The notes under the pieces: model-generated
What the model saw: only the letters and a program-made list of their open reading frames with translations
Database searches by the model: none
What the model was told of the DNA's origin: nothing
Assembly (NCBI GenBank): GCA_024274785.1
Contig: JAJSAM010000024.1
Coordinates: 27,880-91,879, forward strand
Source of the DNA: Planctomycetota bacterium
GTDB lineage: Bacteria > Planctomycetota > JAJSAM01
DNA length: 64,000 nucleotides
Direction of reading: 5' to 3'
Position numbers and translations under genes: made by a program
Shown here: in pieces, positions 1 to 64,000 of the stretch
How the letters are laid out: the number at the start of each line of letters is the position of its first letter
Numbering within the stretch: the first letter of the stretch is position 1

Positions 1-465
1 TTCGACGGCACGATCCGGTACTACCTGGCGCGCACGCTCTTCACGCGGGGCAGGTTCGACGAGGCCGGCGGGCAACTCGAAGCGGCCTTTCACCTGGCCC
101 GCGGCAAGGGCGAACTGCTGTTCCGCATCGGCTCGATGGCCTTCCGCATGCAGCTCCCCTTCGCCGCGGATGCCCTGCGGGAGGCCGGTGCGCTCGAACC
201 GAAGCACTTTACCGCCGCGATGAAGGGCCTCCCCGCGGCAATGGTTCCGAAGGTCGTCCCGGAGCGCCCCTTCGCCTACGAGCAACTCGGCAAGTGGCAT
301 CGCACGAGAGGGGAGAACGAGGAGGCGATCTCCGCATTCTGGAAGGCGTTTCTGCTCAGCAGGGGCCGCGCCTCCACCGCCCACCTGGTAAAGCTCTACA
401 AGCAGATGGGCCGGGAGGAGGAGGGCCGGAGGGAGTTCCAGAAACGCGGAGCAAAGTGGCCATGA
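1..465 (+). CDS. TPR-like repeat protein, C-terminal fragment (the 5' end lies outside the window)
   Basis: Frame 1 is open from base 1 to the TGA at 463-465. The translation FDGTIRYYLARTLFTRGRFDEAGGQLEAAFHLARGKGE... is helical-repeat/TPR-like. Confidence 0.4.
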   Translation, partial: FDGTIRYYLARTLFTRGRFDEAGGQLEAAFHLARGKGELLFRIGSMAFRMQLPFAADALREAGALEPKHFTAAMKGLPAAMVPKVVPERPFAYEQLGKWHRTRGENEEAISAFWKAFLLSRGRASTAHLVKLYKQMGREEEGRREFQKRGAKWP

Positions 466-942
466 ACCGTTCGGAGGGTCGGGCATTGTCCCGACCACAC
501 ACACCCGTTCGCTTTCCTCGGGAGTTGCGCCTGTGCCGACTGATCGCCCGCCGAGCCTCCAGCACAAGGTGTGCTCCGGTTCCGTCCCCGAAACGCCAGC
601 GGTACTGGTTCCGTTCCGTGTCGGTCCTCATGAGCTTCTTCAGTCTGGCGGGTTCCTCTTCCGAGAACACCCATCGAGTCTGGCTGAGCAGCCGGAACAC
701 CAGCCGGTCCCGGGCGGCATTCCCCGGTTCGCCCATCCACCCCGCGCGGCCTCTCCGTTCGTGATCGCGACCCTCTCGAACTCAACACCGTACTCTTCGA
801 GCGCGATCCTGCCGGTGACGTATTCCCACGTGGAACACGCGGGCACTCCTCCCACTCGGCTCGGTCATCACCGCGCCGACCTGGCCCGCTTGCTGGGAAT
901 GCACCCCGGCATGGGCTCGAAGCTGCTACATTCCCCCCTTCC

Positions 943-2199
943 ATGCGTGTCCTTCTCTTTGCCTACTACTTTCCGCCCATGGGCGGGATCGGGAGCCTCC
1001 GGGCGCTCGGGTTCGCGCGGCACCTGCCGGCGGCCGGGGTGGAGGTCTCCGTGATCGCGCCGCGAACCGGGAGTTACGGGCTCGATCCGTCGCTCGCGGA
1101 GCCTTCGGGCATCCGCGTCGCGCGCACCGGCAGCCTCGAGCCCTCCATGCTGCTCGGCCGGGGCGGCCGGGCCGGGGCGCCTTCAGGCGGACCATCGGCG
1201 CCGAAGGGAAGTTCCTCGGGGCTCAAGGCCTGCGTTCGTCGGCTCGTGCACCGCGTCCTCTACATCCCCGATGCCAACATCGGCTGGGTTCCGCCCGCCG
1301 TGGCCGCCGGGAGGCGCGAGGCCCGCGAATTTCCCCCGGACATCGTGTTCTCCTCCTCGCCGCCGTTCTCCTGCCACATCGCCGCGTCCATCACTGCGCA
1401 GCGCCTGGGAGTGCCCCACGTCGCCGATTTTCGCGATTTCTTCTCGAGCCAGCGTCTCTTCGGGGGGCTCCGGGAGAAGATCGACCTCCGCATCGAGAAT
1501 CGGGTCCTCCGGCATGTCACGGACTACACCGCGGCCACGCAGGGGGTCCGGGAAGTGGTCCGTTCGCGGGCGAGGGGAACCGGAATGACCCTCCTGAACG
1601 GCTACGACGAGGAGGACTTCGCGGGAGATGCGCTGCCGTTCCGCGAACCGTTCACGCTGGTCCACATCGGCACCACCTACGCCGGGCGGCGCGACCCGCG
1701 GCCGTTCTTCGAGGCGGTTCGCGCGCTGGCCGGGGAGGGATGCGAATTCCGGGTGCGGTTCGTCGGCGCCCCGGATCCGGACCTCGAGGCTCTGGCCGCG
1801 GCAGCGGGCGTCGCCGGCCGGTGCGACTTCGCCGGTTTCACTACCCACGAGGAAGCGGTGGCCGAGATGCGCCGGGCCGGTGCACTGCTCCTCATGCTCT
1901 GGGCAGAGGACGGGCACATTGCCCGGGGGACGGTGGCCGGGAAGACGCTCGAGTACCTGCGGTCCGGCCGCCCGATTCTCTATCTCGGCCCCACGGACGG
2001 CGAGACCCCGGACCTCTTGCGGGAACTCGGTGGATCGCTCTTCGCGAGAAGCGAGGACGTCGCCAAGATGACCTCGGCGCTGCGGGCCCTCATGGATGGC
2101 GAGGCGCCCGCACCGGCCGACCCGGATCGCCTTGCGCCATACTGCCGCCGCGCGCAGGCCGGGCGTCTGGCTGGCCGGTTTCGGGAGGTAGTGGCATGA
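943..2199 (+). CDS. Glycosyltransferase (GT-B fold, GT4-like)
   Basis: ATG at 943. N-terminal MRVLLFAYYFPPMGGIGSLRALGFARHL is typical of GT4 enzymes. The C-terminal half (EYLRSGRPILYLGPTDGETPDL) is Rossmann-like. Its stop overlaps the next start (ATGA). Confidence 0.75.
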   Translation: MRVLLFAYYFPPMGGIGSLRALGFARHLPAAGVEVSVIAPRTGSYGLDPSLAEPSGIRVARTGSLEPSMLLGRGGRAGAPSGGPSAPKGSSSGLKACVRRLVHRVLYIPDANIGWVPPAVAAGRREAREFPPDIVFSSSPPFSCHIAASITAQRLGVPHVADFRDFFSSQRLFGGLREKIDLRIENRVLRHVTDYTAATQGVREVVRSRARGTGMTLLNGYDEEDFAGDALPFREPFTLVHIGTTYAGRRDPRPFFEAVRALAGEGCEFRVRFVGAPDPDLEALAAAAGVAGRCDFAGFTTHEEAVAEMRRAGALLLMLWAEDGHIARGTVAGKTLEYLRSGRPILYLGPTDGETPDLLRELGGSLFARSEDVAKMTSALRALMDGEAPAPADPDRLAPYCRRAQAGRLAGRFREVVA

Positions 2200-3989
2200 G
2201 TCCCGGAACGGTCTCCGCCCTCATCTCCCTCGGCGTCGGCTTCGGCGCCGCGGCGCTGTTCACCCCGGTCAGCATCCGGATCGCGAAGAGAAACGGCGCG
2301 GTGGCCCGCCCGGTCAAGGATCGCTGGAACCGCCGGGAGGTCCCGGTCCTCGGCGGCACCGCCATCTTCGCCGGATTCGTGATCGCCTTCCTCGTCACCG
2401 GTACGCTCGGAACCCACACCATCGGAATCCTCGCCGGGGCGACGCTCCTCTTCCTGCTCGGGCTGGTGGACGACCTTCGGCACCTGCGCCCGGCGACGAA
2501 GCTGGTCGGACAGATCGTGGCCGCCACGATCCTCATCGTCTTCGGCGTGCAGGCCCGCTTCGTCGACAACCAGCTGCTGACGATCCCGGTGACGATCATC
2601 TGGGTGGTCGGGGTCACGAACGCTTTCAACCTGATCGACAACATGGACGGCCTCTGCGCCGGCGTGGGCACGATCGCCGCCGTCGCCCTCGGCGCCTACG
2701 CGCTGCGCTACGATGTCGAGCCCTTCCCGCAGGTGGTGAGCCTGGTCTTCGCCCTGGCGGGGGCGCAGGCCGGGTTCCTGCTCTACAACGTCAATCCCGC
2801 ACGCACCTTCATGGGGGACTCCGGCGCTCTCGTGATCGGCTTCGTCCTTTCCGCGGCGGCGATCCTCGGCACCTTCGAGCACGCCGGCAACCTCTTCATC
2901 ATCCTCTCGGTGCCCGTTTTCGTCCTCGCGGTGCCCATCTTCGACACCACGTTCGTCACCATCGTCCGGAAGTTCCACCACCGCCGGGTCTCGCAGGGCG
3001 GCCGGGACCACCTCTCGCACCGGCTGGTGGCGGTGGGGATGAGCGAGCGCCGCGCGGTACTCGCGCTCTGGTCCATCTGCGCGGTGCTGGCCGGCCTCGG
3101 CGTGGCGGCGAGCTATCTCGACCTCTTCGCCAACCTCGTCCTGATGGGCATTTCGGTGATCTTCGTTGTGATTTTCGCCATCTTCCTCGGCGAGGTGGCG
3201 ATCTACCGCACCGCCGCCGACGAACCGGAAGGCGCGGCGGGGGAGGAGATCCGGAAGACCTTCCTGAACTACGTTCGCGGCACTTCCCTCGTGCTGCTCG
3301 ACCTGGTGTTGATCTGTCTGGCCTACCTCGGGGCCTACCTGATCTTCTTCGATGGGAATATCCCCGACGCGGATCACGCCCGGCTCCTCGAGTCCCTGCC
3401 GGTGCTGATCATCTCCCAGTCGGTGTTCTTCTACGTTTTCCGGCTCTACCAGGGCTTCTGGCGCTACTTCGGGGTGGGCGACCTGCTCGCGGTGCTGAAG
3501 GCGGTGGTCACCGGCTCGGTCGTGGCGGTGCTGCTCGTCGTCGTCTTCTTCCGGTTCCGCTTCTACAGCCGCGCCATCTTCATGATCGATGCGATGCTGC
3601 TCTTCCTGCTGATCAGCGGGACGCGGTTCATGTTCCGGGCGCTCCGGGAATCGCGGGTGCCGTCGGACGGGCGCCGCGTGCTCATCGTGGGCGCCGGAGA
3701 CCGGGGCGAGCTGTCGCTGCGCTCCCTGAAGACCCGCGGGGGAGGCGAATACGTCGCCGTGGGATTCCTCGACGAGGACCGGGCCCTGCGCCGTCGCAAG
3801 ATCCTCGGCGTTCCCGTCCTCGGCACGCTCGGCGATCTGGAACGGGCGGTTGGCGAGTCCGGTGCGGACGAAGTCGTTCTCGCCCTCAGGATCGAAGGGG
3901 AGGAGCTGGCCGATCTGAAGGCCCGCTGCCGGGAACTCGATCTCCCACTCCTGCTCTCCCCGGCCACGCAGGAGTTCGTGGAACTCTGA
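2196..3989 (+). CDS. WecA/MraY-family polyprenyl-phosphate sugar-1-phosphate transferase with an extra C-terminal membrane + Rossmann-like (CapD-N / CoA-binding-like) domain
   Basis: ATG at 2196 overlaps the upstream stop. About 10 TM helices with the MraY/WecA motifs (NAFNLIDNMDGL, DTTFVTIVRK). The C-terminal RRVLIVGAGDRGELSLRSL...VLGTLGDL resembles the N-terminal regulatory domain of WbaP/CapD enzymes. Confidence 0.7.
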   Translation: MSPGTVSALISLGVGFGAAALFTPVSIRIAKRNGAVARPVKDRWNRREVPVLGGTAIFAGFVIAFLVTGTLGTHTIGILAGATLLFLLGLVDDLRHLRPATKLVGQIVAATILIVFGVQARFVDNQLLTIPVTIIWVVGVTNAFNLIDNMDGLCAGVGTIAAVALGAYALRYDVEPFPQVVSLVFALAGAQAGFLLYNVNPARTFMGDSGALVIGFVLSAAAILGTFEHAGNLFIILSVPVFVLAVPIFDTTFVTIVRKFHHRRVSQGGRDHLSHRLVAVGMSERRAVLALWSICAVLAGLGVAASYLDLFANLVLMGISVIFVVIFAIFLGEVAIYRTAADEPEGAAGEEIRKTFLNYVRGTSLVLLDLVLICLAYLGAYLIFFDGNIPDADHARLLESLPVLIISQSVFFYVFRLYQGFWRYFGVGDLLAVLKAVVTGSVVAVLLVVVFFRFRFYSRAIFMIDAMLLFLLISGTRFMFRALRESRVPSDGRRVLIVGAGDRGELSLRSLKTRGGGEYVAVGFLDEDRALRRRKILGVPVLGTLGDLERAVGESGADEVVLALRIEGEELADLKARCRELDLPLLLSPATQEFVEL

Positions 3990-4090
3990 AAACCGGGGAG
4001 CCGACAAAGGAACGGCCCGTCGCTGCCGATAAAGAACTAACATGCGGCCTGGCGTGAGCCGATGTCTGATCCGAGAGTAGCGAGAGTAGG

Positions 4091-4119
4091 TTGACCCCTC
4101 AAGGTGGGGGGGATAGCAT
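4091..4119 (+). promoter_or_regulatory. Sigma70-type promoter candidate (TTGACC-N17-TAGCAT) for the 4157 operon
   Basis: ttgacc at 4091-4096, a 17-nt spacer containing a G7 run, and tagcat at 4114-4119, about 38 nt upstream of the ATG at 4157. The same architecture recurs at 13923 and 25934. Confidence 0.4.
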
Positions 4120-4156
4120 TCTGCGGGCTTATCCGGGGCCTTTGAGGGTTTGCGAC

Positions 4157-5710
4157 ATGGCGGATTTCGGACGGCGGGCTCCTCTTGTCCTCGTCACCGT
4201 TCTGTTCATGGCCCTCCTCTCCGCCCGCCCCGTCTTTTCCGCCGGTCCGAAAGGGAAGGATCTCGAGCGGAACCTCCGGACGAAGATCAAGCTCGTCTTC
4301 CTGTTCGAGAAGGACCTGCCCGACCTGGCGAAGCGGGGACAGGGGATCTCCCAGCTCGAGAACGAGATCCGCGGCGCCCTGGAGGCCGAGCCGGAAGCGT
4401 CCGGGATCCTCGACCTTTTCCACGACCTGCAACTCGCGTGGGCGAAACTCGAGCTGTCGCGGGGCGATGTCGATCAGGCGATCCTGCACTTCGAGGAGAT
4501 CATCCGGAGCGGTCCATCCTCCCGTGGCTATCAGGAAGCGGCGCTGACCACCGCTGATCTCCACGTGTCCCGGGGCGCGGCCTTCGAGGATGCCGGAGAC
4601 GACGGGCAGGCGCTGCTGAAGTATGGCCGGGCGGAGGAACTCTACCGGGCGGCCGGGCGGGAAGATCGCGCCCTGGAGATCGGGCGGAAGAGCGCCACCA
4701 TCGAGGCCAAGGAAGGGCTCAAGGCCTACCGCGTCAAGGACTACGACCTGGCCTTCGGGATCCTCTCGAAACTGGCGGCGCGCAAGCGGCCCGGGTTCGC
4801 CGGCAGCGAGGGCGACCAGGCCCTGGCCTGGATGGTCGAGCAGACCGGTGTGTTGACCGTGACGACCCTGGCCGTGCCGGCGCAGGTGCCCGGCCAGGAC
4901 GTCACCGGACTCGAGATCGCCCTGGAGCGCACGGGCCGGGGGGCGGAGACCAGGCGCCCGTTCGCGGCGAAGTTCCGCTGGGAGGTCGGTGAGTACCGCC
5001 TCGGGCTGTTGGGCCGGGATGGGAAGATGGTCCTCTCGGTCCCCGTCAAGCTGACCCGGGCGGGCGGGACCGCCTCGATCCCCTCGAAGCTCCCCGACGG
5101 CATGGCCTTCATACCGGCGGGGGGCAAGGTCTCGCGCCCCTTCTTCATCGACAAGACCGAGGTGACGGTGCAGGCGTTCACGAAGGTGTTTCCGTCCCAC
5201 CGCTGCCGGTCTTCACGGGCGAATTTTACCGCCTACGGAGTCACCTTCGCCGAGGCGAAGAGCTACGCCTCGAAGGTCGGTAAGAAACTGCCCAGCGAGC
5301 AGCAGTGGCTGCGCGCGGCATTTGGCGACAAGAACGAGAAGTACCCCTGGGGCAACACCGACGCCGGATCGATCAATCGACACTGCAACGTCGGGACTCG
5401 CGGACCGACCGCGGTGGGCAGCTTTCCGTCGGGGCGCAACGATTTCGGCCTCGACGACATGGCCGGGAACGTCTGGGAGTGGCTCGCGGACGAGTACGCC
5501 ATCGGTGGAGGGTTCGGCAGGAGCCGGCTGGCGACAAACCGGGCTCCGGCGGGCTGGACGCACCCCGTGGATTATCTGAGGCACAAGAAGCCAAGCAGCC
5601 GTCTTTACGATACCTTCGAGGATCTGGTCCGGCAGCAGAAGTACGACAAATACCGCGTCACTGACGAGAAGTTGGAAGAGGTGGGTTTCCGATGCGTACT
5701 CGAATTCTGA
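4157..5710 (+). CDS. Secreted TPR-like protein with a C-terminal FGE-sulfatase (SUMF1-like) domain, probably non-catalytic
   Basis: Signal peptide MADFGRRAPLVLVTVLFMALLSARPVFSA. The C-terminal YPWGN...DMAGNVWEWLADEY...GFRC matches the FGE fold, but the CxxxxC catalytic cysteine pair is not evident. Confidence 0.7.
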   Translation: MADFGRRAPLVLVTVLFMALLSARPVFSAGPKGKDLERNLRTKIKLVFLFEKDLPDLAKRGQGISQLENEIRGALEAEPEASGILDLFHDLQLAWAKLELSRGDVDQAILHFEEIIRSGPSSRGYQEAALTTADLHVSRGAAFEDAGDDGQALLKYGRAEELYRAAGREDRALEIGRKSATIEAKEGLKAYRVKDYDLAFGILSKLAARKRPGFAGSEGDQALAWMVEQTGVLTVTTLAVPAQVPGQDVTGLEIALERTGRGAETRRPFAAKFRWEVGEYRLGLLGRDGKMVLSVPVKLTRAGGTASIPSKLPDGMAFIPAGGKVSRPFFIDKTEVTVQAFTKVFPSHRCRSSRANFTAYGVTFAEAKSYASKVGKKLPSEQQWLRAAFGDKNEKYPWGNTDAGSINRHCNVGTRGPTAVGSFPSGRNDFGLDDMAGNVWEWLADEYAIGGGFGRSRLATNRAPAGWTHPVDYLRHKKPSSRLYDTFEDLVRQQKYDKYRVTDEKLEEVGFRCVLEF

Positions 5711-6462
5711 TCACGACCGCAGTTGCGCTGCTGGTTTCGTTCGCCTTCGTCCTTTCCGGCTGCCAGAACGGTTCGCCTCCGAACGGTAAGGGGGGGAGCC
5801 AGCCGGCCGGAAGCGCCGGAGTCAAGGCGCCGGCACCGGGAGCGAAGTTCCTGGGGGGGCAGCTTGTGCTCGAGTCCATCTCGGTTCCCGCCTCGGCCGG
5901 CCAGCCGGTCACCGTGGTCCTGAAGAACGTCGCCGGGCAGGCGCTCGAAGGGCTGACCATTCAGATGATCTTTCTGAGTCCATCCACGGACGGGATGTCC
6001 GAGTTCGACAGCGAGAAAGTCATCGACGAGGTCAACAAGCTCTACAAGAACGAGAGCCACACCCTCTCCGTGAACCGGGGCGGTCGCGGCAAGCTCCTGG
6101 AAGTCAGGCTGAACGTGAGTTCCGGAGAGACCCGGTTCATGCCGACCACGACCCGGGAGGGCGGTGTTCCGGGCAGCCGGCTGCTCGGCGGACTCCTCGA
6201 GGTCGTCGGAGTGGATAACCGGCTGACCTTCGAACCTCCGTCCATCTCCTTCACCGTGGAGAACGTCTCGAACAAGGTGGTCGAGGGCTTCGGGTTCCAG
6301 GTTGTTCTGCGGCAGAGGAACGGGAAGCTCGTGGAGACTCGCTGGCAGGAGGTGGTCGAGAGCCTGCCTCCCGGGGGGAAGCTCACGTTGAGCGCGGATC
6401 TCTCCGGCAATGACGTCGGAGCCGCCGAGTCCGTTCTCAAGATCAGGTGGGAAGACATCTAG
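5692..6462 (+). CDS. Lipoprotein, hypothetical
   Basis: ATG at 5692, overlapping the upstream gene by 19 nt. MRTRILITTAVALLVSFAFVLSGC is a lipobox signal peptide. About 230 aa of predicted beta-rich periplasmic domain follow. Confidence 0.6.
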   Translation: MRTRILITTAVALLVSFAFVLSGCQNGSPPNGKGGSQPAGSAGVKAPAPGAKFLGGQLVLESISVPASAGQPVTVVLKNVAGQALEGLTIQMIFLSPSTDGMSEFDSEKVIDEVNKLYKNESHTLSVNRGGRGKLLEVRLNVSSGETRFMPTTTREGGVPGSRLLGGLLEVVGVDNRLTFEPPSISFTVENVSNKVVEGFGFQVVLRQRNGKLVETRWQEVVESLPPGGKLTLSADLSGNDVGAAESVLKIRWEDI

Positions 6463-6466
6463 CCAG

Positions 6467-9400
6467 ATGGCCGACCTCTCCCTCAATTGCCCGAAGTGCG
6501 GCGGATCCGTCAACGTCCCCATCGAGGAGGACGTCAAGGAGTACGTCTGCACCCACTGCGGGGAGAAGAACGCCCTGCACGACAACCTCGGGCTCATGGG
6601 CGGCCACTACACCGACCCCCTGATCGGCGCGGTGGTCTCCGAGTGGGAGATCCAGGAGAAGGTGGGCGAGGGCGGATTCGGTTCGGTCTACCGCGCCTAC
6701 GACAAGAATCTCCAGCGGGCCGTGGCCATGAAGGTCATGCTCCCCTCGCTGACCTCCAACCTGGAGTTCGTTCAGAAATTCATCCGCGAGGCGATCACCG
6801 CGGCCCAGCTCAACCACCCGAACATCGTCGGGATTCACCGGGTCGGCCGCGACGAGGAGCGCAACCTCCACTTCCTGGTGATGGAGTTCCTGGAAGGGAA
6901 GACGCTCTCCGACATCATCGAGGAGACCGGGGAATTCGCGATCGACGAGGCCATCTCGATCATCTCGCAGTGCTCGGATGCCCTCGCGGTCGCGCACGAC
7001 AAGAACATCATCCACCGGGACATCAAGCCCGAGAACCTGATGATGGACGCGGCCGGTACGGTCAAGATCACGGACTTCGGCCTGGCCAAGACCATGTCGA
7101 CGGACCAGAAGTCCACCAAGGTGATGGGTACGCCCCACTACATGTCCCCCGAGCAGTTCGAGGGGAAGGCGGTGGACGGCCGGACGGACATCTACTCGTT
7201 GGGCGTGACCTTCTACTACATGCTGACGAAGGCCCAGCCCTACGAAGGCACGAACACCGTCCAGATCATCTACTCGATCCTGACGCAGGACCCGAAGCCG
7301 GTCATGGACCTCAACCCGGAGGTTCCCGAGGAGATCTGGCGAATCATCAAGAAGATGATCGCGAAGGACTCCGCCGATCGTTACGAGAACTTCCGCGAGG
7401 TCCGCACCGATCTCAGCAACTTCCAGGACGGGTCCCAGTCGCAGAAGGTGGTCTGCCCGAAGTGCGAGGTCAGCAACGTCCGCGGTCGCCGGTTCTGCCG
7501 GGAGTGCGGGACCAGCCTGCAGATCCGCTGTCCGCACTGCGGCAGCGAAGAGGTCGCGGGAACCAGGCACTGCGGTGAGTGCGGCGCCAACGTCGAGAAC
7601 CTGATCCAGATCCGCGAGAACCTCGGCCGCGGCGAGAAGCTCCGAGCTTTCGGGGATCTGAAGCGGGCTCTCGGCTTCTACCAGGAGGTCCTGCAACTCG
7701 ATCCGGACCACGCGGAGGCCCACGAAGCCACAAAGGCGATCCGGGACGATCTGCTGTCGATCGAGGCCAAGAAGGCCCGGGTGGACGCCCTGGTCGAGGA
7801 GGGCAACGCCGAAGGCGCCCTGGCCGAGGTCGACGGGCTGATGTCCAACTACCCGAAGATCGATGAGGTCAAGACCTACGGGCAGACCGTCCGGCGCTCC
7901 CTGCTGCACCGCGTCGTCGATGCGCACATGCTCCATGCCGAGCAGTGCCTCCAGAAGGGAGAGCTGGAATCCGCGCTCGAGGCCTACCAGAAGGCGCTCG
8001 GGGTGGACCCGGATCGGGCCGACGTGGCCGAGAAGCAGCGCGACCTGAAGACCCGCATGGCCGCGATGGAGCAGACCCTCGCGTCGGCGGAGACCGCCCT
8101 CTCGGACGGTCGGCACGAAGATGCGCTGCGAGCCGCACGCGACGTGCTGAACCTGAAGCCGGACCACCCGCGGGCGAACGAGATTCAGGAAGAGGCGAAA
8201 CGCTTCGTCGACAGTGTCGGGGGGTTCGTCAAGGAAGCGCGCGAACTCATCGAAAGGAGCGACTTCATACAGGCGATCTCGCGCCTGGAGATGGCGGCTG
8301 AGATCAGCCCCGGTGACGGCAGTGTGCAGTCCCTTCTGGCCGAGGCCGTCCGTCGACGTGACGCCTTCGATGAGAAGATCGGCAGCGCGCGACGCCTGCT
8401 GGCGGACGGTTCGCTCGACGAGGCCGAGAGCGAAGTGAAGGAAGCCCTCGCCGAGCGTCCCGACGACGCCGCCGCTCTCGGGCTCAAGCGGGAAGTCGAC
8501 GACCTGCTCGCCTCCCGTGCGAAGCACCTCGAGAACGAAGCCCTCGTCAAGGAGGGCCTCGATGCGGAACACCAGGGGGATCTCGAGCGGGCGAAGAAGT
8601 GCCTGAACCGCGCCTTGACGCGGGACCCGGAGAACGACGCCGCGGTTATCGCCCTCGACCGGCTGAAGAGCAAGATCACCGAGGCGAAGCGACTGCGCAC
8701 GGTCGCTCAGAGCCACAGCGACAAGGGAGAGTTCGGTCTGGCCGCGGCGACGTTGGACGAACTCGCCGAGCTTCTGCCCGGGGATCGCAGTGTCCTCGAG
8801 GAGGCGGAGGCGGCAAAGCAGAAGCAGGATGGTATCGACCAGGCCCTGCAACACGCATCCCAGGCGGTTGCCGCGAAGAACTTCGACGCCGCTCTCGTCG
8901 CCGCGGAGAAGGTCCTCGCCGCTTCGCCGCAGAATCGCCCGGCCCTGAACTTCCAGCGCGAAGCGGTTCGCGGCAAGGCGGCGATCGAGAAACACCTCGA
9001 AGAGGCCCGCGGCCTGATCGAGTCCGAACTCTTCGACGATGCCCTCGCCCTGCTCGAGAAGGCCGGGGAACTCGGCGCCACCGCCGACTCCGTCGAACGC
9101 CTTCGCGATGCGGCGGAGGAGGGCAAGGTCCTCCTGCTCAAGTCCGAGGCGACGCGTGCCTTCGAATTCAAGGACTTCAAGGGTGCGGAGGAGCGCTTCA
9201 GTCAGATCATCGAACTCGGCAAGGATGACCCGGACGCGGTCAAGGGCCTGAAACTCGCCGGGAAGATGATCCGCCGCGGGGAGCGGGAGACGGTGCTGCC
9301 GAAGTTGCTCATGGTGGTGGCGTCGCTGGCCGTTCTCTTCCTGATCCAGTTCAAGGCCCTTCAGGGTGAATCCACCTTCGATCCGGTGGACCCCGTGCAG

Positions 9401-10459
9401 GTCGCCCTGGCGGAAGCCAGCCAGTTGGAGAAAGCCGCGGTTCTGAGTTCCGATCCCGCGAAGTGGACGAAGCTCGGCGTCTTTTTCGGGGAGAAGCTCG
9501 AGCAGGACGGTGACGTCATCGCTTTCCGGGAGGGTCGCGAATTCGCCAAAGCCATGTCGGCGGCGACATCCGTTCCGGAAGGCGATCTGCTGGCCGTCAA
9601 GGCCGCATACGAGGCGGCCCTCGACAAGGTGGGTACCGATACCAACGTCGCCAAGAACCGCACCGAGATGATCAAGGATGCCATCCGCCCCATCGATGGC
9701 GCCTTGCGGGAAAACTTCGAGGGTGAGGTCTCCCGGGCCGAGAACCTGGAGGGGCGGGGCGACTGGCCGGGGGCCTACGGGATCTATGATCAACTGCGCT
9801 CGAGCCAGGCGGCCGGCGCGGTGAAGAGCGACATCGCCAGGGACCTCGAGGTCGGGCGGATGTTCTGCCGGGCGATGATCGACGCCGGGGCGGAGGAGGG
9901 AAGTACCCGGCTGGCGAGCCTGCGGGCCGCGGTGCCTCTGATCGGCGACAGATCACGAATGCGTGGGATCCGGCTCGGGAAGATCAACGAGGCCAAGGCC
10001 GCCACGTTGAAGACGTGGATCGCGGAGATCGGCAGGAACGCCGGGGACGACTGGCGGTTGGCCTCGAGTGAGTATACGAAGGTCCTGGCGGACCCCGCGG
10101 TGAACGAGGATGCGAAGCTCAAGGCGGAGGTGCTTCGGCGGCAGCAGTTCGCCGAGACGTTGACCCAGGCCCAGACCCTCTACGAAAACGGACAATACGA
10201 GAAGGCCGTGCTCTTTCACGAGGACGCCAGGAAGACCCCGGATGCGAGCGCGGGTGACCTCGAGGCCGCCGAGACCGGCCGCCTGGCGGTGATCGCCGCC
10301 TGGAAGAAGAGCGTGAGGACCCGGATCCGGAGCGCCCGTGCGGGGGGGGACATTACCCCCGAGCAGTACTACGTGAAGATCATATCGGAGCTCGCGGACA
10401 TGTCGCGGGTCCTGGGTGTGGATCCGGAAACTCTCTACCGAGAGGTCACTGGAGACTAG
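6467..10459 (+). CDS. Ser/Thr protein kinase with N-terminal and central zinc ribbons, a long TPR region, one TM helix and a C-terminal domain
   Basis: Hanks kinase motifs (VAMKV, HRDIKPEN, DFGLAK, GTPHYMSPE). CxxC pairs at CPKCGG/CTHCGE and CPKCE/CRECG/CPHCG/CGECG. TPR-like helices, then the TM segment LLMVVASLAVLFLIQF. Confidence 0.85.
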   Translation: MADLSLNCPKCGGSVNVPIEEDVKEYVCTHCGEKNALHDNLGLMGGHYTDPLIGAVVSEWEIQEKVGEGGFGSVYRAYDKNLQRAVAMKVMLPSLTSNLEFVQKFIREAITAAQLNHPNIVGIHRVGRDEERNLHFLVMEFLEGKTLSDIIEETGEFAIDEAISIISQCSDALAVAHDKNIIHRDIKPENLMMDAAGTVKITDFGLAKTMSTDQKSTKVMGTPHYMSPEQFEGKAVDGRTDIYSLGVTFYYMLTKAQPYEGTNTVQIIYSILTQDPKPVMDLNPEVPEEIWRIIKKMIAKDSADRYENFREVRTDLSNFQDGSQSQKVVCPKCEVSNVRGRRFCRECGTSLQIRCPHCGSEEVAGTRHCGECGANVENLIQIRENLGRGEKLRAFGDLKRALGFYQEVLQLDPDHAEAHEATKAIRDDLLSIEAKKARVDALVEEGNAEGALAEVDGLMSNYPKIDEVKTYGQTVRRSLLHRVVDAHMLHAEQCLQKGELESALEAYQKALGVDPDRADVAEKQRDLKTRMAAMEQTLASAETALSDGRHEDALRAARDVLNLKPDHPRANEIQEEAKRFVDSVGGFVKEARELIERSDFIQAISRLEMAAEISPGDGSVQSLLAEAVRRRDAFDEKIGSARRLLADGSLDEAESEVKEALAERPDDAAALGLKREVDDLLASRAKHLENEALVKEGLDAEHQGDLERAKKCLNRALTRDPENDAAVIALDRLKSKITEAKRLRTVAQSHSDKGEFGLAAATLDELAELLPGDRSVLEEAEAAKQKQDGIDQALQHASQAVAAKNFDAALVAAEKVLAASPQNRPALNFQREAVRGKAAIEKHLEEARGLIESELFDDALALLEKAGELGATADSVERLRDAAEEGKVLLLKSEATRAFEFKDFKGAEERFSQIIELGKDDPDAVKGLKLAGKMIRRGERETVLPKLLMVVASLAVLFLIQFKALQGESTFDPVDPVQVALAEASQLEKAAVLSSDPAKWTKLGVFFGEKLEQDGDVIAFREGREFAKAMSAATSVPEGDLLAVKAAYEAALDKVGTDTNVAKNRTEMIKDAIRPIDGALRENFEGEVSRAENLEGRGDWPGAYGIYDQLRSSQAAGAVKSDIARDLEVGRMFCRAMIDAGAEEGSTRLASLRAAVPLIGDRSRMRGIRLGKINEAKAATLKTWIAEIGRNAGDDWRLASSEYTKVLADPAVNEDAKLKAEVLRRQQFAETLTQAQTLYENGQYEKAVLFHEDARKTPDASAGDLEAAETGRLAVIAAWKKSVRTRIRSARAGGDITPEQYYVKIISELADMSRVLGVDPETLYREVTGD

Positions 10460-10461
10460 CG

Positions 10462-12444
10462 ATGGCTGATCGAGGATCGATAAAGGTGACCGTCACCGGC
10501 GTCACCGACGTCGGTCGGGTTCGAGACCACAACGAGGATAACCTCCTGGTGGCCGACCTGACCGCGGAGGAGAGGCCGGGGAGTGGTCAGACCATCTCGC
10601 TTCAGTTGGGAGATCGCGGGCTCCTCCTGGCCGTCGCCGACGGCATGGGCGGAGCGGCTTCCGGCGAAATCGCGAGCGAGACGGACGTGGAAATCCTGTT
10701 CGAGACCTTCTCCGCGAAGGAAGTGACGGAGGGCTCCGCGGAGTCGGAGAAGATCAGCGCCGCTCTCGACGACAGCCTCCAGACCGCCAACACCCGGATC
10801 CACAACCGGGGGCTCGAGCAGGCGGAGCATCGGGGCATGGGCACGACCATGACCGCCGCATTCGTCTCGGGAGACTCGGTACACATCGCGCAGGTGGGGG
10901 ACAGCCGGGCCTACCTGCTGCGCAAGAACAAGCTCGTGCAGGTAACCAAAGACCAGTCCCTGATCTCGCAACTCATCGAAGACGGAACCCTGACGGAGGA
11001 GGAGGCGGAGAAGCTCGGGGGCCGGAACATCATCCTGCAGGCGCTGGGTGTGGAAGCGGACGTCAACGTCGAAGTGAAGAGCATGGAAGTGCTCGACGGC
11101 GACCTCCTGATGCTCTGCTCGGACGGACTTTCCGGCATGGTGAAGGACGCCATGATGGAGGAGAACCTGGCTTCGGCGGATGATGTCGGGGCGGCTGCGG
11201 AACGGCTCGTCAGCATGGCGAACGACGCCGGCGGCCGGGATAATATCACCGTCATTCTCGCGCGGTTCGAAGGACCCGGGCTTCGAGCCCCCATGAAGGC
11301 GATCGAGAGCAGGAGAAAAGGCGGAAGTCGCGGTGGACCGGCCCCCGTGGAGCGATTCGTCGCCCCGGAAACGCCCCAGGCAGAGCCGAAGCGGAGCAGG
11401 TCGCGAACTCTGCTCCTCGGCGGGATCGGCGTGATCGGGCTGGCGGTCATCGTGTTTCTCCTTTCCGGTGGCTCGAGCAGTGTGACCCTGGTCTTTCCCG
11501 CTCCCGGAGGGACGGCCACGATGACCCCGGCGGGCGGCGGGGGCGGAGGGCTCGTGATCAAGGCGGGACCCGGGGAAACGACGGTGGAGGTGACCGACCT
11601 CGAGCCGGGGAATTACATTCTCGAAGCTCGACTTGCGCACTACCAGCCCTTGACCGCCCGCCTGATTTCGGTGTCCCAGGGCGCCTCCCGACTGAAGGTT
11701 CCGTTCTCGCCTCTTCCCGGAAGGCTGACGCTCAAGACCGGGACGCCGCACGTGACGGTTGCGATCCTGGAGATCGATCCGTTCGAGCCGGATCATCCCT
11801 ATCGGGAGGTGATCGAGAACCTGGCGGACCTCGCGGACGGAATGACCATCGCGCGGGTTCCGGCCGGCCTCCTCGGGTTGAGCGTCTCCCGGCAGGGCTT
11901 TCGGCCTCGTGAACTCACCGTGACTCTCCCGCCCGAGGGAGACGAGACGGTGACCCTGCCCGAACTCGAACCCATCAACGGGATCCTGGTCGTCCGTTGC
12001 CCGGTGCCCGGGGCGCGCGTAACCGTACTCGACGAATTCGGCGAGGAGATCATCTCGAAGTCGGTGGACAGTGCCGGGAGCGCCCTGGAACTCGAGGTGC
12101 GGGTCGGCACTTCCCGCAACGTGAAAATCACGCACGACGAACACCATCCCTTCGAACAGGTCGTCGAGGAGATCGCCGAGGGCGGCCGCGTCGCGCTCGA
12201 TGTGGAACTGGTGAAGAAGGACGGCGGTGTGACCGTGACCGGCCCCGCGAACGGTATCCTGACCTTCAGGCTGAAAGGGTCGGACCAGGTCGTCCGGCGT
12301 TCGAGGATCGAGCAGTCCGGTTCGGTGATGGTGAGCCTGCCCCCCGGAGAATACGAGGTCGAGATGATCGACGGGGAGACCACCGAGAACCTGGAGGTCG
12401 TCGTTTCGGCTTCGAAGGAAGCCAAGGTGAGGTTCAGCGAATGA
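10462..12444 (+). CDS. PP2C-family Ser/Thr phosphatase with a TM helix and extracytoplasmic PEGA-like beta domains
   Basis: ATG 2 nt after the kinase stop. PP2C motifs (GRVRDHNEDN, LAVADGMGG, DGGRDNITVI). TM segment LLLGGIGVIGLAVIVFLL. C-terminal repeats carry LEPGNY/LPPGEY PEGA-like signatures. Confidence 0.8.
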   Translation: MADRGSIKVTVTGVTDVGRVRDHNEDNLLVADLTAEERPGSGQTISLQLGDRGLLLAVADGMGGAASGEIASETDVEILFETFSAKEVTEGSAESEKISAALDDSLQTANTRIHNRGLEQAEHRGMGTTMTAAFVSGDSVHIAQVGDSRAYLLRKNKLVQVTKDQSLISQLIEDGTLTEEEAEKLGGRNIILQALGVEADVNVEVKSMEVLDGDLLMLCSDGLSGMVKDAMMEENLASADDVGAAAERLVSMANDAGGRDNITVILARFEGPGLRAPMKAIESRRKGGSRGGPAPVERFVAPETPQAEPKRSRSRTLLLGGIGVIGLAVIVFLLSGGSSSVTLVFPAPGGTATMTPAGGGGGGLVIKAGPGETTVEVTDLEPGNYILEARLAHYQPLTARLISVSQGASRLKVPFSPLPGRLTLKTGTPHVTVAILEIDPFEPDHPYREVIENLADLADGMTIARVPAGLLGLSVSRQGFRPRELTVTLPPEGDETVTLPELEPINGILVVRCPVPGARVTVLDEFGEEIISKSVDSAGSALELEVRVGTSRNVKITHDEHHPFEQVVEEIAEGGRVALDVELVKKDGGVTVTGPANGILTFRLKGSDQVVRRSRIEQSGSVMVSLPPGEYEVEMIDGETTENLEVVVSASKEAKVRFSE

Positions 12445-13883
12445 CGGACCCCTTCGTCGGCACCCTGGTTGGCGGCAGGTACCAGATCTCCTCCCGGATC
12501 GGTGAGGGGGGGATGGGGCTCGTGTACTTCGCCGAGGATCAGGTCACTGGAGATCGGGTCGCGGTCAAATTCCTGCATCGCCATCTGCTTCAGAACAAGG
12601 AGTTCGTGGCGCGGTTCCGGCAGGAGGCGAAGTCCGCCGGGAGCTTCACTCATGAGAACGTGGTGCAGGTCCTCTCCGCCGGGGACAGCGATGACGGCGT
12701 CCCGTTCATCGCGATGGACTTCTGCCCCGGCCGGAGTCTTCTGACCTTCATCGAGGAAACCGCTCCGGTACCCTACGACCGGGCCTGTCGCATTGTCGAG
12801 CAGGTGTTGCGCGCCCTCTCCGAGGCGCACCGCAACGGCATCATCCACCGCGACCTCAAGCCGGACAACATCAAGGTGGAGACCCGCGACGACGGTACCG
12901 ACTTCGTGAAGGTCCTCGATTTCGGCGTCGCCAAGTTCATCGGCACCGAGGACATGTCCGAGATGAGCGGTGCGGTGAAGACCAAGACCGGCGTGGTCTT
13001 CGGCACCCCCAAGTACATGGCTCCCGAGCAGATTCTCGGGGATCCCGTGGACGGACGCTCCGACATCTACTCCGTCGGCGCCATCCTGTACGAGATGCTC
13101 TCCGCTCATCCGCCGTTCGAGTCCGATGACGTCATGGAGTTCGTCACCAAGCACCTTACCGAGCCGGTGATGCCCCTCCGGAGGAAGGCTCCGAACGTCT
13201 CCGTACCTCCCGGCCTGGAGCAGGTCGTCCTCGCGATGCTCGACAAGAACCGGGTGGCCAGACCGTCGCGGGCGGCTGAAGTGGCGGACACGCTCCTGCT
13301 CTACTCGCAGCCGGGGGCCGGGGCCGGTGAACGCGGTGCGGGTGCGCCGCGGTTGCAGATCGGACTGCTCCTCTACCTCGTTGCGGGTCTCCTGGGCGGC
13401 GCGGCCGCGTATCTCCTCGCTCCGGAACATGCCTGGCTCGGGGGGCTTACGGGCGTGGGGCTCGGCATCGCGTGCGTCGTGGCGTTCTTCCTGTTTCCCA
13501 AGGTCGGAGAAGGGGCTTTCTGGGTGCGTACCCTGATTGTGGCGCTCCTGCTCGCGGGTACGGGAGCGGCGGCCCACCTCTTCGCGGGGGAAGTGCGGCC
13601 GCTCGTGTACTTCTACCCGGTGTCCGCGTTCCTCGTCTTCGTGCTCTACGCGGTGGGCTGGGGGCGCCGCAAACGCCTCCCCGCGGTGATCCTGGCCGGG
13701 CTTTTGGCGCCGATCCTGATCCTGGTCCTGATGCCGTACCCGGAGGGCAATCGGTTTGTGACTTTCTGGTCCCTCGATGCTTACGATATGCGGTCTCTTA
13801 CCACCGGTCTGGCTCTGGCCGCCATTGCGGTGGTGTTTGCCCTCGTGACGCTCCTGGCTCCTCGTGCCCACCGGGGCTTGTGA
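12441..13883 (+). CDS. Ser/Thr protein kinase with a C-terminal polytopic membrane domain
   Basis: ATG overlaps the upstream stop (ATGA). Kinase motifs (GEGGMGLVYFA, VAVKF, HRDLKPDN, DFGVAK, GTPKYMAPE), followed by 4-5 predicted TM helices. Confidence 0.85.
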   Translation: MTDPFVGTLVGGRYQISSRIGEGGMGLVYFAEDQVTGDRVAVKFLHRHLLQNKEFVARFRQEAKSAGSFTHENVVQVLSAGDSDDGVPFIAMDFCPGRSLLTFIEETAPVPYDRACRIVEQVLRALSEAHRNGIIHRDLKPDNIKVETRDDGTDFVKVLDFGVAKFIGTEDMSEMSGAVKTKTGVVFGTPKYMAPEQILGDPVDGRSDIYSVGAILYEMLSAHPPFESDDVMEFVTKHLTEPVMPLRRKAPNVSVPPGLEQVVLAMLDKNRVARPSRAAEVADTLLLYSQPGAGAGERGAGAPRLQIGLLLYLVAGLLGGAAAYLLAPEHAWLGGLTGVGLGIACVVAFFLFPKVGEGAFWVRTLIVALLLAGTGAAAHLFAGEVRPLVYFYPVSAFLVFVLYAVGWGRRKRLPAVILAGLLAPILILVLMPYPEGNRFVTFWSLDAYDMRSLTTGLALAAIAVVFALVTLLAPRAHRGL

Positions 13884-13922
13884 GCAAAGTGCGATCGACG
13901 GATCCTTGTCTGGCGTAAAGAG

Positions 13923-13951
13923 TTGACCTCGACGATGGCATGGGATAGCTT
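13923..13951 (+). promoter_or_regulatory. Sigma70-type promoter candidate (TTGACC-N17-TAGCTT)
   Basis: ttgacc at 13923-13928 and tagctt at 13946-13951, about 60 nt upstream of the ATG at 14014. Confidence 0.35.
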
Positions 13952-14013
13952 CGGGCGATCCGAAGGAAGTCCCAGGGCCATGGAGTGATGGCTTGAACCC
14001 ATTGGAGGCACCC

Positions 14014-14886
14014 ATGTTCAGGCGTCTCGCATACGTTCCGATGATTCTCTGCCTGATAGCGACTTTCGCCTCTGCGGCGGAACTGACCATGGGGGGTGAA
14101 GGCGCCCTACTGAACGGGGCCGCGGTGGAAACGTATCCCGCGGCGCTCGCGGAAGGGGATCGGGTCGAAGGGCCGGCGACGGTGACGACGACTCTCGGTG
14201 ACACCATCAAGGTGGCGAAGGGCTCCGTTCTGGAGGTCAAGCCGGTGGATGGTGAGACGGAGTTGTTCTTCCTGCTGAAGGGTTTCGCCCGTGGCGAGAT
14301 CGGCAGCAAGACGAGCATCGCCCTCCCCGCGGGATGGCTCACCGGGCCCGCCGACGATACGGCAGCGTTCTACGTCGAGACCATCGACCCAGACCGCGGC
14401 TTCTTCCAGGTCAATGAGGGCAAGGGGCTGGTTTCCTACGGCATCTACCATGTTTTTCTCGGGGCGCGGCAGGCGGTCGAACTCGGCAAGAAGGGCGATC
14501 CCGACACGTTGGAGTTCTATACCCACCAGAGCAACCCCGGCACCGTGAAGATCGTGGCGGCCACCAGGGGGAAACTGGAGCTGACGCTTTCCGTCCCGAA
14601 GTCGACCCGCGGCATGCTCGAGCAGGTCGAGGGTGACGAATGGACGAAGGTTTCGAGCGATGCCTCCTCCTGGCAGGGTGGCAAGATCGGCATCGCCACG
14701 ATGGTGGACGGCGCGCCCGGCCAGGCCGGTTCGCTCGGTCCCGGCACGTTCGCCCGGATCAACAATGGCACCGGTGAAATCGAGTTCGGTTTCGTGGAAA
14801 TCGACTTTGCCATCGTCGAGAGAGCGATCTCTCTGACGAGCGAATTCCAGCTTCTCGCGGTCAGCAACTTCTTCGGCCTCGAGTAA
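14014..14886 (+). CDS. Secreted hypothetical protein
   Basis: ATG at 14014 is preceded by GGAGG. Signal peptide MFRRLAYVPMILCLIATFASA. No recognised catalytic motifs. Confidence 0.55.
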   Translation: MFRRLAYVPMILCLIATFASAAELTMGGEGALLNGAAVETYPAALAEGDRVEGPATVTTTLGDTIKVAKGSVLEVKPVDGETELFFLLKGFARGEIGSKTSIALPAGWLTGPADDTAAFYVETIDPDRGFFQVNEGKGLVSYGIYHVFLGARQAVELGKKGDPDTLEFYTHQSNPGTVKIVAATRGKLELTLSVPKSTRGMLEQVEGDEWTKVSSDASSWQGGKIGIATMVDGAPGQAGSLGPGTFARINNGTGEIEFGFVEIDFAIVERAISLTSEFQLLAVSNFFGLE

Positions 14887-14982
14887 CGATACAGTCCCGC
14901 AGGGCGTCGGACCGGGCTATTGGATACCGGGTTCGGTACTGAGGATGACCGTCAAGGTCCAATGAAGGAGACGGGGGTATTT

Positions 14983-16428
14983 ATGGGGCGGATGCTTGCG
15001 GTTATTACAGCGGCGGTCCTCATGCTGGGCCTCGCCACACCTGCCATGGCGCAGGACGGTGCGGCCCATGCCATCGATGACTTCGTCCAGCGCGGCTCGG
15101 ACTTCTTCGACAACAACCTGATCTTCGGCAAGATCCGGATCAGTCCCCGCCTGGACCAGAGGTTCATCTACGACGACAACATCTGGATGAACGATGCCAG
15201 CGAACCGCAGACCCGCGGTCGCCAGTGGGACTTCATCAGCAGCACCAAGGTCGGACTCTCTTTCGACCTCCCGGTGAACGAGGAGTACACGAAGTTCTTC
15301 AAGCGCTCGAAGGTGCGCCTGCTGACCTACGAAGCCGACTTCATGTGGTACTTCCGGAATACGGAAGTCAGCGACATCAACCATGATATCGGCACGTCCC
15401 TCTTCGCGTTCCTGTCCGACCTGACCAAAGCCAGCGGCGGCAAGCCGTACGGCTTCTTCTTCGACGTCAATGCGAACTATCGCATCATCATGAACCCGCT
15501 CGACCTGATTCAGCGTCCGCTCGGCCCGGCCCTGACCGGGGATCCGACGGGGATCCCGCTTGCTATCGGTGAGACCGATCGGTTGCAGTGGAAGCAGGCC
15601 AACGCCGAGGCCTATGTCGGCTGGAGAGGCAACTGGCTGGACATCCGGGCGGGGTACGAGTTCGAGTGGTACGAGTTCAAGGACGATTTCTACTCGCAGG
15701 CGGACCACCGCGAGCACACCTTCGTCGGTGAGATCGGGTGGAACCCCTGGTTCCACCCGCAGGGACGGATCTTCCTGAAGGGCAAGTACTCCGACCTTGA
15801 ATTCAAGACCGGGCTGCTGAACGGCGCCAACATCTGGGATGTACGCCTCGGTTTCGAGGGGCCGCTCTTCTCCAAGCGCTTCCGCTGGTATCTCGATGGC
15901 GGCGTCAAGGACTGGGAGAACCAGGCCGACGGTGGGTTCGTCTTCCGGAATGCCCAGGGTATCCCCGAGTTCCGGTCGAACCCCGACGACAGCGACTACA
16001 GCGGATTCGTCGGCAAGGGCCGCGTGGCCTTTACGCCCTGGCAGCAGCGCAAGACGATGTTCCAGCTCGAGGTCGCCCGGGACGTCAACTGGTCGGCGAT
16101 CGCGAACTATCGCGAAGACACCTATGTCATGCTGACGATCTTCGATGAGCTGATCCCGAAGAAGCTCGACTTCGACTTCGTCATCTCCTACAGCAAGCAC
16201 GACCCGTCGGATGGGCCCTACCGGCACCTGTTCGAGGTCGGCGCGGGTTTGACCTATCACCTGGTGCCCCAGGTGGACCTGACGATGCGCTATCTTTTCC
16301 GGAACCAGAGAAGCTTCGACGAGGTATCCGTCACCTTTGTCGGCCCGAATGGCGGCACCACGGATCTTGAAACCAACTCGAAGTTTCACCAGAACATCTT
16401 CTCCGTCGGCTTCGTGGTCTGGTGGTGA
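14983..16428 (+). CDS. Outer-membrane beta-barrel protein, candidate OM conduit for polysaccharide export
   Basis: ATG at 14983 is preceded by AAGGAG. Signal peptide ...LGLATPAMA. Alternating amphipathic beta strands. The C-terminus ...FSVGFVVWW has an aromatic OMP signature. Sits immediately upstream of the Wza-like gene. Confidence 0.6.
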   Translation: MGRMLAVITAAVLMLGLATPAMAQDGAAHAIDDFVQRGSDFFDNNLIFGKIRISPRLDQRFIYDDNIWMNDASEPQTRGRQWDFISSTKVGLSFDLPVNEEYTKFFKRSKVRLLTYEADFMWYFRNTEVSDINHDIGTSLFAFLSDLTKASGGKPYGFFFDVNANYRIIMNPLDLIQRPLGPALTGDPTGIPLAIGETDRLQWKQANAEAYVGWRGNWLDIRAGYEFEWYEFKDDFYSQADHREHTFVGEIGWNPWFHPQGRIFLKGKYSDLEFKTGLLNGANIWDVRLGFEGPLFSKRFRWYLDGGVKDWENQADGGFVFRNAQGIPEFRSNPDDSDYSGFVGKGRVAFTPWQQRKTMFQLEVARDVNWSAIANYREDTYVMLTIFDELIPKKLDFDFVISYSKHDPSDGPYRHLFEVGAGLTYHLVPQVDLTMRYLFRNQRSFDEVSVTFVGPNGGTTDLETNSKFHQNIFSVGFVVWW

Positions 16429-16496
16429 TCGGTTCGGTCGAAGGGAAGTAGGACGAACTCCCGGGTTTTTGTCTGCGACCGCACACCGCGGATAGA

Positions 16497-17471
16497 ATGC
16501 TGCCCATGCGATTCCCACTGATCGTTTTGCTCGTCATCACCCTGCTGGCCTCCTGCGGGTCGCCGCCGCCCACTCTTGCGCCGAAGAACGGAGGCATCGA
16601 GGGGCCGGTGTCGAAGGGGCCCACGCCGGAGGAACTCGAGCGTCTGCTCGGCAATGACGAGAAGGACTATCCGCTCTATCCCGGCGATCTCCTCCGGATC
16701 ACGGTCCAGGGCCACGAGGACCTCACGATCGAGCGGAAGATACCCGCGTCCGGCCGGATTCCCCTCTATGGACTGGATACCACCGATGCGGACGGCGGCA
16801 ATCCCCGGGTCACGGAGGTCGATGTCGCCGGACTCCGGCTGCCACAACTGGAGCAGAAACTCGCGACGCTCTACAAGCGGATCGTCAATCCTCCTTACGT
16901 GACGGTGAAGGTCGTGCAGTTCGCGCCGAAGGTGATCTATGTGGCTGGTGCGGTGGGTGGCCCGCGGGACTACCGGCTGCCGGATGAGACCCGGATCTCG
17001 CTGGTGCAGGCGCTGACGATGGCCGGGTGGTTCACCGAGGACGCGGCGAAGGACCGGGTCCGGGTGATCCGCGTGGATCCCCAGACCGGAGACCGGGTCC
17101 ACCTGCCGGCGATCGACGTGACGAAGATCATCTCGAGCGGCGACTCCGCCTGGGACATCCTGCTCCTACCCGGCGACACCATCACCGTCGACTCCCACGA
17201 GAGCAAGACCGTGTCTATCTTCGGACACGTGGAGCGTCCCGGCGAATATCCCTGGTCCCCGGGGATGACCCTGACGCGGCTGATCACCATCTCCGGCGGT
17301 CTCCGCACTTTCGCCAAGATGACGAACATCCGTGTCCTTCGGTCGGGGGTCGGTGGTAAAGAGGAGGATGGGGCCTACCACGTGGATCTGAAGGCCGTCC
17401 TCGACGGTGAAGAGCCGGACTACGAACTGGAGCCCGGCGACCGGATCTGGGTAGACGAGAGGTTCATCTAG
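16497..17471 (+). CDS. Polysaccharide export OPX protein (Wza-like, short form lacking the C-terminal OM-spanning helix)
   Basis: Lipoprotein signal LLVITLLASC. Poly_export motif YPLYPGDLLRITV. SLBB-like repeats. Ends without a C-terminal amphipathic helix. Confidence 0.8.
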   Translation: MLPMRFPLIVLLVITLLASCGSPPPTLAPKNGGIEGPVSKGPTPEELERLLGNDEKDYPLYPGDLLRITVQGHEDLTIERKIPASGRIPLYGLDTTDADGGNPRVTEVDVAGLRLPQLEQKLATLYKRIVNPPYVTVKVVQFAPKVIYVAGAVGGPRDYRLPDETRISLVQALTMAGWFTEDAAKDRVRVIRVDPQTGDRVHLPAIDVTKIISSGDSAWDILLLPGDTITVDSHESKTVSIFGHVERPGEYPWSPGMTLTRLITISGGLRTFAKMTNIRVLRSGVGGKEEDGAYHVDLKAVLDGEEPDYELEPGDRIWVDERFI

Positions 17472-19969
17472 TGAATCGTGGTGCGGTCCTCGCCCACTAT
17501 CTCGGCATCGTCAGGAAGCACTGGCTCCTGATCCTCATCATCGCCGCGGTGGTGCTCGGCTCCGGGTACTACTACCACAGCCGCCAGGTTCCCGTCTTCG
17601 AGGCGAAGGCGAAGCTGAAGATCCTGAAGAAATCGCGCAACCGCACCAGCGGCGACGTACCCCTGTCCTTCGAAGAGGACCAGGTCTTCTACAACACGCA
17701 GTACAACCTTCTGCGGACCCAGCTCGACTGGGCGGACAAGGTCCTCGACCGCGCGGCCTGGCTGATGATCGGTGCCTTCGACGTTCCGTACCAGGATGAC
17801 CCGGAAGGGGCTGGAGCGCTGGTGGCGGAGGCGCTGCCCGCGGCCCTCGAGGCGAGCCTCTTCGATGTGCTCGACAACCACGCGGATGGGGAATTCGACC
17901 TCCTCGAGATCGAACGCGACCCGGTGGCGAGAGCGGCCGTTGCGTCGGTTCGGGCGAAGGCATTCGTCGGAGTCTACAACCTGGATCCGGACACCTTCTT
18001 GGCGGGGGTCAAGGTCAGTCCGGTGCCCGGCACCTATCTCGCGGAACTCAGCTTTCAGGCGAGGGATCGGGGGGTGGCGGTCTTCTTCGCGAACCTCTAC
18101 GCGGAGCTTTATCGGGATGAGTCCAAGGGTGAGCGGGAGGAGATTCTCGAGAAGGAACTCGCCAGGCTGAAGGCGGTCCGGGACCAGCTCGAAGGAGATC
18201 CGAATGACAAGAACGATTTCGGGGATCTGGGCCGGGCCAGGAAGGCTCTCAAGCAGTTTCCGGCCACGGCGAAGAACAAGTCGATTCTGGTCGGGGACCG
18301 GAAGAACGTCTTCCAGGAGGAGGCGGACGTCGTCGCCGGCAAGATCAACAGCCTGGAGACGGAGCTGATCGCGCGCCAGACGGAGGAAGACGGATTGCTC
18401 GAGATTCTCGCCGAGCACGGCGTTTCGCTCGTCAGGAAGGAAGGTGCGGCGGAGGATGGACGAGAGGCCGAAGCGGAGGGTGAGGTCGAAGGGCTGATCA
18501 TCGACGGGGACGATGAGAAGAAGCAGAAGACGCTCCTGTTCCTCGCCGAGACGCAACCGATCCTCCGCCACCCGGTCCTGGGGCGCGACGAGACGGTGGC
18601 CCTCTATCGGGGGCGGGTGCGTGCGGCGGAGCAGGAGTTCCTCGAACTGCCCCGCGATCTCACCGACGAGCATCCTCAACGGCAGAAGGTTCGGGCGAAG
18701 CTCTCTCAGTCGAAGCTTCAACTCGGTGTGCAGGTGGAAGCGAGTATCGTCCGGTACCTCCTGACCGGTCGGGAAATCTCTCAAACGATCGAGATGCTGT
18801 ACGCCCGCCTCGAGAAGAAGCGTCAGGCGGCCGCGGTGTTGAACCGGGAGATCGTCGAACTCCAGCAACTGAATGAGGATGTCGGCACTCTGGTCGAGGA
18901 GAAGGCCGCGCTCGATCGGCGGTGGGACCTTCTGCAGGAGATGAAGAGACAGGCCGCGGATGTCGATGCCGGCAACACCGATATCCAGAACATCCACATG
19001 GTTCGCCGCGCGCGCCTGCGGGATGCCCGCCAGACGCAGCCGAACACCAGCCTGATTCTGGCGATGACCGTCCTCTCCGCGGTCTTCCTCTCCTTCGGGG
19101 CGGCATTCCTGATCGAGTTCCTCGACGACACGATCAAGACCAAGGCCGACTTCGAACGTTTCGTCGACGTGCCCCACCTCGGGTACATCCCCTCCATCAA
19201 CGTGAAGGAGTACCGGAACAAGGACATCGCGGTGCTCGAGAAACCACGATCGGGGGTCGCCGAGGCCTTTCGCTCCATCCGCACCGCCATCCTCTTCTCC
19301 AAGAAGGACCGGGAGATCAAGAGCCTGATGCTCACTTCAGCCGGTCCCGGTGAAGGTAAGACCACCGTGGCGGTGAACATGGCCGTGACCATGGCGCAGG
19401 CTTCCAGCGGGAAGGTGCTGCTCATCGATGCCGACCTGCGAAAGGCCCGGGTGCACAAGGCCCTCGGCCTGGACAACAAGCTCGGCCTGACCAACCTGCT
19501 CATCGGCAGCGTGAGTCTGGATGAGGTCACACAGGCGAGCCTCGTGGATGGTCTCGATGTGATCACCGCCGGTCCGCCGCCTCCGAACCCCGCCGAACTG
19601 CTCGGCGGGGATCGCATGGGGGCGATCCTGGAGGAGGCCAAGGGGCGGTATACCAAGGTGATCATCGACACGCCGCCGTTGGTCGCGGTCACCGATGCCT
19701 GCCTGCTGGCTCCGCTCGTGGAGGGTGTCTTTCTGGTGATCTCCGTCGGCAAGACCTCCTGGCGCCTGATCCAGAGAGGGAAGGAGTCGCTATCCTCGGT
19801 GGGCGTCGAGACAACCGGCGCGGTTCTGAACAACATCCGCATCGGCGGCCCGGGCTATGGCTACGGCTACGGCTATGGTTATGGATACGGGTACGGCTAC
19901 GGCGGCTATCACCATGAAGACGTGGAAGAAGCGGGGGAACCGGACGGCGGCAAAGCAGTGAAGCAGTAA
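17471..19969 (+). CDS. Polysaccharide co-polymerase / BY-family tyrosine autokinase (Wzc/EpsB-like)
   Basis: GTG start overlapping the Wza stop. N-terminal TM helix, long periplasmic coiled coil and a second TM helix. Cytoplasmic Walker A (SAGPGEGKTT), Walker A' (VLLIDADLRK) and B motifs. C-terminal GYGYGYGYGYGYGYGGY tyrosine cluster. Confidence 0.85.
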   Translation: MNRGAVLAHYLGIVRKHWLLILIIAAVVLGSGYYYHSRQVPVFEAKAKLKILKKSRNRTSGDVPLSFEEDQVFYNTQYNLLRTQLDWADKVLDRAAWLMIGAFDVPYQDDPEGAGALVAEALPAALEASLFDVLDNHADGEFDLLEIERDPVARAAVASVRAKAFVGVYNLDPDTFLAGVKVSPVPGTYLAELSFQARDRGVAVFFANLYAELYRDESKGEREEILEKELARLKAVRDQLEGDPNDKNDFGDLGRARKALKQFPATAKNKSILVGDRKNVFQEEADVVAGKINSLETELIARQTEEDGLLEILAEHGVSLVRKEGAAEDGREAEAEGEVEGLIIDGDDEKKQKTLLFLAETQPILRHPVLGRDETVALYRGRVRAAEQEFLELPRDLTDEHPQRQKVRAKLSQSKLQLGVQVEASIVRYLLTGREISQTIEMLYARLEKKRQAAAVLNREIVELQQLNEDVGTLVEEKAALDRRWDLLQEMKRQAADVDAGNTDIQNIHMVRRARLRDARQTQPNTSLILAMTVLSAVFLSFGAAFLIEFLDDTIKTKADFERFVDVPHLGYIPSINVKEYRNKDIAVLEKPRSGVAEAFRSIRTAILFSKKDREIKSLMLTSAGPGEGKTTVAVNMAVTMAQASSGKVLLIDADLRKARVHKALGLDNKLGLTNLLIGSVSLDEVTQASLVDGLDVITAGPPPPNPAELLGGDRMGAILEEAKGRYTKVIIDTPPLVAVTDACLLAPLVEGVFLVISVGKTSWRLIQRGKESLSSVGVETTGAVLNNIRIGGPGYGYGYGYGYGYGYGYGGYHHEDVEEAGEPDGGKAVKQ
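19857..19906 (+). repeat. In-frame (GGCTAY)n microsatellite encoding the Wzc (GY)n tyrosine cluster
   Basis: ggctatggctacggctacggctatggttatggatacgggtacggctacggc. Confidence 0.7.
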
Positions 19970-20072
19970 GGCAGTGAGGCGGGGCGTGGCCGCGCCGCGC
20001 CTCGATCATCCTGAAGGCGGTTGCTCCCGGTGGTGTGCGGTTGGCACGGCGGCCGTTCCGCCTCCGCTTTGC

Positions 20073-21095
20073 CTACTCCCCGAAGAACAGGAAGTACCCC
20101 GCCGCCAGTGCTCCCAGCAGGAGGATCACTCCGAGGATCATCGGCAGATAGTCCGCAAACGACGATTCGTCCCGGGCGGGCCGCCGGGGCTGTTGAGGGG
20201 GGGGCGCTTGTGGGGGCCGGGCCGGTTCGCGGGCGGCGGGTGCGGGTGCCGGTGCTTTTTCCGGCTTCGGCACCTCCCGTTGCGGTGATGGGGTCTTCGG
20301 CTTCGCCCCGGCCTTCAGCGTGTCGAGGTCGAGGCCGAGGTCCGAGAGATTGGTGATCGGCGTGGGCGTGGCGTCCAGGCTGTCCAGCAGGCCTCCTTCG
20401 GGGTCCGTGAACTTGAGCTCGGTGTGACCGACGCAGACCACATCTCCGTCCCGCACCTTCTTCGGCTCCGTCAAGCGTTCGCCGTTCAAAAGGCAGCCGT
20501 TCTTGGATCCCATGTCCACGACGGTGGTCGTTTCGCCGACGCGGCGGATCATGAGGTGCTTCCGGGAGATCGACCAGTGCCGGAGAACGAGATCGCCTTC
20601 TCCGTCGCGGCCGGCGCGATACTCCCGGTCCTCTTCCGTGATGACGAGGGTCTGCCCTTTCTCATCGTCGTTCATCACTTCGAAGACCGGCGGCTCCCGG
20701 GTCTCCGCGAAGGAACCGAGAACCTCCTTGACCATGTTCATGGCCACCATGGAAGTCCGTTCCGAGGTCGATTCGTCGAGCGCCTGCATGGGGCGATCGA
20801 TCTTCAGGCTGTAGCCCGCGATTCTGACTTCGGCGCCCTCCTCGAGACGGGTTCGCGATCCCGGACCCACCTCGCGGTCGTTCACCATCGTGCCCGCGCT
20901 GGAGCCCAGGTCGACGAGGAAAGGCACTTCGTCCTCGACGATGATCCGGGCATGATCCGCCGAAACCTGCATGTCCGGGATCTGGATGTCGTTCCGGGAA
21001 TGGCGGCCAATGGTGATGAGGTCCTGGGTGAACTCCAGGTCCCAGGTTTTCTCCTGGCCCTCGATTTCGCAGTTCATCGTGATTTTCAGGTCCAC
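20073..21095 (-). CDS. Double FHA-domain protein with a Pro-rich linker and a C-terminal TM anchor
   Basis: Two FHA cores (ITIGRHSRNDIQI...GSSAGTMVNDREV and LRHWSISRKHLMI...GSKNGCLLNGERL). Pro-rich PKTPSPQREVPKPEKAPAPAP. TM helix LPMILGVILLLGALAAGYFLFF. The start is probably the GTG 5 nt after GAGGGAG (21095); the alternative ATG is at 21077. Confidence 0.65.
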   Translation of the reverse strand: MDLKITMNCEIEGQEKTWDLEFTQDLITIGRHSRNDIQIPDMQVSADHARIIVEDEVPFLVDLGSSAGTMVNDREVGPGSRTRLEEGAEVRIAGYSLKIDRPMQALDESTSERTSMVAMNMVKEVLGSFAETREPPVFEVMNDDEKGQTLVITEEDREYRAGRDGEGDLVLRHWSISRKHLMIRRVGETTTVVDMGSKNGCLLNGERLTEPKKVRDGDVVCVGHTELKFTDPEGGLLDSLDATPTPITNLSDLGLDLDTLKAGAKPKTPSPQREVPKPEKAPAPAPAAREPARPPQAPPPQQPRRPARDESSFADYLPMILGVILLLGALAAGYFLFFGE

Positions 21096-21478
21096 GGCAA
21101 CTCCCTCGAGGTCGCGACTGAAAAACGGGCAGACCGGGATTCTAGCGGGAGGCGCCCCTGCTGACAACGAACTCGGGCTCAGCCCGCATTTCTCACCAGA
21201 GCGGACGACCGGGGGATGGTCGCGGCGCATCGCCTTCTCGGTCTACCCTGCGGGGCATCCGCGCCGGCCTGCTCTGGTTCACGCTGTCGTGTCCGAAATC
21301 CAACTGGACGCTCCCGGACCGCCAGCACATTCGCCCGGAGGTCGACCCTCCATTGTGCGGCGGGGCCGCGCCGTGAGAAAGGCTGGGCCGGTGCATCGAA
21401 GGTCTGTCCGGGAGAGATGCCGGCAGGCTACAATCCGGCCTTGATCTCGAAATGTCAGACCGCTTCCCGCGAGGTGCC

Positions 21479-22786
21479 ATGCGACTCAAATACCTCTTTC
21501 TCTGGGTAACTCCGCTCGTGCTCGGGTCCATGCTGCTCGGCCTGTTCACGGCTCGCACGATGTACGCCCGGGAGAACCGGACCTACTGGAACGACTCCAT
21601 CGAGGAGAGAGTTCGCCTGCTCGTCGGCGCGAACTATGTGGACGAGATTACCGAGGAGCGCGGTCGCGAACTCTTCTTCACGGCCATGAAGAGCTACGTC
21701 CGGGCGCTGGATCCCTACTGTGCCTTCTATACCCCCGAGGAACGGCGGGCCATGGAAGTGGACACCAAAGGTGAGTTCGGTGGCATCGGGGTGCTCGTGC
21801 GCCGGATCGACGGGGCGGTCACCATCACCGGGGTTCGCCGGGGCGATCCGGCGGAGAAGGCCGGCGTCAGGATCGGCGATCGAATCGTGGCCGTTGACGG
21901 CGCCGAGATGCCCGACAAGGATGTCGTGGAACTGACGCAGTTCATCCGCGGCCGGCCGGGGGAGCCGGTCACGATCACCTTTCTGCGGGATGGCCGGAGA
22001 CTCGACCTCGAGATGGACCGGGAGGAGATCAAGATCGACTCCGTGGTGGGCGTTCGGATGATCGATGCCGAACGGGGCATCGCCTACTTCCGGGTGACCT
22101 CCTTCCAGGAGAACACGGGCGTTCAGGCGAGTGAGGCCATCCGCTACCTGCGGGGGTTCGGTGCGAAGTCCTACATCCTCGACCTTCGACAGAACAGCGG
22201 TGGAGTCCTCGAAGCCGGCGCAGTGGGCCTGGTGGACCTGTTCCTGAGCGACGGGCCGATCGTGCAGACCCGGGGGCGCAGCGAGGACTCGAAGCGGATC
22301 TATCAGGCCACGGCCGAAACGACTCTGCTCCAGGACGAGCCGCTGGTGGTGCTGGTGGACGGTGGCTCGGCCTCCGCGGCGGAGGTGGTGGCGGGAGCAT
22401 TCCAGGACCGGCGCCGCGCGATGCTCATCGGTGAACGAACTTATGGCAAGTTCCTGGTGCAGTCCATCCACCGTCTGCCGGAACTCGAGGTGGCGGTACA
22501 GATCACCACGGCGCGCTACTACACACCGTACGGCCGGTGGTTGCAGCGGGACGATGACCGCAATGTGCGCGGCGGACTGCTGCCCGACGTCATCGTTCCC
22601 CGCACCGATGATCAGACTCTCGTGCTGCTTCGGGACATCATGATGGACCAGCATGGCCTCGACATGCTCGTCGGTGAGGAGACCGTACCGGACCCGGACG
22701 ATGACCCGCAGTTGACCCGGGCGGTGAGCCTGCTCCAGGACTACGCGGGACTCGCCGTCGCCGGCAACCCGGACGAGGATGAGTAG
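21479..22786 (+). CDS. ctpA: C-terminal processing peptidase, S41 family (PDZ-containing)
   Basis: PDZ motif GIGVLVRR...GDPAEKAGVRIGDRIVAVDG. S41 core YILDLRQNSGG...LVDGGSASAAE. The ATG at 21479 has a GAGGTG RBS; the upstream ATG at 21452 is possible. Confidence 0.8.
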   Translation: MRLKYLFLWVTPLVLGSMLLGLFTARTMYARENRTYWNDSIEERVRLLVGANYVDEITEERGRELFFTAMKSYVRALDPYCAFYTPEERRAMEVDTKGEFGGIGVLVRRIDGAVTITGVRRGDPAEKAGVRIGDRIVAVDGAEMPDKDVVELTQFIRGRPGEPVTITFLRDGRRLDLEMDREEIKIDSVVGVRMIDAERGIAYFRVTSFQENTGVQASEAIRYLRGFGAKSYILDLRQNSGGVLEAGAVGLVDLFLSDGPIVQTRGRSEDSKRIYQATAETTLLQDEPLVVLVDGGSASAAEVVAGAFQDRRRAMLIGERTYGKFLVQSIHRLPELEVAVQITTARYYTPYGRWLQRDDDRNVRGGLLPDVIVPRTDDQTLVLLRDIMMDQHGLDMLVGEETVPDPDDDPQLTRAVSLLQDYAGLAVAGNPDEDE

Positions 22787-22845
22787 GCCGCCTTTGGGGT
22801 ATCAAGTCAACCAGGCTCAACTCTGGTCCACGCTCGCATCAAAGG

Positions 22846-22962
22846 CGACCGCCTCCGTTGATGCGCGGACGGCACGGAGGCCGTCCCTCCATTTGGATTC
22901 CGCCCCGGAATGGAGGGACCCGATCGGTCGGGTCCACGAAGGGGTGATGGTGTTTGCCGTTG
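22846..22962 (+). terminator. Cluster of three GC-rich hairpins downstream of ctpA / upstream of tsaD
   Basis: Hairpins ggacggcacggaggccgtcc, ccctccatttggattccgccccggaatggaggg and gacccgatcggtcgggtc. No U-tract follows, so function is uncertain (attenuator, sRNA or terminator). Confidence 0.3.
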
Positions 22963-23011
22963 TTGATACGCCGACGGCACGAGAGTCGAACCGAAAGGCT
23001 GGCTAGCCCGC

Positions 23012-24031
23012 TTGCTCGTTCTCGGGATCGATACCTCCTGCGACGAGACCGCCGCGGCCGTCGTGCGCGATGGCTGCCTTGCGGTTTCGAACGTCGTCTC
23101 CTCCCAGGTGCCTCTGCACCGTCGTTTTGGCGGGGTGGTGCCGGAGATCGCGTGCCGGGCGCACGCCGAGAACATCTCGCGGGTGATCGCCAGGGCGCTC
23201 GATGATGCCGGCACTCCCGCATCGGGCCTCGACGGGGTGGCGGTGACGAATCGTCCGGGTCTGATCGGCGCGCTCCTCGTCGGCGTGTCCGCCGGAAAAG
23301 CGATGGCGCTCGGGAACGATCTTCCGCTGGTCGGCGTCAACCACGTCGAGGCGCACATTTTCGCCAGTGCCCTTTCGGGAAAGGACCCGGTGCTGCCAGC
23401 GGTCGCGCTCGTGGTCTCGGGGGGGCACACCACGCTGTTCCTCGTTAAGGGGGTGGGGGAGTTGGCGGAACTCGGCCGGACCATCGACGACGCCGCCGGA
23501 GAAGCGTTCGACAAGGCTTCGGCCATGCTGGGCCTCGGATACCCCGGCGGCCCCGCCATCGAGGAGGCCGGCAGGGACGGGAATCCCGCCGCGGTTCCCT
23601 TCAAGCGTCCGTACCTGGCTCCCGACTCCCTGGATTTCTCGTTCTCCGGGCTGAAGACCGCCTTGCTCTACCACTCTCGCGGCCAGAGCAAACGAGGCCG
23701 CCGCGGCGACCTGCTCCCCGGGGTCAGCGTGCCCGACGCCGCGGCCTCGTTCCAGGAGACCGTGGTGGACGTGCTGGTCAGAAAGACCTTCCTTGCGGTG
23801 CGGCAGACCGGGGTCCCTCGGGTTATCCTCGGTGGCGGGGTGGCCGCCAACACCAGGTTGCGCGAGAAGATGATCGCCCAGGCGACGAGGCGCGGTGTCT
23901 CGCTTACCATCCCCGACAAGCCGCTTTGCACGGACAATGCGGCCATGGTGGCCGCGGTGGGCTGCCGCCTGCTGGCCGGGGGAGTGCGCGATCCGCTCTC
24001 CCTCGACGCTCATTCGAGGATGACGGGATGA
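23012..24031 (+). CDS. tsaD: tRNA N6-adenosine threonylcarbamoyltransferase
   Basis: TTG start. LVLGIDTSCDETAAAVV and GVVPEIACRAHAE are the Kae1/TsaD signatures. Confidence 0.88.
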   Translation: MLVLGIDTSCDETAAAVVRDGCLAVSNVVSSQVPLHRRFGGVVPEIACRAHAENISRVIARALDDAGTPASGLDGVAVTNRPGLIGALLVGVSAGKAMALGNDLPLVGVNHVEAHIFASALSGKDPVLPAVALVVSGGHTTLFLVKGVGELAELGRTIDDAAGEAFDKASAMLGLGYPGGPAIEEAGRDGNPAAVPFKRPYLAPDSLDFSFSGLKTALLYHSRGQSKRGRRGDLLPGVSVPDAAASFQETVVDVLVRKTFLAVRQTGVPRVILGGGVAANTRLREKMIAQATRRGVSLTIPDKPLCTDNAAMVAAVGCRLLAGGVRDPLSLDAHSRMTG

Positions 24032-24795
24032 AGAAGGAACGGCTGGTGGAGATCCTCAGCGCGGTTCAATCCGGCGACCTGACCGTCGCATCGGCCGCGG
24101 GGGAACTGGCGGACCTGCCGTTCACCGACCTCGGCTTCGCCCGCGTGGACAACCACCGGGCGCTCCGCTGCGGATTTCCGGAAGTGATCTTCTGCCCGGG
24201 CAAGCTCCCGGAGGAGATCGCGGCCATCGCCATGCGCCTTTCCGAAGGCGGAGGGCGACTGCTGGCCACCCGGGCCGACCAGGCCGCCGTGGACGCGATC
24301 CGGTCGGTGCTGCCCGACGCGGTCCATCACGAGCGGGCTCGCGCCATCACCCTGGATCGGGAGCCGGCGGAACCGACCGGACTCGTGATCGTCCTCTGTG
24401 CGGGCACGGCCGATCTGCCGGTGGCGGAGGAGGCCCGGATCACGGCGACGGCGCTCGGCGCCCGGACCGAGACCATCTATGATTGCGGCGTTGCCGGCAT
24501 CCACCGTATCCTCTCTGACCGGGCCCGGCTCTCCTCGGCCAACGCGCTGGTGGTGGTGGCGGGAATGGAAGGTGCCCTCGCTTCGGTTGTCGGCGGACTC
24601 GTTGACCGTCCGGTGATCGCGGTGCCCACCAGCGTCGGCTACGGCGCTTCCTTTTCCGGGCTTGCGCCGCTGCTCACGATGCTGAATTCCTGTGCCGCCG
24701 GAGTGACCGTGGTGAACATCGACAACGGCTTCGGAGGAGGCTATGCCGCGGCCCTGGTGAACCGCCTGGTCTCGGCATCGAAGGAGGTTGAATGA
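24028..24795 (+). CDS. LarB-like / PurE-related AIR-carboxylase-family protein (COG1691)
   Basis: ATGA overlap with tsaD. An N-terminal helical domain is followed by a PurE-like fold (LVIVLCAGTADLPVAEEA...VVVAGMEGALASVVGGL...IAVPTSVGYGAS). Confidence 0.7.
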   Translation: MKKERLVEILSAVQSGDLTVASAAGELADLPFTDLGFARVDNHRALRCGFPEVIFCPGKLPEEIAAIAMRLSEGGGRLLATRADQAAVDAIRSVLPDAVHHERARAITLDREPAEPTGLVIVLCAGTADLPVAEEARITATALGARTETIYDCGVAGIHRILSDRARLSSANALVVVAGMEGALASVVGGLVDRPVIAVPTSVGYGASFSGLAPLLTMLNSCAAGVTVVNIDNGFGGGYAAALVNRLVSASKEVE

Positions 24796-25937
24796 GAGGT
24801 CCCGACGCCTGTCTCGCGCTGGAAGACGGTACGGTCTTCAAGGGGACCGGCTTCGGCGCGGTCGGCGAATGCGACGGCGAGGTGGTCTTTACCACCGCCA
24901 TGTCCGGCTACCAGGAGATCCTCACCGATCCTTCCTTCTGCGGCCAGATCGTCACCATGACCTATCCCCTGATCGGGAACTACGGTGTGGTGGACGCGGA
25001 CCTGGAATCCGACCGGATCTGGGCTCGCGCTCTTGTCGTGCGTGAGCTCTCCCGGGTCCCCTCGAACTTTCGTTCCGAGGGGCGCCTCGACGACTGGCTC
25101 GAGCGCCGGGGAATCATCGGCATCGAGGGCATCGATACGCGCGCGCTGACCCGGCGCCTTCGGGTGGAGGGGGCCATGCGCGGGGTTGTCTCGAGCACCG
25201 GGGAGGATCCGGATACGCTCGTTTCCAAAGCCCGGGCGGCGCCATCCATGGTGGGGCGTGACCTGGTCCTGGAGGTCACCCGGAAGCGGGCCGAGGTCTG
25301 GACGGAGGGCTTTCTGCCTTTCGGAGCCCCCATGGAGTGCGAACTGTCCCCGTTCGAAGGTGACCGCCTGCCCATCGTGGCGATCGACTACGGCGTGAAA
25401 TGGAATATCCTGCGGAACCTGGTGAACGCCGGCTTCGACGTGACCGTCCTGCCGGGGACGGCGACCGCGGAGGAGGTGCTGTCGCACGGCGCCGCCGGAG
25501 TGTTCCTGAGCAACGGGCCCGGAGACCCGGCCGCCGTGACCTACGGCATCGAGTGTGTGAAGGGCCTGCTCGGCGAGGTGCCGCTCTTCGGGATCTGTCT
25601 CGGGCACCAGATGATGGCCCTGGCCATGGGCGCCGAGACCTTCAAGCTGAAGTTCGGGCACCGGGGTGGGAACCAGCCGGTCAAGGACCTGTCGACCGAC
25701 CGCGTGGAGGTTACCGCCCAGAATCACGGTTTCGCGGTCGATCCCGCGGTGTTCCGGAGAGATGACCTCGAACTCACCCATGTCAACCTGAACGACGGCA
25801 CGGTGGAGGGCTTGCGGCACCGGGAGATCCCGGCCTTCTCCGTGCAGTATCACCCGGAAGCCAGTCCGGGACCGCACGATGCCACCTATCTCTTCAAGCG
25901 GTTCCGCGAGATGATCCTGCTTTCCGAAATGGCTTGA
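24792..25937 (+). CDS. carA: Carbamoyl-phosphate synthase small (glutaminase) subunit
   Basis: LALEDGTVFKGTGFGA...EVVFTTAMSGYQEILTDPSF. Class-I amidotransferase triad region (GICLGHQ). AAGGAGG RBS. Confidence 0.9.
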   Translation: MRGPDACLALEDGTVFKGTGFGAVGECDGEVVFTTAMSGYQEILTDPSFCGQIVTMTYPLIGNYGVVDADLESDRIWARALVVRELSRVPSNFRSEGRLDDWLERRGIIGIEGIDTRALTRRLRVEGAMRGVVSSTGEDPDTLVSKARAAPSMVGRDLVLEVTRKRAEVWTEGFLPFGAPMECELSPFEGDRLPIVAIDYGVKWNILRNLVNAGFDVTVLPGTATAEEVLSHGAAGVFLSNGPGDPAAVTYGIECVKGLLGEVPLFGICLGHQMMALAMGAETFKLKFGHRGGNQPVKDLSTDRVEVTAQNHGFAVDPAVFRRDDLELTHVNLNDGTVEGLRHREIPAFSVQYHPEASPGPHDATYLFKRFREMILLSEMA

Positions 25938-25963
25938 CCCTGCCTTGCGTGGGTGGATAGCTT
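25934..25963 (+). promoter_or_regulatory. Sigma70-type promoter candidate (TTGACC-N18-TAGCTT) for purA, overlapping the carA stop
   Basis: ttgacc at 25934-25939 and tagctt at 25958-25963, about 30 nt upstream of the purA ATG at 25994. Confidence 0.35.
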
Positions 25964-25993
25964 GCTGCGTTCGAGTAACCGAGAGGCCTGAGA

Positions 25994-27268
25994 ATGCCCA
26001 ATATCTGCGTGGTCGGAGCACAGTGGGGTGACGAAGGGAAGGCGGGAATCGTCGACCTGATGGCGGAAGACGCCGCCTGGGTCGTTCGATTCCAGGGCGG
26101 TCCCAATGCCGGTCACACCGTGGTGGTGGGGGAGGAGACGTTCAAGCTCCACCTGGTGCCGTCGGGAATCGTGCGGCCGGGCGTGCGCTGCCTCGTCGGG
26201 CAGGGCGTCGTCGTGGATCTCGATGTCCTCTACCAGGAGATCGACATGCTCGAGGGGCGCGGCGTCGGCACGCAGGGGCGTCTGTTCGTTTCGGATCGGT
26301 CCCACCTGATCATGCCTTACCACCGGGTCCTCGACGGCCTGAATGAGTCGAGGGCCAGCCGGAAGATCGGGACGACTCTCAAGGGCATCGGCCCGTGCTA
26401 CGCGGACAAGGTCTCCTACCGCGGCATTCGCGTGGCCGACCTCATGAACCCGACCCTCTTCGAGGAACGGCTGCGGAGTCGCGTGGAGTCGGCGAATCTC
26501 CTGATCGAGAAGATTTACGGTGGCGATCCGCTGGACTTCGACGAGATCCACGAGACCTTCCGCCGTCACCGTGAGCGCTTGGCCCCGCATGTGGCCGACG
26601 GGGTCGAGCTTCTGCACGAGGCCGGACTGAAGGGCGATCATGTACTGTTCGAAGGCGCCCAGGGATTCCTGCTGGACGTGGACGCGGGGACTTATCCCTA
26701 CGTCACCGGCAGCAACGCTTCCACCTTCGGGATGTCCGGTGGCGCCGGCGTACCGCCGAGGGCCCTCGATCGTGCCATCGGGATCGCCAAGGCGTACTGC
26801 ACGCGGGTGGGCGAGGGGCCGTTCCCGACCGAGGATCATGGGCCGCGTGGCGACCTGATCCGGGAGCGCGGCAACGAGTTCGGGACCACCACCGGCCGTC
26901 CCCGGCGCTGTGGCTGGTTTGATGCCGTCGCTGTCCGCTACGCCGCAATGGCATCCGGTTTCGACGACCTCGCGGTCACGAAGCTCGACATCCTTTCCGG
27001 CATCGAGCCCCTGAAGGTCGCGGTGGCCTACACCGTGTCCGGGGAGCGGATCGATCGGTTCCCCGCGGACCTCGACAGCCTGATGAACGCCGAGCCGGTC
27101 TACCGCGAATTTCCGGGGTTCACCGAGGACATCACCGCTGTCACGCGGTTTGAAGACCTGCCGGCGAATGCGCGGGACTACCTGACGGCCCTCGAGGACC
27201 TGGTCGGGGTATCGGTCCGGATCGTCAGCGTTGGTCCCGAGCGGGACCAGGTCATCTTCCGGGACTGA
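25994..27268 (+). CDS. purA: Adenylosuccinate synthetase
   Basis: VVGAQWGDEGKAGIVD, GGPNAGHTV and GIGPCYADK motifs. Confidence 0.92.
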   Translation: MPNICVVGAQWGDEGKAGIVDLMAEDAAWVVRFQGGPNAGHTVVVGEETFKLHLVPSGIVRPGVRCLVGQGVVVDLDVLYQEIDMLEGRGVGTQGRLFVSDRSHLIMPYHRVLDGLNESRASRKIGTTLKGIGPCYADKVSYRGIRVADLMNPTLFEERLRSRVESANLLIEKIYGGDPLDFDEIHETFRRHRERLAPHVADGVELLHEAGLKGDHVLFEGAQGFLLDVDAGTYPYVTGSNASTFGMSGGAGVPPRALDRAIGIAKAYCTRVGEGPFPTEDHGPRGDLIRERGNEFGTTTGRPRRCGWFDAVAVRYAAMASGFDDLAVTKLDILSGIEPLKVAVAYTVSGERIDRFPADLDSLMNAEPVYREFPGFTEDITAVTRFEDLPANARDYLTALEDLVGVSVRIVSVGPERDQVIFRD

Positions 27269-27280
27269 CGGAGAACATGC

Positions 27281-28036
27281 ATGCCCGAGTCGGTCCCGCC
27301 ACTTCAGAAACCTGACCAGCAAGCAGGTGCCCTGCCGAGCCATGTGGCCATCATCATGGACGGCAACGGCCGCTGGGCTCGGCGCCAGGGCCTGAAGCGG
27401 GTTCGTGGTCATCGCGTCGGAAGCGACACCGTGCGCAACGTGACGACGGAGTGCGCGCGCCTCGGCATCGACCGGCTCACCCTCTATGCCTTCTCCAGCG
27501 AGAACTGGAAGCGCCCGAAGCGCGAGATCGATTTCCTGATGCGGCTCCTGAAGGAATTCGTCATCAAGGAACGGCCGACGTTGATGGAGAATCGGATCGT
27601 CTTCAAGACGATCGGTCAACTCGATCGGCTTCCTCTGGCGGTCCGGGAGGAACTCGAGCGGACCACCCGGATGACCGCAAAAAACACCGGACTCATCATG
27701 ACGCTCGCACTTTCCTACGGCGGCCGGGCGGAAATCGCGGATGCGGCGCGCCGGATCGCCAGGGAGGTCCGGGAAGGGACGCTCGACCCGGACGCGGTCG
27801 ACGAAGGCACCGTGGCGGCGAGGCTCTACGACCCCGAACTCACCGACCCGGATCTGCTGATCCGCACCGGCGGTGAGATGCGCATCTCGAACTACCTCTT
27901 GTGGCAGATCGCCTACTCGGAGTTCTGGGTCACCGACGTCTGCTGGCCCGACTTCTCCGTCGATCACCTGCACCGGGCTTTCGCGGAGTATGCTGATCGG
28001 GATCGCCGGTACGGTGGACTGAAGGACGAGAAATGA
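27281..28036 (+). CDS. uppS: Undecaprenyl-diphosphate synthase (cis-prenyltransferase)
   Basis: HVAIIMDGNGRWA, LTLYAFSSENWKRP and RTGGEMRISNYLLWQ motifs. Confidence 0.9.
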   Translation: MPESVPPLQKPDQQAGALPSHVAIIMDGNGRWARRQGLKRVRGHRVGSDTVRNVTTECARLGIDRLTLYAFSSENWKRPKREIDFLMRLLKEFVIKERPTLMENRIVFKTIGQLDRLPLAVREELERTTRMTAKNTGLIMTLALSYGGRAEIADAARRIAREVREGTLDPDAVDEGTVAARLYDPELTDPDLLIRTGGEMRISNYLLWQIAYSEFWVTDVCWPDFSVDHLHRAFAEYADRDRRYGGLKDEK

Positions 28037-28890
28037 CGAAAGAGCGCGTTTTCATCGCCATCACCGGGTTTGCGCTCTTCCTGGCGATCCTCTGGTTCGA
28101 CTATCACTTCGCCACCCATCTCGGGTCCCTGGCCGTCCTGGTCGTGGTCGGCACGCTGGCCCTTTTCGAGTTCTACGGTCTACTGCAGCGGATGGGGCTC
28201 GACCCGGACCCGGTGACCGGAATGGTGGCGGCCATCACCCTCTTCCTGACACGCGGGCTCCTGCAACAGGCCGGTGTTTCGAGTTTGACCGCCCAGGCCG
28301 CTGTCGGTTGCCTGCTCTGCGGCGCCGTGGCCTTCCCCTTTATCCAGGCCATGTTCCGTTACGGGCCGAAGAACCCGGGAGGCCGGGAAGACTTCGACCG
28401 CGCCGGTGCGACGCTGCTTGGCCTGCTGTACGTCTGGCTCTTCCTCTCCTTCCTCATGGAACTTCGATTGCTGGGCGATGAAACGCTGCACAAGGGGCTC
28501 AAGCTCACGGTGATCCTCGTGCTCTCCGTCAAGATCGGCGACTCCACGGCCTACCTGGTGGGGCGGACGATCGGCACCCGCCCGTTGATCTGGGTGAGCC
28601 CCAGGAAGACCTGGGAAGGTGTGGGGGGGAGCTTCGCGGGGTCCATGGTCGTCGCTGCGGCTCTTGGAGCACTCTTCGGTTTTTGCTGGTGGAAGCTCCT
28701 GATCTTCGGCTTCCTGGTCAGCATCGCCGGGCAGTTGGGCGATCTTGTGGAGTCCCTGCTCAAGCGTCGCGCGGGGGTGAAGGACTCCGGTACGATTCTG
28801 AAGGAGATCGGCGGGTTCCTCGATCTCGTGGACAGCGTCCTCTTCGCGGCGCCGGTGGCCTACTTGTCGGTGCTGGCGTTGGGGATATAA
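28033..28890 (+). CDS. cdsA: Phosphatidate cytidylyltransferase (CTP_transf_1 family)
   Basis: ATGA overlap with uppS. Polytopic membrane protein. C-terminal SLLKRRAGVKDSG...DLVDS is related to the CdsA signature, although the HGG element is divergent. Confidence 0.75.
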   Translation: MTKERVFIAITGFALFLAILWFDYHFATHLGSLAVLVVVGTLALFEFYGLLQRMGLDPDPVTGMVAAITLFLTRGLLQQAGVSSLTAQAAVGCLLCGAVAFPFIQAMFRYGPKNPGGREDFDRAGATLLGLLYVWLFLSFLMELRLLGDETLHKGLKLTVILVLSVKIGDSTAYLVGRTIGTRPLIWVSPRKTWEGVGGSFAGSMVVAAALGALFGFCWWKLLIFGFLVSIAGQLGDLVESLLKRRAGVKDSGTILKEIGGFLDLVDSVLFAAPVAYLSVLALGI

Positions 28891-28946
28891 TCCACCGCCC
28901 GTCTTTTTCGGCACCCATTTTCCTGCACCCAGACATCAGGAGGAGC

Positions 28947-29870
28947 ATGCGGGAGGCAATCCGACTGGCCGGTGTCGAGGAAGAGAGAGCTCTTCTCGGT
29001 CCCCGGGACGTCACGATCCGTCGAATTCGCGATGCGTTGGGCGTTCGCGCATTCCTGCGGAGCGGGAATCTGACCGTCGAGGGAGATCCGGACGCGGTTC
29101 GGGAAGCGATCCGGGTTCTTACCCGGCTCCTCGACATCGTGCGCGCCACCGGTGACCTCACCGAGGAGGACGTGGACTCGGTCATCGACCGGTCTCCTGT
29201 CTCGGAGACCGGTGGCCAGGGGATCGTCCGCGCACTCGACGGCAGCTTCATCGCGCCCCGTTCGAAGGGGCAGCGCGTGTACGTCGAGGCGATGCGGAAT
29301 CGCGGCATCACGATGGCGATCGGTCCCGCGGGGACCGGCAAGACCTTCCTCGCGGTAGCCATGGCGGTCTCCTGTCTCCGGCAGGGATTGTTCCGCCGCC
29401 TGGTGCTGGTGCGCCCGGCGGTGGAGGCCGGGGAGAAGCTCGGCTTTCTCCCCGGCGATCTGGCTGAGAAGGTCAATCCCTACCTCCGCCCTCTCTATGA
29501 CGCGCTCGGCGATCTGCTTGAATTCACCCAGATTCAACGGTATCGCGATCAGGACGTGATCGAGATCGTCCCGCTGGCGTTTATGCGTGGGCGGACTCTC
29601 GACAACGCCTTCATCATCCTGGACGAGGCTCAGAACACGACTCCGGAGCAGATGATGATGTTCCTGACGCGGATGGGCCGGAACTCCATGATCGTGGCCA
29701 CCGGGGACATCACGCAGGTGGACCTCGCCGACGACCAGGTCTCCGGCCTGGTCGATGCTCAAAAGGTGCTGGCGGAGATCGAGGGCGTTTCCTTCGTTCG
29801 CCTGAAGATGTCGGACATCGTTCGCCATCCCCTGGTCCAGGAGATCGTCAACGCCTACGAGCATCGCTAG
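28947..29870 (+). CDS. phoH: PhoH-like ATPase (YbeZ)
   Basis: ATG at 28947 is preceded by AGGAGG. Walker A AIGPAGTGKTFLAVA. PhoH motifs LVRPAVEAGEKLGFLPGD and DEAQNTT. The upstream in-frame extension was rejected. Confidence 0.88.
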   Translation: MREAIRLAGVEEERALLGPRDVTIRRIRDALGVRAFLRSGNLTVEGDPDAVREAIRVLTRLLDIVRATGDLTEEDVDSVIDRSPVSETGGQGIVRALDGSFIAPRSKGQRVYVEAMRNRGITMAIGPAGTGKTFLAVAMAVSCLRQGLFRRLVLVRPAVEAGEKLGFLPGDLAEKVNPYLRPLYDALGDLLEFTQIQRYRDQDVIEIVPLAFMRGRTLDNAFIILDEAQNTTPEQMMMFLTRMGRNSMIVATGDITQVDLADDQVSGLVDAQKVLAEIEGVSFVRLKMSDIVRHPLVQEIVNAYEHR

Positions 29871-29893
29871 GAAAGCAACAGTGGGGGATCCTG

Positions 29894-31465
29894 ATGAAGC
29901 CCATGCGGGCGTGGATGGGAGGGTTTCACGGCTCCCGCTCCCTGCGGCAGGCACGGGTCAGCACGACGACCCCGGCGGTCCCCCGGAGCGAGCGCGAACT
30001 CCCGGCTTTCCGCCACCCGCGGACACTCCTGGCGATGGGGATCTGCCTGACGTTGGCGACCGCCGTTTTCCTCCTCGACTGGGCGGAACTCGACGACCGC
30101 CGTCGCGTGGCCGGCGCGCTCCTTCTCGCTGGGATCCTGAACGCCATGTTCGCCATGTACCTGATCGGATTTCGGCGCCAGGTCCTCCGGCGTCGCTCCC
30201 GACTGTCCCTGGTGATGCTCCTGGCGCTGATCGTCCTCGGTTGCGCGGCGCTGGCGGCTTCTCCCCAGGGCGTGTGGCCCTCGTACCTGATCCCGCTGAC
30301 CGCCGCGACGATCGTGCTCGCGGTCGTGTTCGACCGTCGGTTCGCGCTGGAGGCGTCCGGGTTGCTTCTCCTCTACATCGCGGTCATCCTGCTCTCCCGC
30401 GGCGAGGTCGGTGGCCGGGAGATCGTGCGAACCGTAAGCGTCCTCGCCGCCGGTGTGCTCACCGCCGTGCTGACGACCGGTCGGATCCGGACGCGAAGCC
30501 GCATCATTCAGATCGGGGCGCTGATCGGCGTGGTGCACTTCATGACGATCGCGGCATTCTTCCTCCTCTGGACCGATTCCCGGCCGGGGGGAAGCATGGT
30601 CCTTCTCGAGCAGCTTCTGTTCTGGCTCGGACATGGGGTCATGGTGGGCTTCGTGGTCTCCGGATCGCTGCCGCTGCTCGAATACCTGTTCGGGATCTCT
30701 ACCGACATCAGCCTGCTCGAGCTCTCGAACATCGCGCAGCAGACGGTGCTCCGGCGGCTGCTCCTGGCCGCACCCGGGACCTACAACCACTCCTTCATCG
30801 TGGGGATGCTCTCGGAGGAGGCCGCCGAGGCCATCGGGGCAAATCCCCTGCTCGCCCGGGTGGGCGGGTACTACCACGATATCGGCAAGATGATGAAACC
30901 GGAGTACTTCGGAGAGAACGAGGTGGTGCCCGGAGCGCATCACAAGCCTCTGTCGCCGACCATGTCCACCCTGATCATCAAGTCCCACGTGAAAGACGGC
31001 AGCGAATTGGCCCGGCACTACGATCTGCCCCGGCCGATCATCGACATCGTCGAACAACACCACGGCACGACCATGGTGGAGTTCTTCTATCACAAGGCGC
31101 TGAAGCGGGCCGGCGAGGGGGAGCGGGTCGAGGAGTCGACGTTTCGCTACGAGGGACCGAAGCCACGAAGCCGGGAGGCGGGGATTGTCATGCTGGCGGA
31201 CTCCGTCGAGGCGGCGACGCGGTCACTTTCGGATCCGACCTCGGCGAGGATCGAGTCCACCATTCGGAATATCTCCACCCGCAAACTCTCCGATGGGCAG
31301 CTCGACGAATGTGGTCTCAGCCTGCGGGACGTTCGCAGGATCGAGGACTCCTTCATCCGCGTGCTGGCCGGGATCTTCCACAAGCGGCCCCGGTATCCTG
31401 AAATCGTCACGACCAAGCGAGGCCTCCCCGCGCCGGCGACGTTCGGCGGATCCGGTGGGTCGTGA
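29894..31465 (+). CDS. 7TM-receptor with intracellular HD phosphohydrolase domain (YqfF/7TMR-HD family)
   Basis: Seven N-terminal TM helices. HD motifs (HSFIVGML, YYHDIGKM, EQHHGTT). The conserved gene order is phoH / 7TM-HD / ybeY. Confidence 0.8.
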   Translation: MKPMRAWMGGFHGSRSLRQARVSTTTPAVPRSERELPAFRHPRTLLAMGICLTLATAVFLLDWAELDDRRRVAGALLLAGILNAMFAMYLIGFRRQVLRRRSRLSLVMLLALIVLGCAALAASPQGVWPSYLIPLTAATIVLAVVFDRRFALEASGLLLLYIAVILLSRGEVGGREIVRTVSVLAAGVLTAVLTTGRIRTRSRIIQIGALIGVVHFMTIAAFFLLWTDSRPGGSMVLLEQLLFWLGHGVMVGFVVSGSLPLLEYLFGISTDISLLELSNIAQQTVLRRLLLAAPGTYNHSFIVGMLSEEAAEAIGANPLLARVGGYYHDIGKMMKPEYFGENEVVPGAHHKPLSPTMSTLIIKSHVKDGSELARHYDLPRPIIDIVEQHHGTTMVEFFYHKALKRAGEGERVEESTFRYEGPKPRSREAGIVMLADSVEAATRSLSDPTSARIESTIRNISTRKLSDGQLDECGLSLRDVRRIEDSFIRVLAGIFHKRPRYPEIVTTKRGLPAPATFGGSGGS

Positions 31466-31908
31466 GGGTTGTGCTGACCAATGTGCAGGATGCCCTTCCG
31501 ATCGATGAGGACCGCCTGCTCGGTGAGATCGAGTCCCTCGCCCGCGGTGCCGGGTTCTCCGGAGAACTGTCGGTCGCCCTGGTGACCGACGCCGCGATTC
31601 ACGATCTCAATCGAGACTACCTGGGGCACGACTGCGCAACGGACGTCCTCGCCTTTCCGCTCGGTGAGGAGGGTGAGGAGGAAGGCGAGGTCGTGGTCTC
31701 GGTGGAGCGGGCGATCACCGAGGCGGGGGAGCGGGGCGTTCTGGCGGAAGCCGAGCTGATCTTCTACATCGCCCACGGCATCCTGCACCTCACCGGCTAC
31801 GACGATCACGAGCCCGAAGCCGCTCGCCGGATGCACGCCGTTGCGCTCAGGCTCCTGCGGGGCCTCGGTTACCGGAACAGTATCGCCGCGCGGCAAAGGG
31901 GAGAGTAA
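31462..31908 (+). CDS. ybeY: Endoribonuclease YbeY (rRNA maturation factor)
   Basis: GTG start overlapping the upstream stop. HGILHLTGYDDH zinc-binding motif. About 148 aa. Confidence 0.88.
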   Translation: MRVVLTNVQDALPIDEDRLLGEIESLARGAGFSGELSVALVTDAAIHDLNRDYLGHDCATDVLAFPLGEEGEEEGEVVVSVERAITEAGERGVLAEAELIFYIAHGILHLTGYDDHEPEAARRMHAVALRLLRGLGYRNSIAARQRGE

Positions 31909-32150
31909 ACCGCGGGCCGGGTGGCTGAGCGGAAATGGACCTCGGGGGCTGCGAGCTTCATCCGCCGGATCACGGGGAGCCCTTCCGGAGTTCCCTCGGA
32001 TCATGCCCCGGGCCCGAGTTGCGCTACCCGAACAGCGCCCCCGTCTGCTCCGAGAAATCGCCGAGCAGGTCGATCAGGGGGGGGGCGACGGGGGCGGCGA
32101 TCCGGCCTCTCCCGGCCGGGCGAAGCTTGTTTTTCCCGGTCGGTTTCAGG

Positions 32151-33011
32151 TTAATCGTGACGGGCATGGTGTGAGCCTCCACTCTGACGCCAGCGCGTTT
32201 CCGCGAGCCGGCGGTTCTCGGGTGTACTTACGTCGAACCAGATCCCCTGGAAGAAGAACGCGCCCAGTTCGCCCTGCGCCGCGAGCCGGGGGAAGACATC
32301 GGTCTCGAGCCGGGAAGGCTTGTCCTGGTCGATGAGGTCGAGGACCTCGGGCTCCAGGAGGTAAACACCGGTATTCACGATGCTGATGCCGCCGCTGCGG
32401 GAGCGATGGATGAACTCGAGGATCCGATTGCCCTCCAGCACCACCTTTCCGTAGTTTTTCTCCACCTGGCGCGGCTTGACCGCGATGGTGGCCAGGGTGT
32501 TTTCACCGCGGTGGAACCGGATGAAGCCGCTGATGTCGATGTCCGTCAGCACATCGGCGTTAACGGTCAGGAAGGGGCCGGATTCGAGGTGCTTCCGGGC
32601 TCGCCGGACCGCGCCGGCCGTACCCAGCGGGCGGGTCTCCATGACGTATTCGATTTCGACGCCCAGGTGGTGGCCGTCTCCGAGGTGTCCCCTGACCGCA
32701 TCTCCGCGCTTGCCCGCCAGGACGACGAAGCGCCTGATTCCATGGCTGGCGAGGTGCTCCACGGTCCGGGAGATGAGCGGCTTGCCGCCGATGGGAACGA
32801 GGCAGGGGATGTCGCCGCGCCGGGCCGGGCCGCCAGCGAGCAGGACCGCGGTCTCCACCTCCGGAACGATGGACTGCCGCAGGAGCATTTCGATGGCGTG
32901 GGAGCGATTGCGTACGGTCTGCTTGTCGATGAGCCGGTCGACCTTTGCAAGCAGATCGTGGGAAAGGGTGATCGTCAGCCGCGCCTTGCTCCTCATGGCT
33001 GCCCGGGCCAT
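32151..33011 (-). CDS. Ribbon-helix-helix (CopG-like) DNA-binding domain fused to a sugar-1-phosphate nucleotidyltransferase domain
   Basis: N-terminal RLTITLSHDLLAKVDRLIDKQTVRNRSHAIEMLLRQ is RHH. This is followed by the NTP_transferase fold (VLLAGGPARRGD..., GTAGAVR, GIWFDVSTPE). The G-loop is divergent (GGPARR instead of GGxGTRL). Confidence 0.7.
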   Translation of the reverse strand: MARAAMRSKARLTITLSHDLLAKVDRLIDKQTVRNRSHAIEMLLRQSIVPEVETAVLLAGGPARRGDIPCLVPIGGKPLISRTVEHLASHGIRRFVVLAGKRGDAVRGHLGDGHHLGVEIEYVMETRPLGTAGAVRRARKHLESGPFLTVNADVLTDIDISGFIRFHRGENTLATIAVKPRQVEKNYGKVVLEGNRILEFIHRSRSGGISIVNTGVYLLEPEVLDLIDQDKPSRLETDVFPRLAAQGELGAFFFQGIWFDVSTPENRRLAETRWRQSGGSHHARHD

Positions 33012-33012
33012 G

Positions 33013-33031
33013 TGTCATACTTTGTCATACT
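33013..33031 (-). promoter_or_regulatory. Direct repeat TGTCATACT-n1-TGTCATACT abutting the RHH gene start codon (candidate operator)
   Basis: tgtcatact at 33013-33021 and again at 33023-33031 (a 10-nt period), 1-2 nt upstream of the ATG at 33011. Confidence 0.4.
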
Positions 33032-33188
33032 CAAATGATCGTCCGTACCAGTTGTCCTGTCCAGCGGATTTCCATGATGGGGGGCAATTCTTCGGTCACG
33101 GGAGACGGGGGACGGTGGCTTTGCATTCGGCTCGCATTCCCGCTCGCAATACGGTCGGGGGTCGGATATCGTCGAGCGGGGAGGGTGC

Positions 33189-35072
33189 ATGGTTGACCGG
33201 ATCGAGAAGCTGGAGCGGCAAGTGGCCGAATTGGCTTCCGAAGTCGCGGCGCTCAAGGCCAACCTCTGCTCCGGATCCCGGGTGGCGGATCCGAAGGAAA
33301 GGGCCGGCGCGGTATGCAATGCGGCCGAACCGGCCGGTGGCTCTTCTGAAGGCTGGGCCATCAGCAGAGACTTCGAGCGCCTGGTTGCCGAGCATGGCCT
33401 GGTCATCCTGGCCGGTATCGCCAGCCTCGTCCTCGCGGTGGCGGTGGTCCTGCGCCAGGCGACGATCAACTCGGACCTGCCGGTCGCATTCGGAGCGGCG
33501 CTCGGCCTGGCCTACTGCACTCTCCTGATGGCGATCTCCTTCCTTCGCTACCGCAAGGGGGCGGGTCTGCAGGGAGACGTCTTCCTCGTTCTGGCCACCG
33601 CCATCCTGAACGCGATCCTGGTCGAGGTCACCCTTCGGCCGGATGGATTCACCCGAACGGTCTCCTATGCGGTGCTGGCGACGGCCCTGGTGATCCTGGC
33701 GGTCATCTCGCTGCGGAACGGCCGCGCGGTGCCGTTTACCGCCTGCGTGCTGGCCGCACCCATCGCCGGCGCCGCGATCGGTGGGCGGCCTTTTCAGCAC
33801 CCGCTCTTCGCGACGATCCTCGGGATGTCTCTGCTCCTCTCGTGGGTGGGAAGCATTCTCCGGGGGTTCGGGCGAATCCGGTGGTTCACCGGGTTCCTGA
33901 CCCTCTCGTATGTGTTCACGCTCGGTGCACTGGCAAAAACCGCGCTGCGCCCGGACATGGCCCAGCACGCGCTGGCTCGCCCGGTGCCGGCGCTTTCGGT
34001 GCTGGCCGGCCTTCTCCTTATTCTGCTTCTGCCGGCGGTCGTCGCCTCTCTCAAGCGCCACCGCAGTCTCGATGCATTCGAGGTGACGACGGCGGTTGCG
34101 GGGCCGCTCGCGGTGTTGGTCGCGGGGACCGGGATCCTCCTGGCACTGCCTTCCGGGGCGCGCGTGGCCGGCCTCGCCTGCCTCGGCCTCGGAATACTCT
34201 TTTATGTGACCGCTGCCATCGGCTTTATCCGTCACGGCGCGGAGAGCCGCAGCTTCTACGTTCTCAGCATCAACGCCCTCGTCTACGTCCTCGCGGGCTT
34301 CGCGTTTCTGACGGGCGGGGGGGTGGCGTACGGCGTCACGGTGCAGGGAGCGGCCCTGGTGCTCTCGATCTTCGCGCTGAAACTGGGGAAACGGACGCTG
34401 TCCGTGCAGGCCTTCCTGCTCACCTGCCTGGCGTTTCTGGTGAATGCGAAGACCGGCATCGACCTGTCCGCCCCGGGTGACGGTCTCGCCACACGCATCG
34501 GACCCGCGGTGTGGCTGATCATTTCCGGGGTGATGGCCACTTTCGTCTTCGTTTTCCAGCGTGCCTTCCGCTGGGACAGCCAGAGATTCAGCTTGAAGCG
34601 GCTGAACGCTCACGCCACCGCCCTGGTGGTCGCTCTCGCCATCGGCCAGATCCAACTGCTCTCGGGGTTGCTCCCCCTGATCTACGATCTGGTGATCGGG
34701 ATCGTCGGCACCGCTGATCCCGAGACGCTGTCGGACGTGTGGCACACGATCTACACCCTGCTTCTGGTCTCCGGTTCGCTCATGACGCTGGGGCTCGCGG
34801 TGCGGTTGCGCCTCGGTGGGGCGACGGTACTGGCCGCCGTGGTCATGGTTGCCGCGGGGCTCAAGCTCTTCCTGCACGACGCCATGACCGTGCACTGGAC
34901 GCTGCTGGCGTTCTCGGCCAGTGCATTCGGACTCTCCCTGATCGCCGCGTCGCTCCTCTACCGGAGATTCCGGGGGATCAGCGCTTCGCAGCGCCCGCGG
35001 CCGACGCCTTCTCTTCCCGGCCGAAGAACGGAAACGCCCGATCGAACTGCCGAAGCAGGAGGAAGGGGATGA
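33189..35072 (+). CDS. Polytopic membrane protein with an N-terminal coiled coil (DUF2339-like)
   Basis: ATG is preceded by GGGGAGGG. N-terminal coiled coil IEKLERQVAELASEVAALKANL, followed by at least 14 predicted TM helices. The 3' end overlaps the convergent nrfD-like gene by about 95 nt. Confidence 0.55.
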   Translation: MVDRIEKLERQVAELASEVAALKANLCSGSRVADPKERAGAVCNAAEPAGGSSEGWAISRDFERLVAEHGLVILAGIASLVLAVAVVLRQATINSDLPVAFGAALGLAYCTLLMAISFLRYRKGAGLQGDVFLVLATAILNAILVEVTLRPDGFTRTVSYAVLATALVILAVISLRNGRAVPFTACVLAAPIAGAAIGGRPFQHPLFATILGMSLLLSWVGSILRGFGRIRWFTGFLTLSYVFTLGALAKTALRPDMAQHALARPVPALSVLAGLLLILLLPAVVASLKRHRSLDAFEVTTAVAGPLAVLVAGTGILLALPSGARVAGLACLGLGILFYVTAAIGFIRHGAESRSFYVLSINALVYVLAGFAFLTGGGVAYGVTVQGAALVLSIFALKLGKRTLSVQAFLLTCLAFLVNAKTGIDLSAPGDGLATRIGPAVWLIISGVMATFVFVFQRAFRWDSQRFSLKRLNAHATALVVALAIGQIQLLSGLLPLIYDLVIGIVGTADPETLSDVWHTIYTLLLVSGSLMTLGLAVRLRLGGATVLAAVVMVAAGLKLFLHDAMTVHWTLLAFSASAFGLSLIAASLLYRRFRGISASQRPRPTPSLPGRRTETPDRTAEAGGRG

Positions 35073-36150
35073 TGATGATGATCCCGGCGACCAGGATCCC
35101 CTCCTTATCGAAGAGTCCCGGCAGATAGCTGGTGAACCCCCGGTAGCTCTTGGAGAGCAACTGCCCGCCGATGACGACGTTCCACCGCATCAACAGCACC
35201 TGGATCAGGAGCAGCGCGGCGGAGATGAACAGGAACGAGTTGGCCAGCCTTTGGGGGAGGCGCAGCAGGGTCCGGGCCATGAGCAACAGGAACGGGCCGA
35301 GAGAGCAGATGAAGAGCTGGAACACCACGTAGGAAACGAAGAGCTTTCCACCGATGAGTTCCTTCAGAACCGCCCATCGCTCCGTCTGCTCGTAGGCCAC
35401 CGAGAGGACTTCCATCAGTTCGAGGGAGACCGCTCCGATCATGAAGGCCCACAGGAGCCGGCCGAGGGCGTTCAGGGTGCGCTGGCTGACCGGAAGGCGC
35501 TGCCGCCAGGTCACAAACTGGTACAGGAACGTCAGCACCGCGATGCCGGAGACGATCGCCGAAAAGATGAAGATGATGAACATGAGCGGTGTGGACCACC
35601 ATGGGTTCGCCTTGATCGAGCCGAAGAGAAAGCCCACGTAGCCGTGCAGGATGAGCGCGACGGGAATGCCGACGCCGGCGAGCCCCCGCACCATCATCCG
35701 ATCGATGGCATCGGTCCGCTCGTTCCGGTCCGTGGATCCGAGGAGCGACAGCTTGAGCAGCTTCCTCTTGAGCCCGGCGGCCTCCCTCCACTTCTCGACC
35801 ATCATTCCGCGAAAGTGGAACCAGATCTCGAAGAACACGATCACCGCGTAGATCAGGTAGACAAATCCGAATCCGCTCATGGCCGACCTGAAATTCGGCG
35901 TGATCATGATGTTCATCGCCCGCTCCGGACGGCCGAGGTGGTTCAGGAGAGGCAGGGGAGCGAACAGCAGAAAGACGAATGCGGACACGAGAGAGAAGGT
36001 GGCAATCGGCTTGAGCGCCTGAATCCCGAAAAGGTGATAAAGCGAAGAGACGATGAACGCCCCGGCCACGAGACCGGTGATGTAGGGATAAAGGACGATC
36101 ATCACCGTCCAGGTGACGTGGACTTCATTTGGAAAGACGAAGCCCTCCAT
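34978..36150 (-). CDS. NrfD/PsrC-family polytopic membrane quinol-interacting subunit
   Basis: MEGFVFPNEVHVTWTVMIVLYPYITGLVAG is the typical NrfD N-terminus. About 8-10 TM helices. ATGA overlap with the upstream FeS gene. Confidence 0.8.
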   Translation of the reverse strand: MEGFVFPNEVHVTWTVMIVLYPYITGLVAGAFIVSSLYHLFGIQALKPIATFSLVSAFVFLLFAPLPLLNHLGRPERAMNIMITPNFRSAMSGFGFVYLIYAVIVFFEIWFHFRGMMVEKWREAAGLKRKLLKLSLLGSTDRNERTDAIDRMMVRGLAGVGIPVALILHGYVGFLFGSIKANPWWSTPLMFIIFIFSAIVSGIAVLTFLYQFVTWRQRLPVSQRTLNALGRLLWAFMIGAVSLELMEVLSVAYEQTERWAVLKELIGGKLFVSYVVFQLFICSLGPFLLLMARTLLRLPQRLANSFLFISAALLLIQVLLMRWNVVIGGQLLSKSYRGFTSYLPGLFDKEGILVAGIIIIIPFLLLRQFDRAFPFFGREEKASAAGAAKR

Positions 36151-36917
36151 CACTTCACCTCCAGGTCGAGGCCCAGGTAGTAGCACTTCGGATCGGTGCC
36201 CATTTCCGGTTTCAGCAGGCCGTAACGGCGTTGGTCGAGCACCCGCCGGAGCGGGCTGTCCGGGGCTCGCAGGTCACCGCAGATGCGGGCCTGCCTCGGA
36301 CAGGCGGTGGCGCAGGCGGTCGTCAGGTCCCGGTGGAGGCGGTGGTAGCAGAGGGTGCACTTGTCCGCGGTCCCGATGTCGTGGTCGATGTAGCGGCAGC
36401 CGTAAGGACACGCCTGCACGCAGTAGCCGCAGCCCACGCAGCGGCTGCGATCGATCAGGACCACACCGTCCGGCGAGTGGAACGAGGCTCCGACCGGGCA
36501 GACCTGGGTGCAGGCGGACGCGCGGCAGTGGTTACAGAGCTTGGGTACGAAGAAGCCCTTGGCAAGGCGCTGTTTCTCGCACTGATCCGTTTTGAAACTC
36601 TCGATGGCGCCCTGCGGCGAGTCGACGTGGACCTCGTGATCCTTGTCGATCTCGTAGCGCTCCACCCAGGTTCGATAGAAACTGTCGGGGACGTCGTTTT
36701 CCGCGGAACAGGCGCGCACGCAGGATCCGCAGCCGATGCAACGGGTGGTGTCCACGAGGAAGCCCCACTCGAGTTTCGAGAGATCCTGCATGCTCCTCAG
36801 TTCGGGCTTCTCCCCGGGGGCTCCGAAAGCGGTCAGGGTGCCCACGAAGGCCCCCGTGGCTCCTGCGAGGGCCAACTGGATGAACCGCCGTCGGTTCAGG
36901 TCGGTGTTGTCTCCCAT
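36150..36917 (-). CDS. 4Fe-4S ferredoxin-type iron-sulfur subunit (NrfC/PsrB/HybA-like) with a Tat signal
   Basis: ATG at 36917 after GGGGAGG. Twin-arginine motif NRRRFIQLALAGATG. Four Cys clusters (CIGCGSCVRAC, CNHCRASACTQVCP, CVGCGYCVQACP, CTLCYHR...ACATACP). Confidence 0.85.
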   Translation of the reverse strand: MGDNTDLNRRRFIQLALAGATGAFVGTLTAFGAPGEKPELRSMQDLSKLEWGFLVDTTRCIGCGSCVRACSAENDVPDSFYRTWVERYEIDKDHEVHVDSPQGAIESFKTDQCEKQRLAKGFFVPKLCNHCRASACTQVCPVGASFHSPDGVVLIDRSRCVGCGYCVQACPYGCRYIDHDIGTADKCTLCYHRLHRDLTTACATACPRQARICGDLRAPDSPLRRVLDQRRYGLLKPEMGTDPKCYYLGLDLEVK

Positions 36918-36919
36918 GT

Positions 36920-37885
36920 TCACCTCCCCAGGAGCTTCCTGGCGTGGACTTCCTTCAGGTGGCACTTCAGGCAGGCCCGCGGATCGGCCTCCAGTTCCAC
37001 GGGGTCGAGGTCGAGCAGTTCGGCAAACTCGTCGAGGTGGATTTTTGAGTCGATCGCCGGGACCTGCTCCGTGTCCTTGAAGCTCTTCCGCTCGTGGCAG
37101 AGCAGGCAGAAACGGCGATTTCCGTTCTTGAAGATCCTTCCCGCCACCTCGTTCTCGCGATGAAAGAAGTGGCAGGCCGTGCAGTCCATGAAGTTGTGCC
37201 GGCGGCCGGCGAAGTCGCCGACGATCTCCTGGTGACAGTCCGCGCAGGCGAAGATCACGGGGTGGTCGGGTGCTTCATGATGGCTCTTCTGAGGGCGTTT
37301 CTCGTGGCAGGTGACACATTCGTAGATCACCGGGTGCGTCCGGGCCTCCGCCACCCTCGTCAGGAGGAACACCGGTTCGTGCGGATCATGGCACTCGATG
37401 CACCGCGTTTTCGGGTCCGTCACCTTGAGGAATTCGTAGTGTGCGACGGGGTCTATCTGCGGGAAGTCGGCCGGGCGTGAGTTCAGGCGGCGATGGCAGA
37501 AGAGGCAGCCTTCGAGTGTGTACTCTTTCGGCATCAGGCGGGCGGGATCATCCTCCGCGGGCGGCCCCTCCCGATGAGCCCGCACATGCTCGGCGCCGGG
37601 GCCGTGGCAGTCCTCGCACTGCACATCGAAGTGGATGTCCTTCTGGTGAGTCTGGAGAATGCCGGCATGGCACTCTCCGCAGGTCTCCCGGCCCTGATGC
37701 AGGGGTTCCCGCGAGATGATGTCCTCGAGCACGGCCCGTTGATACTCACCGCCATCCCCGTATCCGTCAGGGCGCAAGACGGCCTGAATCACCAGTCCGA
37801 GCACCGTTGCAATTGCCAGGAGGATGACGACTCGAGTTACGTGGGCGTGGTCGTTGCGGTTGTTCCCGGCGGAAGATGCCCACAT
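36920..37885 (-). CDS. Membrane-anchored multiheme cytochrome c (nine CXXCH motifs)
   Basis: ATG at 37885 after AAGGAG; the GTG at 37906 is less likely. TM anchor VVILLAIATVLGLVIQAVL. CXXCH motifs: CGECH, CEDCH, CLFCH, CIECH, CVTCH, CADCH, CTACH, CLLCH, CLKCH. Confidence 0.85.
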   Translation of the reverse strand: MWASSAGNNRNDHAHVTRVVILLAIATVLGLVIQAVLRPDGYGDGGEYQRAVLEDIISREPLHQGRETCGECHAGILQTHQKDIHFDVQCEDCHGPGAEHVRAHREGPPAEDDPARLMPKEYTLEGCLFCHRRLNSRPADFPQIDPVAHYEFLKVTDPKTRCIECHDPHEPVFLLTRVAEARTHPVIYECVTCHEKRPQKSHHEAPDHPVIFACADCHQEIVGDFAGRRHNFMDCTACHFFHRENEVAGRIFKNGNRRFCLLCHERKSFKDTEQVPAIDSKIHLDEFAELLDLDPVELEADPRACLKCHLKEVHARKLLGR

Positions 37886-37970
37886 CTTGCTCTCCTTGAT
37901 GGCCACCCGGAACGGGTGGAGCAGGCAAGCATACGGAATGAAACGTATTGCAAGTGGGTATCACTCATCT

Positions 37971-38024
37971 TTGATCGGATCAATACAAAATGCGCAATTG
38001 TGAGTGTGACGCAACTGCAATGGT
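37971..38024 (-). promoter_or_regulatory. Dyad-symmetry elements in the relatively AT-rich region upstream of the cytochrome c / nrfCD operon
   Basis: Perfect 6-1-6 palindrome TTGATCgGATCAA at 37971-37983, and TGCGcaattgtgagtgtgaCGCA at about 38001-38024. These lie 85-140 nt upstream of the cytochrome start. Confidence 0.35.
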
Positions 38025-38248
38025 TGTCCGGGGCGTTCAGGCAATGCCAGGGCGATGGCGCCGCTCCTGCCGGCGGCATGCCTGGATGCAATGCTTGTCG
38101 TGCCCGGAGGGGAGCCGGTGGCGGTTTCCGCTATCGGAGGGACAACGGGCAATATGAGCTGCGCGAGAGGGGGGGATGATTGCAGCGTCACGCCTGACGG
38201 CGGCGAGCGAACGTTCACCTGAACCCGTCGATTACCGGGGCCTGGTGA

Positions 38249-38479
38249 TCACCGGGGCTTGGTGACCTTGCCGGCCTTCATGCAGCGGGTGCAGACCTTC
38301 ACGCGGCGGACGGAGCCGTTGACCTCGCCGCGGATCTTCTGGATGTTCGGCTTGAACTTGCGCTTGGTCTTGCCGGTGACGCGCTTGCCGACGCCGCCCT
38401 TGGCCTTGGCCAGGCCCCTGCGGGTGATCTGGTTGCCGACTTCGGTTCTCTTTCCGCAGAGCTCACAGACGCGGGCCAT
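38249..38479 (-). CDS. rpmB: 50S ribosomal protein L28
   Basis: MARVCELCGKRTEVGNQITRRG...RKFKPNIQK is the L28 signature. Confidence 0.9.
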   Translation of the reverse strand: MARVCELCGKRTEVGNQITRRGLAKAKGGVGKRVTGKTKRKFKPNIQKIRGEVNGSVRRVKVCTRCMKAGKVTKPR

Positions 38480-38514
38480 GGCGCTTCTCCAGCTGAATCG
38501 GGGTGCAAAAGGCC

Positions 38515-38548
38515 GAGTATTACGGCTCTCGGCGGTGAAGACAAGGAT
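38515..38548 (-). promoter_or_regulatory. Candidate sigma70 promoter for rpmB (CTTGTCT-N16-TAATAC on the minus strand)
   Basis: Reverse complement of 38515-38548 reads cttgtcttcaccgccgagagccgtaatac, about 35 nt upstream of the rpmB ATG. Confidence 0.25.
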
Positions 38549-38584
38549 TTTCAGATAGGATCCCCGCCGCAGCTCATCGGCATT

Positions 38585-38968
38585 TCAGACCGGCCCCTCG
38601 CCGGTGGCCATCGCCATCGCCAGGTCCCGGGTGTGAGTGATGGAGACGAGCACCTGGACCACGCCGAGGGCCCGGGCGCGCTCGCCGGCCACTCCGAGAA
38701 GGTGTACCACCGGCACCCCGTCCGAGTCCTTCAGGACCTCTATGTCGCGAAAGCGGACACCCTTCGCCCATCCGGTCCCCAGAACCTTCATCACCGCTTC
38801 CTTCGCGGCGAAGCGGCCGGCCAGAAACGCATCCGGGGTGGATGAAGCGGCCAGCAACTCCCGCTCGGCGTCCGAGAGCACGCGCCGTTCGAATCGCTCA
38901 CCCAGGCGGGCCCGGCTTCCCCGGATCCGCTCAATCTCCACCGCGTCGATGCCGATGCCCCTGGCCAT
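38585..38968 (-). CDS. acpS: Holo-[acyl-carrier-protein] synthase (4'-phosphopantetheinyl transferase)
   Basis: MARGIGIDAVEIERI...FAAKEAVMKVLGTGWAKGVRFRDIEV matches the AcpS family. The ATG is at 38968 inside a longer artefactual ORF. Confidence 0.8.
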   Translation of the reverse strand: MARGIGIDAVEIERIRGSRARLGERFERRVLSDAERELLAASSTPDAFLAGRFAAKEAVMKVLGTGWAKGVRFRDIEVLKDSDGVPVVHLLGVAGERARALGVVQVLVSITHTRDLAMAMATGEGPV

Positions 38969-39086
38969 GACGGAAGGAAACCCGAGTGAGCGCTTCCTGG
39001 CAAGGAAGATTTCGTGACCACCGGGGTACAATCGTTCAGTCAAGTCGACTTTACACCTGTCGTAAGCGACGGCGCAGAAGGTACCC

Positions 39087-41234
39087 TTGGACGAGCTCCT
39101 GAAAGACGCCACGAAGGCCCAGATCGAAGCCATCACCCATCTCGAGGGCCCTCTGCTCGTCCTCGCCGGACCGGGCAGCGGCAAGACGCGCGTGGTGACC
39201 AGGCGCATCGCGTGGCTCGTGGAGCAGGGGGTGCCGCCCGAGCACATCCTGGCCATCACGTTCACGAACAAGGCCGCGGAGGAGATGCGGGATCGCGTGA
39301 ACGCGCTGCTCGATGCCCCCGGGATGTGGGTTTCCACGTTCCACTCGATGGGGGCCCGGATGCTGCGCCGATCCGCGAACCACATCGGCATGGACCGGTC
39401 GTTCACGATCTACGACGACTCCGATCAAAAGCGCGTCATCCGCGACATCATCAGGGACCTGAATCTCGATTCCACCCAGTTCAAGCCCAACGCCGTCGCC
39501 GGCAGGATCAGCCGCTTGAAGACGGACCTCATCACGCCGGCGAAGGCCGCGGCGGGGGCGCACGACTTTTTCACCGAGGCGGTCTCGAAGATCTACCCGA
39601 GGTACGAAAAGCGGCTCCTCGACAGCAATGGGATGGACTTCGACGATCTCCTGGTCAAGAACCTGAAACTCCTGACCGAGAGCGCGGACGCGCGCGAGTA
39701 CTACCAGCGCCGGTTCCGCTTTGTCCTCGTGGATGAGTACCAGGACACCAACCGCGTGCAGTTCCTCCTCTTGAAGACGCTGGCCGCGCCGCAGCAGAAC
39801 CTCCACGTCACCGGCGATCCGGATCAGTCCATCTATCGCTTTCGCGGCGCCGACATCCGCAACATTCTCGACTTCGAAATGGTCTACAAGGGTGCGCGCA
39901 TCATCCGCCTCCAGGAAAATTTCCGGTCGACGAGTCTCATCCTCAAGGGTGCGGACAGCTTGATCAGGAACAACCGGGAACGGAAGGAGAAGGAACTCGT
40001 CGGTACGCGGGAGGAGGGCCGGAAGATCCGCGTGCACGAATGCGAGGATGAGGAGGAGGAGGGCAACTTCATCGCGGACGAGGTGTTGACCGCTTTCTCC
40101 CGAGGCATCCCCTACTCGGAGATCGCCATCTTCTACCGCGTCCATTCCTTGTCCCGCTCGCTGGAGCGGGCGTTCCTCGACAAGGGCATCCCGTACACCA
40201 TTGTCCGCGGCACCGAGTTCTACCGGCGCGCCGAGGTGCAGGACCTGCTTGCGTACCTCAAGATCGTGGCGAACCCGCGGGATTCCGAGAACCTCCTGCG
40301 TATCCTGAACGTGCCGGCAAGGGGCATCGGGCAGGCCACCCGGGACCGCCTGCTCGCCTTCGCCATGGAGCGGGACGAGCCATTGCTCAAGGCGATCCTG
40401 AACGTGGACGGCGCGACCTCGATCAAGGGGCGGGGCCTTTCCGCCGTTTCGTCGTTGGCCGGGCTCTTCCGGCTGCTGCTCGGGATGGCCGGGAGACCCA
40501 TCGCCGACATCCTCACCGAACTGGTGGGGCGCACGGATTTCAAGGCTCACCTGAAAAGCAAGCACCCCGAGAGCCACGAGGATCGCTGGGAAAACGTCGC
40601 GCAACTGGTCTCGTCCGCAGCCGAATTCGAAGAGAAGCACGAAGGCGCCGGCCTCTCCGCCTATCTCGAGGAGGTTTCGCTCCTTTCCGATGTGGATCGC
40701 TTCGACCCGAAGGCCGCCCGCGTCTCCTTCATGACCCTGCACACCGCCAAGGGCCTGGAGTTCCAGACGGTCTTCGTGGCGGGCATGGAGGATGGGCTGC
40801 TGCCGCACTCCCGTTCCCGGGACTCCCGGCAGGAGATGGAGGAGGAGCGGCGACTGCTCTTCGTGGGCATGACCCGCGCCCGGGAGGAACTCACGTTGAG
40901 CCACGCCCAGCGCCGCTTCCGCTGGGGCGAGCACGGTTACTCCCGGCCGTCGTGCTTCTACGATGAGATCGACCCGGCGGCGGTGCAGCAGGATCTGCCC
41001 CCGATGGAGGACGTGTCGCACTTTTCCGTGGATCGTCTTGTCGAGCCGGAGCCCGATGCCGCCATCCGCACCGGCATGATGGTCCGGCACAGCCACTTCG
41101 GAGTGGGGCGCGTGCTGGATATCTCCGGATCCGGCCCCTCCACCCGCATCACGGTGGATTTCCAGAACCACGGACGGAAGAAGCTCGTCCTGATGTATGC
41201 GAACCTGAGTCCCATCGAGGAGGCTTCGTGGTAG
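39087..41234 (+). CDS. pcrA: ATP-dependent DNA helicase, UvrD/PcrA/Rep family
   Basis: TTG start. Motif I GPGSGKT, motif II DEYQDTN, FRGADI, and a conserved C-terminal region. Confidence 0.88.
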   Translation: MDELLKDATKAQIEAITHLEGPLLVLAGPGSGKTRVVTRRIAWLVEQGVPPEHILAITFTNKAAEEMRDRVNALLDAPGMWVSTFHSMGARMLRRSANHIGMDRSFTIYDDSDQKRVIRDIIRDLNLDSTQFKPNAVAGRISRLKTDLITPAKAAAGAHDFFTEAVSKIYPRYEKRLLDSNGMDFDDLLVKNLKLLTESADAREYYQRRFRFVLVDEYQDTNRVQFLLLKTLAAPQQNLHVTGDPDQSIYRFRGADIRNILDFEMVYKGARIIRLQENFRSTSLILKGADSLIRNNRERKEKELVGTREEGRKIRVHECEDEEEEGNFIADEVLTAFSRGIPYSEIAIFYRVHSLSRSLERAFLDKGIPYTIVRGTEFYRRAEVQDLLAYLKIVANPRDSENLLRILNVPARGIGQATRDRLLAFAMERDEPLLKAILNVDGATSIKGRGLSAVSSLAGLFRLLLGMAGRPIADILTELVGRTDFKAHLKSKHPESHEDRWENVAQLVSSAAEFEEKHEGAGLSAYLEEVSLLSDVDRFDPKAARVSFMTLHTAKGLEFQTVFVAGMEDGLLPHSRSRDSRQEMEEERRLLFVGMTRAREELTLSHAQRRFRWGEHGYSRPSCFYDEIDPAAVQQDLPPMEDVSHFSVDRLVEPEPDAAIRTGMMVRHSHFGVGRVLDISGSGPSTRITVDFQNHGRKKLVLMYANLSPIEEASW

Positions 41235-41259
41235 GCGCAAGCTCCATCGCGGTGATGGG

Positions 41260-43380
<2,121 letters not shown>

Positions 43381-43389
43381 GAAACTCCC

Positions 43390-45891
43390 ATGATTCGAAC
43401 TCCAGCCCTGATGGCCTGCCTGGTGCTCACCGTGGTGGCCTGCGACGCCGGCGTCGCCCCGCCCGCGCCGCCGTCGCCGGCCGTCGCATTTTCGCCCGAC
43501 CTGATTCGTACGAAAGAGTGGGAGATCTATCACCAGTGGGCCGGTCGCATCGCCGAGGTCGTCGCCGAGGTCGTCGATGAAGACGGTCAACCGTACGCCG
43601 GGGCGACCGTCTCCGTGATCATCCTTCCCCGGATGGAGGTTCTTCCGCCTCTGGTGATCGCCGTTCAAGTCAGCGACGAGAAGGGCGAGGTCCGCTTCGA
43701 GGATGTCCCCGGGAATGCCTTCCTCCGGATGGAGGCGGATGGGTTCGCGGGTGGCATGTTGGACCTGCAGTTCGCGATGAATCCGGACTTCGGATCACCG
43801 AAGATGCCCTTGCGCCGGGGCTCAGAGGTTTCGGGGCGGGTTCTCCTTCCGGATGGGACACCGGCCCCCGGCGTTCGGGTGATCGGCATGAGTTCGGTTC
43901 GCGACTGGTACGAGCTGGCGACGGCCGATGAGGATGGGCGGTATCGGTTGTACCCGGTTCCCGCGGGACAGATCATGCTGATGGCCATCCCCGGTGGGCC
44001 GATCGGTCAGTTGCCGCCGTTCGATGTCCCCACGGGCCTTGACGTCACCAGAGACTTGTCGGTCCGTGCGCTCTCGCCCATTCACGGGCGCGTGCTCGAT
44101 GCGAACACGGGAAAGCCGGTGGCCGGTGCGATCGCGCGGTCCTTTGTCGATCGGGATGTGCTCGTGGTGGCCGATGATGAGGGACGGTTCACCCTCGAAA
44201 ACGTCTACGGGCGGATGATCGACATCCTCGCTCCGGGCTATGCGGAACGCTCCGTTCCCGTCGATGCGATGCGGGCGGATGCCATCGATGTCGAGGTGAA
44301 GCTCGCCCCCGGTGTAACGGCCCGGGGGGTGGTGGTCGACGAAGAGGGCGCTCCGCGCGCCGGCGCGAGGGTCTTCGCGGTGGTGGATGTCGAGGGCGTC
44401 GGTCGCTATGTGCTTGGGCCGTTGACGGATGAGCTGGGACGGTTTGTCTGGAGTTGGATCGAACCCGCCCGGACCGGCGGGAAGATCGTCTTCGGCGCGG
44501 AGGGGGCGGGTCTGCTGCCGGTAGTCGGCTCGATCCATCCGCTCGTGCCGGGGATTTCGATCGACGACATTGTCCTGACCCTTCCGGAACCGTCCCGGCT
44601 TCGCTTTCGGTTGATCGATGAGCAGGGGGAACCCCTCGTCGATGCCGTCTGCCTGGCTGAGCCCGATCTGGAGGCCGTGCCGTCCGGGGTCAGGCCGATG
44701 GTCAACACCGGGGGGACGGCGGTCACCGCTGAAGATGGGAGCGCGCTGATGGCGGGGCTCCGGCGGGGCCCCCACTTCCTGAGCATCCTGCTCGGTCATC
44801 GCATCCCCTTCTCCACCGGGATCAATGTCGGCCCGGGGATGAACGACCTCGGCGACATCACGGTGCCGGACCTCCTGGCGATCGCGGGGCAGGTGCTCAG
44901 CACCGGCGGCGAGTTGCCGGATATGGTCAAGGCTTTCCTGTCGATCCCCGGTGAGAGCTTCCAGGCGGAGGTTCGTATCGGCAAGGATGGGAAGTTCCGG
45001 ATTTCCGGGCTGGCGGATCGGCAGTACGTGCTGCAACTGGCGGCGTCGGACCACCGGACCGTGACGAAGCGGTATGCCGCCGGCACCGAAGACATCCAGG
45101 TCCGGTTGACCCTCCTCGGGAAGCTCTCCGTTACCCCGCTGCTCGAAGGAGACGACCAGCCCGAGGGGCGGATCGAGATGGTGAGGGTGGGCGGTGCGGA
45201 AGCGCCGGTGATGCGGTTCTTCAACCGCCCGGGAGAGGCTGTCATGGCCAATCGGATGACGCCTGGAGACTGGTTCGTCCGCGTGAAGGCCGGTGAGTAC
45301 TATGGAGCGGCGAAGGTCACCGTCATCGGGGGGAAGTCGGAATCCGTTCAGGTTCAGCTTCACCCCGGCGGTACGATCCACGGGTTCGTCAGGAAGCCCG
45401 ACGGCACGCCCGCAAAGCGAATTGGAGTGCAGTACGACGGCGGCGAGGCCTGGGGCGTACACGGTGTTCCCGTGGGCGACGACGGGCAGTATCGATTGGT
45501 GGGCGTCCCCGCCGGCGAGGTCGAGTTGTTGACCCACCCGCGAGGGTTCGTTCCGTTTCGCAAGACGATCGTGGTGATCAACGGAGAGGAAACCCGGCAG
45601 GACATCGAACTCGATGCCGGGGGACGGTTCGAATTGCGCGTCACTGATCCGGACGGAAAACCCCTCTCCGCCGTGAAGGTCGGCCTGGCCGATGACCAGG
45701 GTGTGCCGGCCCGCTACTGGATCAGTGGGCAGGATCGAGCCCGGACCGATGAGGACGGCGTGCTGACCCTGACGGGAGTTCCACCGGGCAGCTATCGATT
45801 GAGCCTGCACATCAAGGACCAGCTTTGGGAATCGAGACAGGTGGACATTCCGGCGGGGGAGAGCAAGCTGGTCATCGAAATCGATCGGTAG
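43390..45891 (+). CDS. Large lipoprotein with about 8 tandem CarboxypepD_reg-like beta-sandwich domains
   Basis: Signal/lipobox LMACLVLTVVAC. Recurring about 80-aa modules with G(R/F)V.D..G.P..GA.V signatures (e.g. VSGRVLLPDGTPAPGVRV, IHGRVLDANTGKPVAGA, IHGFVRKPDGTPAKRIGV). Confidence 0.6.
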   Translation: MIRTPALMACLVLTVVACDAGVAPPAPPSPAVAFSPDLIRTKEWEIYHQWAGRIAEVVAEVVDEDGQPYAGATVSVIILPRMEVLPPLVIAVQVSDEKGEVRFEDVPGNAFLRMEADGFAGGMLDLQFAMNPDFGSPKMPLRRGSEVSGRVLLPDGTPAPGVRVIGMSSVRDWYELATADEDGRYRLYPVPAGQIMLMAIPGGPIGQLPPFDVPTGLDVTRDLSVRALSPIHGRVLDANTGKPVAGAIARSFVDRDVLVVADDEGRFTLENVYGRMIDILAPGYAERSVPVDAMRADAIDVEVKLAPGVTARGVVVDEEGAPRAGARVFAVVDVEGVGRYVLGPLTDELGRFVWSWIEPARTGGKIVFGAEGAGLLPVVGSIHPLVPGISIDDIVLTLPEPSRLRFRLIDEQGEPLVDAVCLAEPDLEAVPSGVRPMVNTGGTAVTAEDGSALMAGLRRGPHFLSILLGHRIPFSTGINVGPGMNDLGDITVPDLLAIAGQVLSTGGELPDMVKAFLSIPGESFQAEVRIGKDGKFRISGLADRQYVLQLAASDHRTVTKRYAAGTEDIQVRLTLLGKLSVTPLLEGDDQPEGRIEMVRVGGAEAPVMRFFNRPGEAVMANRMTPGDWFVRVKAGEYYGAAKVTVIGGKSESVQVQLHPGGTIHGFVRKPDGTPAKRIGVQYDGGEAWGVHGVPVGDDGQYRLVGVPAGEVELLTHPRGFVPFRKTIVVINGEETRQDIELDAGGRFELRVTDPDGKPLSAVKVGLADDQGVPARYWISGQDRARTDEDGVLTLTGVPPGSYRLSLHIKDQLWESRQVDIPAGESKLVIEIDR

Positions 45892-45943
45892 CTGGATCCG
45901 GCGGTCGAAGTTCCGGTTGGGGTGATATCGAGGAGGCATCGTC

Positions 45944-48589
45944 ATGTTGAACTTGAGGATCGACGATGAAAGCGGCTCGCGCAGTGTGCCGCTGCCCGGG
46001 GGGCCGGTGATCGTGGGGCGAGGCGAGAGTGCCGCGATCCGCCTGACCGAGGTCAAGGCCTCTCGAGAGCACCTCGAAATCCGGCCCCTCGGCAACGGCG
46101 TGGTGGTGCGGGATCTCGGATCGACCAACGGGACGTTCACGGAGGACCGGCGGATCCTGAAGGCCCGGCTCGGCTCCGGGGATGCCTTCCGCATCGGCGA
46201 CACGTGGATCACTCTGGAAGCGGAGCCGTCGCGCTCGGAACGTCAGCCGCGCAAGACTCCCGTCCCCGCGATCCTGCTTACGCTGCTGGCCCCCGCCCTG
46301 GTGCTGCTCATTCTCGGCGAGTTGGGAGTCTCCGCGATCGCATCGGCGCGGCAGGAGAAGATTGACTCAGCGATGCTTCGGATCGAACGCGTCGAGTTCG
46401 AGATGGCCGGTCGGGAGTCCGACCCGGAAAAGGCCGTGGCCGCCCTCGCTCGCTTCACCAGGCGGTATCCGCGCTCCCGGTACGCGCCGGAGGCTGATCG
46501 CCGCCAGGCGGAGATTCTGCCGACGGTGCGGCGGATGCAGATCGCCCGTCAGGAACTCGCCGAACTCGAAGCCGGGACGGAGCGGTACGCTTTCGAGGAA
46601 CTCTACTATCGGTACGAGAAGCTCTACGAGAGCTATCGTAGCCTGCCGGAGATCGCCGCCCGGATCGGCAGCCGGCTGGCCGACCTCGACCGGACGCATC
46701 GCGAGAAACTCGTGGCGATGGTCGATGCGGTTCGCGAAGAGGCGACGTCCCTTGCGGCGAAAGGGGAGTATGGTCGGGCGGTTTCGGCCCTGACCTCCTT
46801 CACCGTTCGGACGCCGGCGGCGGCGGCGAGTTTCAGGGAGGAGATCCGCTCGGCCGAGGCCGAGCTGATGCGGCGCGCGGAGAAGGCCTACCGCGAGTTG
46901 ACCGCCAATGCCGAAGGACTCGCCAGAGATGGCAAGACCGCGGAGGCGGCCGCATTGCTTCGTCGGGAAGCCCCGCGTTTCCTCGGGATCCGTTTCAGCG
47001 CTTTCCTCCGCCTGAGGGCCGATGACTTCGATAGTCGGGGCCGGCCCCGCAGTGCGAGGAAGGAAACCGTCGATCAGCTCACCCTGAGGCGCAGCTACTA
47101 CCTTCTGGCGCAGGAGGCCGAGGAACTCGCCGCCGCCGGGCTCTTCACCCGGGCCGCCGGGAAGTATCGCGGGATCCTCGAGTCGATCGCGCTGCCGGAG
47201 GTCCGGAAGGAGTTCTCGGAGCGTTCGGACGAGCTGTTCCGGCTCTCCGCGCTCATCGCCGACGTTCGCGGGAAGATCAAAGAACGCGGTTCGAAGTTCG
47301 GGTCGGTGAACTTCTCCGGCACGAGGGTCCGGGTCAAGGGCATCGTCGGCGACACGCTGCAACTCGAGATTGCAAAGCAACCGATCACCCGCCAGTGGGA
47401 CTCGCTCGAACCGCGGGAACTGCTGGCTCTGTTCCGCCGGGCACGGCTCACGAAAGAGCAGCGGCTCGATGTGGCGGTGTACTGTTTCGACATGAACCTG
47501 GCCGGGGCGTTCGAGGAGGAGATCCTGGCTGCGCTCGGCGAGGAGAGCCTGAAGGAGAAGGCCGGCCGGCTCTATGCCCACAAGCGGGGTGTTCGTTACC
47601 CCGAGGGCGGCTTTGTGGCCTACAAGGGCCGCATCCTGACCGGGGCGCAGTACGCCGAAGAGGTTCACAAGGAGCAGGTCGTGAAACTCCGGGTTCGCCA
47701 GGTGGAACTCCTGGAGCGGATCCAGGAGCAGCCGGTGATGAAGAAGCTCGCCCGGATGCGCGAACTCCGTCTGAAGCTCGACAAGGCCCGGAAGGTCGCG
47801 CTGGCCCTCATCTTCGACGAGCAGACCTACTTCTACCCCTATCGGGATCGCATGGCCGAGTACATCCCGGTACAGAAAGAGGTGAGCGAGCGCGTCGCCG
47901 TGGTGCGGGACATCTGGGACAACCCACTGAAGATCAGCACGAAGTCGGACCGGTCGGTGTCCTCGCTGCTCGACGAAGCGGACGAGTCCGTCAGGGCCCT
48001 CCGTGATCTGGGCATCGACCCCACCGCCTTCGCCGACCGCGTGGCGGCGATCCGGCTGTACCTGGGGCGGACCTTCACGATCAGGAACTACTTTCACGAC
48101 CAGGCCGAACTGGACCTCTTCACCTACAACGACCACGTTCTGGCTTATAACAAGACCGTCGAGTCGGTGGCGAAGAAGCTCGAGCGGAGACAGGTCGCCG
48201 TCACGAACGCATACCGCCTGATGATGGGACGCAACGCCCTGGTGCTCCACGACCTGCTCGTCCGGACCGCGCGGGGACACAGCGACGAGATGAACAAGCT
48301 CGGCTACTTCAGCCACTTCTCACCGACCGAGGAGCGGCGGACGCCGAACATGCGGGCGAAACTCGAGGGCTACAAGGCCACGGCGCTCTCCGAGAACATC
48401 CACCGCGGCTCCGGAACTCCGGAGGGGGCGCATGACAGTTGGATCCATTCGAGCGGCCACCACCGGAACATCCTGCAGAAGTTCTGGACGGAGATGGGCA
48501 CCGGTCAAGTCGGGAAATTCTGGACGCAGAACTTCGGTCGATCCCGGTTCAAACAGTTCGATCAGGAAGACAAGAACGAGAAGAAGTAG
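45944..48589 (+). CDS. FHA-domain / single-pass TM protein with a long periplasmic helical region and a C-terminal CAP (SCP/PR-1-like) domain
   Basis: AGGAGG RBS. FHA (VIVGRGESAAIRL...GSTNGTFTEDRRI). TM helix VPAILLTLLAPALVLLILGEL. C-terminal HSSGHHRNIL...WTEMGTGQVGKFWTQNFG is CAP-like. Confidence 0.7.
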   Translation: MLNLRIDDESGSRSVPLPGGPVIVGRGESAAIRLTEVKASREHLEIRPLGNGVVVRDLGSTNGTFTEDRRILKARLGSGDAFRIGDTWITLEAEPSRSERQPRKTPVPAILLTLLAPALVLLILGELGVSAIASARQEKIDSAMLRIERVEFEMAGRESDPEKAVAALARFTRRYPRSRYAPEADRRQAEILPTVRRMQIARQELAELEAGTERYAFEELYYRYEKLYESYRSLPEIAARIGSRLADLDRTHREKLVAMVDAVREEATSLAAKGEYGRAVSALTSFTVRTPAAAASFREEIRSAEAELMRRAEKAYRELTANAEGLARDGKTAEAAALLRREAPRFLGIRFSAFLRLRADDFDSRGRPRSARKETVDQLTLRRSYYLLAQEAEELAAAGLFTRAAGKYRGILESIALPEVRKEFSERSDELFRLSALIADVRGKIKERGSKFGSVNFSGTRVRVKGIVGDTLQLEIAKQPITRQWDSLEPRELLALFRRARLTKEQRLDVAVYCFDMNLAGAFEEEILAALGEESLKEKAGRLYAHKRGVRYPEGGFVAYKGRILTGAQYAEEVHKEQVVKLRVRQVELLERIQEQPVMKKLARMRELRLKLDKARKVALALIFDEQTYFYPYRDRMAEYIPVQKEVSERVAVVRDIWDNPLKISTKSDRSVSSLLDEADESVRALRDLGIDPTAFADRVAAIRLYLGRTFTIRNYFHDQAELDLFTYNDHVLAYNKTVESVAKKLERRQVAVTNAYRLMMGRNALVLHDLLVRTARGHSDEMNKLGYFSHFSPTEERRTPNMRAKLEGYKATALSENIHRGSGTPEGAHDSWIHSSGHHRNILQKFWTEMGTGQVGKFWTQNFGRSRFKQFDQEDKNEKK

Positions 48590-48648
48590 CTCCGGGGATT
48601 CCCGGAAGGTCAGGCAGCGCAGGAAGCCACAGCAGGAAGTCACGATCC

Positions 48649-49953
48649 ATGTCCAAGCTGACTATTCACGAGAACGAGCGCGCAACCGTCTACGAGATCC
48701 TCGAGGATTCCCTCACGATCGGGTCCCGGCAGGGCTGCGGGATCAGAGTGAGCGATCCGGTGGTCTCCTCCGAGCATTGCCAGATCACGCTGGTGCCCGG
48801 GGTGGGCTACAAGCTGATCGATCTCGAGAGCCGGGACGGAACGAAGGTCAATGGCGCCTACGTCAACCAGCACCTGCTCCGGGAGGGTGACGTTATCCAG
48901 ATCGGCGCCGTCCGGATCAGCTTCACCGGCGGAGCGCCCGCAACTTCGGCTCCCGGGCCCGCTGCCGCCCCGGTCGCCGCCAGTCCCGCGGTTCCGGCCG
49001 CCCCGGCGCGTCCCGTTCCCGCGGCCGCCCCGGTCCGGCCCGCGCGCCCGTCCGCCCGGCCGAAGTACGCCGGCTATCCCTCGGAGCCGCCGCGTGAGTA
49101 CCGCCAGCCAAGGCGAGGCCGTGGGGGGGACAGCAGCGCCATCATCCTGATGGGAGTGGCCGTCGGTCTGTTGCTCGTGGTGGTCATCGTCATTGCCGTC
49201 GTCAGTTCCGGATCCGGAGCTACCGGCAACGAGAGGATCCTCCTGGAGATGGAGCAGCTGATGTCCAACCATCGGTACCAGGAAGCCATCGACCTCGCCG
49301 GGCAGGCCGACCCCACCGGTGATCCGAGCACCCTGGCCAAGATCGAGTTGAACAAGCAGGGTGCCGCGAACCTGAAGGCAAGGAAGGGCGGGATCAACGC
49401 GGAGAATGCCGCCCTGGTTGCCTACCAGAGAGTCGAGAGTTGGATCCAGAAGCATCGGCAGGACATCCCCGGCTCCATCAAGCAGTGGGAAACCATGGCC
49501 CGCGACCACGCCGGCACCCACTGGGCCTTCAAGGCAAAGCGGAACATGGACGCCCTCCTTTCCGGCGGCCGGAACCCCGAGGGGATTACGCTCTACCCCG
49601 GTGGTGCGGCCACCATCGACCGAGCCTTCACCGAGGTCCAGACGAACGCGAAGGCTCTGGAGGAACAGGAGAAGTTCCAGGCCGTCATCACCTCCTTCTT
49701 CGACTTCTGGGAGGAATACAAGCTCAAGACCACCGACCTGGCGACCTGGGAGAAACGGGTCCAGGACGAGGTCAAGGCCGTCGAGCGTCGAGCCGAATCC
49801 CGCTGGGAGAGTCTGGACTCCCTCGCGAAGCAGTATGTGAAGAACGGTGAGTACGACGCCGCAAAGCGGATGTACCGGAAGGTCACGGACAATTTCGGAA
49901 TCGAGAAGTACGTGGTGCAGGCCGAGGCGGCGCTGAAGAAGATCGGGCGTTAG
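48649..49953 (+). CDS. FHA-domain protein with a Pro/Ala-rich linker, a TM helix and a periplasmic domain
   Basis: FHA (LTIGSRQGCGIRV...ESRDGTKVNGAYV). Linker PAAAPVAASPAVPAAPARPVPAAAPVRP. TM helix AIILMGVAVGLLLVVVIVIAVV. About 230 aa lie outside the membrane. Confidence 0.7.
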   Translation: MSKLTIHENERATVYEILEDSLTIGSRQGCGIRVSDPVVSSEHCQITLVPGVGYKLIDLESRDGTKVNGAYVNQHLLREGDVIQIGAVRISFTGGAPATSAPGPAAAPVAASPAVPAAPARPVPAAAPVRPARPSARPKYAGYPSEPPREYRQPRRGRGGDSSAIILMGVAVGLLLVVVIVIAVVSSGSGATGNERILLEMEQLMSNHRYQEAIDLAGQADPTGDPSTLAKIELNKQGAANLKARKGGINAENAALVAYQRVESWIQKHRQDIPGSIKQWETMARDHAGTHWAFKAKRNMDALLSGGRNPEGITLYPGGAATIDRAFTEVQTNAKALEEQEKFQAVITSFFDFWEEYKLKTTDLATWEKRVQDEVKAVERRAESRWESLDSLAKQYVKNGEYDAAKRMYRKVTDNFGIEKYVVQAEAALKKIGR

Positions 49954-50047
49954 GGGACGCGCAAGAATAACCACGGGATTCGAGGGTCGCCGCTGCATCC
50001 CGCCCGGCTGCGTGCTCGTCGGTTGAGACCGGCCAGGCTTCGCTCCG

Positions 50048-51154
50048 CTACTCCTCGTCCCGCCCGCCTTTCCGGCGCTCCACCAACTCTTCGATCCTGT
50101 GCTCGAGTGCGGCGATCCGGTCGAGGAGGATCTCGTTGGTCTTGTCGATCTGCTCGTTCCGCATTTCGAGGTGCTGGGCGAAACGTTCCATGTGCATCGC
50201 CATCTCCTCGAATCGTCGCTCCATCTCTTCGATGCGCCGGTCCGTCTCCTCGAAGCGCCGGTCCGTCTCCTCGAAGCGCTCGTCCGTCTCCTCGAAGCGC
50301 CGGTCCGTCTCCTCGAAGCGCCGGTCCGTCTCCTCGAAGCGCTCGTCCGTCTCCTCGAAGCGCCGGTCCGTCTCCTCGAAGCGCCGGTCCGTCTCCTCGA
50401 AGCGCCGGTCCGTCTCCTCGAAGCGCTCGTCCGTCTCCTCGAAGCGCCGGTTGACGTTCCGCTCCCGTTCCCGCTCGTCGTCGACTTCAGGACGCCGACG
50501 GTCCTTCCGGTGAGCCCGAAGGAACCGCTCCGCCTCTTCACCGGGGATCCCAAGCCGCTCGGCCAGGTGGATGAACTCGCGGCGAAGCTCGCGCGTCTCG
50601 TCCTCACGGCGTTCCTCACGGAACGGCCGCGCTCGCTCGGTCCGTTCGCGGGTTCCGGCGGATCGCCGTTCGAGTTCGAGTCGTCTCTTCCCCCGACGGA
50701 ATGCCTCTTCCAGTTCCTCACCCCGAAGCCCCTGCGCCTTGAGCTCCCGCTCCAGTTCCTCGAGTCGTTCCGCCCGTTCCCGCTCTTCCCCGCCCCGGAC
50801 CGGCCGCGGTTCAACGCGATCCGCGAGGATCCGCTCGAGCTGCTCCGCCCGATTGAGGAGCTTCTCCCAGCCCTCGTAGCGCTCCGCAATGGCGCCGAGC
50901 TGCTCTCGGGAAGCATCGAATCGCCCGGCGTCGATCAGCGTCTCGACCAGGAGCAGGTGAGACCGGGGTGTGAAGACGGCGTCGTCCGGCCACTCCCGAA
51001 TGACGAGCCGGAAGGCGTCGATCGCCTCCTCCAGCTTCCCCTGTTCCTTCAGAGCGCAGGCGCGTTCCAGGTGCGTGGCGATCTCGCCTTCCGCCAGGAG
51101 GTTGCCCGACAGGGCGACAAGCAGGGTGAGGGCGATCATGACCCGGATGTACAT
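50048..51154 (-). CDS. Secreted Arg/Glu-rich protein with an N-terminal TPR-like region and a heptad tandem-repeat region (RRFEETD)n
   Basis: ATG at 51154 after AAGGAGACG. Signal peptide MYIRVMIALTLLVALSGNLLAEG. Ten perfect plus two degenerate RRFEETD/ERFEETD heptads. Confidence 0.65.
   Translation of the reverse strand: MYIRVMIALTLLVALSGNLLAEGEIATHLERACALKEQGKLEEAIDAFRLVIREWPDDAVFTPRSHLLLVETLIDAGRFDASREQLGAIAERYEGWEKLLNRAEQLERILADRVEPRPVRGGEERERAERLEELERELKAQGLRGEELEEAFRRGKRRLELERRSAGTRERTERARPFREERREDETRELRREFIHLAERLGIPGEEAERFLRAHRKDRRRPEVDDERERERNVNRRFEETDERFEETDRRFEETDRRFEETDRRFEETDERFEETDRRFEETDRRFEETDERFEETDRRFEETDRRIEEMERRFEEMAMHMERFAQHLEMRNEQIDKTNEILLDRIAALEHRIEELVERRKGGRDEE
50203..50457 (-). 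repeat. 21-bp in-frame tandem repeat, about 12 copies, two alternating variants
   Basis: Plus-strand units gcgccggtccgtctcctcgaa and gcgctcgtccgtctcctcgaa repeated head-to-tail. They encode RRFEETD / ERFEETD on the minus strand. Confidence 0.85.
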
Positions 51155-51222
51155 GGCAACGTCTCCTTGCGCGATTGTCCGATGTACCAGCATAACCGCG
51201 AGTCGGCGAAGGTCGAATGAGA

Positions 51223-51822
51223 TCACCGCAAGAGGCGCGCGAGGACGACACCGGCGAGCTCCATCGGCGGTTCATCCCCACGTACGACCAGGTCCGCTCG
51301 CGTGCGTTCGGGTTCAACGAATTCGGAGAACATCACGGCCACTGAGGTCGACCATTGGATCCGGACGGATTCTTCGGTGCGCCCTCGCTCCCGCGTATCC
51401 CGCTCGATGCGGCGCGCCAGCCGGACCGAATCCTCGAGGTCGACGAAGACCATGCCGTCGAGGAGCGCCCTCAGCCCCGGGTACGCGCCGATCAGCGTGC
51501 CCTCGATCAGGACCACCTCACGAGGCTCGACCCGGATCGGTTTCGGGGTACGTGTGTGCGTGGTCATGTCGTAGACCGGTCGTGGAATCGCTCGTCCGTC
51601 TTCGAGCGCTCGAACGTGTGCAGCGAGCAGGTCGAATTCGATGGCGTCCGGGTGATCGAAGTTCCTCGTGGCGCGAGCTTCAGGCTCGAGATGCGCGAGG
51701 TCGCGGTAGTAGTCATCCTGGCGCAGGATGGAGGTTGATTCCTTACCGAGGAGGGTGGCGACCGCACCAAGCAGCGTCGACTTGCCGGATCCCGATCCTC
51801 CCGTGATGCCGAGAACTCTCAA
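51223..51822 (-). CDS. udk: Uridine kinase
   Basis: TTG start at 51822 after GGAGGAG. P-loop GITGGSGSGKST. PRK/uridine-kinase motifs (QDDYY, DHPDAIEFDL). Confidence 0.75.
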   Translation of the reverse strand: MRVLGITGGSGSGKSTLLGAVATLLGKESTSILRQDDYYRDLAHLEPEARATRNFDHPDAIEFDLLAAHVRALEDGRAIPRPVYDMTTHTRTPKPIRVEPREVVLIEGTLIGAYPGLRALLDGMVFVDLEDSVRLARRIERDTRERGRTEESVRIQWSTSVAVMFSEFVEPERTRADLVVRGDEPPMELAGVVLARLLR

Positions 51823-51930
51823 GGCCTCTCCTCCGGGGAGAGCACCGTGCGATCCGCCGCGGCATCGAAGGCCGTGCGTTCGATCGGGGGAGGACCGACG
51901 GCGGGAGTTTCCGTCGGAAGGACGCAACCA

Positions 51931-52998
51931 CTACGTGGACGATACGATGTCACGATAGAGCGTCTCCAGGATCGTGGCGGGTCCCGCCATGCCCATCTTC
52001 TCAGCCGCCCTCCGCCCCGCGGCGCCGCAGGCCACGGCTCGATCAGGCGCCTCGATCAGGCCTGCGATCCGTGCCGCCAGGAGTTCCGGGTCTCCGGTGG
52101 GAACCAGGAAGCCGGTCTCGCCCTCCCTGACCAGGGATAGCGCCGGCCCGTTGCCCTCGGCGACGACCGGGCGCCCCGAGGCCATCGCCATCAGCAGCGC
52201 CCTCCCGAAACCTCCCGGTCGCGCCGCGCGGAGATAGATGTCCGTGGCGGCGAACACCCGTTCGAGATCGAGGGGCAGCCCGGTGACGGTGATGTCCCGG
52301 GACAACCCTTCGTCGCGGATCCTCCCACGCAGCCCGAGATCCCCCGGCCCGTGTCCGGCGATGACGAGGTGCACACCCAATTCGCGCTTCCGGAGGATCT
52401 TCACGGCTCTGAGCAGTGGCTCCATTCCCGGGGCTTTCGGCAGGGGGGCGACGGTGGTGAGGATCGGTCGACCTCCGGCGAACGGCACCGCCGGGACGGG
52501 AAACCGGGAGAGGTCGATTCCCGGTGGCATCACCCGCACCGCCTCGGCCGGGGCCCGCCCCCGGAGGACCAGTTCGTCCCGAATGGACCGTGCGGGGACC
52601 AGGATGCCGCGCAGGAGGCCGTAGCGGGCGGCGACGGCCTTTCCCGGCGTCGAATCCAGGGAGAGGAGGAGGGGGGTGCCCGACGCGCGGGACACGGCCG
52701 ATCCGTGGCGGAACAGTGTCTGGTCGATGATATGGATCAGGTGGGGCTCGAGCGTGGCGACGGCTCGTTTCAGGGCGGGTAACCGGGGGAGATCTTCCAG
52801 GTATCTCCCCGCGAGTTCGACCATCACCACCGGCACGTCGTCGTCTCGATACCGTTGCTCGAGTTCTCCCGGCCCGGCCACCACCGTGACGTGGATCCCC
52901 CGGCAAAGGAGTGCGCGGGCGAGGTCGAGCGTCCGTAGATTCGTCGCCGTTACCTCAAGGGGCCCGGTGAGCAGAACGGCCCGGATCGGGGTGCTCAT
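51931..52998 (-). CDS. Glycosyltransferase, GT-B fold (GT4-like)
   Basis: ATG after GGGAGGGGGAGGA. The C-terminal half has the EX7E-type motif region (GFGRALLMAMASGRPVVAE...). Stop/start overlap with msbA. Confidence 0.75.
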   Translation of the reverse strand: MSTPIRAVLLTGPLEVTATNLRTLDLARALLCRGIHVTVVAGPGELEQRYRDDDVPVVMVELAGRYLEDLPRLPALKRAVATLEPHLIHIIDQTLFRHGSAVSRASGTPLLLSLDSTPGKAVAARYGLLRGILVPARSIRDELVLRGRAPAEAVRVMPPGIDLSRFPVPAVPFAGGRPILTTVAPLPKAPGMEPLLRAVKILRKRELGVHLVIAGHGPGDLGLRGRIRDEGLSRDITVTGLPLDLERVFAATDIYLRAARPGGFGRALLMAMASGRPVVAEGNGPALSLVREGETGFLVPTGDPELLAARIAGLIEAPDRAVACGAAGRRAAEKMGMAGPATILETLYRDIVSST

Positions 52999-54815
52999 TC
53001 CTCCCCCTCCCGGGCGGCCCGGAGGTGCGCGCGATAGGCCTCGCTCTCCCTTTCGAGGGTGTGGTGGTCGCCAACCGCATCGATCTTCCCGCCGATGATG
53101 TTCACCACCAGGTCGGAGCGCCGCAGTGCCCGTTGCCGGTGGGTAATGGCGATGGTCGTCCGGCCCTCGCGGGTTCGAAACAGCGTGTCCATGATCAGGC
53201 GGGCGCTTTCGTCATCCACGTGGGAAGTCGCTTCGTCGAGGATCAGGACGCTCGGCTTCGCCAGGAGCGCCCGGGCGATCGAGATTCGTTGGCGCTGGCC
53301 GCCGGACAGCGCGGCTCCCCGCTCTCCCACTCGTGTGTCGAGGCCAAGAGGCTGTTGGCTTGCGAACTCCATGACGTGGGCCTGTTCCGCGGCTTCCGTC
53401 ACCTCCGCCTCCGTCGCCTCCGGCCGTGCGAATGCGATGTTGGCCCGCATCGTGTCGTTCATCAGGACCGTCTCCTGCGGCACGAGGGCGATCTGTCCCC
53501 GGAGGGAGGAGAGGGTGGCCTGCCGGATATCGGTACCGTCGAACAGGACCGCGCCATCCGTGGGATCGTAAAAGCGAGGCAGGAGTCCGGCCAGCGTGGA
53601 CTTGCCGCTGCCGGATGGTCCCACCATGGACACGAAGCTGCCGGCCGGGATTTCGAGATCGATCCCCCGGAGTGCGTGGCCCCGATCTCCGTAGCGCACG
53701 CGCACGCCGCGCAATTCGATCGACTGTGCAAGCCGGGGCAGGTCGACGGCGTCCGGGGCGTCCCGGATCTCCGGCATCCGGTCCATGTAGGCGAACATCC
53801 GCGTCGCGCCGGCGAGGCCCGCCTGGATCCGGGGAATCGCCGAGGCGATCTTGCGCACCGGTTCGTAGAGGGCGCCGACCGCCACGTAGAGTGTCACCAG
53901 GCGGCTCGCGGCCAGCTCTCCCCGGATCGCCATGGCGCCACCGAGCAGGAGCGCGCTTCCGACCCCGAGGACGATGAGCACTTCCATGGACGGGGAAGTG
54001 ATCGCATCGATCCGGACGAGCCTGGCGGCCCGGTCGCAGAGCTTCTGGTTCTCGGCCATGAAGCGGCCGGTGTCCCGCTCTTCGCTGCGGAAAGCCTGCA
54101 CCACCCGGATGCCGAAGAACGACTCCTGCAGGATGGAGAGGAGCCGGCTCCGGTGTCCGAGGACCCGCTTGCTGATGCGTTTGGCCACGCGTCCCACTTT
54201 GCGGATCAGGAGACCGATCACCGGGAAGATGACGAGTGCGGTCAGAGTCAGGATGGGGGAGATCCAGATGGCGAGCGCGAGGAGGAAGATGAACTGGAGC
54301 GGTTCCCGGAACATCGTCCCGGTGAATGTCTTCAGGGCGCGGATGACCGCATCCCCGTCCGCGGTGAACCGGCTTGCCACGTCGCCGACGCCTTCCCTTT
54401 CGAAGAAGAGCACCGGCTGGCGGATCAGGCTCGAGAAGAGTTCGTTCTGGACGTCGCGGCTCGAGAGGAGGGCGACGGTGCCCACGAGGTACTCATTCAT
54501 GAACCGGAACACGCCCTTCACGACGGTGATCGCGAAGACCAGGCCGATCAGGGAGACGAGCGCGGTCATACGGCTCGTGAAGAAGGTGTCGGCGAGAAAA
54601 TCGGCAAAGTCCACACTGACGACGCCCATCGTGATCCGGACGCCATCCCGGAAGCTCGCGAGTCCTCCGACTTCGAAAAGTGTCTCGAGAATCGGAATCA
54701 GCGTGGAGAGTGAGAGGGAGGTCAACCCGGCCACCATGAAGGAGCACAGAATGGCGAGCGCCACTCTCGACCGGTACGGCCCGAGGTATGAAAGGAGTCT
54801 TCGCAAGGGGCCCAT
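52995..54815 (-). CDS. msbA: ABC transporter permease/ATPase, MsbA-like lipid exporter
   Basis: Six TM helices, then an NBD with Walker A GPSGSGKST, the ABC signature LSGGQRQR and Walker B ILILDEATS. Confidence 0.85.
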   Translation of the reverse strand: MGPLRRLLSYLGPYRSRVALAILCSFMVAGLTSLSLSTLIPILETLFEVGGLASFRDGVRITMGVVSVDFADFLADTFFTSRMTALVSLIGLVFAITVVKGVFRFMNEYLVGTVALLSSRDVQNELFSSLIRQPVLFFEREGVGDVASRFTADGDAVIRALKTFTGTMFREPLQFIFLLALAIWISPILTLTALVIFPVIGLLIRKVGRVAKRISKRVLGHRSRLLSILQESFFGIRVVQAFRSEERDTGRFMAENQKLCDRAARLVRIDAITSPSMEVLIVLGVGSALLLGGAMAIRGELAASRLVTLYVAVGALYEPVRKIASAIPRIQAGLAGATRMFAYMDRMPEIRDAPDAVDLPRLAQSIELRGVRVRYGDRGHALRGIDLEIPAGSFVSMVGPSGSGKSTLAGLLPRFYDPTDGAVLFDGTDIRQATLSSLRGQIALVPQETVLMNDTMRANIAFARPEATEAEVTEAAEQAHVMEFASQQPLGLDTRVGERGAALSGGQRQRISIARALLAKPSVLILDEATSHVDDESARLIMDTLFRTREGRTTIAITHRQRALRRSDLVVNIIGGKIDAVGDHHTLERESEAYRAHLRAAREGEE

Positions 54816-54888
54816 CTAACCGTGGCTCCGTTCCCCCTGCAACGCGATTCGTGCCGCAATTGCCGAGATCGGGCCTTATGCTGAGGGC

Positions 54889-55995
54889 TTGCGACTTCAG
54901 AGATACATCTTCGGCATCCTCCTCAAGAACTTCCTGCTGATCCTGGTGGTGGTCACGGGACTCTCGTTCCTGGGAGCCATGGGGCAGAACCTCGGCCGGT
55001 ACGCGGAGGTCAGCCTCGGACAGCTCCTCGGCAGATTCCCCTTTCTGCTGCCGGTGTCGCTCAGCATTTCCATGCCGTTGGCCATGCTGGTCTCGACCCT
55101 GATCACCTACGGACGGCTCTCGGCGGACAACGAGATCACCGCCATCCGGATGGGTGGGATCCATCCGTTTCACGCCATCTCCCCGGCCCTCGTCCTCGGT
55201 CTCCTGGTCACCTGTATCGCGCTGATCATGAGCGCCGGGATTGCCCCTTATGCCGCGCGGAGAGCCCGGGCGGTCACCGCCGACGATCTGACGAACTTCC
55301 TCGACAACCTGGAAGAGCAGCGGGTGACGAGGTTCTGGACGCGGAACGTCTGGATGAGCTGGCATGAGGTCGACGAGGATGGCTGGCTCAAGGGGTTCTT
55401 CTTCAAGGTCCTGCCCCTCGGCAAGGTGCCGGTGGTCGGCGAGGCGGAGCGGGCCCGCGTGACCCGGGATCCCGGGATGACACGGCTGACCTTCGAACTC
55501 GAAGACGCCACCATCATCCAGGGGGATGTCGAAAACCGGATCAGCACCGACCAGACCAGGCTCTCCTACGAGGTCGAGGAACTGTTCGACAAGGCCAATC
55601 GCTCGCACCGCCGCCCGCTGATTTCCAGCTTCGAGCTTCGCTACGAGATTCACCGGGACCAGGCGTTGAGAAGAGTGCTGGTGGGAACACGGGCCAACGT
55701 CTCCGATCTGGTGAAGCACAACGTGGAGTTCTGGGGGCGGCTCGCCCTGAGTTCTGCCTGTTTCGTGTTTGTGCTCGTGGGGGCGCCGCTCGGCATCCTG
55801 TTTCGGAAGGGATCCTTCGTCGGCGCCGCGTTCGTCGCCCTGGTCCTCGCCTTCGTCGTCTACTATCCGCTTCATGAAGTGGGGCAGGGTCTGGCATCGG
55901 AAGGTGTGGTGTCTCCCGCGGTCGGGCTGCTGGCTCCGGGCGCGCTGCTCTCTGCCCTCGGCGTATTCCTGCTCTACAAGGTCATGACGCGGTGA
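54889..55995 (+). CDS. lptF: LPS export ABC permease LptF (YjgP/YjgQ family)
   Basis: TTG start. N-terminal LRLQRYIFGILLK. Six TM helices with a large periplasmic beta-jellyroll between TM3 and TM4. Confidence 0.78.
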   Translation: MRLQRYIFGILLKNFLLILVVVTGLSFLGAMGQNLGRYAEVSLGQLLGRFPFLLPVSLSISMPLAMLVSTLITYGRLSADNEITAIRMGGIHPFHAISPALVLGLLVTCIALIMSAGIAPYAARRARAVTADDLTNFLDNLEEQRVTRFWTRNVWMSWHEVDEDGWLKGFFFKVLPLGKVPVVGEAERARVTRDPGMTRLTFELEDATIIQGDVENRISTDQTRLSYEVEELFDKANRSHRRPLISSFELRYEIHRDQALRRVLVGTRANVSDLVKHNVEFWGRLALSSACFVFVLVGAPLGILFRKGSFVGAAFVALVLAFVVYYPLHEVGQGLASEGVVSPAVGLLAPGALLSALGVFLLYKVMTR

Positions 55996-56002
55996 GGCGC
56001 CC

Positions 56003-57115
56003 GTGAAGATTCTGGACCGCTATGTGACTCTCACGTTTCTGAGCACCTTCGGGCTCGTGAGCTTGTTCATGCTGGGGGTGTTCGTCGTCCTGAACGTCTT
56101 TTCGGAGATGGACGATCTGCTCGATGCCCGGGTGGAACTCGCCGCGGCCGGGCGTACGGTGCCGGGAGTGCTGCTCGAGTACTATGCGGTGTCGATCCCA
56201 TTCTTTCTGCTTCGGCTCCTGCCCTTCATCACCCTGATCTCCGCGACGATCGCCCTCATCCGGTTGATGAGGGGGAACGAAATCACGCCCATGATCGTGG
56301 CCGGCCGCAGCCCGTTCCGCGTCGTGCTCCCGATCTTCATTACCGCGGGACTGGTCACCCTCGGCATGATCGCGATGCAGGAGTGGGCCGTCCCGGGCAT
56401 GGCCAAGTCGCGGACCGGCCTGACTCTCCTCGTGAAGGGCAACCTCGAAGGCGAGTTGGACGACGTGCCGCCGCTCATCGACGGGAGCGGCAACACGTGG
56501 TCTTCCGATCTCTACTATCCAGTGAAGAAGATGATGCGGAACGTCGTCGTCCTGCGTTATCACGATCCCGCCTCGGGGCGCCATCTCGGCACCCTGGTCG
56601 CCGAAACCGCGACCTGGCGGGACGACGGCCCGGGCGGCGCGGGCTGGTATCCGGAGAATGGGAAGCTCTACCCCGTTGAAGGTTCCGCCGACTTCGGCCG
56701 GATCATCGACCTCGATCCCACGGAGCCCTTGCGGACGGATATCACCGCAAAGGAGCTCGAACTCGAGATTCAGCGGGACTCCCGCGACGCCGGGATGATG
56801 CAGTCGATCTCCGAGGCGGCCCGGATGGTCGAGCTGTATCCCGAGCTGCCCCGCCAGAGTGTGGCCTTCCACAGCCTGTTCACCTGGCCGCTGGCCAACC
56901 TTCTGCTGATCATGCTGGGAATGCCCCTCCTCTTCAGGATGGGGGAGCGGAACATGTTTGCCGGCGTCGGGCTCTCCATGGGCATCTGCGCGCTCTACTT
57001 CGCGGTCGATCGCATGTTCCTGGATCTGGGGGGGCGTGGAGCCATGAATCCCGCTTTCGCCGCCTGGATCCCGATCGTGTTGTCGGTGAGCATCATCGTC
57101 ACCTTGCGCGAGTAG
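56003..57115 (+). CDS. lptG: LPS export ABC permease LptG (YjgP/YjgQ family)
   Basis: GTG start. KILDRYVTLTFLSTF is the LptG N-terminal signature. Paired with lptF. Confidence 0.78.
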   Translation: MKILDRYVTLTFLSTFGLVSLFMLGVFVVLNVFSEMDDLLDARVELAAAGRTVPGVLLEYYAVSIPFFLLRLLPFITLISATIALIRLMRGNEITPMIVAGRSPFRVVLPIFITAGLVTLGMIAMQEWAVPGMAKSRTGLTLLVKGNLEGELDDVPPLIDGSGNTWSSDLYYPVKKMMRNVVVLRYHDPASGRHLGTLVAETATWRDDGPGGAGWYPENGKLYPVEGSADFGRIIDLDPTEPLRTDITAKELELEIQRDSRDAGMMQSISEAARMVELYPELPRQSVAFHSLFTWPLANLLLIMLGMPLLFRMGERNMFAGVGLSMGICALYFAVDRMFLDLGGRGAMNPAFAAWIPIVLSVSIIVTLRE

Positions 57116-57435
57116 CCCGACGGACCGCCCTCCCCCCGCATTCTCACCAGGGCCCTCGATCTGAGGGGCGGTCGCGGGCCATCGCAGCCTCAGGCCGCTT
57201 CCGAGATGGGAAGGTGTCACGTCGTCGGTCTTTCTCGCGCTGCAATCACCCCCGCCTCCTTGGATACGCCTGGTTGTGGCTCGGGCCGGCCCGGATGCAA
57301 TACGTCCTCTTCAGGTTTCCATCGTTTCCAAAACGCGGCGCGCGCCATGGCGAAAAAAGCGGGCTAAACCTCACCCCCCGGCCTGGCCGATAGAGATACG
57401 CGCGGGGACTGCGATTCGCGCAGGATCGGAACTCC

Positions 57436-59400
57436 ATGCACATAGATCAAGAGACAGACGGCCCGTTCTTCTGGATTCTCGCCGGAGTGGTGATGCTCCT
57501 GCTCATCGCCGGTCTGGCGCTCCGGGTCAACCCTTCCATTCCCGATCAGCTCGGGCTCGACCTCGAGCGCAGCCTGATCCCCGTGTCCTACCTCGATCTC
57601 GTGGGGCTCGGGCTCTTCCTTCTGGTGCTCTACGCGGCGACGAAGCGACGACTGGCGCTGCGGTTGGCGTTGTCGCTTCGAAAACTGAAACGGGAGCTTC
57701 GGGAACGGAAGATCGAATTCGATGAACTGGATGCGGTTTTCGAAGTCTCGTCGCGAATCAACTCCTTCAGCAGCATGGAGGACGCGCTCGAGTTCATCGC
57801 CCGCCGCTCCATGGAGTGTTTCGGCGGTGATCGCTCCTCGGTACTGCTCGTGGACGGCGACATGCTGGTGCTGAGAGCGGCCGCGGGCCGGAAGCTGGGG
57901 CTGCTCCGCGGCGTGCGCATGCCGATCGGCGGGGGAATCGCGGGTTGGGTGGCCCAGCACCATCGTCCGCTCCTCCTGAACAGTCCCGACGACGTGGAGG
58001 AGTTTCTGCCCGAGCGGCATCCCGATCGGAACATATCCTCCGCGATCTGCGTGCCGCTTCTCTACAAAGGGGATGCGCTCGGGGTGCTGAACGTCACCCG
58101 GCTCGGTGGAGGACGCGAAAGACGATTCGAAGACCGCCACCTGCGGCTCCTGACGATCTATGCGGACTACGCTTCGAGTGCGCTCAAGAACATCCGAATG
58201 TATCGGGCGGTGACCAGCGCCCACTCCCGGCTCGAACGCTCCTTCCGGGATCTGAAGATGGTGCAGGACCAGCTGATCCAGGCGGAGAAGATGTCAGCGG
58301 TGGGGCAGCTGATCTCCGAGGTCAGCCATGAACTGAACAATCCCCTCACGACCGTCCTCGGATACGCGCAGCTCGTGGCGAAGGTCAACCGGGACTCGGA
58401 CATCGCCGAGTATCTGGGGACGATCCGGGACGAAGGGCTGCGGTGTCAGGCGATCATCCGGAATCTGCTCGATTTCGCCCGGAAGCACAAGGGGGAACGC
58501 GTCCCGGTCGAAGTGAACGATGTGATGGAGCACACGCTGAATCTGAGGCGATACCAGCTCGGGATCGACGGCATCGAGGTCGAGATCGCGCACACGCCGG
58601 ATCTGTCGACCATACTCGCCGATCCCACCAGCTTGCAGCAGGTTCTTCTGAACCTGCTGAACAATGCCCATCACGCGGTGCGCGGCGGCGAGAAGCCCGG
58701 GTGGATCCGGTTCAGCTCCAGCCTGGAAGAGGGCGACGGCGGAGTCACGATCGAGATCGAGGACAACGGACCCGGCATCCCCGATGAGTATCTGGAGCGC
58801 GTGTTCGATCCCTTCTACACCACGAAGGACAAGGGGGAGGGCACCGGCCTCGGCCTGTCGGTCTGTCGTGGAATCATCGATGAACTGGGAGGCCGGATCG
58901 TTGCGACCCGCGGCGGGCAGGGAGGCGCCCTGTTCCGCGTTCTGCTTCCGGTGGGCGCGCAGCAGCACGAGATCATCCCCGATGCCCTCGAGGAGTGTCC
59001 GGAAGGGGTGAGTGGAAAGCGAATCCTCATCGTGGACGACGACGCGAAAATCCGCGAGATGCTCGATCGGGCACTTCGGCTCGATGACCACCGGGTCCGG
59101 GCGGTGGAGAGCGGCGACAAGGCCCTCGACGCGCTCGACCACGGGGAGTTCGACCTGGTTCTCTCCGACCTGATGATGCCCGGAATGACCGGTTTCGAAC
59201 TCTTCGAGAAGGTCCGCGAGACGCACGAGGAACTGGCGGACAGATTCATCTTCCTGACCGGCGCCGCGCTGCCCGAGGAGCGTCGCGTGTTCTTGCGGAA
59301 GAGCGGCCGGCCGGTCATTCAGAAACCGTTCCGCCTGGATGAACTGCGCCGCGCGATCCGGGCTTCGTTCCTGGTCGCGGACCTGGAGAGACCTCAGTAG
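57436..59400 (+). CDS. Hybrid sensor histidine kinase (TM - GAF - HisKA - HATPase - REC)
   Basis: H-box EVSHELNNPLTTV. N, G1 and G2 boxes (NLLNNAHHA, DNGPGIP, GTGLGLS). C-terminal receiver KRILIVDDD...DLVLSDLMMPGMTG. Confidence 0.85.
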   Translation: MHIDQETDGPFFWILAGVVMLLLIAGLALRVNPSIPDQLGLDLERSLIPVSYLDLVGLGLFLLVLYAATKRRLALRLALSLRKLKRELRERKIEFDELDAVFEVSSRINSFSSMEDALEFIARRSMECFGGDRSSVLLVDGDMLVLRAAAGRKLGLLRGVRMPIGGGIAGWVAQHHRPLLLNSPDDVEEFLPERHPDRNISSAICVPLLYKGDALGVLNVTRLGGGRERRFEDRHLRLLTIYADYASSALKNIRMYRAVTSAHSRLERSFRDLKMVQDQLIQAEKMSAVGQLISEVSHELNNPLTTVLGYAQLVAKVNRDSDIAEYLGTIRDEGLRCQAIIRNLLDFARKHKGERVPVEVNDVMEHTLNLRRYQLGIDGIEVEIAHTPDLSTILADPTSLQQVLLNLLNNAHHAVRGGEKPGWIRFSSSLEEGDGGVTIEIEDNGPGIPDEYLERVFDPFYTTKDKGEGTGLGLSVCRGIIDELGGRIVATRGGQGGALFRVLLPVGAQQHEIIPDALEECPEGVSGKRILIVDDDAKIREMLDRALRLDDHRVRAVESGDKALDALDHGEFDLVLSDLMMPGMTGFELFEKVRETHEELADRFIFLTGAALPEERRVFLRKSGRPVIQKPFRLDELRRAIRASFLVADLERPQ

Positions 59401-60359
59401 TTCGACTCGTTCTCCGTCCACCAGTCCTTCCAGGCCCGCAGCGCCTCTTCCTGGTCCGCCTCGGAGAGGTCGATGGCGTATTCGTTCTCGACCCCGGTGA
59501 GCTTCGCGAGCGCCTCGGTGATGTCGAGCAGGATGCGACCCATGTCCTCATCTTCGAGGGCGTTCATCAGTGCGGGCACAGCTTTTCTGTTCTTCAGCAC
59601 GCCGAGGAGCTGGGCGGCCTCGCTTCGGACCGACTCGTTGCGATCCTCCAGGGCCTCGACCACCGCATCGAAACAGCGGGCCGGTTTCAGGGTTTTCAAC
59701 GAACTCAGCGCGGAAACCCGGACGGCCTCGTTGAAGTCCTCCTGCAACGCCTTGATGAGGGGGTCGACACCGAGTCCGGATCCGGTTGCGCCGAGCAGCG
59801 CTGCGGCCTGGGCGCGCACATTGGCGTCCTCGTCGCCGCCAAGTGCCCGGATCAGATCGGGTACCGCCGCCTTGCCGACGAGATCGACCAGGCTCTTCAG
59901 GCACTTGCTGCGGACGAGGGGGTCCGGGTCGGTGCCCGCGACGTTCTTCAGGATGGGCGTGCCGCCCGGGAACTTGCCCATGCCGATCGCCTCGGCGGCC
60001 AGCGCACGGACGTCTTCGCTCTCATCGGACATCAACTGGATCAGCACTTCGCCGCCAAAGGCCTTGTCGCTGTCCTCCAGCACCATCTCGATGGCCCCCA
60101 TGCGCTCCTCGGGGTCCACGGACTTCTGCTTTCGCCGGACGGTCTGCATGTACTCCTGCCGGGGGTCCACGGGAACCTCGACGGGGGGCGCGGACTTGCT
60201 GTCCGCGCCGGGCTCCACGGAGATCGGCGCGACGCCCCCCGCACCGGGCTGGTCCTCGGCGGCGCTCTTGCCGGAGGAATCAGCGGGCGGCGAGTCGCCA
60301 CTGCCGCATGCGGCGAAAAGGAAGGAGACGATCAGCAGGACAGTGAGGTTACGGAGCAT
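59394..60359 (-). CDS. HEAT-repeat (PBS-lyase-like) lipoprotein
   Basis: ATG at 60359 after GGGGAGGTG. Lipobox LLIVSFLFAAC. Repeated ...VR..AA.ALG... HEAT units. Confidence 0.65.
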   Translation of the reverse strand: MLRNLTVLLIVSFLFAACGSGDSPPADSSGKSAAEDQPGAGGVAPISVEPGADSKSAPPVEVPVDPRQEYMQTVRRKQKSVDPEERMGAIEMVLEDSDKAFGGEVLIQLMSDESEDVRALAAEAIGMGKFPGGTPILKNVAGTDPDPLVRSKCLKSLVDLVGKAAVPDLIRALGGDEDANVRAQAAALLGATGSGLGVDPLIKALQEDFNEAVRVSALSSLKTLKPARCFDAVVEALEDRNESVRSEAAQLLGVLKNRKAVPALMNALEDEDMGRILLDITEALAKLTGVENEYAIDLSEADQEEALRAWKDWWTENESNY

Positions 60360-60640
60360 CGGAACACCTCCCCGAGTGTGGTTCATGAAGTCGCCATGCT
60401 AGCCTGCATCCCAAACGATTGCACACGATCCGGGGGGGGCGGGATCGCGTCGCCGCCGCACTGGACCCAGCGCGGCCCGGCCGCAATGGAGGGGCGACCC
60501 CCGGGCGACCGTACTGGCGGTCCGGGAGTGTTACGCAGAATCTGTGTGCGCCGCGAAGATTCTGAACGTCAGCAGGACAGGGCGTTCGGCTTTCGTGAGG
60601 TGCGACGAGACGGCCTTCGTCCCGCCGAAGCGGCCGCGAG

Positions 60641-61609
60641 CTACCGGGGCTCGCCCCGGCGCAAGGCCGCCAGCGCCGTCTCCATGTCCTCCGGCAACGG
60701 GGCCTCGATCCGCATCTCTTCCTTCGTGACCGGGTGGGTGAAGCGCAGCATCGAGGAGTGCAGGGGATAGCGCTCGAGCACCGCCTTTCCGTCGACGACC
60801 AGCGGCGCGTCGTCACCGTACATGAAGTCGGTAACCAACGGAGTTCCGATGTAGCGCAGGTGCACCCGGATCTGATGCGTTCGCCCCGAGTACGGATGGA
60901 GGCGCAGGAAAGCGTGTTTGGCAAACGTCTCGACGGTTTCGTACCTCGTCAGCGAGGGTTCGCCATCGTCGCGGATCACCATGGGCAGCCTGGATCCGTC
61001 GAGCGGAATGCCGATAGGGGCTTCGATGTCCCCGGACGGGGGGGCGGGGATACCCGCGACGATCGCCAGGTAGCGCTTCGATACCTCCCGACAGGCGAAC
61101 TGACGGCCCAACTCGGCGCGCACATCATCGCGTTTGGCCACGAGCAGGACGCCGGAAGTGTACTGGTCCAGACGATGGGCGAGCTTGGGGACGATGTCGT
61201 TCCCGGGATCATCCGGACGGCGATACTTCAGGTGCAGCGCGTTGATGATCGTGTCCATCTGGTGCCGGCCGACCGGATGCACGACGAAGCCGGCGGGCTT
61301 GTTCAGCGCCACCAGGAACTCGTCCTCGAAGATCACGGGCAGGGGGATGTCGGCCGGATCGAAGGGATCGCCGATTCTCAGCAGGGAGACGAAGACCTCG
61401 TCCCGCTCCCTGACGGTCTGGGCAGCCTTCACCCTTCTGTCGTTCAGGAGCACCTCGCCGTTCCTGATGCGCTCTTTCAGGTGCTCACGCGACCGCCAGC
61501 GCACCCGTTTCCGGAGGAAGACGTCCAGACGGAGGCCCTCTTCATCGCCGGTGACGATGTAGATCTGCTCCGTCCGGGGTTTGCTGAGATCGGGAGTGGG
61601 GCGGCCCAT
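60641..61609 (-). CDS. RluA-family 23S rRNA pseudouridine synthase (RluD/RluC-like) with an S4 domain
   Basis: S4 domain RLDVFLRKRV...NGEVLLNDRRV. Catalytic HRLDQYTSGVLLVAK motif. The start is uncertain: only 8 bp separates it from the divergent ATG at 61618. Confidence 0.8.
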   Translation of the reverse strand: MGRPTPDLSKPRTEQIYIVTGDEEGLRLDVFLRKRVRWRSREHLKERIRNGEVLLNDRRVKAAQTVRERDEVFVSLLRIGDPFDPADIPLPVIFEDEFLVALNKPAGFVVHPVGRHQMDTIINALHLKYRRPDDPGNDIVPKLAHRLDQYTSGVLLVAKRDDVRAELGRQFACREVSKRYLAIVAGIPAPPSGDIEAPIGIPLDGSRLPMVIRDDGEPSLTRYETVETFAKHAFLRLHPYSGRTHQIRVHLRYIGTPLVTDFMYGDDAPLVVDGKAVLERYPLHSSMLRFTHPVTKEEMRIEAPLPEDMETALAALRRGEPR

Positions 61610-61635
61610 CGTGCGAGATGGTATATCATCCCCTG

Positions 61636-62424
61636 ATGCTCAGCCGGGCCAGAAGAAAGCTCCTGGTTTCCCTTGGCCGCCGCGAAGGCCGCACCCGGGA
61701 AGATCTGTACCTCCTCGAAGGGCCGCGGTGCATCGCGGAAGCACTGAAGTTCGGTGCGCCGGTGCGCGAACTTCTCCTGACCCACGCCCTCGCCGACGCG
61801 GCGATCGGACGGAACCTCGCCCAGGCGGCCGAGCGCGCCGACGCCACGGTGATCACCATCTCCGAGAACGATTGCCGGCTCATTGCGGACACCCGTACTC
61901 CCCAGGGCGCGCTGGCGGTCCTGGCCCGGAGCGCGAGTGGCGTCGAACTGCTGCACGGAGAAGGGGTGATTCTCGCTCTGGATCAGGTCGCGGATCCGGG
62001 GAACGTGGGAACCCTGATCCGGTCCGCGGATGCGTTCGGCTGCCGCGCTGTCGTGACCGGCTCCGGCAGCGCGGACTTCGAGAATCAGAAGGTGCTGCGG
62101 GCGGCGATGGGATCCAACTTCCACCTTCCACTGGTGACGGTCACCGACCTGGCCGCGACCCTTTGGGATCTTTCGAACGCCGGAAGCGACATCTTTGCCG
62201 CGACTCTTTCCGGCGCGGATGCGTATCAGACGGCGGAGTCGGCCGGACCGCGCTCGTGCCTGGTGCTCGGGAACGAGGCCCGCGGCGTCTCGCCCGAGGT
62301 GGCCGGGGCGGTGTCCCGGGAGGTGACGGTGCCCTGTCCCGGCCGCGCGGAATCGTTGAATGTGGCCATGGCCGGGACGGTGTTGCTGTCCATCTTCACC
62401 AGGCGATCGGGAGGAGTCAGTTGA
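61636..62424 (+). CDS. TrmH/SpoU-family RNA 2'-O-methyltransferase
   Basis: SPOUT motifs LDQVADPGNVGTLIRSADAFG, LVLGNEARGVS and ESLNVAMAG. An ATG at 61636 or 61618 is possible. Confidence 0.78.
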   Translation: MLSRARRKLLVSLGRREGRTREDLYLLEGPRCIAEALKFGAPVRELLLTHALADAAIGRNLAQAAERADATVITISENDCRLIADTRTPQGALAVLARSASGVELLHGEGVILALDQVADPGNVGTLIRSADAFGCRAVVTGSGSADFENQKVLRAAMGSNFHLPLVTVTDLAATLWDLSNAGSDIFAATLSGADAYQTAESAGPRSCLVLGNEARGVSPEVAGAVSREVTVPCPGRAESLNVAMAGTVLLSIFTRRSGGVS

Positions 62425-63221
62425 GCGTTGCGGAAAACCACCCCGAGGAATACTCCGTGGAGATCGAGGGCCTGACCCGGATCTTCGGAGGAACGAAGGC
62501 GGCCATCGAGAACCTGTCACTCACCGTGAGAAAGGGCGAGTTCTTCGGCTTTCTCGGCCCCAACGGCGCCGGCAAGTCCACGACGATCAAGATCCTCTGC
62601 GGTCTGCTCCGGCCGACCATGGGGCGGGTCCGGGTTCTCGGCCTCGATGTGATCGCCGAGCCCCTGCTGGTGAAGCAGCGTATCGGACTGCTGCCGGAAG
62701 AGGTCAACACCTTCGAGCGCCTCACCGGGCGGGAGCTGCTGGTGTTCACCGGCCGCATGTACGGACTCTCCAAGCTGGAGGCGACGGCGCGGGCGAAGGA
62801 GCTGCTCGAGTTCATGGAGATCGCCGACGTCGATCGGGACAAGCTGATCATCGACTACTCGATGGGCATGAAGAAGAAGGCGGTGCTCGCCGCCGCGCTG
62901 ATTCACGGTCCGGACGTGCTCTTTCTCGATGAGCCCTTCAACGGCATCGACGCCGTGACCGGTCGCGCCATCCGGGAGGTGCTCGGCCGGGCCGTCGCGG
63001 ATGGCGTCACCGTCTTCTTCTCCTCCCACGTCATGGAGGTGGTGGAGAAGCTCTGCACCCGGGTCGCCATCATCGATCAGGGCCGCCTGCGGGCGATGGG
63101 CGATCTCGATGAGCTTCGGGCCGCCACGGGGAAGGGACCCGAAGCAACCCTGGAGGAGATCTTCGTGGATCTCGTGGGCGGTGATTCGGAGCGGGGCGAC
63201 CTGTCCTGGATCAGGGGATGA
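62421..63221 (+). CDS. ABC transporter ATP-binding protein
   Basis: TTG start after GGGAGGAG. Walker A GPNGAGKST, signature SMGMKKK, Walker B LFLDEPF. Confidence 0.8.
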   Translation: MSVAENHPEEYSVEIEGLTRIFGGTKAAIENLSLTVRKGEFFGFLGPNGAGKSTTIKILCGLLRPTMGRVRVLGLDVIAEPLLVKQRIGLLPEEVNTFERLTGRELLVFTGRMYGLSKLEATARAKELLEFMEIADVDRDKLIIDYSMGMKKKAVLAAALIHGPDVLFLDEPFNGIDAVTGRAIREVLGRAVADGVTVFFSSHVMEVVEKLCTRVAIIDQGRLRAMGDLDELRAATGKGPEATLEEIFVDLVGGDSERGDLSWIRG

Positions 63222-64000
63222 TGCGGACCGTCGGGATCCTGCTATGGCTGCGGTACCGGACGATGTTTCGCGGCGGACGAAGCGGCCGGCAGGTTTTCGC
63301 GGTCGTCATGGGGCTGATGGTCCTGACCCCCCTCTCCCTGCTCTTCGGCGCGTTCAGTCTCATGACGACCCTGCACGTCGCCGGAAACATGGGGTCGGAG
63401 GCGCTGCTCCTCTGGGTCCGCATCGCATTCTTTCTCGTCTTCGCGATGCTCCTGGCGATGCCGATCATCAGCTTCGCCTCCACCGACTTCTATGACATCA
63501 CGAAGCTCTTCCACCTGCCGGTCTCGCACCGTCCCGTCTTCGTGGCCCAGATCATCGGAATGATGTTCGGCGGAACCACGATCTTCTTCCTGCCGGCCAT
63601 GCTCGGCGTGGTCATCGGGGCGAGCGGTGGTGCGGCGCGAGCGGTGGTCTCGATCCCTCTGCTTCTCCTCTTCCTCTTCCAGACCGTGGCCGTCGCCCGA
63701 CTGCTGCAGTTGCTCCTGCTGAACACCCTGCGCTCCCGGCGGTTTCGTGATCTCGCCGCAATCGGGGCAGCGTGCCTCTCCGCCGGCATCTTCGTCCTCT
63801 TTCGGCTGACCTTCAATTCCGACCATCCGACCCGGAACATCGCCGCCTTCCTCGAGGAGTTGCTGATCTCCGGTGCCGCCGACTGGATCGGCGCGATCCC
63901 GAGCAGTTGGATCGCGACGCTCATGGTTCCGGGCGCCGGGCTGAACTCGATCCTCCTCGTCCTGCTGGTGGCCCTGCCCCTGACCGCGCTCCTGGTGAGG
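63218..64000 (+). CDS. ABC-2-type transporter permease, N-terminal fragment (continues past the window end)
   Basis: ATGA overlap with the ATPase gene. Multiple hydrophobic TM segments. No stop before position 64000. Confidence 0.6.
   Translation, partial: MMRTVGILLWLRYRTMFRGGRSGRQVFAVVMGLMVLTPLSLLFGAFSLMTTLHVAGNMGSEALLLWVRIAFFLVFAMLLAMPIISFASTDFYDITKLFHLPVSHRPVFVAQIIGMMFGGTTIFFLPAMLGVVIGASGGAARAVVSIPLLLLFLFQTVAVARLLQLLLLNTLRSRRFRDLAAIGAACLSAGIFVLFRLTFNSDHPTRNIAAFLEELLISGAADWIGAIPSSWIATLMVPGAGLNSILLVLLVALPLTALLVR

What the first reader, a model, noticed from the sequence alone, without database searches (positions are those of the whole stretch)
14983..17471. Bipartite polysaccharide export: a short Wza-like OPX protein without the OM helix, paired with a dedicated beta-barrel protein
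The Wza homologue (324 aa) ends right after its SLBB-like domains and lacks the C-terminal amphipathic helix that forms the outer-membrane channel in E. coli Wza. The gene immediately upstream encodes a roughly 480-aa protein with a signal peptide and a C-terminal aromatic beta-barrel signature (..GFVVWW). This matches the recently described myxobacterial arrangement in which a periplasmic OPX pairs with a separate integral OM beta-barrel. That is evidence that this locus uses such a composite translocon.
Basis: partly seen in the sequence, partly recalled or inferred. Interest (0 to 1): 0.55.

Follow-up and report, generated by a model that had tools for sequence, protein, structure and literature searches.

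The report
Two-part polysaccharide exit channel
This locus encodes a periplasm-only Wza-type export protein next to its own 18-stranded outer-membrane barrel, a two-part sugar-polymer exit channel of a kind first described in 2022; it is a divergent new example, not a new mechanism.

Summary

The barrel family is rare: 68 representatives among 1.84 billion proteins. A profile comparison links it to Pfam BBP2_2 / EpsL-type barrels (hhalign 100%, E 2e-47). In all nine independent family contexts, and in three distant BBP2_2 loci, the barrel gene sits directly upstream of a helix-less OPX gene. Wherever the contig reaches further, a PCP or tyrosine-kinase gene follows.

The composite OPX/beta-barrel translocon reading is therefore supported, but only in silico; no complex prediction could be run. 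The arrangement is already published as widespread (Schwabe 2022, Saidi 2022, Mellouk 2026), so this is a new member of a known kind. The fresher points are a conserved 290-aa unknown secreted protein and a co-conserved Ser/Thr kinase and PP2C block.

The parts
14014..14886 (+). Conserved 290-aa secreted protein of unknown function, and a candidate fourth component of the module. The mechanical ORF starts at TTG 13993, but orthologues start at the Met encoded at 14014.
   Evidence: It has a signal-peptide-like N-terminus. It has no Pfam, NCBIfam or PDB match. It lies directly upstream of the barrel gene in L001 (76% identity), L007 (32%) and L009 (46% over the fragment). Unannotated 281-aa and 328-aa genes sit in the same place in two further contigs.
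14983..16428 (+). Outer-membrane beta-barrel, 481 aa. Layout: signal peptide 1-24, a short N-terminal helix (about 26-42, low confidence), 18 long transmembrane strands, and hairpins in extracellular loops L6 (318-332) and L9 (449-463). C-terminus is GFVVWW. This is the proposed exit pore.
16497..17471 (+). Class-3 ('D1D2D2') OPX lipoprotein, 324 aa. It has Poly_export plus two SLBB domains, no Wza_C helix, and the C-terminal tail ...PGDRIWVDERFI.
   Evidence: Pfam and NCBIfam hits. Alignment to E. coli Wza ends at the D3/D4 boundary. Alignment to WzaB 9N9A runs to the last residues. Orthologues end identically.
17471..19969 (+). PCP-2a polysaccharide co-polymerase fused to a BY-kinase, 832 aa. 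Hydrophobic segments lie at about 14-36 and 527-550, giving a periplasmic domain of about 490 aa. The kinase domain is about 578-808, followed by a (GY)8 tyrosine tail. Translation appears coupled to the OPX gene through a 1-nt overlap.
   Evidence: NCBIfam TIGR01007 at 173 bits, above its cut-off, with weak Wzz and GNVR hits. PDB matches to CapAB, Etk and Wzc. Hydrophobic segments and Tyr count. Overlap of stop and start codons.
19853..19903 (+). GGCTAC x 8.5 tandem repeat that encodes the (GY)n autophosphorylation tail of the PCP/BY-kinase.
   Evidence: Tandem Repeats Finder. Orthologues keep GY tails of different length.
6410..13883 (+). Co-conserved signalling block. It comprises a 1349-aa Ser/Thr kinase with one TM (6410-10459), a 660-aa membrane PP2C phosphatase (10462-12444), and a Ser/Thr kinase with a polytopic C-terminus (probably 12441-13883). 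Inferred regulators of the export module.
   Evidence: The same three genes lie in the same order directly upstream of the module in L001/L003 and in L007/L008, where the barrel is only 20% identical. TM segments. SpoIIE/PP2C genes also lie next to distant BBP2_2-OPX-PCP modules.

Best explanation

Proposed mechanism:
- The 832-aa PCP/BY-kinase sits in the inner membrane.
- The 324-aa lipoprotein OPX (D1 plus two SLBB rings, no membrane helix) hangs from the inner leaflet of the outer membrane and forms the periplasmic conduit.
- The separate 18-stranded AlgE-like barrel supplies the pore through the outer membrane.
- The hydrophobic C-terminal tail of the OPX probably docks on the periplasmic rim of the barrel, as in M. 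xanthus WzaB-WzpB.

Shown here: the domain content, the absence of D4, the barrel fold prediction, homology to EPS-locus barrels, and strict conserved gene order.

Inferred: oligomerisation, the OPX-barrel contact, the substrate, and the pathway type.
For: OPX:
- It has Poly_export plus 2 SLBB domains and no Wza_C or GfcC.
- It ends at the Wza D3/D4 boundary and at the same residue as WzaB 9N9A...VDERF-I against ...VPESF-F.
- In WzaB that tail is required for binding WzpB and for secretion (PMC12819527).

Barrel:
- It has a signal peptide and a terminal aromatic residue.
- The model shows 18 strands at pLDDT 84.5.
- hhalign to BBP2_2 / EpsL-type barrels gives 100%, E 2e-47 over 357 columns.

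Synteny:
- Barrel then OPX in 9 of 9 family contexts, with a PCP/BY-kinase-type gene next wherever the contig reaches that far.
- The same order in 3 of 3 distant BBP2_2 loci, two of them with an adjacent Wzy_C polymerase gene.
- One of these (L090) pairs a canonical BBP2_2 barrel with a WzaB-like OPX (E 1e-26) that ends in VPESFF.

Organism: it is a diderm with LptF/LptG and an MsbA-like gene in the window.

Pathway: the PCP is the kinase-fused PCP-2a type typical of Wzx/Wzy pathways.

Published precedent: PMC9601211, PMC9603273, PMC12819527.
Against: - No complex prediction and no experiment was possible, so the OPX-barrel contact is inferred from gene order and from one aligned tail.
- The barrel matches no curated family above threshold. 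There is no Pfam hit, and EpsL scores 18.6 bits against a cut-off of 275.
- Direct homology to EpsX/Wzp or VpsM was not testable.
- No wzx or wzy was found in the 64-kb window, so pathway type and substrate are unknown.
- A crude parity estimate gives a charged but slightly acidic lumen (net about -6), unlike electropositive AlgE. The estimate is too rough to interpret.
- The OPX is 324 aa, above the 280-aa limit under which 93% of the coupled barrels' OPX partners fell in Schwabe et al.
Confidence: 0.75

Rival explanations
1. The barrel is an accessory outer-membrane protein rather than the exit pore. It could be a Wzi-like lectin that anchors or organises the polymer on the surface, or an assembly factor. 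In that case the polymer would cross the outer membrane by another route.
Against: The OPX has no membrane-spanning segment, so some separate outer-membrane conduit is required. AlgE scores clearly higher than Wzi and aligns over more residues. There is no Pfam Wzi-family hit at E<=0.1. The N-terminal helix is single and of low confidence, with pLDDT 41-63 over the first 50 residues. No other barrel candidate lies in the conserved block.
Confidence: 0.12
2. The barrel is an unrelated nutrient porin that merely lies next to an OPX gene.
Against: The gene order is invariant in all nine family contexts down to 20% identity, and in three distant BBP2_2 loci. The nearest named relatives are EPS-locus outer-membrane proteins, EpsL and TIGR03016.
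Confidence: 0.03
3. The module belongs to a PEP-CTERM/exosortase-type EPS system of the EpsL-EpsE-EpsF/G kind, not to the myxobacterial Wzp type. On this reading the barrel's role is tied to that system.
For: The best NCBIfam matches are sub-threshold hits to PEP-CTERM-associated models. These are TIGR03027 and TIGR03028 for the OPX, TIGR03018, TIGR03029 and TIGR03017 for the PCP, and TIGR03014 for the barrel. Distant barrel relatives hit TIGR03016 and TIGR03014.
Against: All these hits fall far below the curated cut-offs. No exosortase or PEP-CTERM gene was seen among the window ORFs scanned. This rival is also not mechanistically exclusive, since such systems use a short OPX plus a barrel too.
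Confidence: 0.07

Closest known systems
M. xanthus composite translocons: EpsY/EpsX (= WzaX/WzpX), ExoA/ExoB (= WzaS/WzpS) and WzaB/WzpB, each with its PCP (Schwabe 2022 PMC9601211; Saidi 2022 PMC9603273; Mellouk 2026 PMC12819527)
   Same: Both have a lipoprotein OPX without an outer-membrane helix. Both have an adjacent 18-stranded barrel whose best solved structural match is AlgE. Both have a partner PCP. The OPX ends at the same residue as WzaB, with an aromatic or hydrophobic tail.
   Different: The OPX here has two SLBB domains (324 aa) against one (190-217 aa). The barrel shows no detectable direct match to a named Wzp model and sits in a divergent BBP2_2-like clade. The PCP is fused to its kinase. 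An extra conserved 290-aa protein and a kinase/phosphatase block accompany the module. Whether the D1 gating loop is present is unresolved.
'D1D2D2' OPX / beta-barrel couples and V. cholerae VpsN/VpsM (Schwabe 2022)
   Same: A longer helix-less OPX with two D2-like domains is coupled to an outer-membrane barrel, and the PCP is the nearest pathway gene.
   Different: At 324 aa the OPX exceeds their 280-aa working cut-off. Sequence relatedness to VpsM was not testable here.
Pfam BBP2_2 (PF10082) / NCBIfam TIGR03014 EpsL and TIGR03016 PEP-CTERM-associated outer-membrane proteins
   Same: Full-length profile-profile homology (hhalign 100%, E 2e-47), a shared YDDNIF motif after the first strand, and the same barrel-OPX-PCP gene order.
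   Different: The window protein itself scores below every curated threshold. It is 60-80 residues longer than those barrels. No exosortase context was found.
E. coli Wza (Class-1 OPX, PDB 2J58)
   Same: D1-D2-D3 are homologous and collinear, and both are lipoproteins.
   Different: This OPX lacks the D4 amphipathic helix that forms the octameric alpha-helical outer-membrane pore.
AlgE / PgaA / BcsC / PelB barrels of synthase-dependent pathways
   Different: There is no sequence similarity (9% identity), no TPR partner, and the coupling is to an OPX and PCP rather than to a synthase.

Membership tests
Class-3 OPX (Saidi 2022) / helix-less D1D2(D2) OPX (Schwabe 2022) | Poly_export (PES, PF02563) domain | tested here: met
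   PF02563 at E 2.5e-14, 53.7 bits against a cut-off of 28.
Class-3 OPX (Saidi 2022) / helix-less D1D2(D2) OPX (Schwabe 2022) | Only SLBB domains follow, with no Wza_C and no GfcC domain | tested here: met
   Two SLBB/SLBB_2 stretches reach residue 319 of 324, with no Wza_C or GfcC hit at E<=0.1.
Class-3 OPX (Saidi 2022) / helix-less D1D2(D2) OPX (Schwabe 2022) | No C-terminal amphipathic outer-membrane helix | tested here: met
   The alignment ends at Wza chain position 324 of 359 and only 5 residues follow. The stop codon overlaps the next gene's start. Orthologues end identically.
Class-3 OPX (Saidi 2022) / helix-less D1D2(D2) OPX (Schwabe 2022) | Length <=280 aa (Schwabe's empirical 'short OPX' cut-off) | tested here: not met
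   The protein is 324 aa. The authors nevertheless include D1D2D2 variants of more than 250 aa, and Saidi's Class 3 has no length limit.
Class-3 OPX (Saidi 2022) / helix-less D1D2(D2) OPX (Schwabe 2022) | Absence of the D1 tyrosine-ring gating loop (Mellouk 2026) | tested here: inconclusive
   In the phmmer alignment Wza Tyr110 aligns with Pro83. However, the D1 loop region has two plausible registers and no OPX model was made.
Class-3 OPX (Saidi 2022) / helix-less D1D2(D2) OPX (Schwabe 2022) | C-terminal aromatic tail that docks on the porin (Phe203-Phe204 in WzaB) | tested here: inconclusive
   ...DERF-I aligns with ...PESF-F and both proteins end there. A distant orthologue ends ...DEDWK. 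Position and hydrophobic character are conserved, but function was not tested.
Wzp / EpsX-type polysaccharide porin | Integral outer-membrane barrel of 18 strands with a signal peptide and a C-terminal aromatic residue | tested here: met
   The AF2 model (pLDDT 84.5) has 18 long strands. The signal peptide and WW end are in the sequence.
Wzp / EpsX-type polysaccharide porin | Closest solved folds are synthase-pathway exporters (AlgE, PgaA) | tested here: met
Wzp / EpsX-type polysaccharide porin | Gene adjacent to a helix-less OPX gene | tested here: met
   Nine of nine family contexts and three of three distant BBP2_2 contexts.
Wzp / EpsX-type polysaccharide porin | Sequence homology to MXAN_7418/3226/1916 or VpsM | not testable with these tools
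   Those sequences were not retrievable and the AFDB fold library was unavailable. There is only an indirect link: a WzaB-like OPX in L090 pairs with a BBP2_2 barrel.
Wzp / EpsX-type polysaccharide porin | Physical interaction or mutual stabilisation with the OPX, and a requirement for export | not testable with these tools
   This needs a multimer prediction or an experiment.
Pfam BBP2_2 (PF10082) / TIGR03014 EpsL | Score above the curated threshold | tested here: not met
   No PF10082 hit at E<=0.1. EpsL scores 18.6 bits against a cut-off of 275. One family member, P0012, reaches 20.4 bits against 23.7.
Pfam BBP2_2 (PF10082) / TIGR03014 EpsL | Profile-level homology over the whole barrel | tested here: met
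   hhalign of A2 against A3 gives 100%, E 2e-47 over 357 columns, and 13 of 14 A3 members match PF10082. Caveat: the A3 members were picked from hits of this family's own profile.
E. coli Wza-type (Class-1) OPX | D4 / Wza_C outer-membrane-spanning helix | tested here: not met
PCP-2a with BY-kinase (Wzc-like) | Two TM segments flanking a periplasmic domain, a C-terminal Walker-type kinase domain and a Tyr-rich tail | tested here: met
   TIGR01007 at 173 bits against a cut-off of 108. Matches to Wzc, Etk and CapB. Hydrophobic segments at about 14-36 and 527-550, and 9 Tyr in the last 40 residues.

The most novel reading that the evidence does not exclude
In a poorly sampled bacterial lineage the composite translocon may be part of a fixed seven-gene unit: Ser/Thr kinase, membrane PP2C, polytopic Ser/Thr kinase, 290-aa unknown secreted protein, barrel, OPX and PCP/BY-kinase. 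On this reading the 290-aa protein is a previously unrecognised fourth structural component of the translocon, for example a periplasmic adaptor, cap or gate. Export would then be switched by Ser/Thr phosphorylation in addition to the usual tyrosine autokinase cycle.
Probability: 0.2. Interest if true: 0.5.

Novelty: new member of a known kind. Interest (0 to 1): 0.3.

Why it matters
It adds a well-supported example of the third type of outer-membrane polysaccharide exit, a periplasmic OPX plus a separate barrel. The example comes from a lineage with no close relative among GTDB species representatives.

It also links a small orphan protein family to the BBP2_2/EpsL barrels. That suggests these widely annotated 'putative porins' are the general partners of helix-less OPX proteins.

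The co-conserved 290-aa protein and the kinase/phosphatase genes are concrete candidates for new accessory and regulatory parts. The core mechanism, however, is already published.

Tried and rejected
- Word-indexed homologue searches with the single protein and with two alignments found only 6-7 relatives. The full HMMER scan was needed.
- A scan of GTDB genomes with the barrel alignment found nothing. A broader alignment had no conserved stretch to search with.
- A PurA scan to name the organism gave at most 52% identity to many phyla, so the taxon remains unknown.
- The AFDB fold library was not available. Foldseek against PDB gave only generic barrel hits with TM-scores below 0.5.
- Rfam and tRNA scans of the window found nothing.
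- Promoter and terminator scans were at chance level.
- Literature searches for PF10082, BBP2_2 or EpsL as a translocon part were unproductive.
- The 290-aa protein and a 627-aa polytopic protein gave no family or PDB match even at E=1.
- A parity-based estimate of lumen charge is too crude to assign polymer charge.
- The Wzi-like and nutrient-porin readings were considered and ranked low (see the rival explanations).
Full report
OBSERVATION

The region holds four co-directional, tightly packed genes:
- A 290-aa secreted protein at 14014-14886. The mechanical ORF starts at 13993.
- A 481-aa protein at 14983-16428, with AAGGAG 11 nt upstream of its ATG.
- A 324-aa protein at 16497-17471.
- An 832-aa protein at 17471-19969. 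Its GTG start overlaps the preceding TAG stop by one base.

GC3 of about 0.81-0.85 supports all four reading frames.

THE OPX

The 324-aa product has a lipoprotein signal (LLAS-C20), Pfam Poly_export (54-139) and two SLBB domains reaching residue 319. It has no Wza_C or GfcC hit at E<=0.1. Its NCBIfam matches to short exporters (TIGR03027, TIGR03028, myxobacterial EpsY) are sub-threshold.

Against PDB sequences, residues 57-319 align with positions 64-324 of the 359-residue mature E. coli Wza. From my knowledge of the 2J58 domain boundaries, D4 covers precursor residues 345-376, that is about 325-356 in mature numbering. On that basis the protein stops at the D3/D4 junction. Five residues remain, and the next gene starts on the stop codon, so a cryptic helix is excluded. 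Orthologues at 69% and 36% identity end at the same column...PGDRIW[VI]DE[RD][FW][IK].

The last SLBB domain aligns with the crystal-structure sequence of M. xanthus WzaB (9N9A) up to the final residues...PGDRIWVDERF-I against ...PGDIVFVPESF-F. In WzaB, removing Ser202-Phe203-Phe204 abolishes binding to the porin WzpB and abolishes secretion (PMC12819527).

Whether the D1 tyrosine-ring loop is present could not be settled. The loop region has two plausible alignment registers.

THE BARREL

The 481-aa product has a cleavable signal peptide (AMA|QDG), no other hydrophobic segment, no Cys, and ends in GFVVWW. It has no Pfam hit and only an 18.6-bit match to EpsL.

With six sequences AlphaFold2 gave pLDDT 63. 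With a 23-sequence family alignment (A2) it gave pLDDT 84.5 and pTM 0.80. That model has 18 long strands, short turns on the side expected to face the periplasm, and long loops on the other side. Two of those loops, L6 and L9, carry hairpins. A low-confidence helix at 26-42 precedes the first strand.

FAMILY AND HOMOLOGY

The family is rare. The word-indexed search of 5.8 billion clusters found 6-7 relatives. A full HMMER scan of 1.84 billion representatives found 68 at E<=1e-3.

The weakest hits are 410-430-aa proteins that match Pfam BBP2_2 (PF10082) and NCBIfam TIGR03014 (EpsL) or TIGR03016, the PEP-CTERM-associated outer-membrane proteins. A profile-profile comparison of the two sets gives 100% probability, E 2e-47, over the whole barrel. 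The aligned region starts at a shared YDDNIF motif. One caveat is that the second set was drawn from hits of this family's own profile. I conclude that the window protein belongs to a divergent clade of the BBP2_2/EpsL superfamily, although it fails the curated thresholds.

GENE ORDER

I examined nine independent contexts of the barrel family: the window; L001-L003 (64% identity); the contigs of P0005 (48%) and P0012 (37%); L004 (37%); L005 (21%); L006; L007/L008 (20%); and L009. In every one, the gene directly downstream of the barrel is a Poly_export OPX. The complete OPX genes are 321-331 aa. Wherever the contig continues, a PCP/BY-kinase-type gene follows.

Three distant canonical BBP2_2 loci (L090, L091, L092) show the same barrel-OPX-PCP order. 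Two of them also carry an adjacent Wzy_C polymerase gene. In L090 the 189-aa OPX matches WzaB at E 1e-26 and ends in VPESFF. This ties BBP2_2-type barrels to WzaB-like OPX proteins.

PCP AND CONTEXT

The 832-aa protein is a PCP-2a fused to a BY-kinase (TIGR01007, 173 bits; matches to Wzc, Etk and CapB). It has hydrophobic segments at about 14-36 and 527-550, a periplasmic domain of about 490 aa, and a (GY)8 tail encoded by a GGCTAC repeat.

The organism has LptF/LptG and an MsbA-like transporter, so it is a diderm. Elsewhere the window holds a GT4 glycosyltransferase, a WecA/MraY-type phosphoglycosyl transferase, UppS, a sugar nucleotidyltransferase and another GT. It has no recognisable wzx or wzy. 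The pathway type is therefore inferred from the PCP type and from the Wzy_C neighbours in distant loci.

PurA is at most 52% identical to any GTDB species representative, so the lineage is poorly sampled and unnamed here.

MECHANISM

The best-supported reading is a composite translocon. The lipid-anchored OPX ring (D1 plus two SLBB rings) forms the periplasmic conduit on top of the PCP. The 18-stranded barrel provides the outer-membrane pore. The OPX C-terminal hydrophobic tail docks on the barrel rim.

Shown: the domain architecture, the lack of D4, the barrel prediction, the homology and the conserved gene order.

Inferred: the stoichiometry, the contact, the substrate and the regulation.

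The rivals rank low. A Wzi-like accessory role, a coincidental nutrient porin, and a PEP-CTERM-type system are each set out in the rival explanations with the evidence for and against.

COMPARISON AND NOVELTY

[quoted passage not shown] Their pairing with 18-stranded barrels was described in 2022 and shown biochemically in 2026 (PMC9603273, PMC9601211, PMC12819527). Schwabe et al. already list 'D1D2D2' OPX/barrel couples.

This locus is therefore a new, divergent member of a known kind. Three points go beyond the finding:
- The orphan barrel family links to BBP2_2/EpsL.
- A 290-aa secreted protein with no detectable relatives in any curated library is always encoded just upstream of the barrel gene.
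- A Ser/Thr kinase, PP2C and Ser/Thr kinase block stays attached to the module even where the barrel is only 20% identical. PP2C/SpoIIE genes also sit next to distant BBP2_2 modules.

VERDICT

Novelty is low to moderate, and I score interest at 0.3.

Noticed in passing
window 14014-14886 (+); L001 9074-9946; L007 6992-7891; L009 3-452: A 290-aa secreted protein with no Pfam, NCBIfam or PDB match is always encoded directly upstream of the barrel gene (32-76% identity between loci). It is a possible fourth component of the export module.
   Followed up: partly
window 6410-13883 (+); L001 1542-8942; L007 1-6843: A large TPR/zinc-ribbon Ser/Thr kinase, a membrane PP2C phosphatase with a periplasmic PEGA/CarboxypepD_reg-like part, and a Ser/Thr kinase with a polytopic tail are conserved in this order next to the module. 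This holds even where the barrel is only 20% identical. Distant BBP2_2 loci L090 and L092 also have a SpoIIE/PP2C gene just upstream.
   Followed up: partly
window 19853-19903 (+): A GGCTAC x 8.5 tandem repeat encodes a (GY)8 tyrosine tail on the PCP/BY-kinase. Orthologues keep GY or poly-Y tails of varying length, so repeat slippage could tune the number of phosphorylation sites.
   Followed up: partly
window 20073-21230 (-), 41260-43380 (+), 45944-48589 (+), 48439-49953 (+): Four FHA-domain proteins lie in one 64-kb window. One is a double-FHA membrane protein convergent with the PCP gene. Another is an FHA-GAF sigma-54 activator. This points to heavy phospho-Thr signalling around the locus.
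   Followed up: no
window 33189-35072 (+): A 627-aa protein with about 14 hydrophobic segments has no Pfam hit even at E=1. It is the only candidate in the window for an unrecognised polymerase or flippase-like membrane protein.
   Followed up: partly
L090 6001-9494: A canonical BBP2_2 barrel (PF10082, E 9e-37) lies directly upstream of a 189-aa OPX. That OPX matches M. xanthus WzaB at E 1e-26 and ends in the same VPESFF tail. This suggests that BBP2_2 'putative porins' are the general partners of WzaB-like OPX proteins.
   Followed up: partly
window 25994-27268 (+): PurA is at most 52% identical to any of 185,579 GTDB species representatives, and the top hits spread over many phyla. The barrel family was not found in that collection at all. 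The source lineage appears poorly represented.
   Followed up: partly
window 34978-37906 (-): A run of NrfD-like membrane subunit, 4Fe-4S ferredoxin-type subunit and multihaem cytochrome c genes (an Nrf/Psr/ACIII-like respiratory module) lies about 15 kb downstream. It is unrelated to the finding.
   Followed up: no

Follow-up and report, generated by a model that had tools for sequence, protein, structure and literature searches.

A ribbon-helix-helix protein with a degenerate nucleotidyltransferase fold as a candidate autoregulator, encoded together with a small peptide bearing a conserved C-terminal tail

On the minus strand of the window (the whole 64-kb stretch of DNA analyzed here) lies a gene, at 32151–32996, for a protein of 281 aa in which a ribbon-helix-helix (RHH) head is fused to a domain with the fold of a sugar nucleotidyltransferase (NTase). 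We favor the interpretation, with a probability of roughly 60%, that this gene encodes an autoregulated one-component transcription factor whose sensor derives from a catalytically dead NTase fold. The analysis establishes the domain architecture of the protein, the decay of its catalytic motifs, a conserved operator at its promoter, and a linked peptide. The RHH-NTase-like family to which the protein belongs is widespread and hitherto undescribed, and what is most novel about the module is its peptide partner. The fusion and its unusual G-loop had been noticed in an original prediction, to which the present work adds the probable start codon, the NikR-type character of the RHH domain, and a peptide gene overlapping the 3' end.

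The open reading frame had originally been placed at 32151–33011 on the minus strand, encoding 286 aa from the in-frame ATG at 33011. It is most likely that translation begins instead at the ATG at 32996, since a database protein (P0001) of 281 aa is 100% identical to the RHH-NTase-like protein and nearly all homologues begin MRSK.RLTITL. The predicted N-terminal RHH domain is borne out by a Pfam RHH_1 match above the gathering cut-off (residues 11–46 of the 286-aa frame, E=1.2e-4, 22.3 bits against 20.5), and Pfam NTP_transferase (PF00483) matches residues 66–265 (E=9.7e-28, 97.8 bits against a cut-off of 21.2). The AlphaFold2 (AF2) model of the protein has a mean pLDDT of 85.3 and a pTM of 0.77. 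The protein is a structural member of both the PF00483 and RHH superfamilies that fails the defining catalytic features of PF00483 and the metal-domain feature of NikR; a PADLOC scan of it gave no match.

The RHH domain comprises residues 1–46 (32859–32996, minus strand), as delimited by the Pfam RHH_1 match, matches to the N-terminal part of NikR, and the helices of the AF2 model at residues 13–22 and 31–42. Its strand, RLTITL (R6-L-T8-I-T10-L), has alternating polar residues and its second helix carries NRSHAIE; the monomer model leaves the strand unformed, in line with expectation for an RHH protein. Residues R6, T8, T10, R31, S32, A34, and E36 are invariant in an alignment of 50 homologues, and a precomputed PF01402 match is recorded for 68 of the best 120 homologues (of 943). 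The nearest solved RHH is that of NikR, where RVTITL...NRSEAI stands in place of RLTITL...NRSHAI, and the NCBIfam NikR models match only residues 8–50, at an E-value of about 2e-6 and 28.3 bits against a whole-protein cut-off of 175. The RHH head of the protein would be expected to bind DNA.

The remainder of the protein, residues 48–270 (32187–32855, minus strand), forms a GT-A/Rossmann domain according to Pfam, PDB profile, AF2, and Foldseek results. Among solved structures, GDP-mannose pyrophosphorylases are the nearest (GMPPB 7d72, E=2.7e-25 in a single-sequence search), with GMPPA and eIF2B chains also among the PDB matches. Foldseek aligned the C-terminal domain to VTC1, GMPPB, MurU, and HddC with E-values down to 1e-22 and a TM score of about 0.72, its top matches again being GDP-mannose pyrophosphorylases. 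A separate candidate identity, the MNT/AbiEii-type nucleotidyltransferase of toxin-antitoxin systems, which has a Pol-beta fold, was ruled out by the GT-A sugar-NTase fold found with Foldseek. These results, together with the loop sequence GGPARRGD in place of the canonical GGxGTRL signature, agree with the original description of a nucleotidyltransferase whose G-loop is degenerate, the fold being of RmlA/GMPP type. In profile alignments, a shortened segment, AVLLAGGPARRGDIPCL (32799–32849, minus strand), stands where GGxGTRLxPLTxxxPKxL is expected; the single-sequence alignment to GMPPB 7d72 starts only at residue 71, past the G-loop, and a family profile built from 50 sequences leaves a 6-residue gap opposite GTRLRPLT of GMPPB (7d72_K) and VTC1. 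The loop is 6–8 residues shorter and hypervariable in all 50 aligned homologues and in the 120 best-listed ones.

Comparison with canonical NTases from the fetched genomes (L012, L013, L018, L024, and L036) and with RHH fusions whose loop is intact (L011, from a euryarchaeon, L089, and L090) identified four canonical features that are lost jointly: the G-x-G-T-R loop, the P-K lysine, the E-K-P lysine, and the G-T that follows W-x-D. The P-K lysine, the equivalent of RmlA K25, is replaced by alanine in 86% of homologues and by cysteine (Cys65) here; the E-K-P lysine, equivalent to RmlA K162, has given way to H-R-S in the protein studied; and the G-T after W-x-D is replaced family-wide by I/V-S. 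The mean frequency of the top residue is 28% across the former loop (positions 57–63) and 33% across the former EKP segment (positions 196–202), against 67% overall, making these the most variable stretches of the protein, with 11–14 residue types per column. PLGTAG, D148, E231, and W253-x-D255 are invariant in the family, so that both Mg-ligand aspartates (those of G-D and W-x-D) are kept, and a new invariant motif, V173-K174-P175-R176, has appeared beside the sugar-site YG. All NCBIfam sugar-NTase equivalogs score far below their cut-offs, the best at 108.6 bits against 440.

In RmlA-type enzymes, the loop arginine, the PK lysine, and the EKP lysine hold the phosphates during catalysis. Because these three phosphate-holding residues are lost and selection is relaxed at their positions, the NTase-like domain is probably catalytically dead, that is, a pseudoenzyme, and because the rest of the pocket is retained, the domain probably still binds something. 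Aligning the catalytic residues, as the original prediction had suggested, finds Lys and Arg lost and the Mg ligands kept, and orthologues retain the RHH domain without a normal active site. The degenerate loop had been taken to indicate either altered substrate use or a sensor role; the sensor fits better, as the loop and the basic residues are lost family-wide, and altered use fits less well. The motif pattern would fit either a pseudoenzyme sensor or an oligomerization domain, and K174 and R176 could act as stand-ins for the lost lysines, allowing residual or altered catalysis.

The original prediction regarded such a fusion as rare, but it proves to be common in metagenomes. A protein search returned 943 relatives, of which the best 120 (54–69% identity, 269–307 aa) all have the RHH and NTase layout and all carry LLAGG-x5-7-P(A/P)L instead of GGxGTRLxPLTxxxPKxL; the best relatives come from Planctomycetota, Acidobacteriota/Thermoanaerobaculia, Anaerolineae/Ardenticatenaceae, Zixibacteria, and others. 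They are annotated as 'sugar phosphate nucleotidyltransferase' or 'mannose-1-phosphate guanylyltransferase', and full-text searches of the literature turned up no description of a fusion between an RHH and a sugar NTase. Searching 1.84 billion cluster representatives with the RHH-plus-loop segment (the first 75 residues) yielded 197 clusters at 50% identity with E<=1e-3, which fall into several groups. Some fusions are fully canonical, with GGKGTRLRPFTYEMPKP plus EKP (e.g., P0354, P0381, and P0306), others have partly decayed loops (GGKGTKLRP..., GGSGVNMRP..., GGEGVKLRP...), and a third group has the loop-deleted form of the gene studied here; a fourth group of about 205–224 aa has another C-terminal part. 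The NikR-like RHH fusion thus appears to have persisted while the catalytic loop decayed to varying degrees, as would be expected if the regulatory role were the selected one.

The DNA upstream of the gene provides an indirect indication of what the RHH head may recognize. A tandem direct repeat, AGTATGACA-A-AGTATGACA, with a 10-bp period lies at 33013–33031 on the minus strand, 15 nt upstream of the ATG at 32996; its copies are TGTCATACT at 33013–33021 and 33023–33031, the unit on the gene strand being AGTATGACA. This repeat, which the original prediction had singled out as a site to be examined, is real and is conserved as a predicted operator at 23 of 28 family loci, across phyla, when variants are counted (three repeats in L082 and L168, one mismatch in L164); the five family loci with no adjacent operator are all divergent. 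In the 64-kb window, the repeat occurs only here, none of 100 shuffles produced a match, and a search of the window allowing <=3 mismatches found no further copies, so that no regulon is evident beyond the gene's own operon. Across 165 fetched loci, amounting to 1.4 Mb, there are 16 instances of the pattern TATGA[CT]N4TATGA[CT]; 15 of them precede a family gene by 19–55 nt, on the strand of that gene and in various phyla, and the remaining one is 5.2 kb upstream in L008; about 140 control loci with ordinary NTases contained none.

A promoter-like site, TGGACA-17 nt-GATCAT, is present at 33035–33063 on the minus strand (9 of 12 positions match), and its position would put the transcription start inside the operator. 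Clearer sigma-70-like promoters (TTGACA/TTGACG-17/18-TAnAGT or TATnAT) are overlapped or abutted by the operator in L003, L005, L006, and L165–L170; in L006, the promoter is TTGACG-17-TATAGT, and its -10 element runs into repeat 1. The operator unit GTATGAC matches the E. coli NikR half-site GTATGA, the NikR operator being GTATGA-N16-TCATAC (PMC7055735) and the enterobacterial NikR consensus GTATGAT-N13/14-ATCATAC (PMC545781). As the repeats here are direct whereas that of NikR is inverted, the binding geometry must differ, and a spacing of one helical turn points to RHH dimers bound in tandem along the same face of the helix. An Rfam scan of 31800–33300 gave no match, and the conserved upstream and downstream sequences are therefore not a known RNA.

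The downstream sequence encodes the peptide. Its gene (32024–32167, minus strand; P0121 in the source record) specifies 47 aa beginning MPVTINLK, MPVTINLKPTGKNKLRPAGRGRIAAPVAPPLIDLLGDFSEQTGALFG, and overlaps the 3' end of the NTase-like gene by 17 nt, with a Shine-Dalgarno sequence, GGAGG, at 32176–32180, 8 nt upstream of its ATG and within the C-terminal 'GG' codons of the upstream gene. The two genes are predicted to be co-transcribed. In the peptide alignment, the sequence ends in a conserved tail, LIDLLGDFSEQTGALFG, followed by the stop codon TAG (32027–32077, minus strand). The final 17 residues hardly vary, reading (R/E)(I/L)x(D/N)LLGDFSEQTGAxFG-COOH, and within the core LLGDFSEQTGAxFG the G, Q, G, and F are invariant; outside this tail, the peptide is hypervariable, with an abundance of Pro, Arg, Ala, and Ser. 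At codon positions 1, 2, and 3 of the tail, there are 33, 26, and 76 non-consensus bases, and because they concentrate at third positions, the tail is coding sequence. No significant RNA fold was found downstream of the peptide gene (z = +0.85), and no intrinsic terminator was found on the minus strand.

A peptide with the same tail is present in 18 of the 28 family loci, always overlapping or immediately downstream of the regulator gene. The 10 loci from which it is absent are mostly those of divergent members with <50% identity; the others are L082 and L168, where the next gene directly adjoins, a remnant being present only in L082. Approaching the family from the peptide led back to the same module, as an RHH-NTase gene and the operator were directly upstream in both of the contigs fetched (L169 and L170). 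At least 134 database proteins of 33–78 aa, all 'hypothetical', carry the peptide profile, and for many of them the length of the longest contig coincides with that of an RHH-NTase match. Comparison of the peptide with Pfam, NCBIfam, PADLOC, and PDB profiles gave no meaningful match. Among the fetched proteins, there was no natural fusion of the NTase-like domain with the peptide. The structural model of the peptide (pTM 0.19, no DSSP elements) has no fold of its own, and the peptide resembles a disordered chain that presents a docking motif at its C-terminus.

Elsewhere in the window, the flanking genes are unrelated to the module: purA, uppS, cdsA, phoH, a gene for a 7TM-HD protein, and ybeY form a convergent flank on one side, and a divergent gene for a 627-aa membrane protein and an NrfD/Fe-S cluster are on the other. 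An all-against-all comparison of open reading frames from 23 loci identified FBPase_3 as the only recurrent neighbor, in three loci and later in a fourth. In L082, L162, L163, and L168, this FBP aldolase/phosphatase gene (PF01950) comes next downstream and is read in the same direction, which is suggestive of a clade-specific link to gluconeogenesis and the hexose-phosphate/NDP-sugar pool.

Taken together, these features suggest a model in which RHH dimers would read the two (elsewhere three) GTATGAC direct repeats over their own promoter and transcription start and, once bound, would repress their own operon, consisting of the regulator, the peptide, and, in some lineages, FBPase. The NTase-like domain would serve as an oligomerization and effector-binding module that sets the affinity for DNA. 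That the protein binds DNA, represses transcription, and has no catalytic activity is what we infer, as is the nature of the ligand. As likely effectors we consider a nucleotide-sugar, a sugar-phosphate, and the C-terminal tail of the 47-aa peptide, alone or in combination. The domain has a GMPP-like fold and retains the base/sugar side of the pocket, and the KPR motif adds basic residues; as the FBPase gene is in the same operon in some lineages, the module may couple the output of gluconeogenesis to the hexose-nucleotide pool. A tentative extension of this model, which we consider possible at about one chance in several, is that the tail LLGDFSEQTGAxFG-COOH finds its receptor in the dead NTase pocket, so that protein and peptide together would form a peptide-gated RHH repressor, which in some Chloroflexota-like lineages would control FBP aldolase/phosphatase.

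Other explanations account for parts of these data. The protein might be a bifunctional enzyme-repressor of the PutA, BirA, or NadR kind that still performs nucleotidyl transfer on an unusual substrate, with K174 and R176 standing in for the lost lysines, with catalysis or occupancy controlling DNA binding. The invariance of D148, D255, E231, and PLGTAG and the newly invariant V-K-P-R at 173–176 beside the sugar-site YG would be in keeping with this, as would the fusion of the same RHH to a fully canonical active site in L011, L089, P0354, and P0381. However, a Gly-rich loop that is 6–8 residues shorter, with 11–14 different residues per column, and an equally variable EKP segment are not what a catalytic site would be expected to tolerate, and we regard this explanation as unlikely. 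At the other extreme, the protein could be a conventional sugar-1-phosphate NTase of metabolism whose N-terminal extension is incidental, as the source annotations, the strong PF00483 match, and the GMPP-like fold would imply. This is highly improbable: the motif analysis contradicts it, the signature loop and both lysines being absent family-wide, the NCBIfam equivalog scores are far below the cut-offs (108 against 440), and the RHH residues are invariant with a cognate operator conserved across phyla.

The organization of the locus also recalls a toxin-antitoxin-like or otherwise selfish two-gene module, in which the RHH protein would be an autorepressing antitoxin or partner and the peptide a toxic or effector product. 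Translational coupling of two genes with the RHH protein first, predicted autoregulation at an operator overlapping the promoter, an unconserved gene neighborhood, and a patchy distribution across phyla are all features that such a module would have. Nevertheless, the peptide is absent from 10 of the 28 loci while the regulator and operator persist, it is disordered except for the tail of 14–17 aa, and a housekeeping FBPase gene sits within the operon in four loci; the peptide, moreover, has no PADLOC, Pfam, or NCBIfam match, and no recognizable toxin family is encoded beside the RHH protein. We therefore judge a toxin-antitoxin-like role to be somewhat less probable still than a bifunctional enzyme, and an autoregulated transcription factor with a pseudoenzyme sensor remains the reading that we prefer.

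If this reading is correct, genomes of Acidobacteriota, Chloroflexota, Zixibacteria, Planctomycetota, and CPR-type (candidate phyla radiation) lineages contain hundreds of metagenomic proteins that would have to be reclassified as transcription factors, their present label being 'sugar phosphate nucleotidyltransferase' or 'mannose-1-phosphate guanylyltransferase'. The fusions would also constitute a clean natural series from active enzyme-RHH fusion to loop-deleted pseudoenzyme, in which the evolution of sensors from enzymes could be studied. With a precisely predicted operator and a known recognition code in common with NikR, the hypothesis lends itself to direct testing. The linked micro-protein, with its invariant C-terminal tail and no known relatives, represents a new small-protein family, and if the peptide gates the repressor, the module would be a previously unknown kind of two-part autoregulatory switch.

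The proposed design has precedents, each of which it resembles only in part. In the pseudoenzyme-sensor regulators (NrtR Nudix-wHTH, ROK/Mlc, SorC/CggR, and RpiR-SIS), a sugar or nucleotide metabolite is sensed by an enzyme fold without catalysis, and this dead fold controls a DNA-binding domain; they differ from the present family in both the sensor fold and the DNA-binding fold, and to our knowledge, none has been reported with a dedicated co-encoded peptide. PutA (an RHH joined to a proline-catabolic enzyme), BirA, and NadR likewise have a DNA-binding domain fused to a metabolic-enzyme fold and link metabolism directly to transcription, but those enzymes are active, whereas here, the catalytic basic residues are lost family-wide. 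Reuse of the sugar-NTase fold itself as a non-catalytic regulatory or ligand-binding module is known from GMPPA and eIF2B gamma/epsilon, which act allosterically on partner proteins and do not bind DNA; they keep a longer loop, whereas members of this family have lost the loop and carry an RHH. Cooperative binding of RHH dimers to short tandem repeats about one helical turn apart, as we propose here, is a property of MetJ, omega, and ParG, which belong to other sequence families; MetJ needs a small-molecule corepressor, and we know of none of the three having an enzyme-fold domain. NikR has the closest RHH sequence, the half-site GTATGA(T), and the same design of an N-terminal RHH followed by a C-terminal effector and oligomerization domain, but its C-terminal domain binds metal and its operator is inverted, whereas the family described here has an NTase fold in that position and direct repeats 10 bp apart.

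The gene for the RHH-NTase, which joins a NikR-type ribbon-helix-helix (RHH) head to a sugar-nucleotidyltransferase fold, is overlapped at its 3' end by a conserved micro-protein gene (window 32024-32167, minus strand). The micro-protein gene is also present in the fetched genomic loci L001, L002, L003, L005, L006, L081, L083-L085, L162-L167, L169, and L170, and the micro-protein has at least 134 members in the database, with no match to a known family. Its N-terminal part is hypervariable and disordered, and its C-terminal tail, LLGDFSEQTGAxFG, is invariant. The stop codon of the peptide gene is TAG in 13 of 16 loci (window 32024-32026 and 15 others), whereas for 15 of those 16 loci the stop codon of the neighbouring RHH-NTase gene is TGA (8), TAG (4), or TAA (3).

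In four loci, a gluconeogenic gene encoding an FBP aldolase/phosphatase (PF01950) lies directly downstream of the module formed by the RHH-NTase gene and, where present, the peptide gene, in the same orientation (L082 1962-3122, L162 7330-8445, L163 7084-8235, and L168 3445-4605). The peptide gene has been lost in L082 and L168, and the predicted operator there consists of three repeats. In the database protein P0241 (107 aa), an RHH N-terminus is joined straight to C-terminal residues of the FBP aldolase/phosphatase (MLPVQELEYSAFRH...). This protein probably arose by deletion or as an assembly chimera; its junction is a further sighting of the adjacency of the two genes.

On the other side, the module is divergent from a gene for a 627-aa multi-pass membrane protein (window 33189-35072, plus strand) that has a coiled-coil-like segment at its N-terminus and no Pfam match, and whose 3' end overlaps an NrfD gene (window 34978-36186, minus strand). 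NrfD, 4Fe-4S, and multihaem-cytochrome genes adjoin the module both here (window 34978-36965, minus strand) and in L170 (1-1809); L163 (229-5885) has Fer4 and faint multihaem-cytochrome matches and lacks NrfD. This proximity may reflect weak synteny or the shared ancestry of the hosts. Elsewhere in the window, a 742-aa ORF (39051-41279, minus strand) matches no Pfam family at E≤1e-5. The family gene of L008 has no operator of its own, and a near-perfect copy of the predicted operator (GTATGACAAAGTATGATG) is found 5.2 kb upstream of it, at 805-822, with no obvious gene downstream on the strand of the copy.

The same type of RHH also occurs with a shorter, different C-terminal region in P0312, P0315, P0316, P0322, P0325, P0339, P0356, and P0385 (about 205-224 aa), and none of a screened set of NTase motifs was found in that region. 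In L089, L090, and the archaeal L011, a NikR-like RHH of this type is fused to NTase domains with fully canonical or partly decayed catalytic loops, and further such fusions include P0354, P0381, P0306, P0272, P0285, and others. The fusions with canonical to decayed loops appear to form a series from enzyme to pseudoenzyme.

What the first reader, a model, noticed from the sequence alone, without database searches (positions are those of the whole stretch)
33013..33031. Perfect 9-nt direct repeat (TGTCATACT x2, 10-nt register) abutting the start codon of the RHH fusion gene
RHH regulators bind tandem or inverted repeats spaced one helical turn apart. Here two identical 9-mers lie with a 1-nt spacer, 1-2 nt upstream of the ATG, in the only AT-richer stretch of the divergent 33012-33188 promoter region. 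This strongly suggests autoregulation, and possibly control of the divergent DUF2339-like membrane gene.
Basis: seen in the sequence. Interest (0 to 1): 0.5.

Follow-up and report, generated by a model that had tools for sequence, protein, structure and literature searches.

The report
Conserved operator of an RHH regulator
The two identical 9-base repeats are very probably the DNA docking site of the NikR-like DNA-binding head of the protein encoded next to them, which probably shuts off its own promoter. The same site-and-protein pair recurs in several bacterial phyla, in CPR bacteria and in DPANN archaea, where it also sits in front of gluconeogenesis genes.

Summary
The repeat exists exactly as described: TGTCATACT at 33013-33021 and 33023-33031. 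On the gene's strand it reads AGTATGACA-A-AGTATGACA. Within this window alone it is not statistically remarkable. The evidence comes from comparison. The core GTATGA-N4-GTATGA lies within 200 nt upstream of the orthologous RHH + NTP-transferase gene in 55 of 80 species loci, including 19 of 19 non-CPR bacteria. That is a 210-fold enrichment over the rest of those loci. In the closest relatives it is the only conserved block in the upstream region. In bacteria it sits just after or overlapping a TTGACA-17/18-(-10) promoter, a repressor position. GTATGA is also the E. coli NikR half-site, and the protein shares NikR's R-x-T-x-T DNA-reading strand. Autoregulation is therefore well supported, though not shown experimentally. 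Three points need correction. The conserved start codon is probably 15 nt further downstream. Nothing supports control of the divergent membrane gene. The "DUF2339" label is not significant. New findings: the enzyme-like domain here has lost the catalytic GxGTR...PK loop, so it is probably a sensor. An unannotated small gene with the tail LLGDFSEQTGAxFG is co-transcribed. In CPR and DPANN relatives the same operator precedes glpX or pgk.

The parts
33023..33031 (-). Operator box 1 (promoter-proximal): AGTATGACA, with core GTATGA at 33030-33025
   Evidence: Sequence. The core is conserved upstream of orthologues in 55 of 80 loci.
33013..33021 (-). Operator box 2: AGTATGACA, with core GTATGA at 33020-33015, one helical turn (10 bp) from box 1
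   Evidence: In the closest relatives this is the only conserved upstream block.
33035..33040 (-). Predicted -10 hexamer GATCAT. It ends 4 nt before the GTATGA core of box 1, so the predicted transcription start (about 33031-33028) lies inside box 1.
   Evidence: Consensus scan found 1 site against 0.0 in shuffles. The same layout occurs in 19 of 19 non-CPR orthologous loci. The transcription start site is inferred, not measured.
33058..33063 (-). Predicted -35 hexamer TGGACA, 17-nt spacer
32994..32996 (-). Probable true start codon (ATG, M of MRSKARLTITL). The alternative in-frame ATG is at 33009-33011.
   Evidence: Alignment of 25 homologues and the 281-aa version of this protein held in NCBI (P0001)
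32151..32996 (-). Gene for the RHH + NTP-transferase-like fusion protein (281 aa; 286 aa if started at 33011)
   Evidence: Pfam RHH_1 22.3 bits (cut-off 20.5) and NTP_transferase E = 9.7e-28. AlphaFold pLDDT 81; the top Foldseek hit is a GDP-mannose pyrophosphorylase.
32874..32981 (-). RHH DNA-binding domain (RLTITLSHDLLAKVDRLIDKQTVRNRSHAIEMLLRQ). The strand R-L-T-I-T aligns with E. coli NikR R3-V-T5-I-T7.
   Evidence: R-x-T-x-T is present in 78 of 81 family members.
32217..32816 (-). NTP-transferase-like (sugar-1-phosphate nucleotidylyltransferase fold) domain lacking the N-terminal GxGTR...PK catalytic loop. Probably a ligand-sensing domain.
32024..32167 (-). Co-transcribed small gene (47 aa, identical to P0130) ending in LLGDFSEQTGALFG. 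It has its own Shine-Dalgarno (ribosome-binding) sequence, GGAGG at 32180-32176, and overlaps the upstream gene by 17 nt.
   Evidence: It follows the RHH-NTP gene in all 19 non-CPR loci.

Best explanation
The two 9-mers are the operator of the protein encoded immediately downstream.

Mechanism. That protein has a NikR-type ribbon-helix-helix (RHH) head whose antiparallel beta-strands (R-x-T-x-T) read the hexamer GTATGA in the major groove. Two RHH dimers are proposed to bind the two GTATGAYA boxes. The boxes lie 10 bp apart, on the same face of the helix. The complex would be a dimer of dimers, presumably held together by the C-terminal nucleotidyltransferase-like domains.

Effect. In this window the boxes start 4 nt after the predicted -10 hexamer and cover about +1 to +19 of the transcript. 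Occupancy should therefore block RNA polymerase and repress the two-gene operon (the regulator gene and a 47-aa small-protein gene). This is negative autoregulation.

Signal. The C-terminal domain keeps the sugar-nucleotide-binding fold but has lost the catalytic GxGTR...PK loop. It most likely acts as a sensor of a sugar-1-phosphate, NTP or NDP-sugar that tunes DNA binding.

Shown and inferred. Conservation, position and homology are shown. Binding, the sign of regulation, stoichiometry and the ligand are inferred.
For: (1) Footprint. GTATGA-N4-GTATGA (at most 1 mismatch) lies within 200 nt upstream of the orthologous gene in 19 of 19 non-CPR bacterial, 25 of 44 CPR and 11 of 17 DPANN archaeal loci. 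That is 58 sites in 31.7 kb against 8 in 919 kb elsewhere (210-fold). Shuffled upstream regions give 0.14 sites.
(2) Closest relatives. In relatives at 65-69% protein identity the repeat block is the only conserved upstream stretch.
(3) Other sites. Six perfect sites lie outside the 200-nt upstream window; they precede glpX (L019, L020, L056, L074) or pgk (L047, L049), which are neighbours of the regulator gene.
(4) Unbiased scan. At least 20 are next to RHH-NTP genes. Ten are upstream of glpX. Six are upstream of ParD-type RHH antitoxins that carry the same E-R-[LMV]-T-I-T strand.
(5) NikR match. GTATGA is the E. coli NikR half-site (PMC7055735 and PMC4486848). NikR is the best solved-structure match of this RHH domain, with R-x-T-x-T aligned. 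That strand is present in 78 of 81 family members.
(6) Position. In all non-CPR loci the motif starts 2 nt before to 10 nt after the end of a -10 hexamer that follows TTGACA at 17-18 nt. The window has the same layout.
(7) Not coding and not RNA. The distance from motif to start codon varies out of frame (9, 12, 18, 20, 22, 23, 24, 27 and 28 nt). In archaea the motif lies between two divergent TATA boxes, so it is not transcribed. There is no Rfam match and no RNA structure (z = +0.79).
Against: There is no experiment: no binding data, no mapped transcription start and no expression data. The promoter is a consensus match only.

The boxes are direct repeats with a 4-nt spacer, unlike NikR's inverted GTATGA-N16-TCATAC. 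The quaternary arrangement therefore cannot be copied from NikR.

Twenty-five of the 80 loci lack a nearby site. Many of these sit inside operons whose first gene carries the site, but not all are explained.

In DPANN archaea the site is upstream of both TATA boxes. That position is compatible with activation, so repression may not be universal.

The ligand is unknown. Loss of catalysis is inferred from loss of a motif, not measured.

In the 64-kb window, and in 83 kb around four orthologues, no second site was found. The regulon in this organism may therefore be just the regulator's own operon.
Confidence: 0.8

Rival explanations
1. The repeat is a conserved binding site, but for a different DNA-binding protein (for example a global regulator) and not for the RHH domain encoded next to it.
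For: No binding experiment exists. The motif also occurs upstream of glpX and pgk.
Against: The motif travels with the RHH-NTP gene across at least five bacterial phyla and DPANN archaea, which share no other obvious regulator. Its hexamer equals the half-site of NikR, the closest structurally characterised RHH, which has the same R-x-T-x-T strand. Unrelated ParD antitoxins with that strand carry the same tandem site.
Confidence: 0.07
2. The conserved sequence acts at the RNA level, as a 5'-UTR element controlling translation or stability of the mRNA.
For: In bacteria the boxes are predicted to lie in the first 20 nt or so of the transcript. The gene has no obvious Shine-Dalgarno sequence.
Against: In DPANN archaea the motif is inverted relative to the gene and lies between two divergent TATA boxes, so it is not transcribed. 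In some CPR loci it overlaps the -10 hexamer. There is no Rfam hit, and the folding energy is no better than for shuffled sequence (z = +0.79).
Confidence: 0.04
3. The repeat is coding sequence: an N-terminal extension or leader peptide (MTKYDT...), as some gene callers annotate it.
For: P0003 is called with the N-terminus MTKYDT. Several Thermoanaerobaculia homologues are called from the ATG inside box 2, in frame.
Against: In the window the ATGs inside the boxes are out of frame with the gene; they open only the 11-codon ORF MTKYDTWPGQP*. The motif-to-gene distance is not a multiple of 3 across loci. The motif is conserved at all three codon positions and also on the opposite strand in archaea.
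Confidence: 0.02
4. The repeat is a chance or slippage duplication in an AT-rich spacer with no function.
For: Within the window a 9-nt exact repeat at period 10 is expected about 0.5 times by chance.
Against: The 210-fold enrichment upstream of orthologues, presence in 19 of 19 non-CPR loci, and 0.14 sites expected in shuffled upstream regions.
Confidence: 0.01
5. The operator additionally controls the divergent membrane-protein gene (33189-35072). This would be in addition to autoregulation, not instead of it.
For: The two genes share a 177-nt intergenic region. In DPANN archaea the same motif does serve a divergent gene pair (glpX operon and regulator).
Against: The boxes are about 158 nt from that gene's ATG. 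No + strand promoter-like site was found near them. No similar divergent neighbour is conserved in 19 non-CPR loci. The DUF2339 match is not significant.
Confidence: 0.08

Closest known systems
NikR (nickel-responsive RHH repressor, E. coli; PDB 1Q5V, 2HZV)
   Same: It is the best solved-structure match of the RHH domain, with the R-x-T-x-T strand aligned. The recognised hexamer GTATGA is identical. Both have an RHH head plus a C-terminal ligand-binding or oligomerisation domain, and both have a repressor site overlapping the promoter.
   Different: The C-terminal domain here has a sugar-nucleotidyltransferase fold, not the ACT-like nickel-binding domain. The boxes are direct repeats 10 bp apart, not inverted repeats separated by 16 bp. 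The effector is presumably a sugar phosphate or nucleotide, not a metal.
ParD-type RHH antitoxins of ParDE toxin-antitoxin loci (PF03693)
   Same: Six metagenomic ParD loci found here carry the same tandem GTATGATAAAGTATGATA site 4-45 nt upstream of a gene whose product starts ...E-R-[LMV]-T-I-T-[LM]... This is the classic autoregulated RHH operator layout.
   Different: They are small antitoxins of about 95 aa with a ParE toxin partner (L163). They have no enzyme-like domain and no link to sugar metabolism.
MetJ, Arc, CopG and omega repressors (tandem-site RHH repressors)
   Same: From general knowledge: RHH dimers bind adjacent short boxes cooperatively as higher oligomers. The boxes may be direct (MetJ met-boxes, omega heptads) or inverted. 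The operators overlap promoters.
   Different: Box sequences and spacings differ (8-bp met-boxes, 7-bp heptads). Those proteins are single-domain or use small co-repressors.
PutA (RHH + proline catabolic enzyme), BirA and NadR (enzyme/repressor fusions)
   Same: A DNA-binding domain is fused to a metabolic enzyme fold, so that substrate or product status sets transcription. NadR and BirA are nucleotidyl-transferring enzymes (general knowledge).
   Different: The enzyme folds and pathways differ. In the window's clade the catalytic loop is lost, so it is probably a pure sensor. Archaeal members keep GGxGTRLxPLT...PK and may be truly bifunctional.
GMPPA, the catalytically inactive paralogue in the GMPPA/GMPPB GDP-mannose pyrophosphorylase complex (PDB 7D72)
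   Same: Same fold; it appears among the sequence and structure hits. It is a precedent, from general knowledge, for a dead pyrophosphorylase domain acting as a product sensor.
   Different: GMPPA regulates an enzyme allosterically. It does not regulate transcription and has no DNA-binding domain.
TrmB/Tgr-type sugar-sensing regulators of archaeal gluconeogenesis
   Same: A sugar-related regulator whose sites lie next to TATA/BRE elements of fructose-bisphosphatase and gluconeogenic genes (a functional analogy for the DPANN loci).
   Different: The DNA-binding fold is unrelated (winged helix against RHH), and so are the motif and the sensor domain.

Membership tests
RHH_1 / CopG-Arc-MetJ superfamily (DNA-binding domain) | Sequence match to the RHH profile above the curated threshold | tested here: met
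   PF01402 scores 22.3 bits against a cut-off of 20.5, residues 11-46.
RHH_1 / CopG-Arc-MetJ superfamily (DNA-binding domain) | Beta-strand followed by two helices at the N-terminus | tested here: met
   AlphaFold gives an extended segment at residues 10-16, then helices 18-29 and 36-47. The strand is not assigned in a monomer model, as expected for an intersubunit sheet.
RHH_1 / CopG-Arc-MetJ superfamily (DNA-binding domain) | Binds repeated short boxes in its own promoter | not testable with these tools
   Only inferred from conservation and position. It needs EMSA or footprinting.
NikR | N-terminal RHH with an R-x-T-x-T reading strand | tested here: met
   RLTIT aligns with NikR RVTIT. Partial hits to the nikR models TIGR02793 and PRK04460 cover residues 8-50 only.
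NikR | C-terminal ACT-like nickel-binding tetramerisation domain | tested here: not met
   The C-terminal 230 residues are NTP_transferase. The full-length nikR models score far below their cut-offs (28 against 175 bits).
NikR | Operator consisting of two GTATGA half-sites as an inverted repeat about two turns apart (GTATGA-N16-TCATAC) | tested here: not met
   The hexamer is the same, but here the copies are direct repeats with a 4-nt spacer.
Sugar-1-phosphate nucleotidylyltransferase (PF00483) | Fold and profile match | tested here: met
   PF00483 E = 9.7e-28. Foldseek TM-score 0.70 to GDP-mannose pyrophosphorylase.
Sugar-1-phosphate nucleotidylyltransferase (PF00483) | N-terminal catalytic signature G-x-G-T-R-x(n)-P-K. 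The role of the Arg and Lys in catalysis is taken from general knowledge of RmlA, GlmU and GMPP. | tested here: not met
   The window has LAGGPARRGDIPC. The family alignment shows an 8-residue deletion and no conserved R or K in 20 of 20 non-CPR members. Alignments to solved structures begin after this motif. The archaeal member L079 keeps GGKGTRLRPLT..PK.
Sugar-1-phosphate nucleotidylyltransferase (PF00483) | Pyrophosphorylase activity | not testable with these tools
   Needs an enzyme assay.
Type II toxin-antitoxin module (RHH antitoxin + toxin) | A small RHH antitoxin gene followed by a recognisable toxin gene | tested here: not met
   The RHH protein has 281 aa with an enzyme fold. The downstream 47-aa ORF matches no Pfam or NCBIfam family.

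The most novel reading that the evidence does not exclude
The repeat is the cis-element of a previously undescribed family of one-component regulators shared by bacteria and archaea. The family combines a NikR-type RHH head with an NDP-sugar pyrophosphorylase. It would sense the hexose-1-phosphate or nucleotide-sugar pool and control fructose-bisphosphatase and gluconeogenic operons (glpX, pgk, aldolase, PGM/PMM) in CPR bacteria and DPANN archaea. In free-living phyla such as this one, the enzyme would have decayed into a pure sensor that works together with a novel small protein carrying the invariant C-terminal tail LLGDFSEQTGAxFG.
Probability: 0.4. Interest if true: 0.75.

Novelty: new variant of a known kind. 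Interest (0 to 1): 0.6.

Why it matters
An RHH repressor sitting on tandem boxes in its own promoter is textbook. Four things here are not.

(i) The same operator-regulator pair is conserved from Planctomycetota, Chloroflexota, Acidobacteriota and Zixibacteria to CPR bacteria and DPANN archaea.

(ii) The hexamer and the reading residues are identical to those of E. coli NikR and of some ParD antitoxins. This gives a transferable recognition rule: the R-x-T-x-T strand reads GTATGA.

(iii) The sensor is a sugar-nucleotidyltransferase fold. It looks catalytically intact in archaea and degenerate in this organism.

(iv) The sites link the regulator to fructose-bisphosphatase and gluconeogenesis genes in lineages where I know of almost no characterised transcription factors or regulons. 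My literature searches found no description of this fusion.

All of this is directly testable in vitro with one purified protein and a 40-bp DNA fragment.

Tried and rejected
- Significance of the repeat inside the window alone: not significant. I relied on comparative data instead.
- Additional operator copies in the 64-kb window: none. The best other match has 2 mismatches, at 55352-55367, and is probably chance.
- glpX, pgk, PGM, aldolase or FBPase genes in the window: none.
- Additional sites within 10 kb either side of four non-CPR orthologues: none.
- GTATGA boxes upstream of the FBP aldolase/phosphatase gene that follows the operon in Chloroflexota: none. That gene is probably read through from the regulator's promoter.
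- Rfam search and RNA folding of the leader: nothing.
- Pfam and NCBIfam searches for the small downstream ORF: nothing.
- Literature searches for an RHH-nucleotidyltransferase fusion or a CPR gluconeogenesis regulator: nothing found. The library is incomplete, so prior description cannot be excluded.
- Organism identity via P0001: no name or record obtainable.
- A toxin-antitoxin reading of the two-gene module: rejected, because of the enzyme-fold fusion and the lack of any toxin family.

Full report
OBSERVATION

The + strand reads ...CATG TGTCATACT T TGTCATACT CAAATG... with the two 9-mers at 33013-33021 and 33023-33031. These are the only exact copies in the window. The gene of interest is on the minus strand, where the repeat reads AGTATGACA-A-AGTATGACA-C-ATG. 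The region 33000-33059 has GC 0.45 against 0.55-0.70 around it.

On its own the repeat is not significant. First-order Markov simulations of the window give 0.49 exact repeats of at least 9 nt at period 10, and 1 is observed.

THE GENE

ORF 32151-33011 (minus strand) encodes an N-terminal ribbon-helix-helix domain. The Pfam RHH_1 match scores 22.3 bits against a cut-off of 20.5, and partial hits to nikR models cover residues 8-50. This is followed by an NTP_transferase (sugar-1-phosphate nucleotidylyltransferase) domain with E = 9.7e-28.

AlphaFold (pLDDT 81) gives an extended N-terminal segment, two helices (18-29 and 36-47) and then the Rossmann-like fold. The best Foldseek hits are GDP-mannose pyrophosphorylases with TM-score 0.70.

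The identical protein held in NCBI (P0001) has 281 aa. Most homologues start at the position of the second ATG (32996), with the conserved N-terminus M-R-x-K-x-R-L-T-I-T-L. The repeat therefore ends 16 nt upstream of the probable start. It ends 1 nt upstream of an alternative ATG at 33011.

COMPARATIVE TEST

A profile of 25 homologues recovered relatives in 347 species genomes, and the best 80 loci were kept. They come from Planctomycetota, Chloroflexota, Acidobacteriota (Thermoanaerobaculia), Zixibacteria, many Patescibacteria (CPR) and DPANN archaea (Woesearchaeota, Nanoarchaeota). An exhaustive HMMER search with the first 99 residues finds 238 clusters at 50% identity, so the family is modest in size but widespread.

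Printing the 90 nt upstream of each gene shows the same tandem element, GTATGAYAAAGTATGAYA, in most of them. Quantitatively:
- GTATGA-N4-GTATGA with at most 1 mismatch occurs 58 times in the 31.7 kb (both strands) that lie within 200 nt upstream.
- It occurs 8 times in the remaining 919 kb, a 210-fold difference in density.
- Shuffled upstream regions give 0.14 sites.
- It is present in 19 of 19 non-CPR bacterial, 25 of 44 CPR and 11 of 17 archaeal loci.
- The consensus is aaaaGTATGAyAAAGTATGAYA.

In the closest relatives of the window protein (65-69% identity; L201-L203, L001) the repeat block is the only conserved part of the upstream region.

The distance from motif to start codon varies out of frame (9 to 28 nt), so the conservation is not due to coding.

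POSITION

In every non-CPR bacterial locus a TTGACA-like -35 box is followed at 17-18 nt by a -10-like hexamer. The motif begins between 2 nt before and 10 nt after the end of that hexamer.

The window fits this pattern: TGGACA (33063-33058), 17 nt, GATCAT (33040-33035), 4 nt, then the motif. The predicted transcription start falls inside box 1, and the boxes cover about +1 to +19. This is a repressor position.

In several CPR loci the -10 hexamer lies inside the operator.

In DPANN archaea the arrangement differs. The conserved gene order is [GAPDH - aldolase - GlpX], transcribed leftward, and [RHH-NTP - PGM/PMM], transcribed rightward. The motif lies between the two divergent TATA boxes, inverted relative to the regulator gene. 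It is therefore not transcribed there, which argues for a DNA-level function. Rfam finds nothing, and the leader has no significant RNA structure.

WHO BINDS IT

GTATGA is the half-site of the E. coli NikR operator, GTATGA-N16-TCATAC (PMC7055735 and PMC4486848). NikR is the best match of this RHH domain among solved structures, with its strand R3-V-T5-I-T7 aligned to R-L-T-I-T. That these NikR residues contact the bases is taken from my own knowledge of the 2HZV structure paper. R-x-T-x-T is present in 78 of 81 family members.

Many are chance hits in AT-rich DNA. Among the rest:
- At least 20 are adjacent to RHH-NTP genes.
- Ten lie upstream of glpX.
- Six lie upstream of ParD-type RHH antitoxins whose strand is E-R-[LMV]-T-I-T. 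One of these (L163) is followed by a ParE-like toxin.

Three otherwise different RHH families with the same reading strand thus share the same hexamer. This ties the element to the RHH domain rather than to some other factor.

REGULON HINTS

The perfect sites outside the 200-nt upstream window in the 80 loci are not random. They precede glpX (L019, L020, L056, L074) or pgk (L047, L049).

Conserved neighbours of the regulator are listed below.

| Neighbour | Loci |
|---|---|
| GlpX fructose-bisphosphatase | 19 |
| PGM/PMM | 15 |
| Class II aldolase-like protein | 13 |
| PGK | 8 |
| iPGM | 5 |
| Archaeal GAPDH | 5 |
| PGI | 4 |
| DeoC/LacD-type aldolase | 4 |
| Class I FBPase | 3 |
| FBP aldolase/phosphatase (FBPase_3), Chloroflexota | L004, L052, L206, L207 |

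Three non-homologous FBPase types are therefore linked to this regulator. None of these genes, and no second site, occurs in the window or within 10 kb of four non-CPR orthologues. For this organism, only control of the regulator's own operon is supported.

THE SENSOR DOMAIN

The canonical N-terminal signature of sugar nucleotidyltransferases is present in 15 of 17 archaeal members and 6 of 44 CPR members. It is replaced by a short variable segment, with an 8-residue deletion and no conserved Arg or Lys, in all 20 non-CPR members including the window (LAGGPARRGDIPC).

Alignments of the window protein to solved structures begin after this motif. The archaeal member L079 aligns from GGKGTRLRPLT..PK onward with GDP-mannose pyrophosphorylase at E = 1e-41. 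The nucleotide- and sugar-binding motifs (GTAGA, KP, E..D, G.W.D) remain invariant.

My inference is that archaeal members may be bifunctional enzyme-regulators, whereas the window protein is probably a ligand sensor only.

THE OPERON PARTNER

A 47-aa ORF (32024-32167, minus strand; identical to P0130) overlaps the 3' end of the regulator gene by 17 nt and has its own GGAGG Shine-Dalgarno sequence. Its N-terminal part is variable. Its C-terminal tail, LLGDFSEQTG[AS]xFG, is essentially invariant in 105 unnamed homologues.

It follows the regulator gene in all 19 non-CPR loci, the window, L201 and L202, and in no CPR or archaeal locus. Gene callers also report it in L204-L206. It has no Pfam or NCBIfam match. 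Its role is unknown.

THE DIVERGENT GENE

The 627-aa membrane protein gene at 33189-35072 has only an insignificant DUF2339 match (E = 6.9). Its ATG is about 158 nt from the boxes, and no + strand promoter was found near them. No comparable divergent neighbour is conserved among non-CPR loci. Control of this gene is not supported.

VERDICT

The autoregulation hypothesis is strongly supported by comparative evidence, although no experiment exists.

The element belongs to a known kind, an RHH operator overlapping its promoter, but in a new variant. It combines NikR-type recognition used in direct-repeat geometry, fusion to a (pseudo)sugar-nucleotidyltransferase, conservation across bacteria and archaea, a link to gluconeogenic genes, and an unknown small-protein partner.

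I found no description of this in the literature available to me.

Noticed in passing
window 32024-32167 (minus strand): An unannotated family of small proteins (47 aa here) with a variable N-terminal part and an invariant C-terminal tail, LLGDFSEQTG[AS]xFG. The gene is translationally coupled to the RHH-NTP gene (GGAGG at 32180-32176, 17-nt overlap). There are 105 homologues, all 'hypothetical'. The gene always follows the regulator gene in non-CPR bacteria and never does so in CPR or DPANN loci.
   Followed up: yes
L004 about 4050-4774, L052 4084-5235, L206 11330-12445, L207 11084-12235: In Chloroflexota the regulator-plus-small-ORF pair is followed on the same strand by an FBP aldolase/phosphatase gene (FBPase_3) with no GTATGA site of its own. 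With GlpX and class I FBPase in other lineages, three non-homologous FBPases are linked to this regulator.
   Followed up: partly
L101, L112, L119, L156, L163, L183 (metagenome contigs): ParD-type RHH antitoxin genes (L163 has a ParE-like toxin) carry the same tandem GTATGATAAAGTATGATA site, with three boxes in L112 and L156, upstream of a protein starting ...ER[LMV]TIT... This suggests a general recognition rule: the R-x-T-x-T strand reads GTATGA.
   Followed up: partly
L012, L013, L040 (Thermoanaerobaculia), upstream of the regulator gene: These homologues lack a Met or Val at the usual start. The ATG inside operator box 2 is in frame 8 codons upstream, and the -10 hexamer (TAAAGT or TAGAGT) overlaps box 1. 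The mRNA may be leaderless or nearly so, with the start codon inside the operator.
   Followed up: no
L050, L073, L001, L203, L206 (upstream regions): Variants of operator geometry. L050 has a direct pair plus an inverted third box (GTATGACActGTCATAC). L073 has a palindrome (GTATGATAgTATCATAC). L001 and L203 have two pairs of boxes, one of them inside the promoter spacer. L206 has three boxes.
   Followed up: no
L045, between the operator and the regulator start codon: A run of GGATTA hexamer tandem repeats (ggattaggattaggattaggattaggatta) lies between the operator and the gene in one Patescibacteria locus.
   Followed up: no
window 33160-33191 and 32994-33012: The divergent membrane-protein gene has a strong Shine-Dalgarno sequence (GGGGAGGGTGC-ATG). 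The regulator gene has none before either candidate ATG.
   Followed up: no
window 29894-31908 and 34978-36965: Flanking genes, none of them related to the operator. A 7TM-HD (7TMR-HD + HD domain) membrane protein (29894-31465) is followed by ybeY (31462-31908), which converges on the regulator operon; both are confirmed by Pfam. On the other side lie what look like an NrfD-type membrane subunit gene (34978-36186, minus strand) and a 4Fe-4S ferredoxin-type subunit gene (36150-36965, minus strand). These last two labels are judged by eye from the ORF translations and were not checked against Pfam.
   Followed up: no
window 43550-43576: A 15-nt exact direct repeat at period 12 (TCGCCGAGGTCGTCG) is the longest short-period repeat in the window. 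It was not examined.
   Followed up: no

What the first reader, a model, noticed from the sequence alone, without database searches (positions are those of the whole stretch)
34978..37885. Three-gene membrane redox module (nonaheme cytochrome c, Tat-dependent 4x[4Fe-4S] protein, NrfD-like) without an adjacent catalytic subunit
The gene order cytochrome / FeS / NrfD has 2-nt and ATGA junctions. There is no NrfA, molybdopterin (PsrA/TtrA-like) or other catalytic partner within the window. The arrangement resembles quinol:electron-acceptor modules such as Qrc or NrfBCD, or a minimal alternative-complex-III-like unit, but with a 9-heme TM-anchored cytochrome. It may serve as a standalone quinol-to-periplasm electron conduit (for example to extracellular acceptors).
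Basis: partly seen in the sequence, partly recalled or inferred. Interest (0 to 1): 0.5.

Follow-up and report, generated by a model that had tools for sequence, protein, structure and literature searches.

The report
Quinol-to-cytochrome electron module, nine hemes
This is a three-gene membrane module that most likely passes electrons between the quinone pool and the periplasm along a nine-heme wire; modules of this kind have been noted in genome papers but this family is uncharacterised, and it keeps the company of a DUF2339 membrane protein that nobody has linked to respiration.

Summary
On the minus strand there is a 321-aa cytochrome c with nine CxxCH motifs and an N-terminal hydrophobic helix. 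It is followed by a 255-aa Tat-exported protein with four [4Fe-4S] cysteine motifs and a 390-aa NrfD-family membrane protein. The three genes are tightly coupled, and no catalytic subunit lies anywhere in the 64 kb.

The module is not an oddity. The NrfD subunit has relatives in at least 551 species-level genomes. In the loci examined, the gene order is anchored multiheme cytochrome, then FeS protein, then NrfD. The cytochrome carries 4, 8, 9, 13 or 15 hemes, and the heme number tracks the NrfD clade. No NrfA-like gene lay within 6 kb of NrfD in any of 83 loci. A molybdoenzyme-like gene did so in only two.

The NrfD subunit fails every curated named family (NrfD, DsrP, QrcD, HmcC, TtrC, HybB). 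Its model is closest to ActC of alternative complex III, and it keeps the quinone-site residues.

The best reading is a menaquinol:multiheme-cytochrome oxidoreductase of the Geobacter Cbc4 / "NrfCD plus cytochrome" kind. The direction of electron flow and the acceptor are inferred.

One new point emerged. The adjacent DUF2339-like protein is a recurrent neighbour of such modules, of both the NrfD type and the Rieske/cytochrome b type.

The parts
36920..37885 (-). Membrane-anchored nonaheme cytochrome c (321 aa). It has an N-terminal helix, then nine CxxCH motifs and nine conserved non-motif histidines.
   Evidence: Sequence. Pfam gives Paired_CXXCH_1, Cytochrome_C7 and Cytochrom_c3_2. All nine motifs, plus H85, H100, H149, H169, H184, H208, H230, H283 and H314, are invariant or nearly invariant in 39 homologues (A3). 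The 4-heme relatives align to residues about 18-180 and the 8-heme relatives to about 23-295.
36150..36917 (-). Tat-exported ferredoxin-like subunit (255 aa) with four [4Fe-4S] cysteine motifs.
   Evidence: RRRF twin-arginine motif and 16 Cys. Fer4_11 gives 8e-21. NCBIfam scores are TtrB 197 bits (cut-off 416), DsrO 174 (200) and NrfC 126 (378), all below cut-off. PDB matches are PsrB 2vpw_B at 7.6e-41 and the ActB C-terminal domain at 1e-21.
34978..36150 (-). NrfD-family integral membrane subunit (390 aa, about 9 TM helices). This is the presumed quinone site.
   Evidence: PF03916 gives 126.5 bits. The AF2 model has pLDDT 80 and pTM 0.79. Foldseek's best matches are ActC 8k9e_C, 6lod_C, 6btm_C and 6f0k_C, with TM-score 0.74-0.76. 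Y21, H71, S89, Y171 and R322 align with E. coli NrfD Tyr21, His74, Ser92, Tyr162 and Arg306 (A6; residue list from PMC8076601).
33189..35072 (+). DUF2339-like polytopic membrane protein (627 aa, N-terminal coiled coil plus about 14-16 TM helices). It is convergent with NrfD and overlaps its 3' end by 95 nt. It is a conserved neighbour and a probable accessory or partner.
   Evidence: 16 hydrophobic segments. BLAST to L007 gives 1e-12. hhalign of A4 against A5 gives 96.6% probability and E 5.7e-10. Members of A5 and metagenome relatives hit PF10101 at 52-78 bits. It is adjacent to the module in 34 of 83 loci.

Best explanation
The three genes encode a periplasm-facing quinol:multiheme-cytochrome c oxidoreductase that has no catalytic site of its own. 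The NrfD-like subunit binds (mena)quinol near the outer face of the membrane. Electrons pass through the four [4Fe-4S] clusters of the Tat-exported subunit into the membrane-anchored cytochrome. Its nine hemes, probably all bis-histidine, act as a wire that hands electrons to other periplasmic redox proteins or to terminal reductases encoded elsewhere.

The DUF2339-like membrane protein next door is most likely an accessory or additional membrane component of such modules.

What is shown: the gene anatomy, the cofactor motifs, the export signals, conservation of quinone-site residues, conservation of the gene order, and the absence of a catalytic neighbour. What is inferred: that the three proteins form one complex, the direction of electron flow (quinol to periplasm), any proton coupling, the acceptor, and the role of DUF2339.
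For: Cofactors and families:
- Cofactor motifs and family assignments.
- Nine invariant CxxCH motifs plus nine conserved extra histidines. This is enough for bis-His ligation of every heme, so no open catalytic heme is expected.

NrfD subunit:
- The model is ActC-like.
- It retains the His/Ser/Tyr quinone-site residues and the conserved Arg of the P-side channel (with PMC8076601).

Distribution and context:
- The family occurs in at least 551 species-level genomes.
- Of 83 distinct loci (the window and 82 others), an FeS-like ORF lay directly upstream of NrfD in 74 of the 85 sequences scanned. A cytochrome with at least 3 CxxCH motifs lay upstream of that in 54. Many loci were cut short.
- Heme number (4, 8, 9, 13 or 15) maps onto the NrfD clades, which indicates co-evolving subunits.
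- In Ignavibacteria, Riflebacteria and Phycisphaerales the module sits beside further large multiheme cytochromes and cytochrome b genes.
- No NrfA-like gene was found within 6 kb of NrfD in any of the 83 loci; a molybdoenzyme-like gene was found in two.

Literature:
- Geobacter Cbc4 has the same gene order and composition, and reduced CbcS transfers electrons to PpcA (bioRxiv 10.1101/2025.04.14.648717).
- The same kind of cluster is called a quinol:acceptor or MK:cytochrome c oxidoreductase in Melioribacter (PMC3534657), MBNT15 (PMC9386147) and Methanoperedenaceae (PMC7327174).
Against: - No member of this particular NrfD clade has been purified or deleted, so complex formation and direction are unproven.
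- Related NrfD complexes (Qrc, Nhc) run the other way, from cytochrome to quinone.
- This window has no partner cytochrome, porin-cytochrome or reductase, so the acceptor is unknown.
- Orthology to Geobacter CbcSTU could not be tested because no sequence was available.
- The cytochrome model was of low confidence (pLDDT 67), so the heme arrangement is not established.
- Neither the window cytochrome nor the 4-heme relatives reach the cut-off of the Pfam NapC/NirT family (PF03264).
Confidence: 0.6

Rival explanations
1. The complex is the same but runs in the opposite direction. It would be a periplasmic-donor:quinone reductase, like QrcABCD or NhcABCD of sulfate reducers. It would take electrons from periplasmic cytochromes, hydrogenases or extracellular donors through the 9-heme wire and reduce menaquinone, possibly electrogenically.
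For: Qrc and Nhc are NrfD-family complexes with a multiheme cytochrome and an FeS subunit that reduce quinone (PMC8076601). The nine-heme count recalls NhcA. The quinone-site residues do not reveal direction.
Against: The subunits are not Qrc- or Nhc-type. QrcD scores 25 bits against 570, QrcC 82 against 400 and HmcB 98 against 420, and HmcC gives no hit. No PDB nine-heme cytochrome matched the cytochrome at E<=1. The cytochrome is membrane-anchored rather than soluble. Relatives sit in clusters resembling metal-reducer electron-export clusters. The closest characterised architecture, Cbc4, is treated as a quinol oxidase.
Confidence: 0.2
2. It is a dedicated quinol dehydrogenase for one specific terminal reductase encoded elsewhere in the genome. 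This would work like NrfBCD feeding NrfA, or SirCD/MccCD feeding octaheme sulfite reductases. It would not be a general or extracellular conduit.
For: E. coli NrfB-NrfC-NrfD has the same order (cytochrome, FeS, NrfD) and feeds NrfA. TIGR03148 (NrfD) is the best-scoring named model for the membrane subunit. Weak NrfB and NrfH hits occur in the cytochrome.
Against: All Nrf models score far below cut-off: NrfD 46.7 against 347.6, NrfC 126.5 against 377.6, NrfB 16.5 against 166.6. No ORF with CxxCK plus at least 4 CxxCH lies within 6 kb in any of 83 loci. Neighbours differ from clade to clade (DUF2339, Rieske/cytochrome b, large multiheme cytochromes), which argues against one fixed partner enzyme.
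Confidence: 0.13
3. The nine-heme cytochrome is itself the catalytic subunit, reducing a soluble substrate at one heme. The module would then be complete as a quinol:substrate reductase.
For: ActA is listed as the 'catalytic' subunit of ACIII, and MccA- and NrfA-type enzymes are multiheme cytochromes (PMC8076601). No other catalytic gene is nearby.
Against: Nine conserved non-motif histidines match nine hemes. There are no CxxCK or CX15CH-type special motifs. There is only a weak, insignificant sequence match (E 0.03) to one octaheme nitrite reductase. The heme number varies from 4 to 15 across orthologous modules, which is typical of wires and not of active sites.
Confidence: 0.05

Closest known systems
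Geobacter sulfurreducens Cbc4 (CbcS-CbcT-CbcU, GSU0068-0070)
   Same: The gene order and composition match: a membrane-anchored multiheme cytochrome c, a protein with four [4Fe-4S] clusters, and a cofactor-less integral membrane subunit. Cbc4 is regarded as a quinol:cytochrome c oxidoreductase feeding periplasmic cytochromes (10.1101/2025.04.14.648717; PMC13591261). The 4-heme members of the family found here have exactly this architecture.
   Different: There are nine hemes instead of four. Sequence orthology is untested. A DUF2339 neighbour is not reported for Cbc4. The host is probably a Planctomycetota-like organism (judged only from the names of the top hits), not a Geobacter.
Alternative complex III core (ActA-ActB-ActC)
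   Same: The gene order is the same (anchored multiheme cytochrome, FeS subunit, NrfD-like quinol subunit). The NrfD model is closest to ActC among solved structures, with TM-score 0.74-0.76. The FeS protein matches the C-terminal domain of ActB.
   Different: It lacks the molybdopterin-like ActB1 domain, ActD, ActE and the second NrfD-like ActF. The cytochrome shows no sequence match to ActA. Identity to ActC is only 17-19%.
E. coli NrfBCD of the NrfABCD nitrite reductase
   Same: Cytochrome-FeS-NrfD order with periplasmic FeS. The quinone-site residues Tyr21, His74, Ser92, Tyr162 and Arg306 align.
   Different: All three subunits score far below the Nrf equivalog cut-offs. There is no NrfA. 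This NrfD has an extra C-terminal helix and a cytoplasmic insertion. NrfB is a pentaheme cytochrome without the long N-terminal anchor region conserved here.
NhcABCD nine-heme cytochrome complex and HmcABC (Desulfovibrio)
   Same: Nine-heme cytochrome plus 4x[4Fe-4S] protein plus NrfD-like subunit (PMC8076601).
   Different: HmcC gives no hit and HmcB scores 98 bits against 420. No PDB nine-heme cytochrome matched at E<=1. There is no NhcD. Here the cytochrome is anchored. Nhc is thought to reduce quinone.
DsrJOP part of DsrMKJOP
   Same: Anchored cytochrome (DsrJ), FeS (DsrO) and NrfD-like (DsrP) in the same order. DsrO is a near-miss for the FeS subunit, 174 bits against a cut-off of 200.
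   Different: DsrP scores only 26 bits against 350. DsrM and DsrK are absent. There are nine hemes against three.
'NrfCD + multiheme cytochrome' clusters described in genome papers (Melioribacter roseus Mros1571-1572; MBNT15; Methanoperedenaceae MK:cytochrome c oxidoreductase groups)
   Same: The inferred role is the same. A Melioribacter MAG (L067) and a Methanoperedens MAG (L083) carry members of the same NrfD family at 44-48% identity.
   Different: Those are the 8-heme and 3-5-heme clades. None has been characterised biochemically. The DUF2339 link is not mentioned in the passages of these papers that I read.

Membership tests
NrfD superfamily (Pfam PF03916) | Score above the Pfam gathering threshold over the full domain | tested here: met
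   126.5 bits against 25.8, covering profile positions 8-310 of 313
NrfD superfamily (quinone-reactive type, not ActF-like) | Conserved TMH2 His/Asp and the conserved Ser at the quinone pocket entry (PMC8076601) | tested here: met
   H71 and S89 are invariant and align with E. coli NrfD His74 and Ser92. Y21, Y171 and R322 align with Tyr21, Tyr162 and Arg306 (A6)
NrfABCD nitrite reductase | NrfD, NrfC and NrfB equivalog scores above NCBIfam cut-offs | tested here: not met
   46.7 against 347.6, 126.5 against 377.6, and 16.5 against 166.6
NrfABCD nitrite reductase | NrfA (CxxCK pentaheme) encoded with the module | tested here: not met
   None in the window. None within 6 kb in 83 loci
NhcABCD / HmcABCDEF | HmcC/NhcC-type membrane subunit and HmcB-type FeS subunit | tested here: not met
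   NF045714 HmcC gives no hit at E<=10. HmcB scores 98.1 against 420
NhcABCD / HmcABCDEF | Soluble cytochrome of the c3-type nine-heme (9Hc) family | tested here: not met
   phmmer against the PDB lists six matches at E<=1, none described as a nine-heme cytochrome. The protein has an N-terminal helix
QrcABCD | QrcD and QrcC equivalogs, plus a molybdopterin-like QrcB | tested here: not met
   25.4 against 570 and 81.6 against 400. No QrcB-like ORF
DsrMKJOP | DsrO and DsrP equivalogs, with DsrM and DsrK present | tested here: not met
   DsrO 174.2 against 200 and DsrP 26 against 350. No DsrMK-like genes appear among the window ORFs that were assigned
Alternative complex III | ActC-like fold of the quinol subunit | tested here: met
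   Foldseek TM-score 0.74-0.76, E 9e-9 to 7e-7 to four ActC chains
Alternative complex III | ActB with a molybdopterin-like domain, plus ActD, ActE and a second NrfD-like ActF | tested here: not met
   The FeS protein is 255 aa and matches only the ActB C-terminal part. There is no second NrfD-like or ActD/E gene nearby
Molybdoenzyme (CISM) reductases Psr/Ttr/Dms/Arr | Mo-bisPGD catalytic subunit encoded with the FeS and NrfD subunits | tested here: not met
   No such ORF in the 64 kb. TtrB scores 197 against 416 and TtrC gives no hit. Among relatives, only L053 and L070 have a molybdoenzyme-like ORF nearby; in L070 it has its own FeS and NrfD genes
Geobacter Cbc4 (CbcSTU) | Architecture: anchored multiheme cytochrome, 4x[4Fe-4S] protein and cofactor-less membrane subunit, in this gene order | tested here: met
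   compared with the description in 10.1101/2025.04.14.648717
Geobacter Cbc4 (CbcSTU) | Sequence orthology to GSU0068-0070 | not testable with these tools
   No Geobacter sequence could be fetched.
NapC/NirT/NrfH cytochromes (PF03264) | Pfam score above threshold | tested here: not met
   No PF03264 hit for the 9-heme protein. Among 4-heme relatives only L021 scores 19.9 against 24.1. TIGR03153 gives 25 bits against 134
DUF2339 (PF10101), for the neighbouring 627-aa protein | Pfam score above threshold | tested here: inconclusive
   The window protein has no hit. Relatives linked by BLAST or hhalign score 33.7-78.4 bits against 33.6

The most novel reading that the evidence does not exclude
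DUF2339-like polytopic proteins are a previously unrecognised dedicated component of quinol:multiheme-cytochrome c electron-export modules. They could be an extra membrane subunit, an ion-conducting partner or an assembly factor. They are shared between two evolutionarily unrelated quinol-oxidising cores, FeS/NrfD and Rieske/cytochrome b. On this reading the window's 'three-gene' module is really a four-component system.
Probability: 0.35. Interest if true: 0.65.

Novelty: new variant of a known kind. Interest (0 to 1): 0.42.

Why it matters
Modules that link the quinone pool to periplasmic multiheme cytochromes are the least understood step of anaerobic and extracellular respiration. Only a few of them (CymA, ImcH, CbcL, CbcBA) have assigned roles.

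This work shows that one FeS/NrfD-based family is very widespread. It occurs in Planctomycetota, Omnitrophota, Ignavibacteria, Acidobacteriota, Bacteroidota and Chloroflexi, and even in Methanoperedens. Its cytochrome grows modularly from 4 to 15 hemes in step with the membrane subunit.

It also gives the DUF2339 family, which has no known function, its first concrete and testable functional context. If DUF2339 is a real partner, models of energy coupling in these complexes would need a new component.

Tried and rejected
- Sequence searches of the NrfD subunit against PDB chains found nothing, whether as a single sequence or as an 11-sequence profile, even at E<=10. Only the fold comparison worked.
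- The AF2 model of the cytochrome was poor (pLDDT 67, pTM 0.40). Its Foldseek hits were insignificant: octaheme nitrite reductase and NrfH at E 0.2-0.9. No heme-arrangement claim is made.
- The afdb50 library was not available. The planned route to named relatives, such as Geobacter CbcU, therefore failed.
- I tested whether DUF2339 is a second, ActF-like NrfD subunit. hhalign of A4 against A2 gave 0.1% probability, so this was rejected.
- A word-indexed search for DUF2339 homologues gave only 2 proteins. No deep alignment or structure prediction was possible for it.
- The promoter and terminator scan of 32.9-38.6 kb gave nothing above the shuffled expectation.
- Look-ups of the window's own proteins returned no accession, name or organism. 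The host is inferred only from the names of the top hits (Planctomycetes/Planctomycetota).
- I considered a nine-heme Nhc complex because of the heme count. It was rejected on HMM scores and the absence of any match to a PDB nine-heme cytochrome.

Full report
**Observation**

The minus strand between 37885 and 34978 carries three tightly packed genes.

- The first gene (37885..36920, 321 aa) has nine CxxCH motifs. It has one N-terminal hydrophobic helix and an AAGGAG ribosome-binding site.
- The second (36917..36150, 255 aa) starts 2 nt after the first stop codon. It has an RRRF twin-arginine motif and sixteen cysteines in four ferredoxin-type motifs.
- The third (36150..34978, 390 aa) starts on the last base of the preceding stop codon. 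It is an NrfD-family protein (PF03916, 126.5 bits).

The nine-heme gene is the only ORF with any CxxCH motif in the 64 kb. The large unassigned ORFs are kinases, a PP2C phosphatase, peptidases, a glycosyltransferase and regulators. The statement that no catalytic partner lies in the window is therefore correct.

**Which named complex is it?**

None of the curated ones.

- The NrfD subunit scores 46.7 bits on the NrfD equivalog (cut-off 347.6), 26 on DsrP (350) and 25 on QrcD (570). It gives no hit on HmcC, TtrC or HybB.
- The FeS subunit is nearest to TtrB (197 against 416) and DsrO (174 against 200). Its best PDB match is PsrB at 7.6e-41.
- The cytochrome has only generic c7/c3/paired-CxxCH hits. 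It gives weak partial hits to DmsE-type decahemes, NrfH and NrfB. No PDB nine-heme cytochrome matched it.
- A profile of the NrfD family finds no PDB chain by sequence.
- The AlphaFold model of the NrfD subunit (pLDDT 80, pTM 0.79) superposes best on ActC of alternative complex III, with TM-score 0.74-0.76 and E 9e-9 to 7e-7. It fits ActF (about 0.6) and the shorter PsrC less well.
- An alignment with E. coli NrfD places invariant Y21, H71, S89, Y171 and R322 on Tyr21, His74, Ser92, Tyr162 and Arg306. Calisto and Pereira (PMC8076601) list these residues for the quinone site and the P-side channel. The subunit therefore looks quinone-reactive.

**Relatives**

The NrfD protein is strikingly conserved. 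It is 63-88% identical to proteins whose source names, where given, include Planctomycetes/Planctomycetota, Omnitrophica and Ignavibacteriae. The cytochrome is 43-80% identical to its homologues.

A scan of one genome per species found at least 551 genomes encoding a relative. I analysed 83 loci in total.

- An FeS-like ORF lay directly upstream of NrfD in 74 of the 85 sequences scanned.
- A cytochrome with at least 3 CxxCH motifs lay upstream of that ORF in 54. Many contigs were cut short.
- The cytochromes carry 4, 8, 9, 13 or 15 hemes.
- The 4-heme proteins align to residues about 18-180 of the window protein (E 1e-15 to 1e-26). The 8-heme proteins align to about 23-295. The 13- and 15-heme proteins add a C-terminal extension.
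- In a neighbour-joining tree of the NrfD subunits, the 9/13/15-heme loci form one clade that contains the window. The 8-heme loci form a second clade and the 4-heme loci form the rest. The subunits therefore co-evolve, as expected for one complex.
- All nine CxxCH motifs and nine further histidines are conserved. This fits an all-bis-His electron wire.

**Is a catalytic subunit hidden in relatives?**

No.

- No ORF with CxxCK plus four or more CxxCH motifs lies within 6 kb of NrfD in any of the 83 loci.
- A Tat-signal, molybdoenzyme-like ORF occurs in only two loci, L053 and L070. In L070 it is followed by its own FeS and NrfD genes.
- In Ignavibacteria, Riflebacteria and a closed Phycisphaerales genome the module lies next to further large multiheme cytochromes and cytochrome b genes.

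**A neighbour that matters**

The 627-aa polytopic protein beside NrfD (33189..35072, plus strand) is convergent with NrfD, and their 3' ends overlap by 95 nt. It has homologues adjacent to the module in 34 of 83 loci.

- The homologue lies directly downstream of NrfD in Acidobacteriota, Bacteroidales and Omnitrophota.
- It lies upstream of the cytochrome in the Melioribacter-type clade.
- It is divergent from the module in a 73%-identical Planctomycetes locus.

The two BLAST clusters of these proteins are homologous over 521 columns (hhalign 96.6% probability, E 5.7e-10). Their members reach the Pfam DUF2339 threshold at 33.7-78 bits. They are unrelated to NrfD.

The closest database relative of the window protein has 39% identity and 96% coverage. 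It sits in a different quinol-oxidising operon: NapC/NirT-type cytochrome, DUF2339-like protein, Rieske protein, cytochrome b, multiheme cytochrome.

I ran a reverse test by scanning metagenomes with the DUF2339 alignment. It gave 27 loci with at least 3.2 kb on both sides.

| Neighbour of the DUF2339-like gene | Loci out of 27 |
|---|---|
| Cytochrome with 4 or more hemes, within 5 kb | 25 |
| Rieske / cytochrome b genes in the locus | 21 |
| This NrfD family in the locus | 11 |

Pfam confirmed representative genes. The loci are phylogenetically related, so the counts are not independent events. A literature search for DUF2339 found nothing on respiration. The Methanoperedenaceae paper mentions a bc1-like cluster 'adjacent to two hypothetical proteins' (PMC7327174).

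**Mechanism**

I commit to a quinol:multiheme-cytochrome c oxidoreductase. Quinol is oxidised at the P-side site of NrfD, and electrons cross four [4Fe-4S] clusters. They leave through the anchored nine-heme chain to periplasmic partners encoded elsewhere.

This is the role proposed for Geobacter Cbc4, which has the same gene order and composition. Reduced CbcS transfers electrons to PpcA (10.1101/2025.04.14.648717). The same role is proposed for the 'NrfCD' clusters of Melioribacter (PMC3534657), MBNT15 (PMC9386147) and Methanoperedenaceae (PMC7327174).

The steps that are shown are anatomy, motifs, export signals, conserved site residues, conserved context and the absence of catalytic neighbours. 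The inferred steps are complex formation, direction, proton coupling, the acceptor and the role of DUF2339. DUF2339 has no conserved His or Cys, so it is unlikely to be a redox protein.

The main rivals are:
- reverse operation, as in Qrc or Nhc;
- a dedicated feeder for one distant reductase;
- a catalytic cytochrome.

**Novelty and verdict**

The kind is known from genomics, so the module is not categorically new. It is not an orphan either. Its NrfD clade is unnamed and uncharacterised, its cytochrome is an elongated nine-heme form, and its link with DUF2339 appears to be new. I rate it a new variant of a known kind, of moderate interest. Its main value is the testable DUF2339 lead.

Noticed in passing
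window 33189-35072 (+); L001 6088-7887; L007 2113-3921; L036 11221-12954; L067 6713-8356: A DUF2339-like protein with 13-16 TM helices is adjacent to the cytochrome-FeS-NrfD module in 34 of 83 loci across several phyla. Its position and orientation vary: downstream, upstream, divergent or convergent.
   Followed up: yes
L086 2993-9436; L095 8001-14138; L123 3232-9620: The same DUF2339-like family also sits inside Rieske / cytochrome b / multiheme-cytochrome operons that have no NrfD. Of 27 well-flanked metagenome loci, 25 have a cytochrome with 4 or more hemes within 5 kb. The family tracks quinol:multiheme modules in general.
   Followed up: yes
loci L003, L009-L012 (13-15 hemes); L022, L033, L042, L067 (8 hemes); L034, L036, L047 (4 hemes): The anchor cytochrome grows C-terminally from 4 to 8, 9 and 13/15 hemes. 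The heme number follows the NrfD clades in a neighbour-joining tree.
   Followed up: yes
window 34978-35072: The 3' ends of the NrfD gene and the convergent DUF2339-like gene overlap by 95 nt. The overlap covers the poorly conserved C-terminal tails of both proteins. No terminator-like site was found there.
   Followed up: partly
L083 (Candidatus Methanoperedens MAG) and L075 (Methanosarcinales MAG): Members of this bacterial NrfD family (43-48% identity) occur in archaeal methanotroph MAGs. In L083, cytochrome ORFs with 3-5 CxxCH motifs lie beside it. This fits the lateral transfer already proposed in PMC7327174.
   Followed up: no
L004/L005 (Phycisphaerales CP070772) 9315-15396: In this closed genome the module is preceded by an Rrf2-family regulator. 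It is followed by a 13-heme cytochrome and a TPR / AhpC-TSA protein, which hints at redox or iron-sulfur-linked regulation.
   Followed up: no
window 32151-33011 (-): A 286-aa protein fuses an N-terminal ribbon-helix-helix (CopG-type) domain to a sugar-nucleotidyltransferase domain. This is an unusual combination.
   Followed up: no
window 6410-12444 and 41260-48589: There is a dense signalling neighbourhood. It includes a Ser/Thr kinase with TPR repeats and a zinc ribbon, a PP2C phosphatase, an ORF I read by eye as an FHA-type sigma-54 activator (not scanned against any library), and an FHA-CAP protein. No link to the redox module was seen.
   Followed up: no
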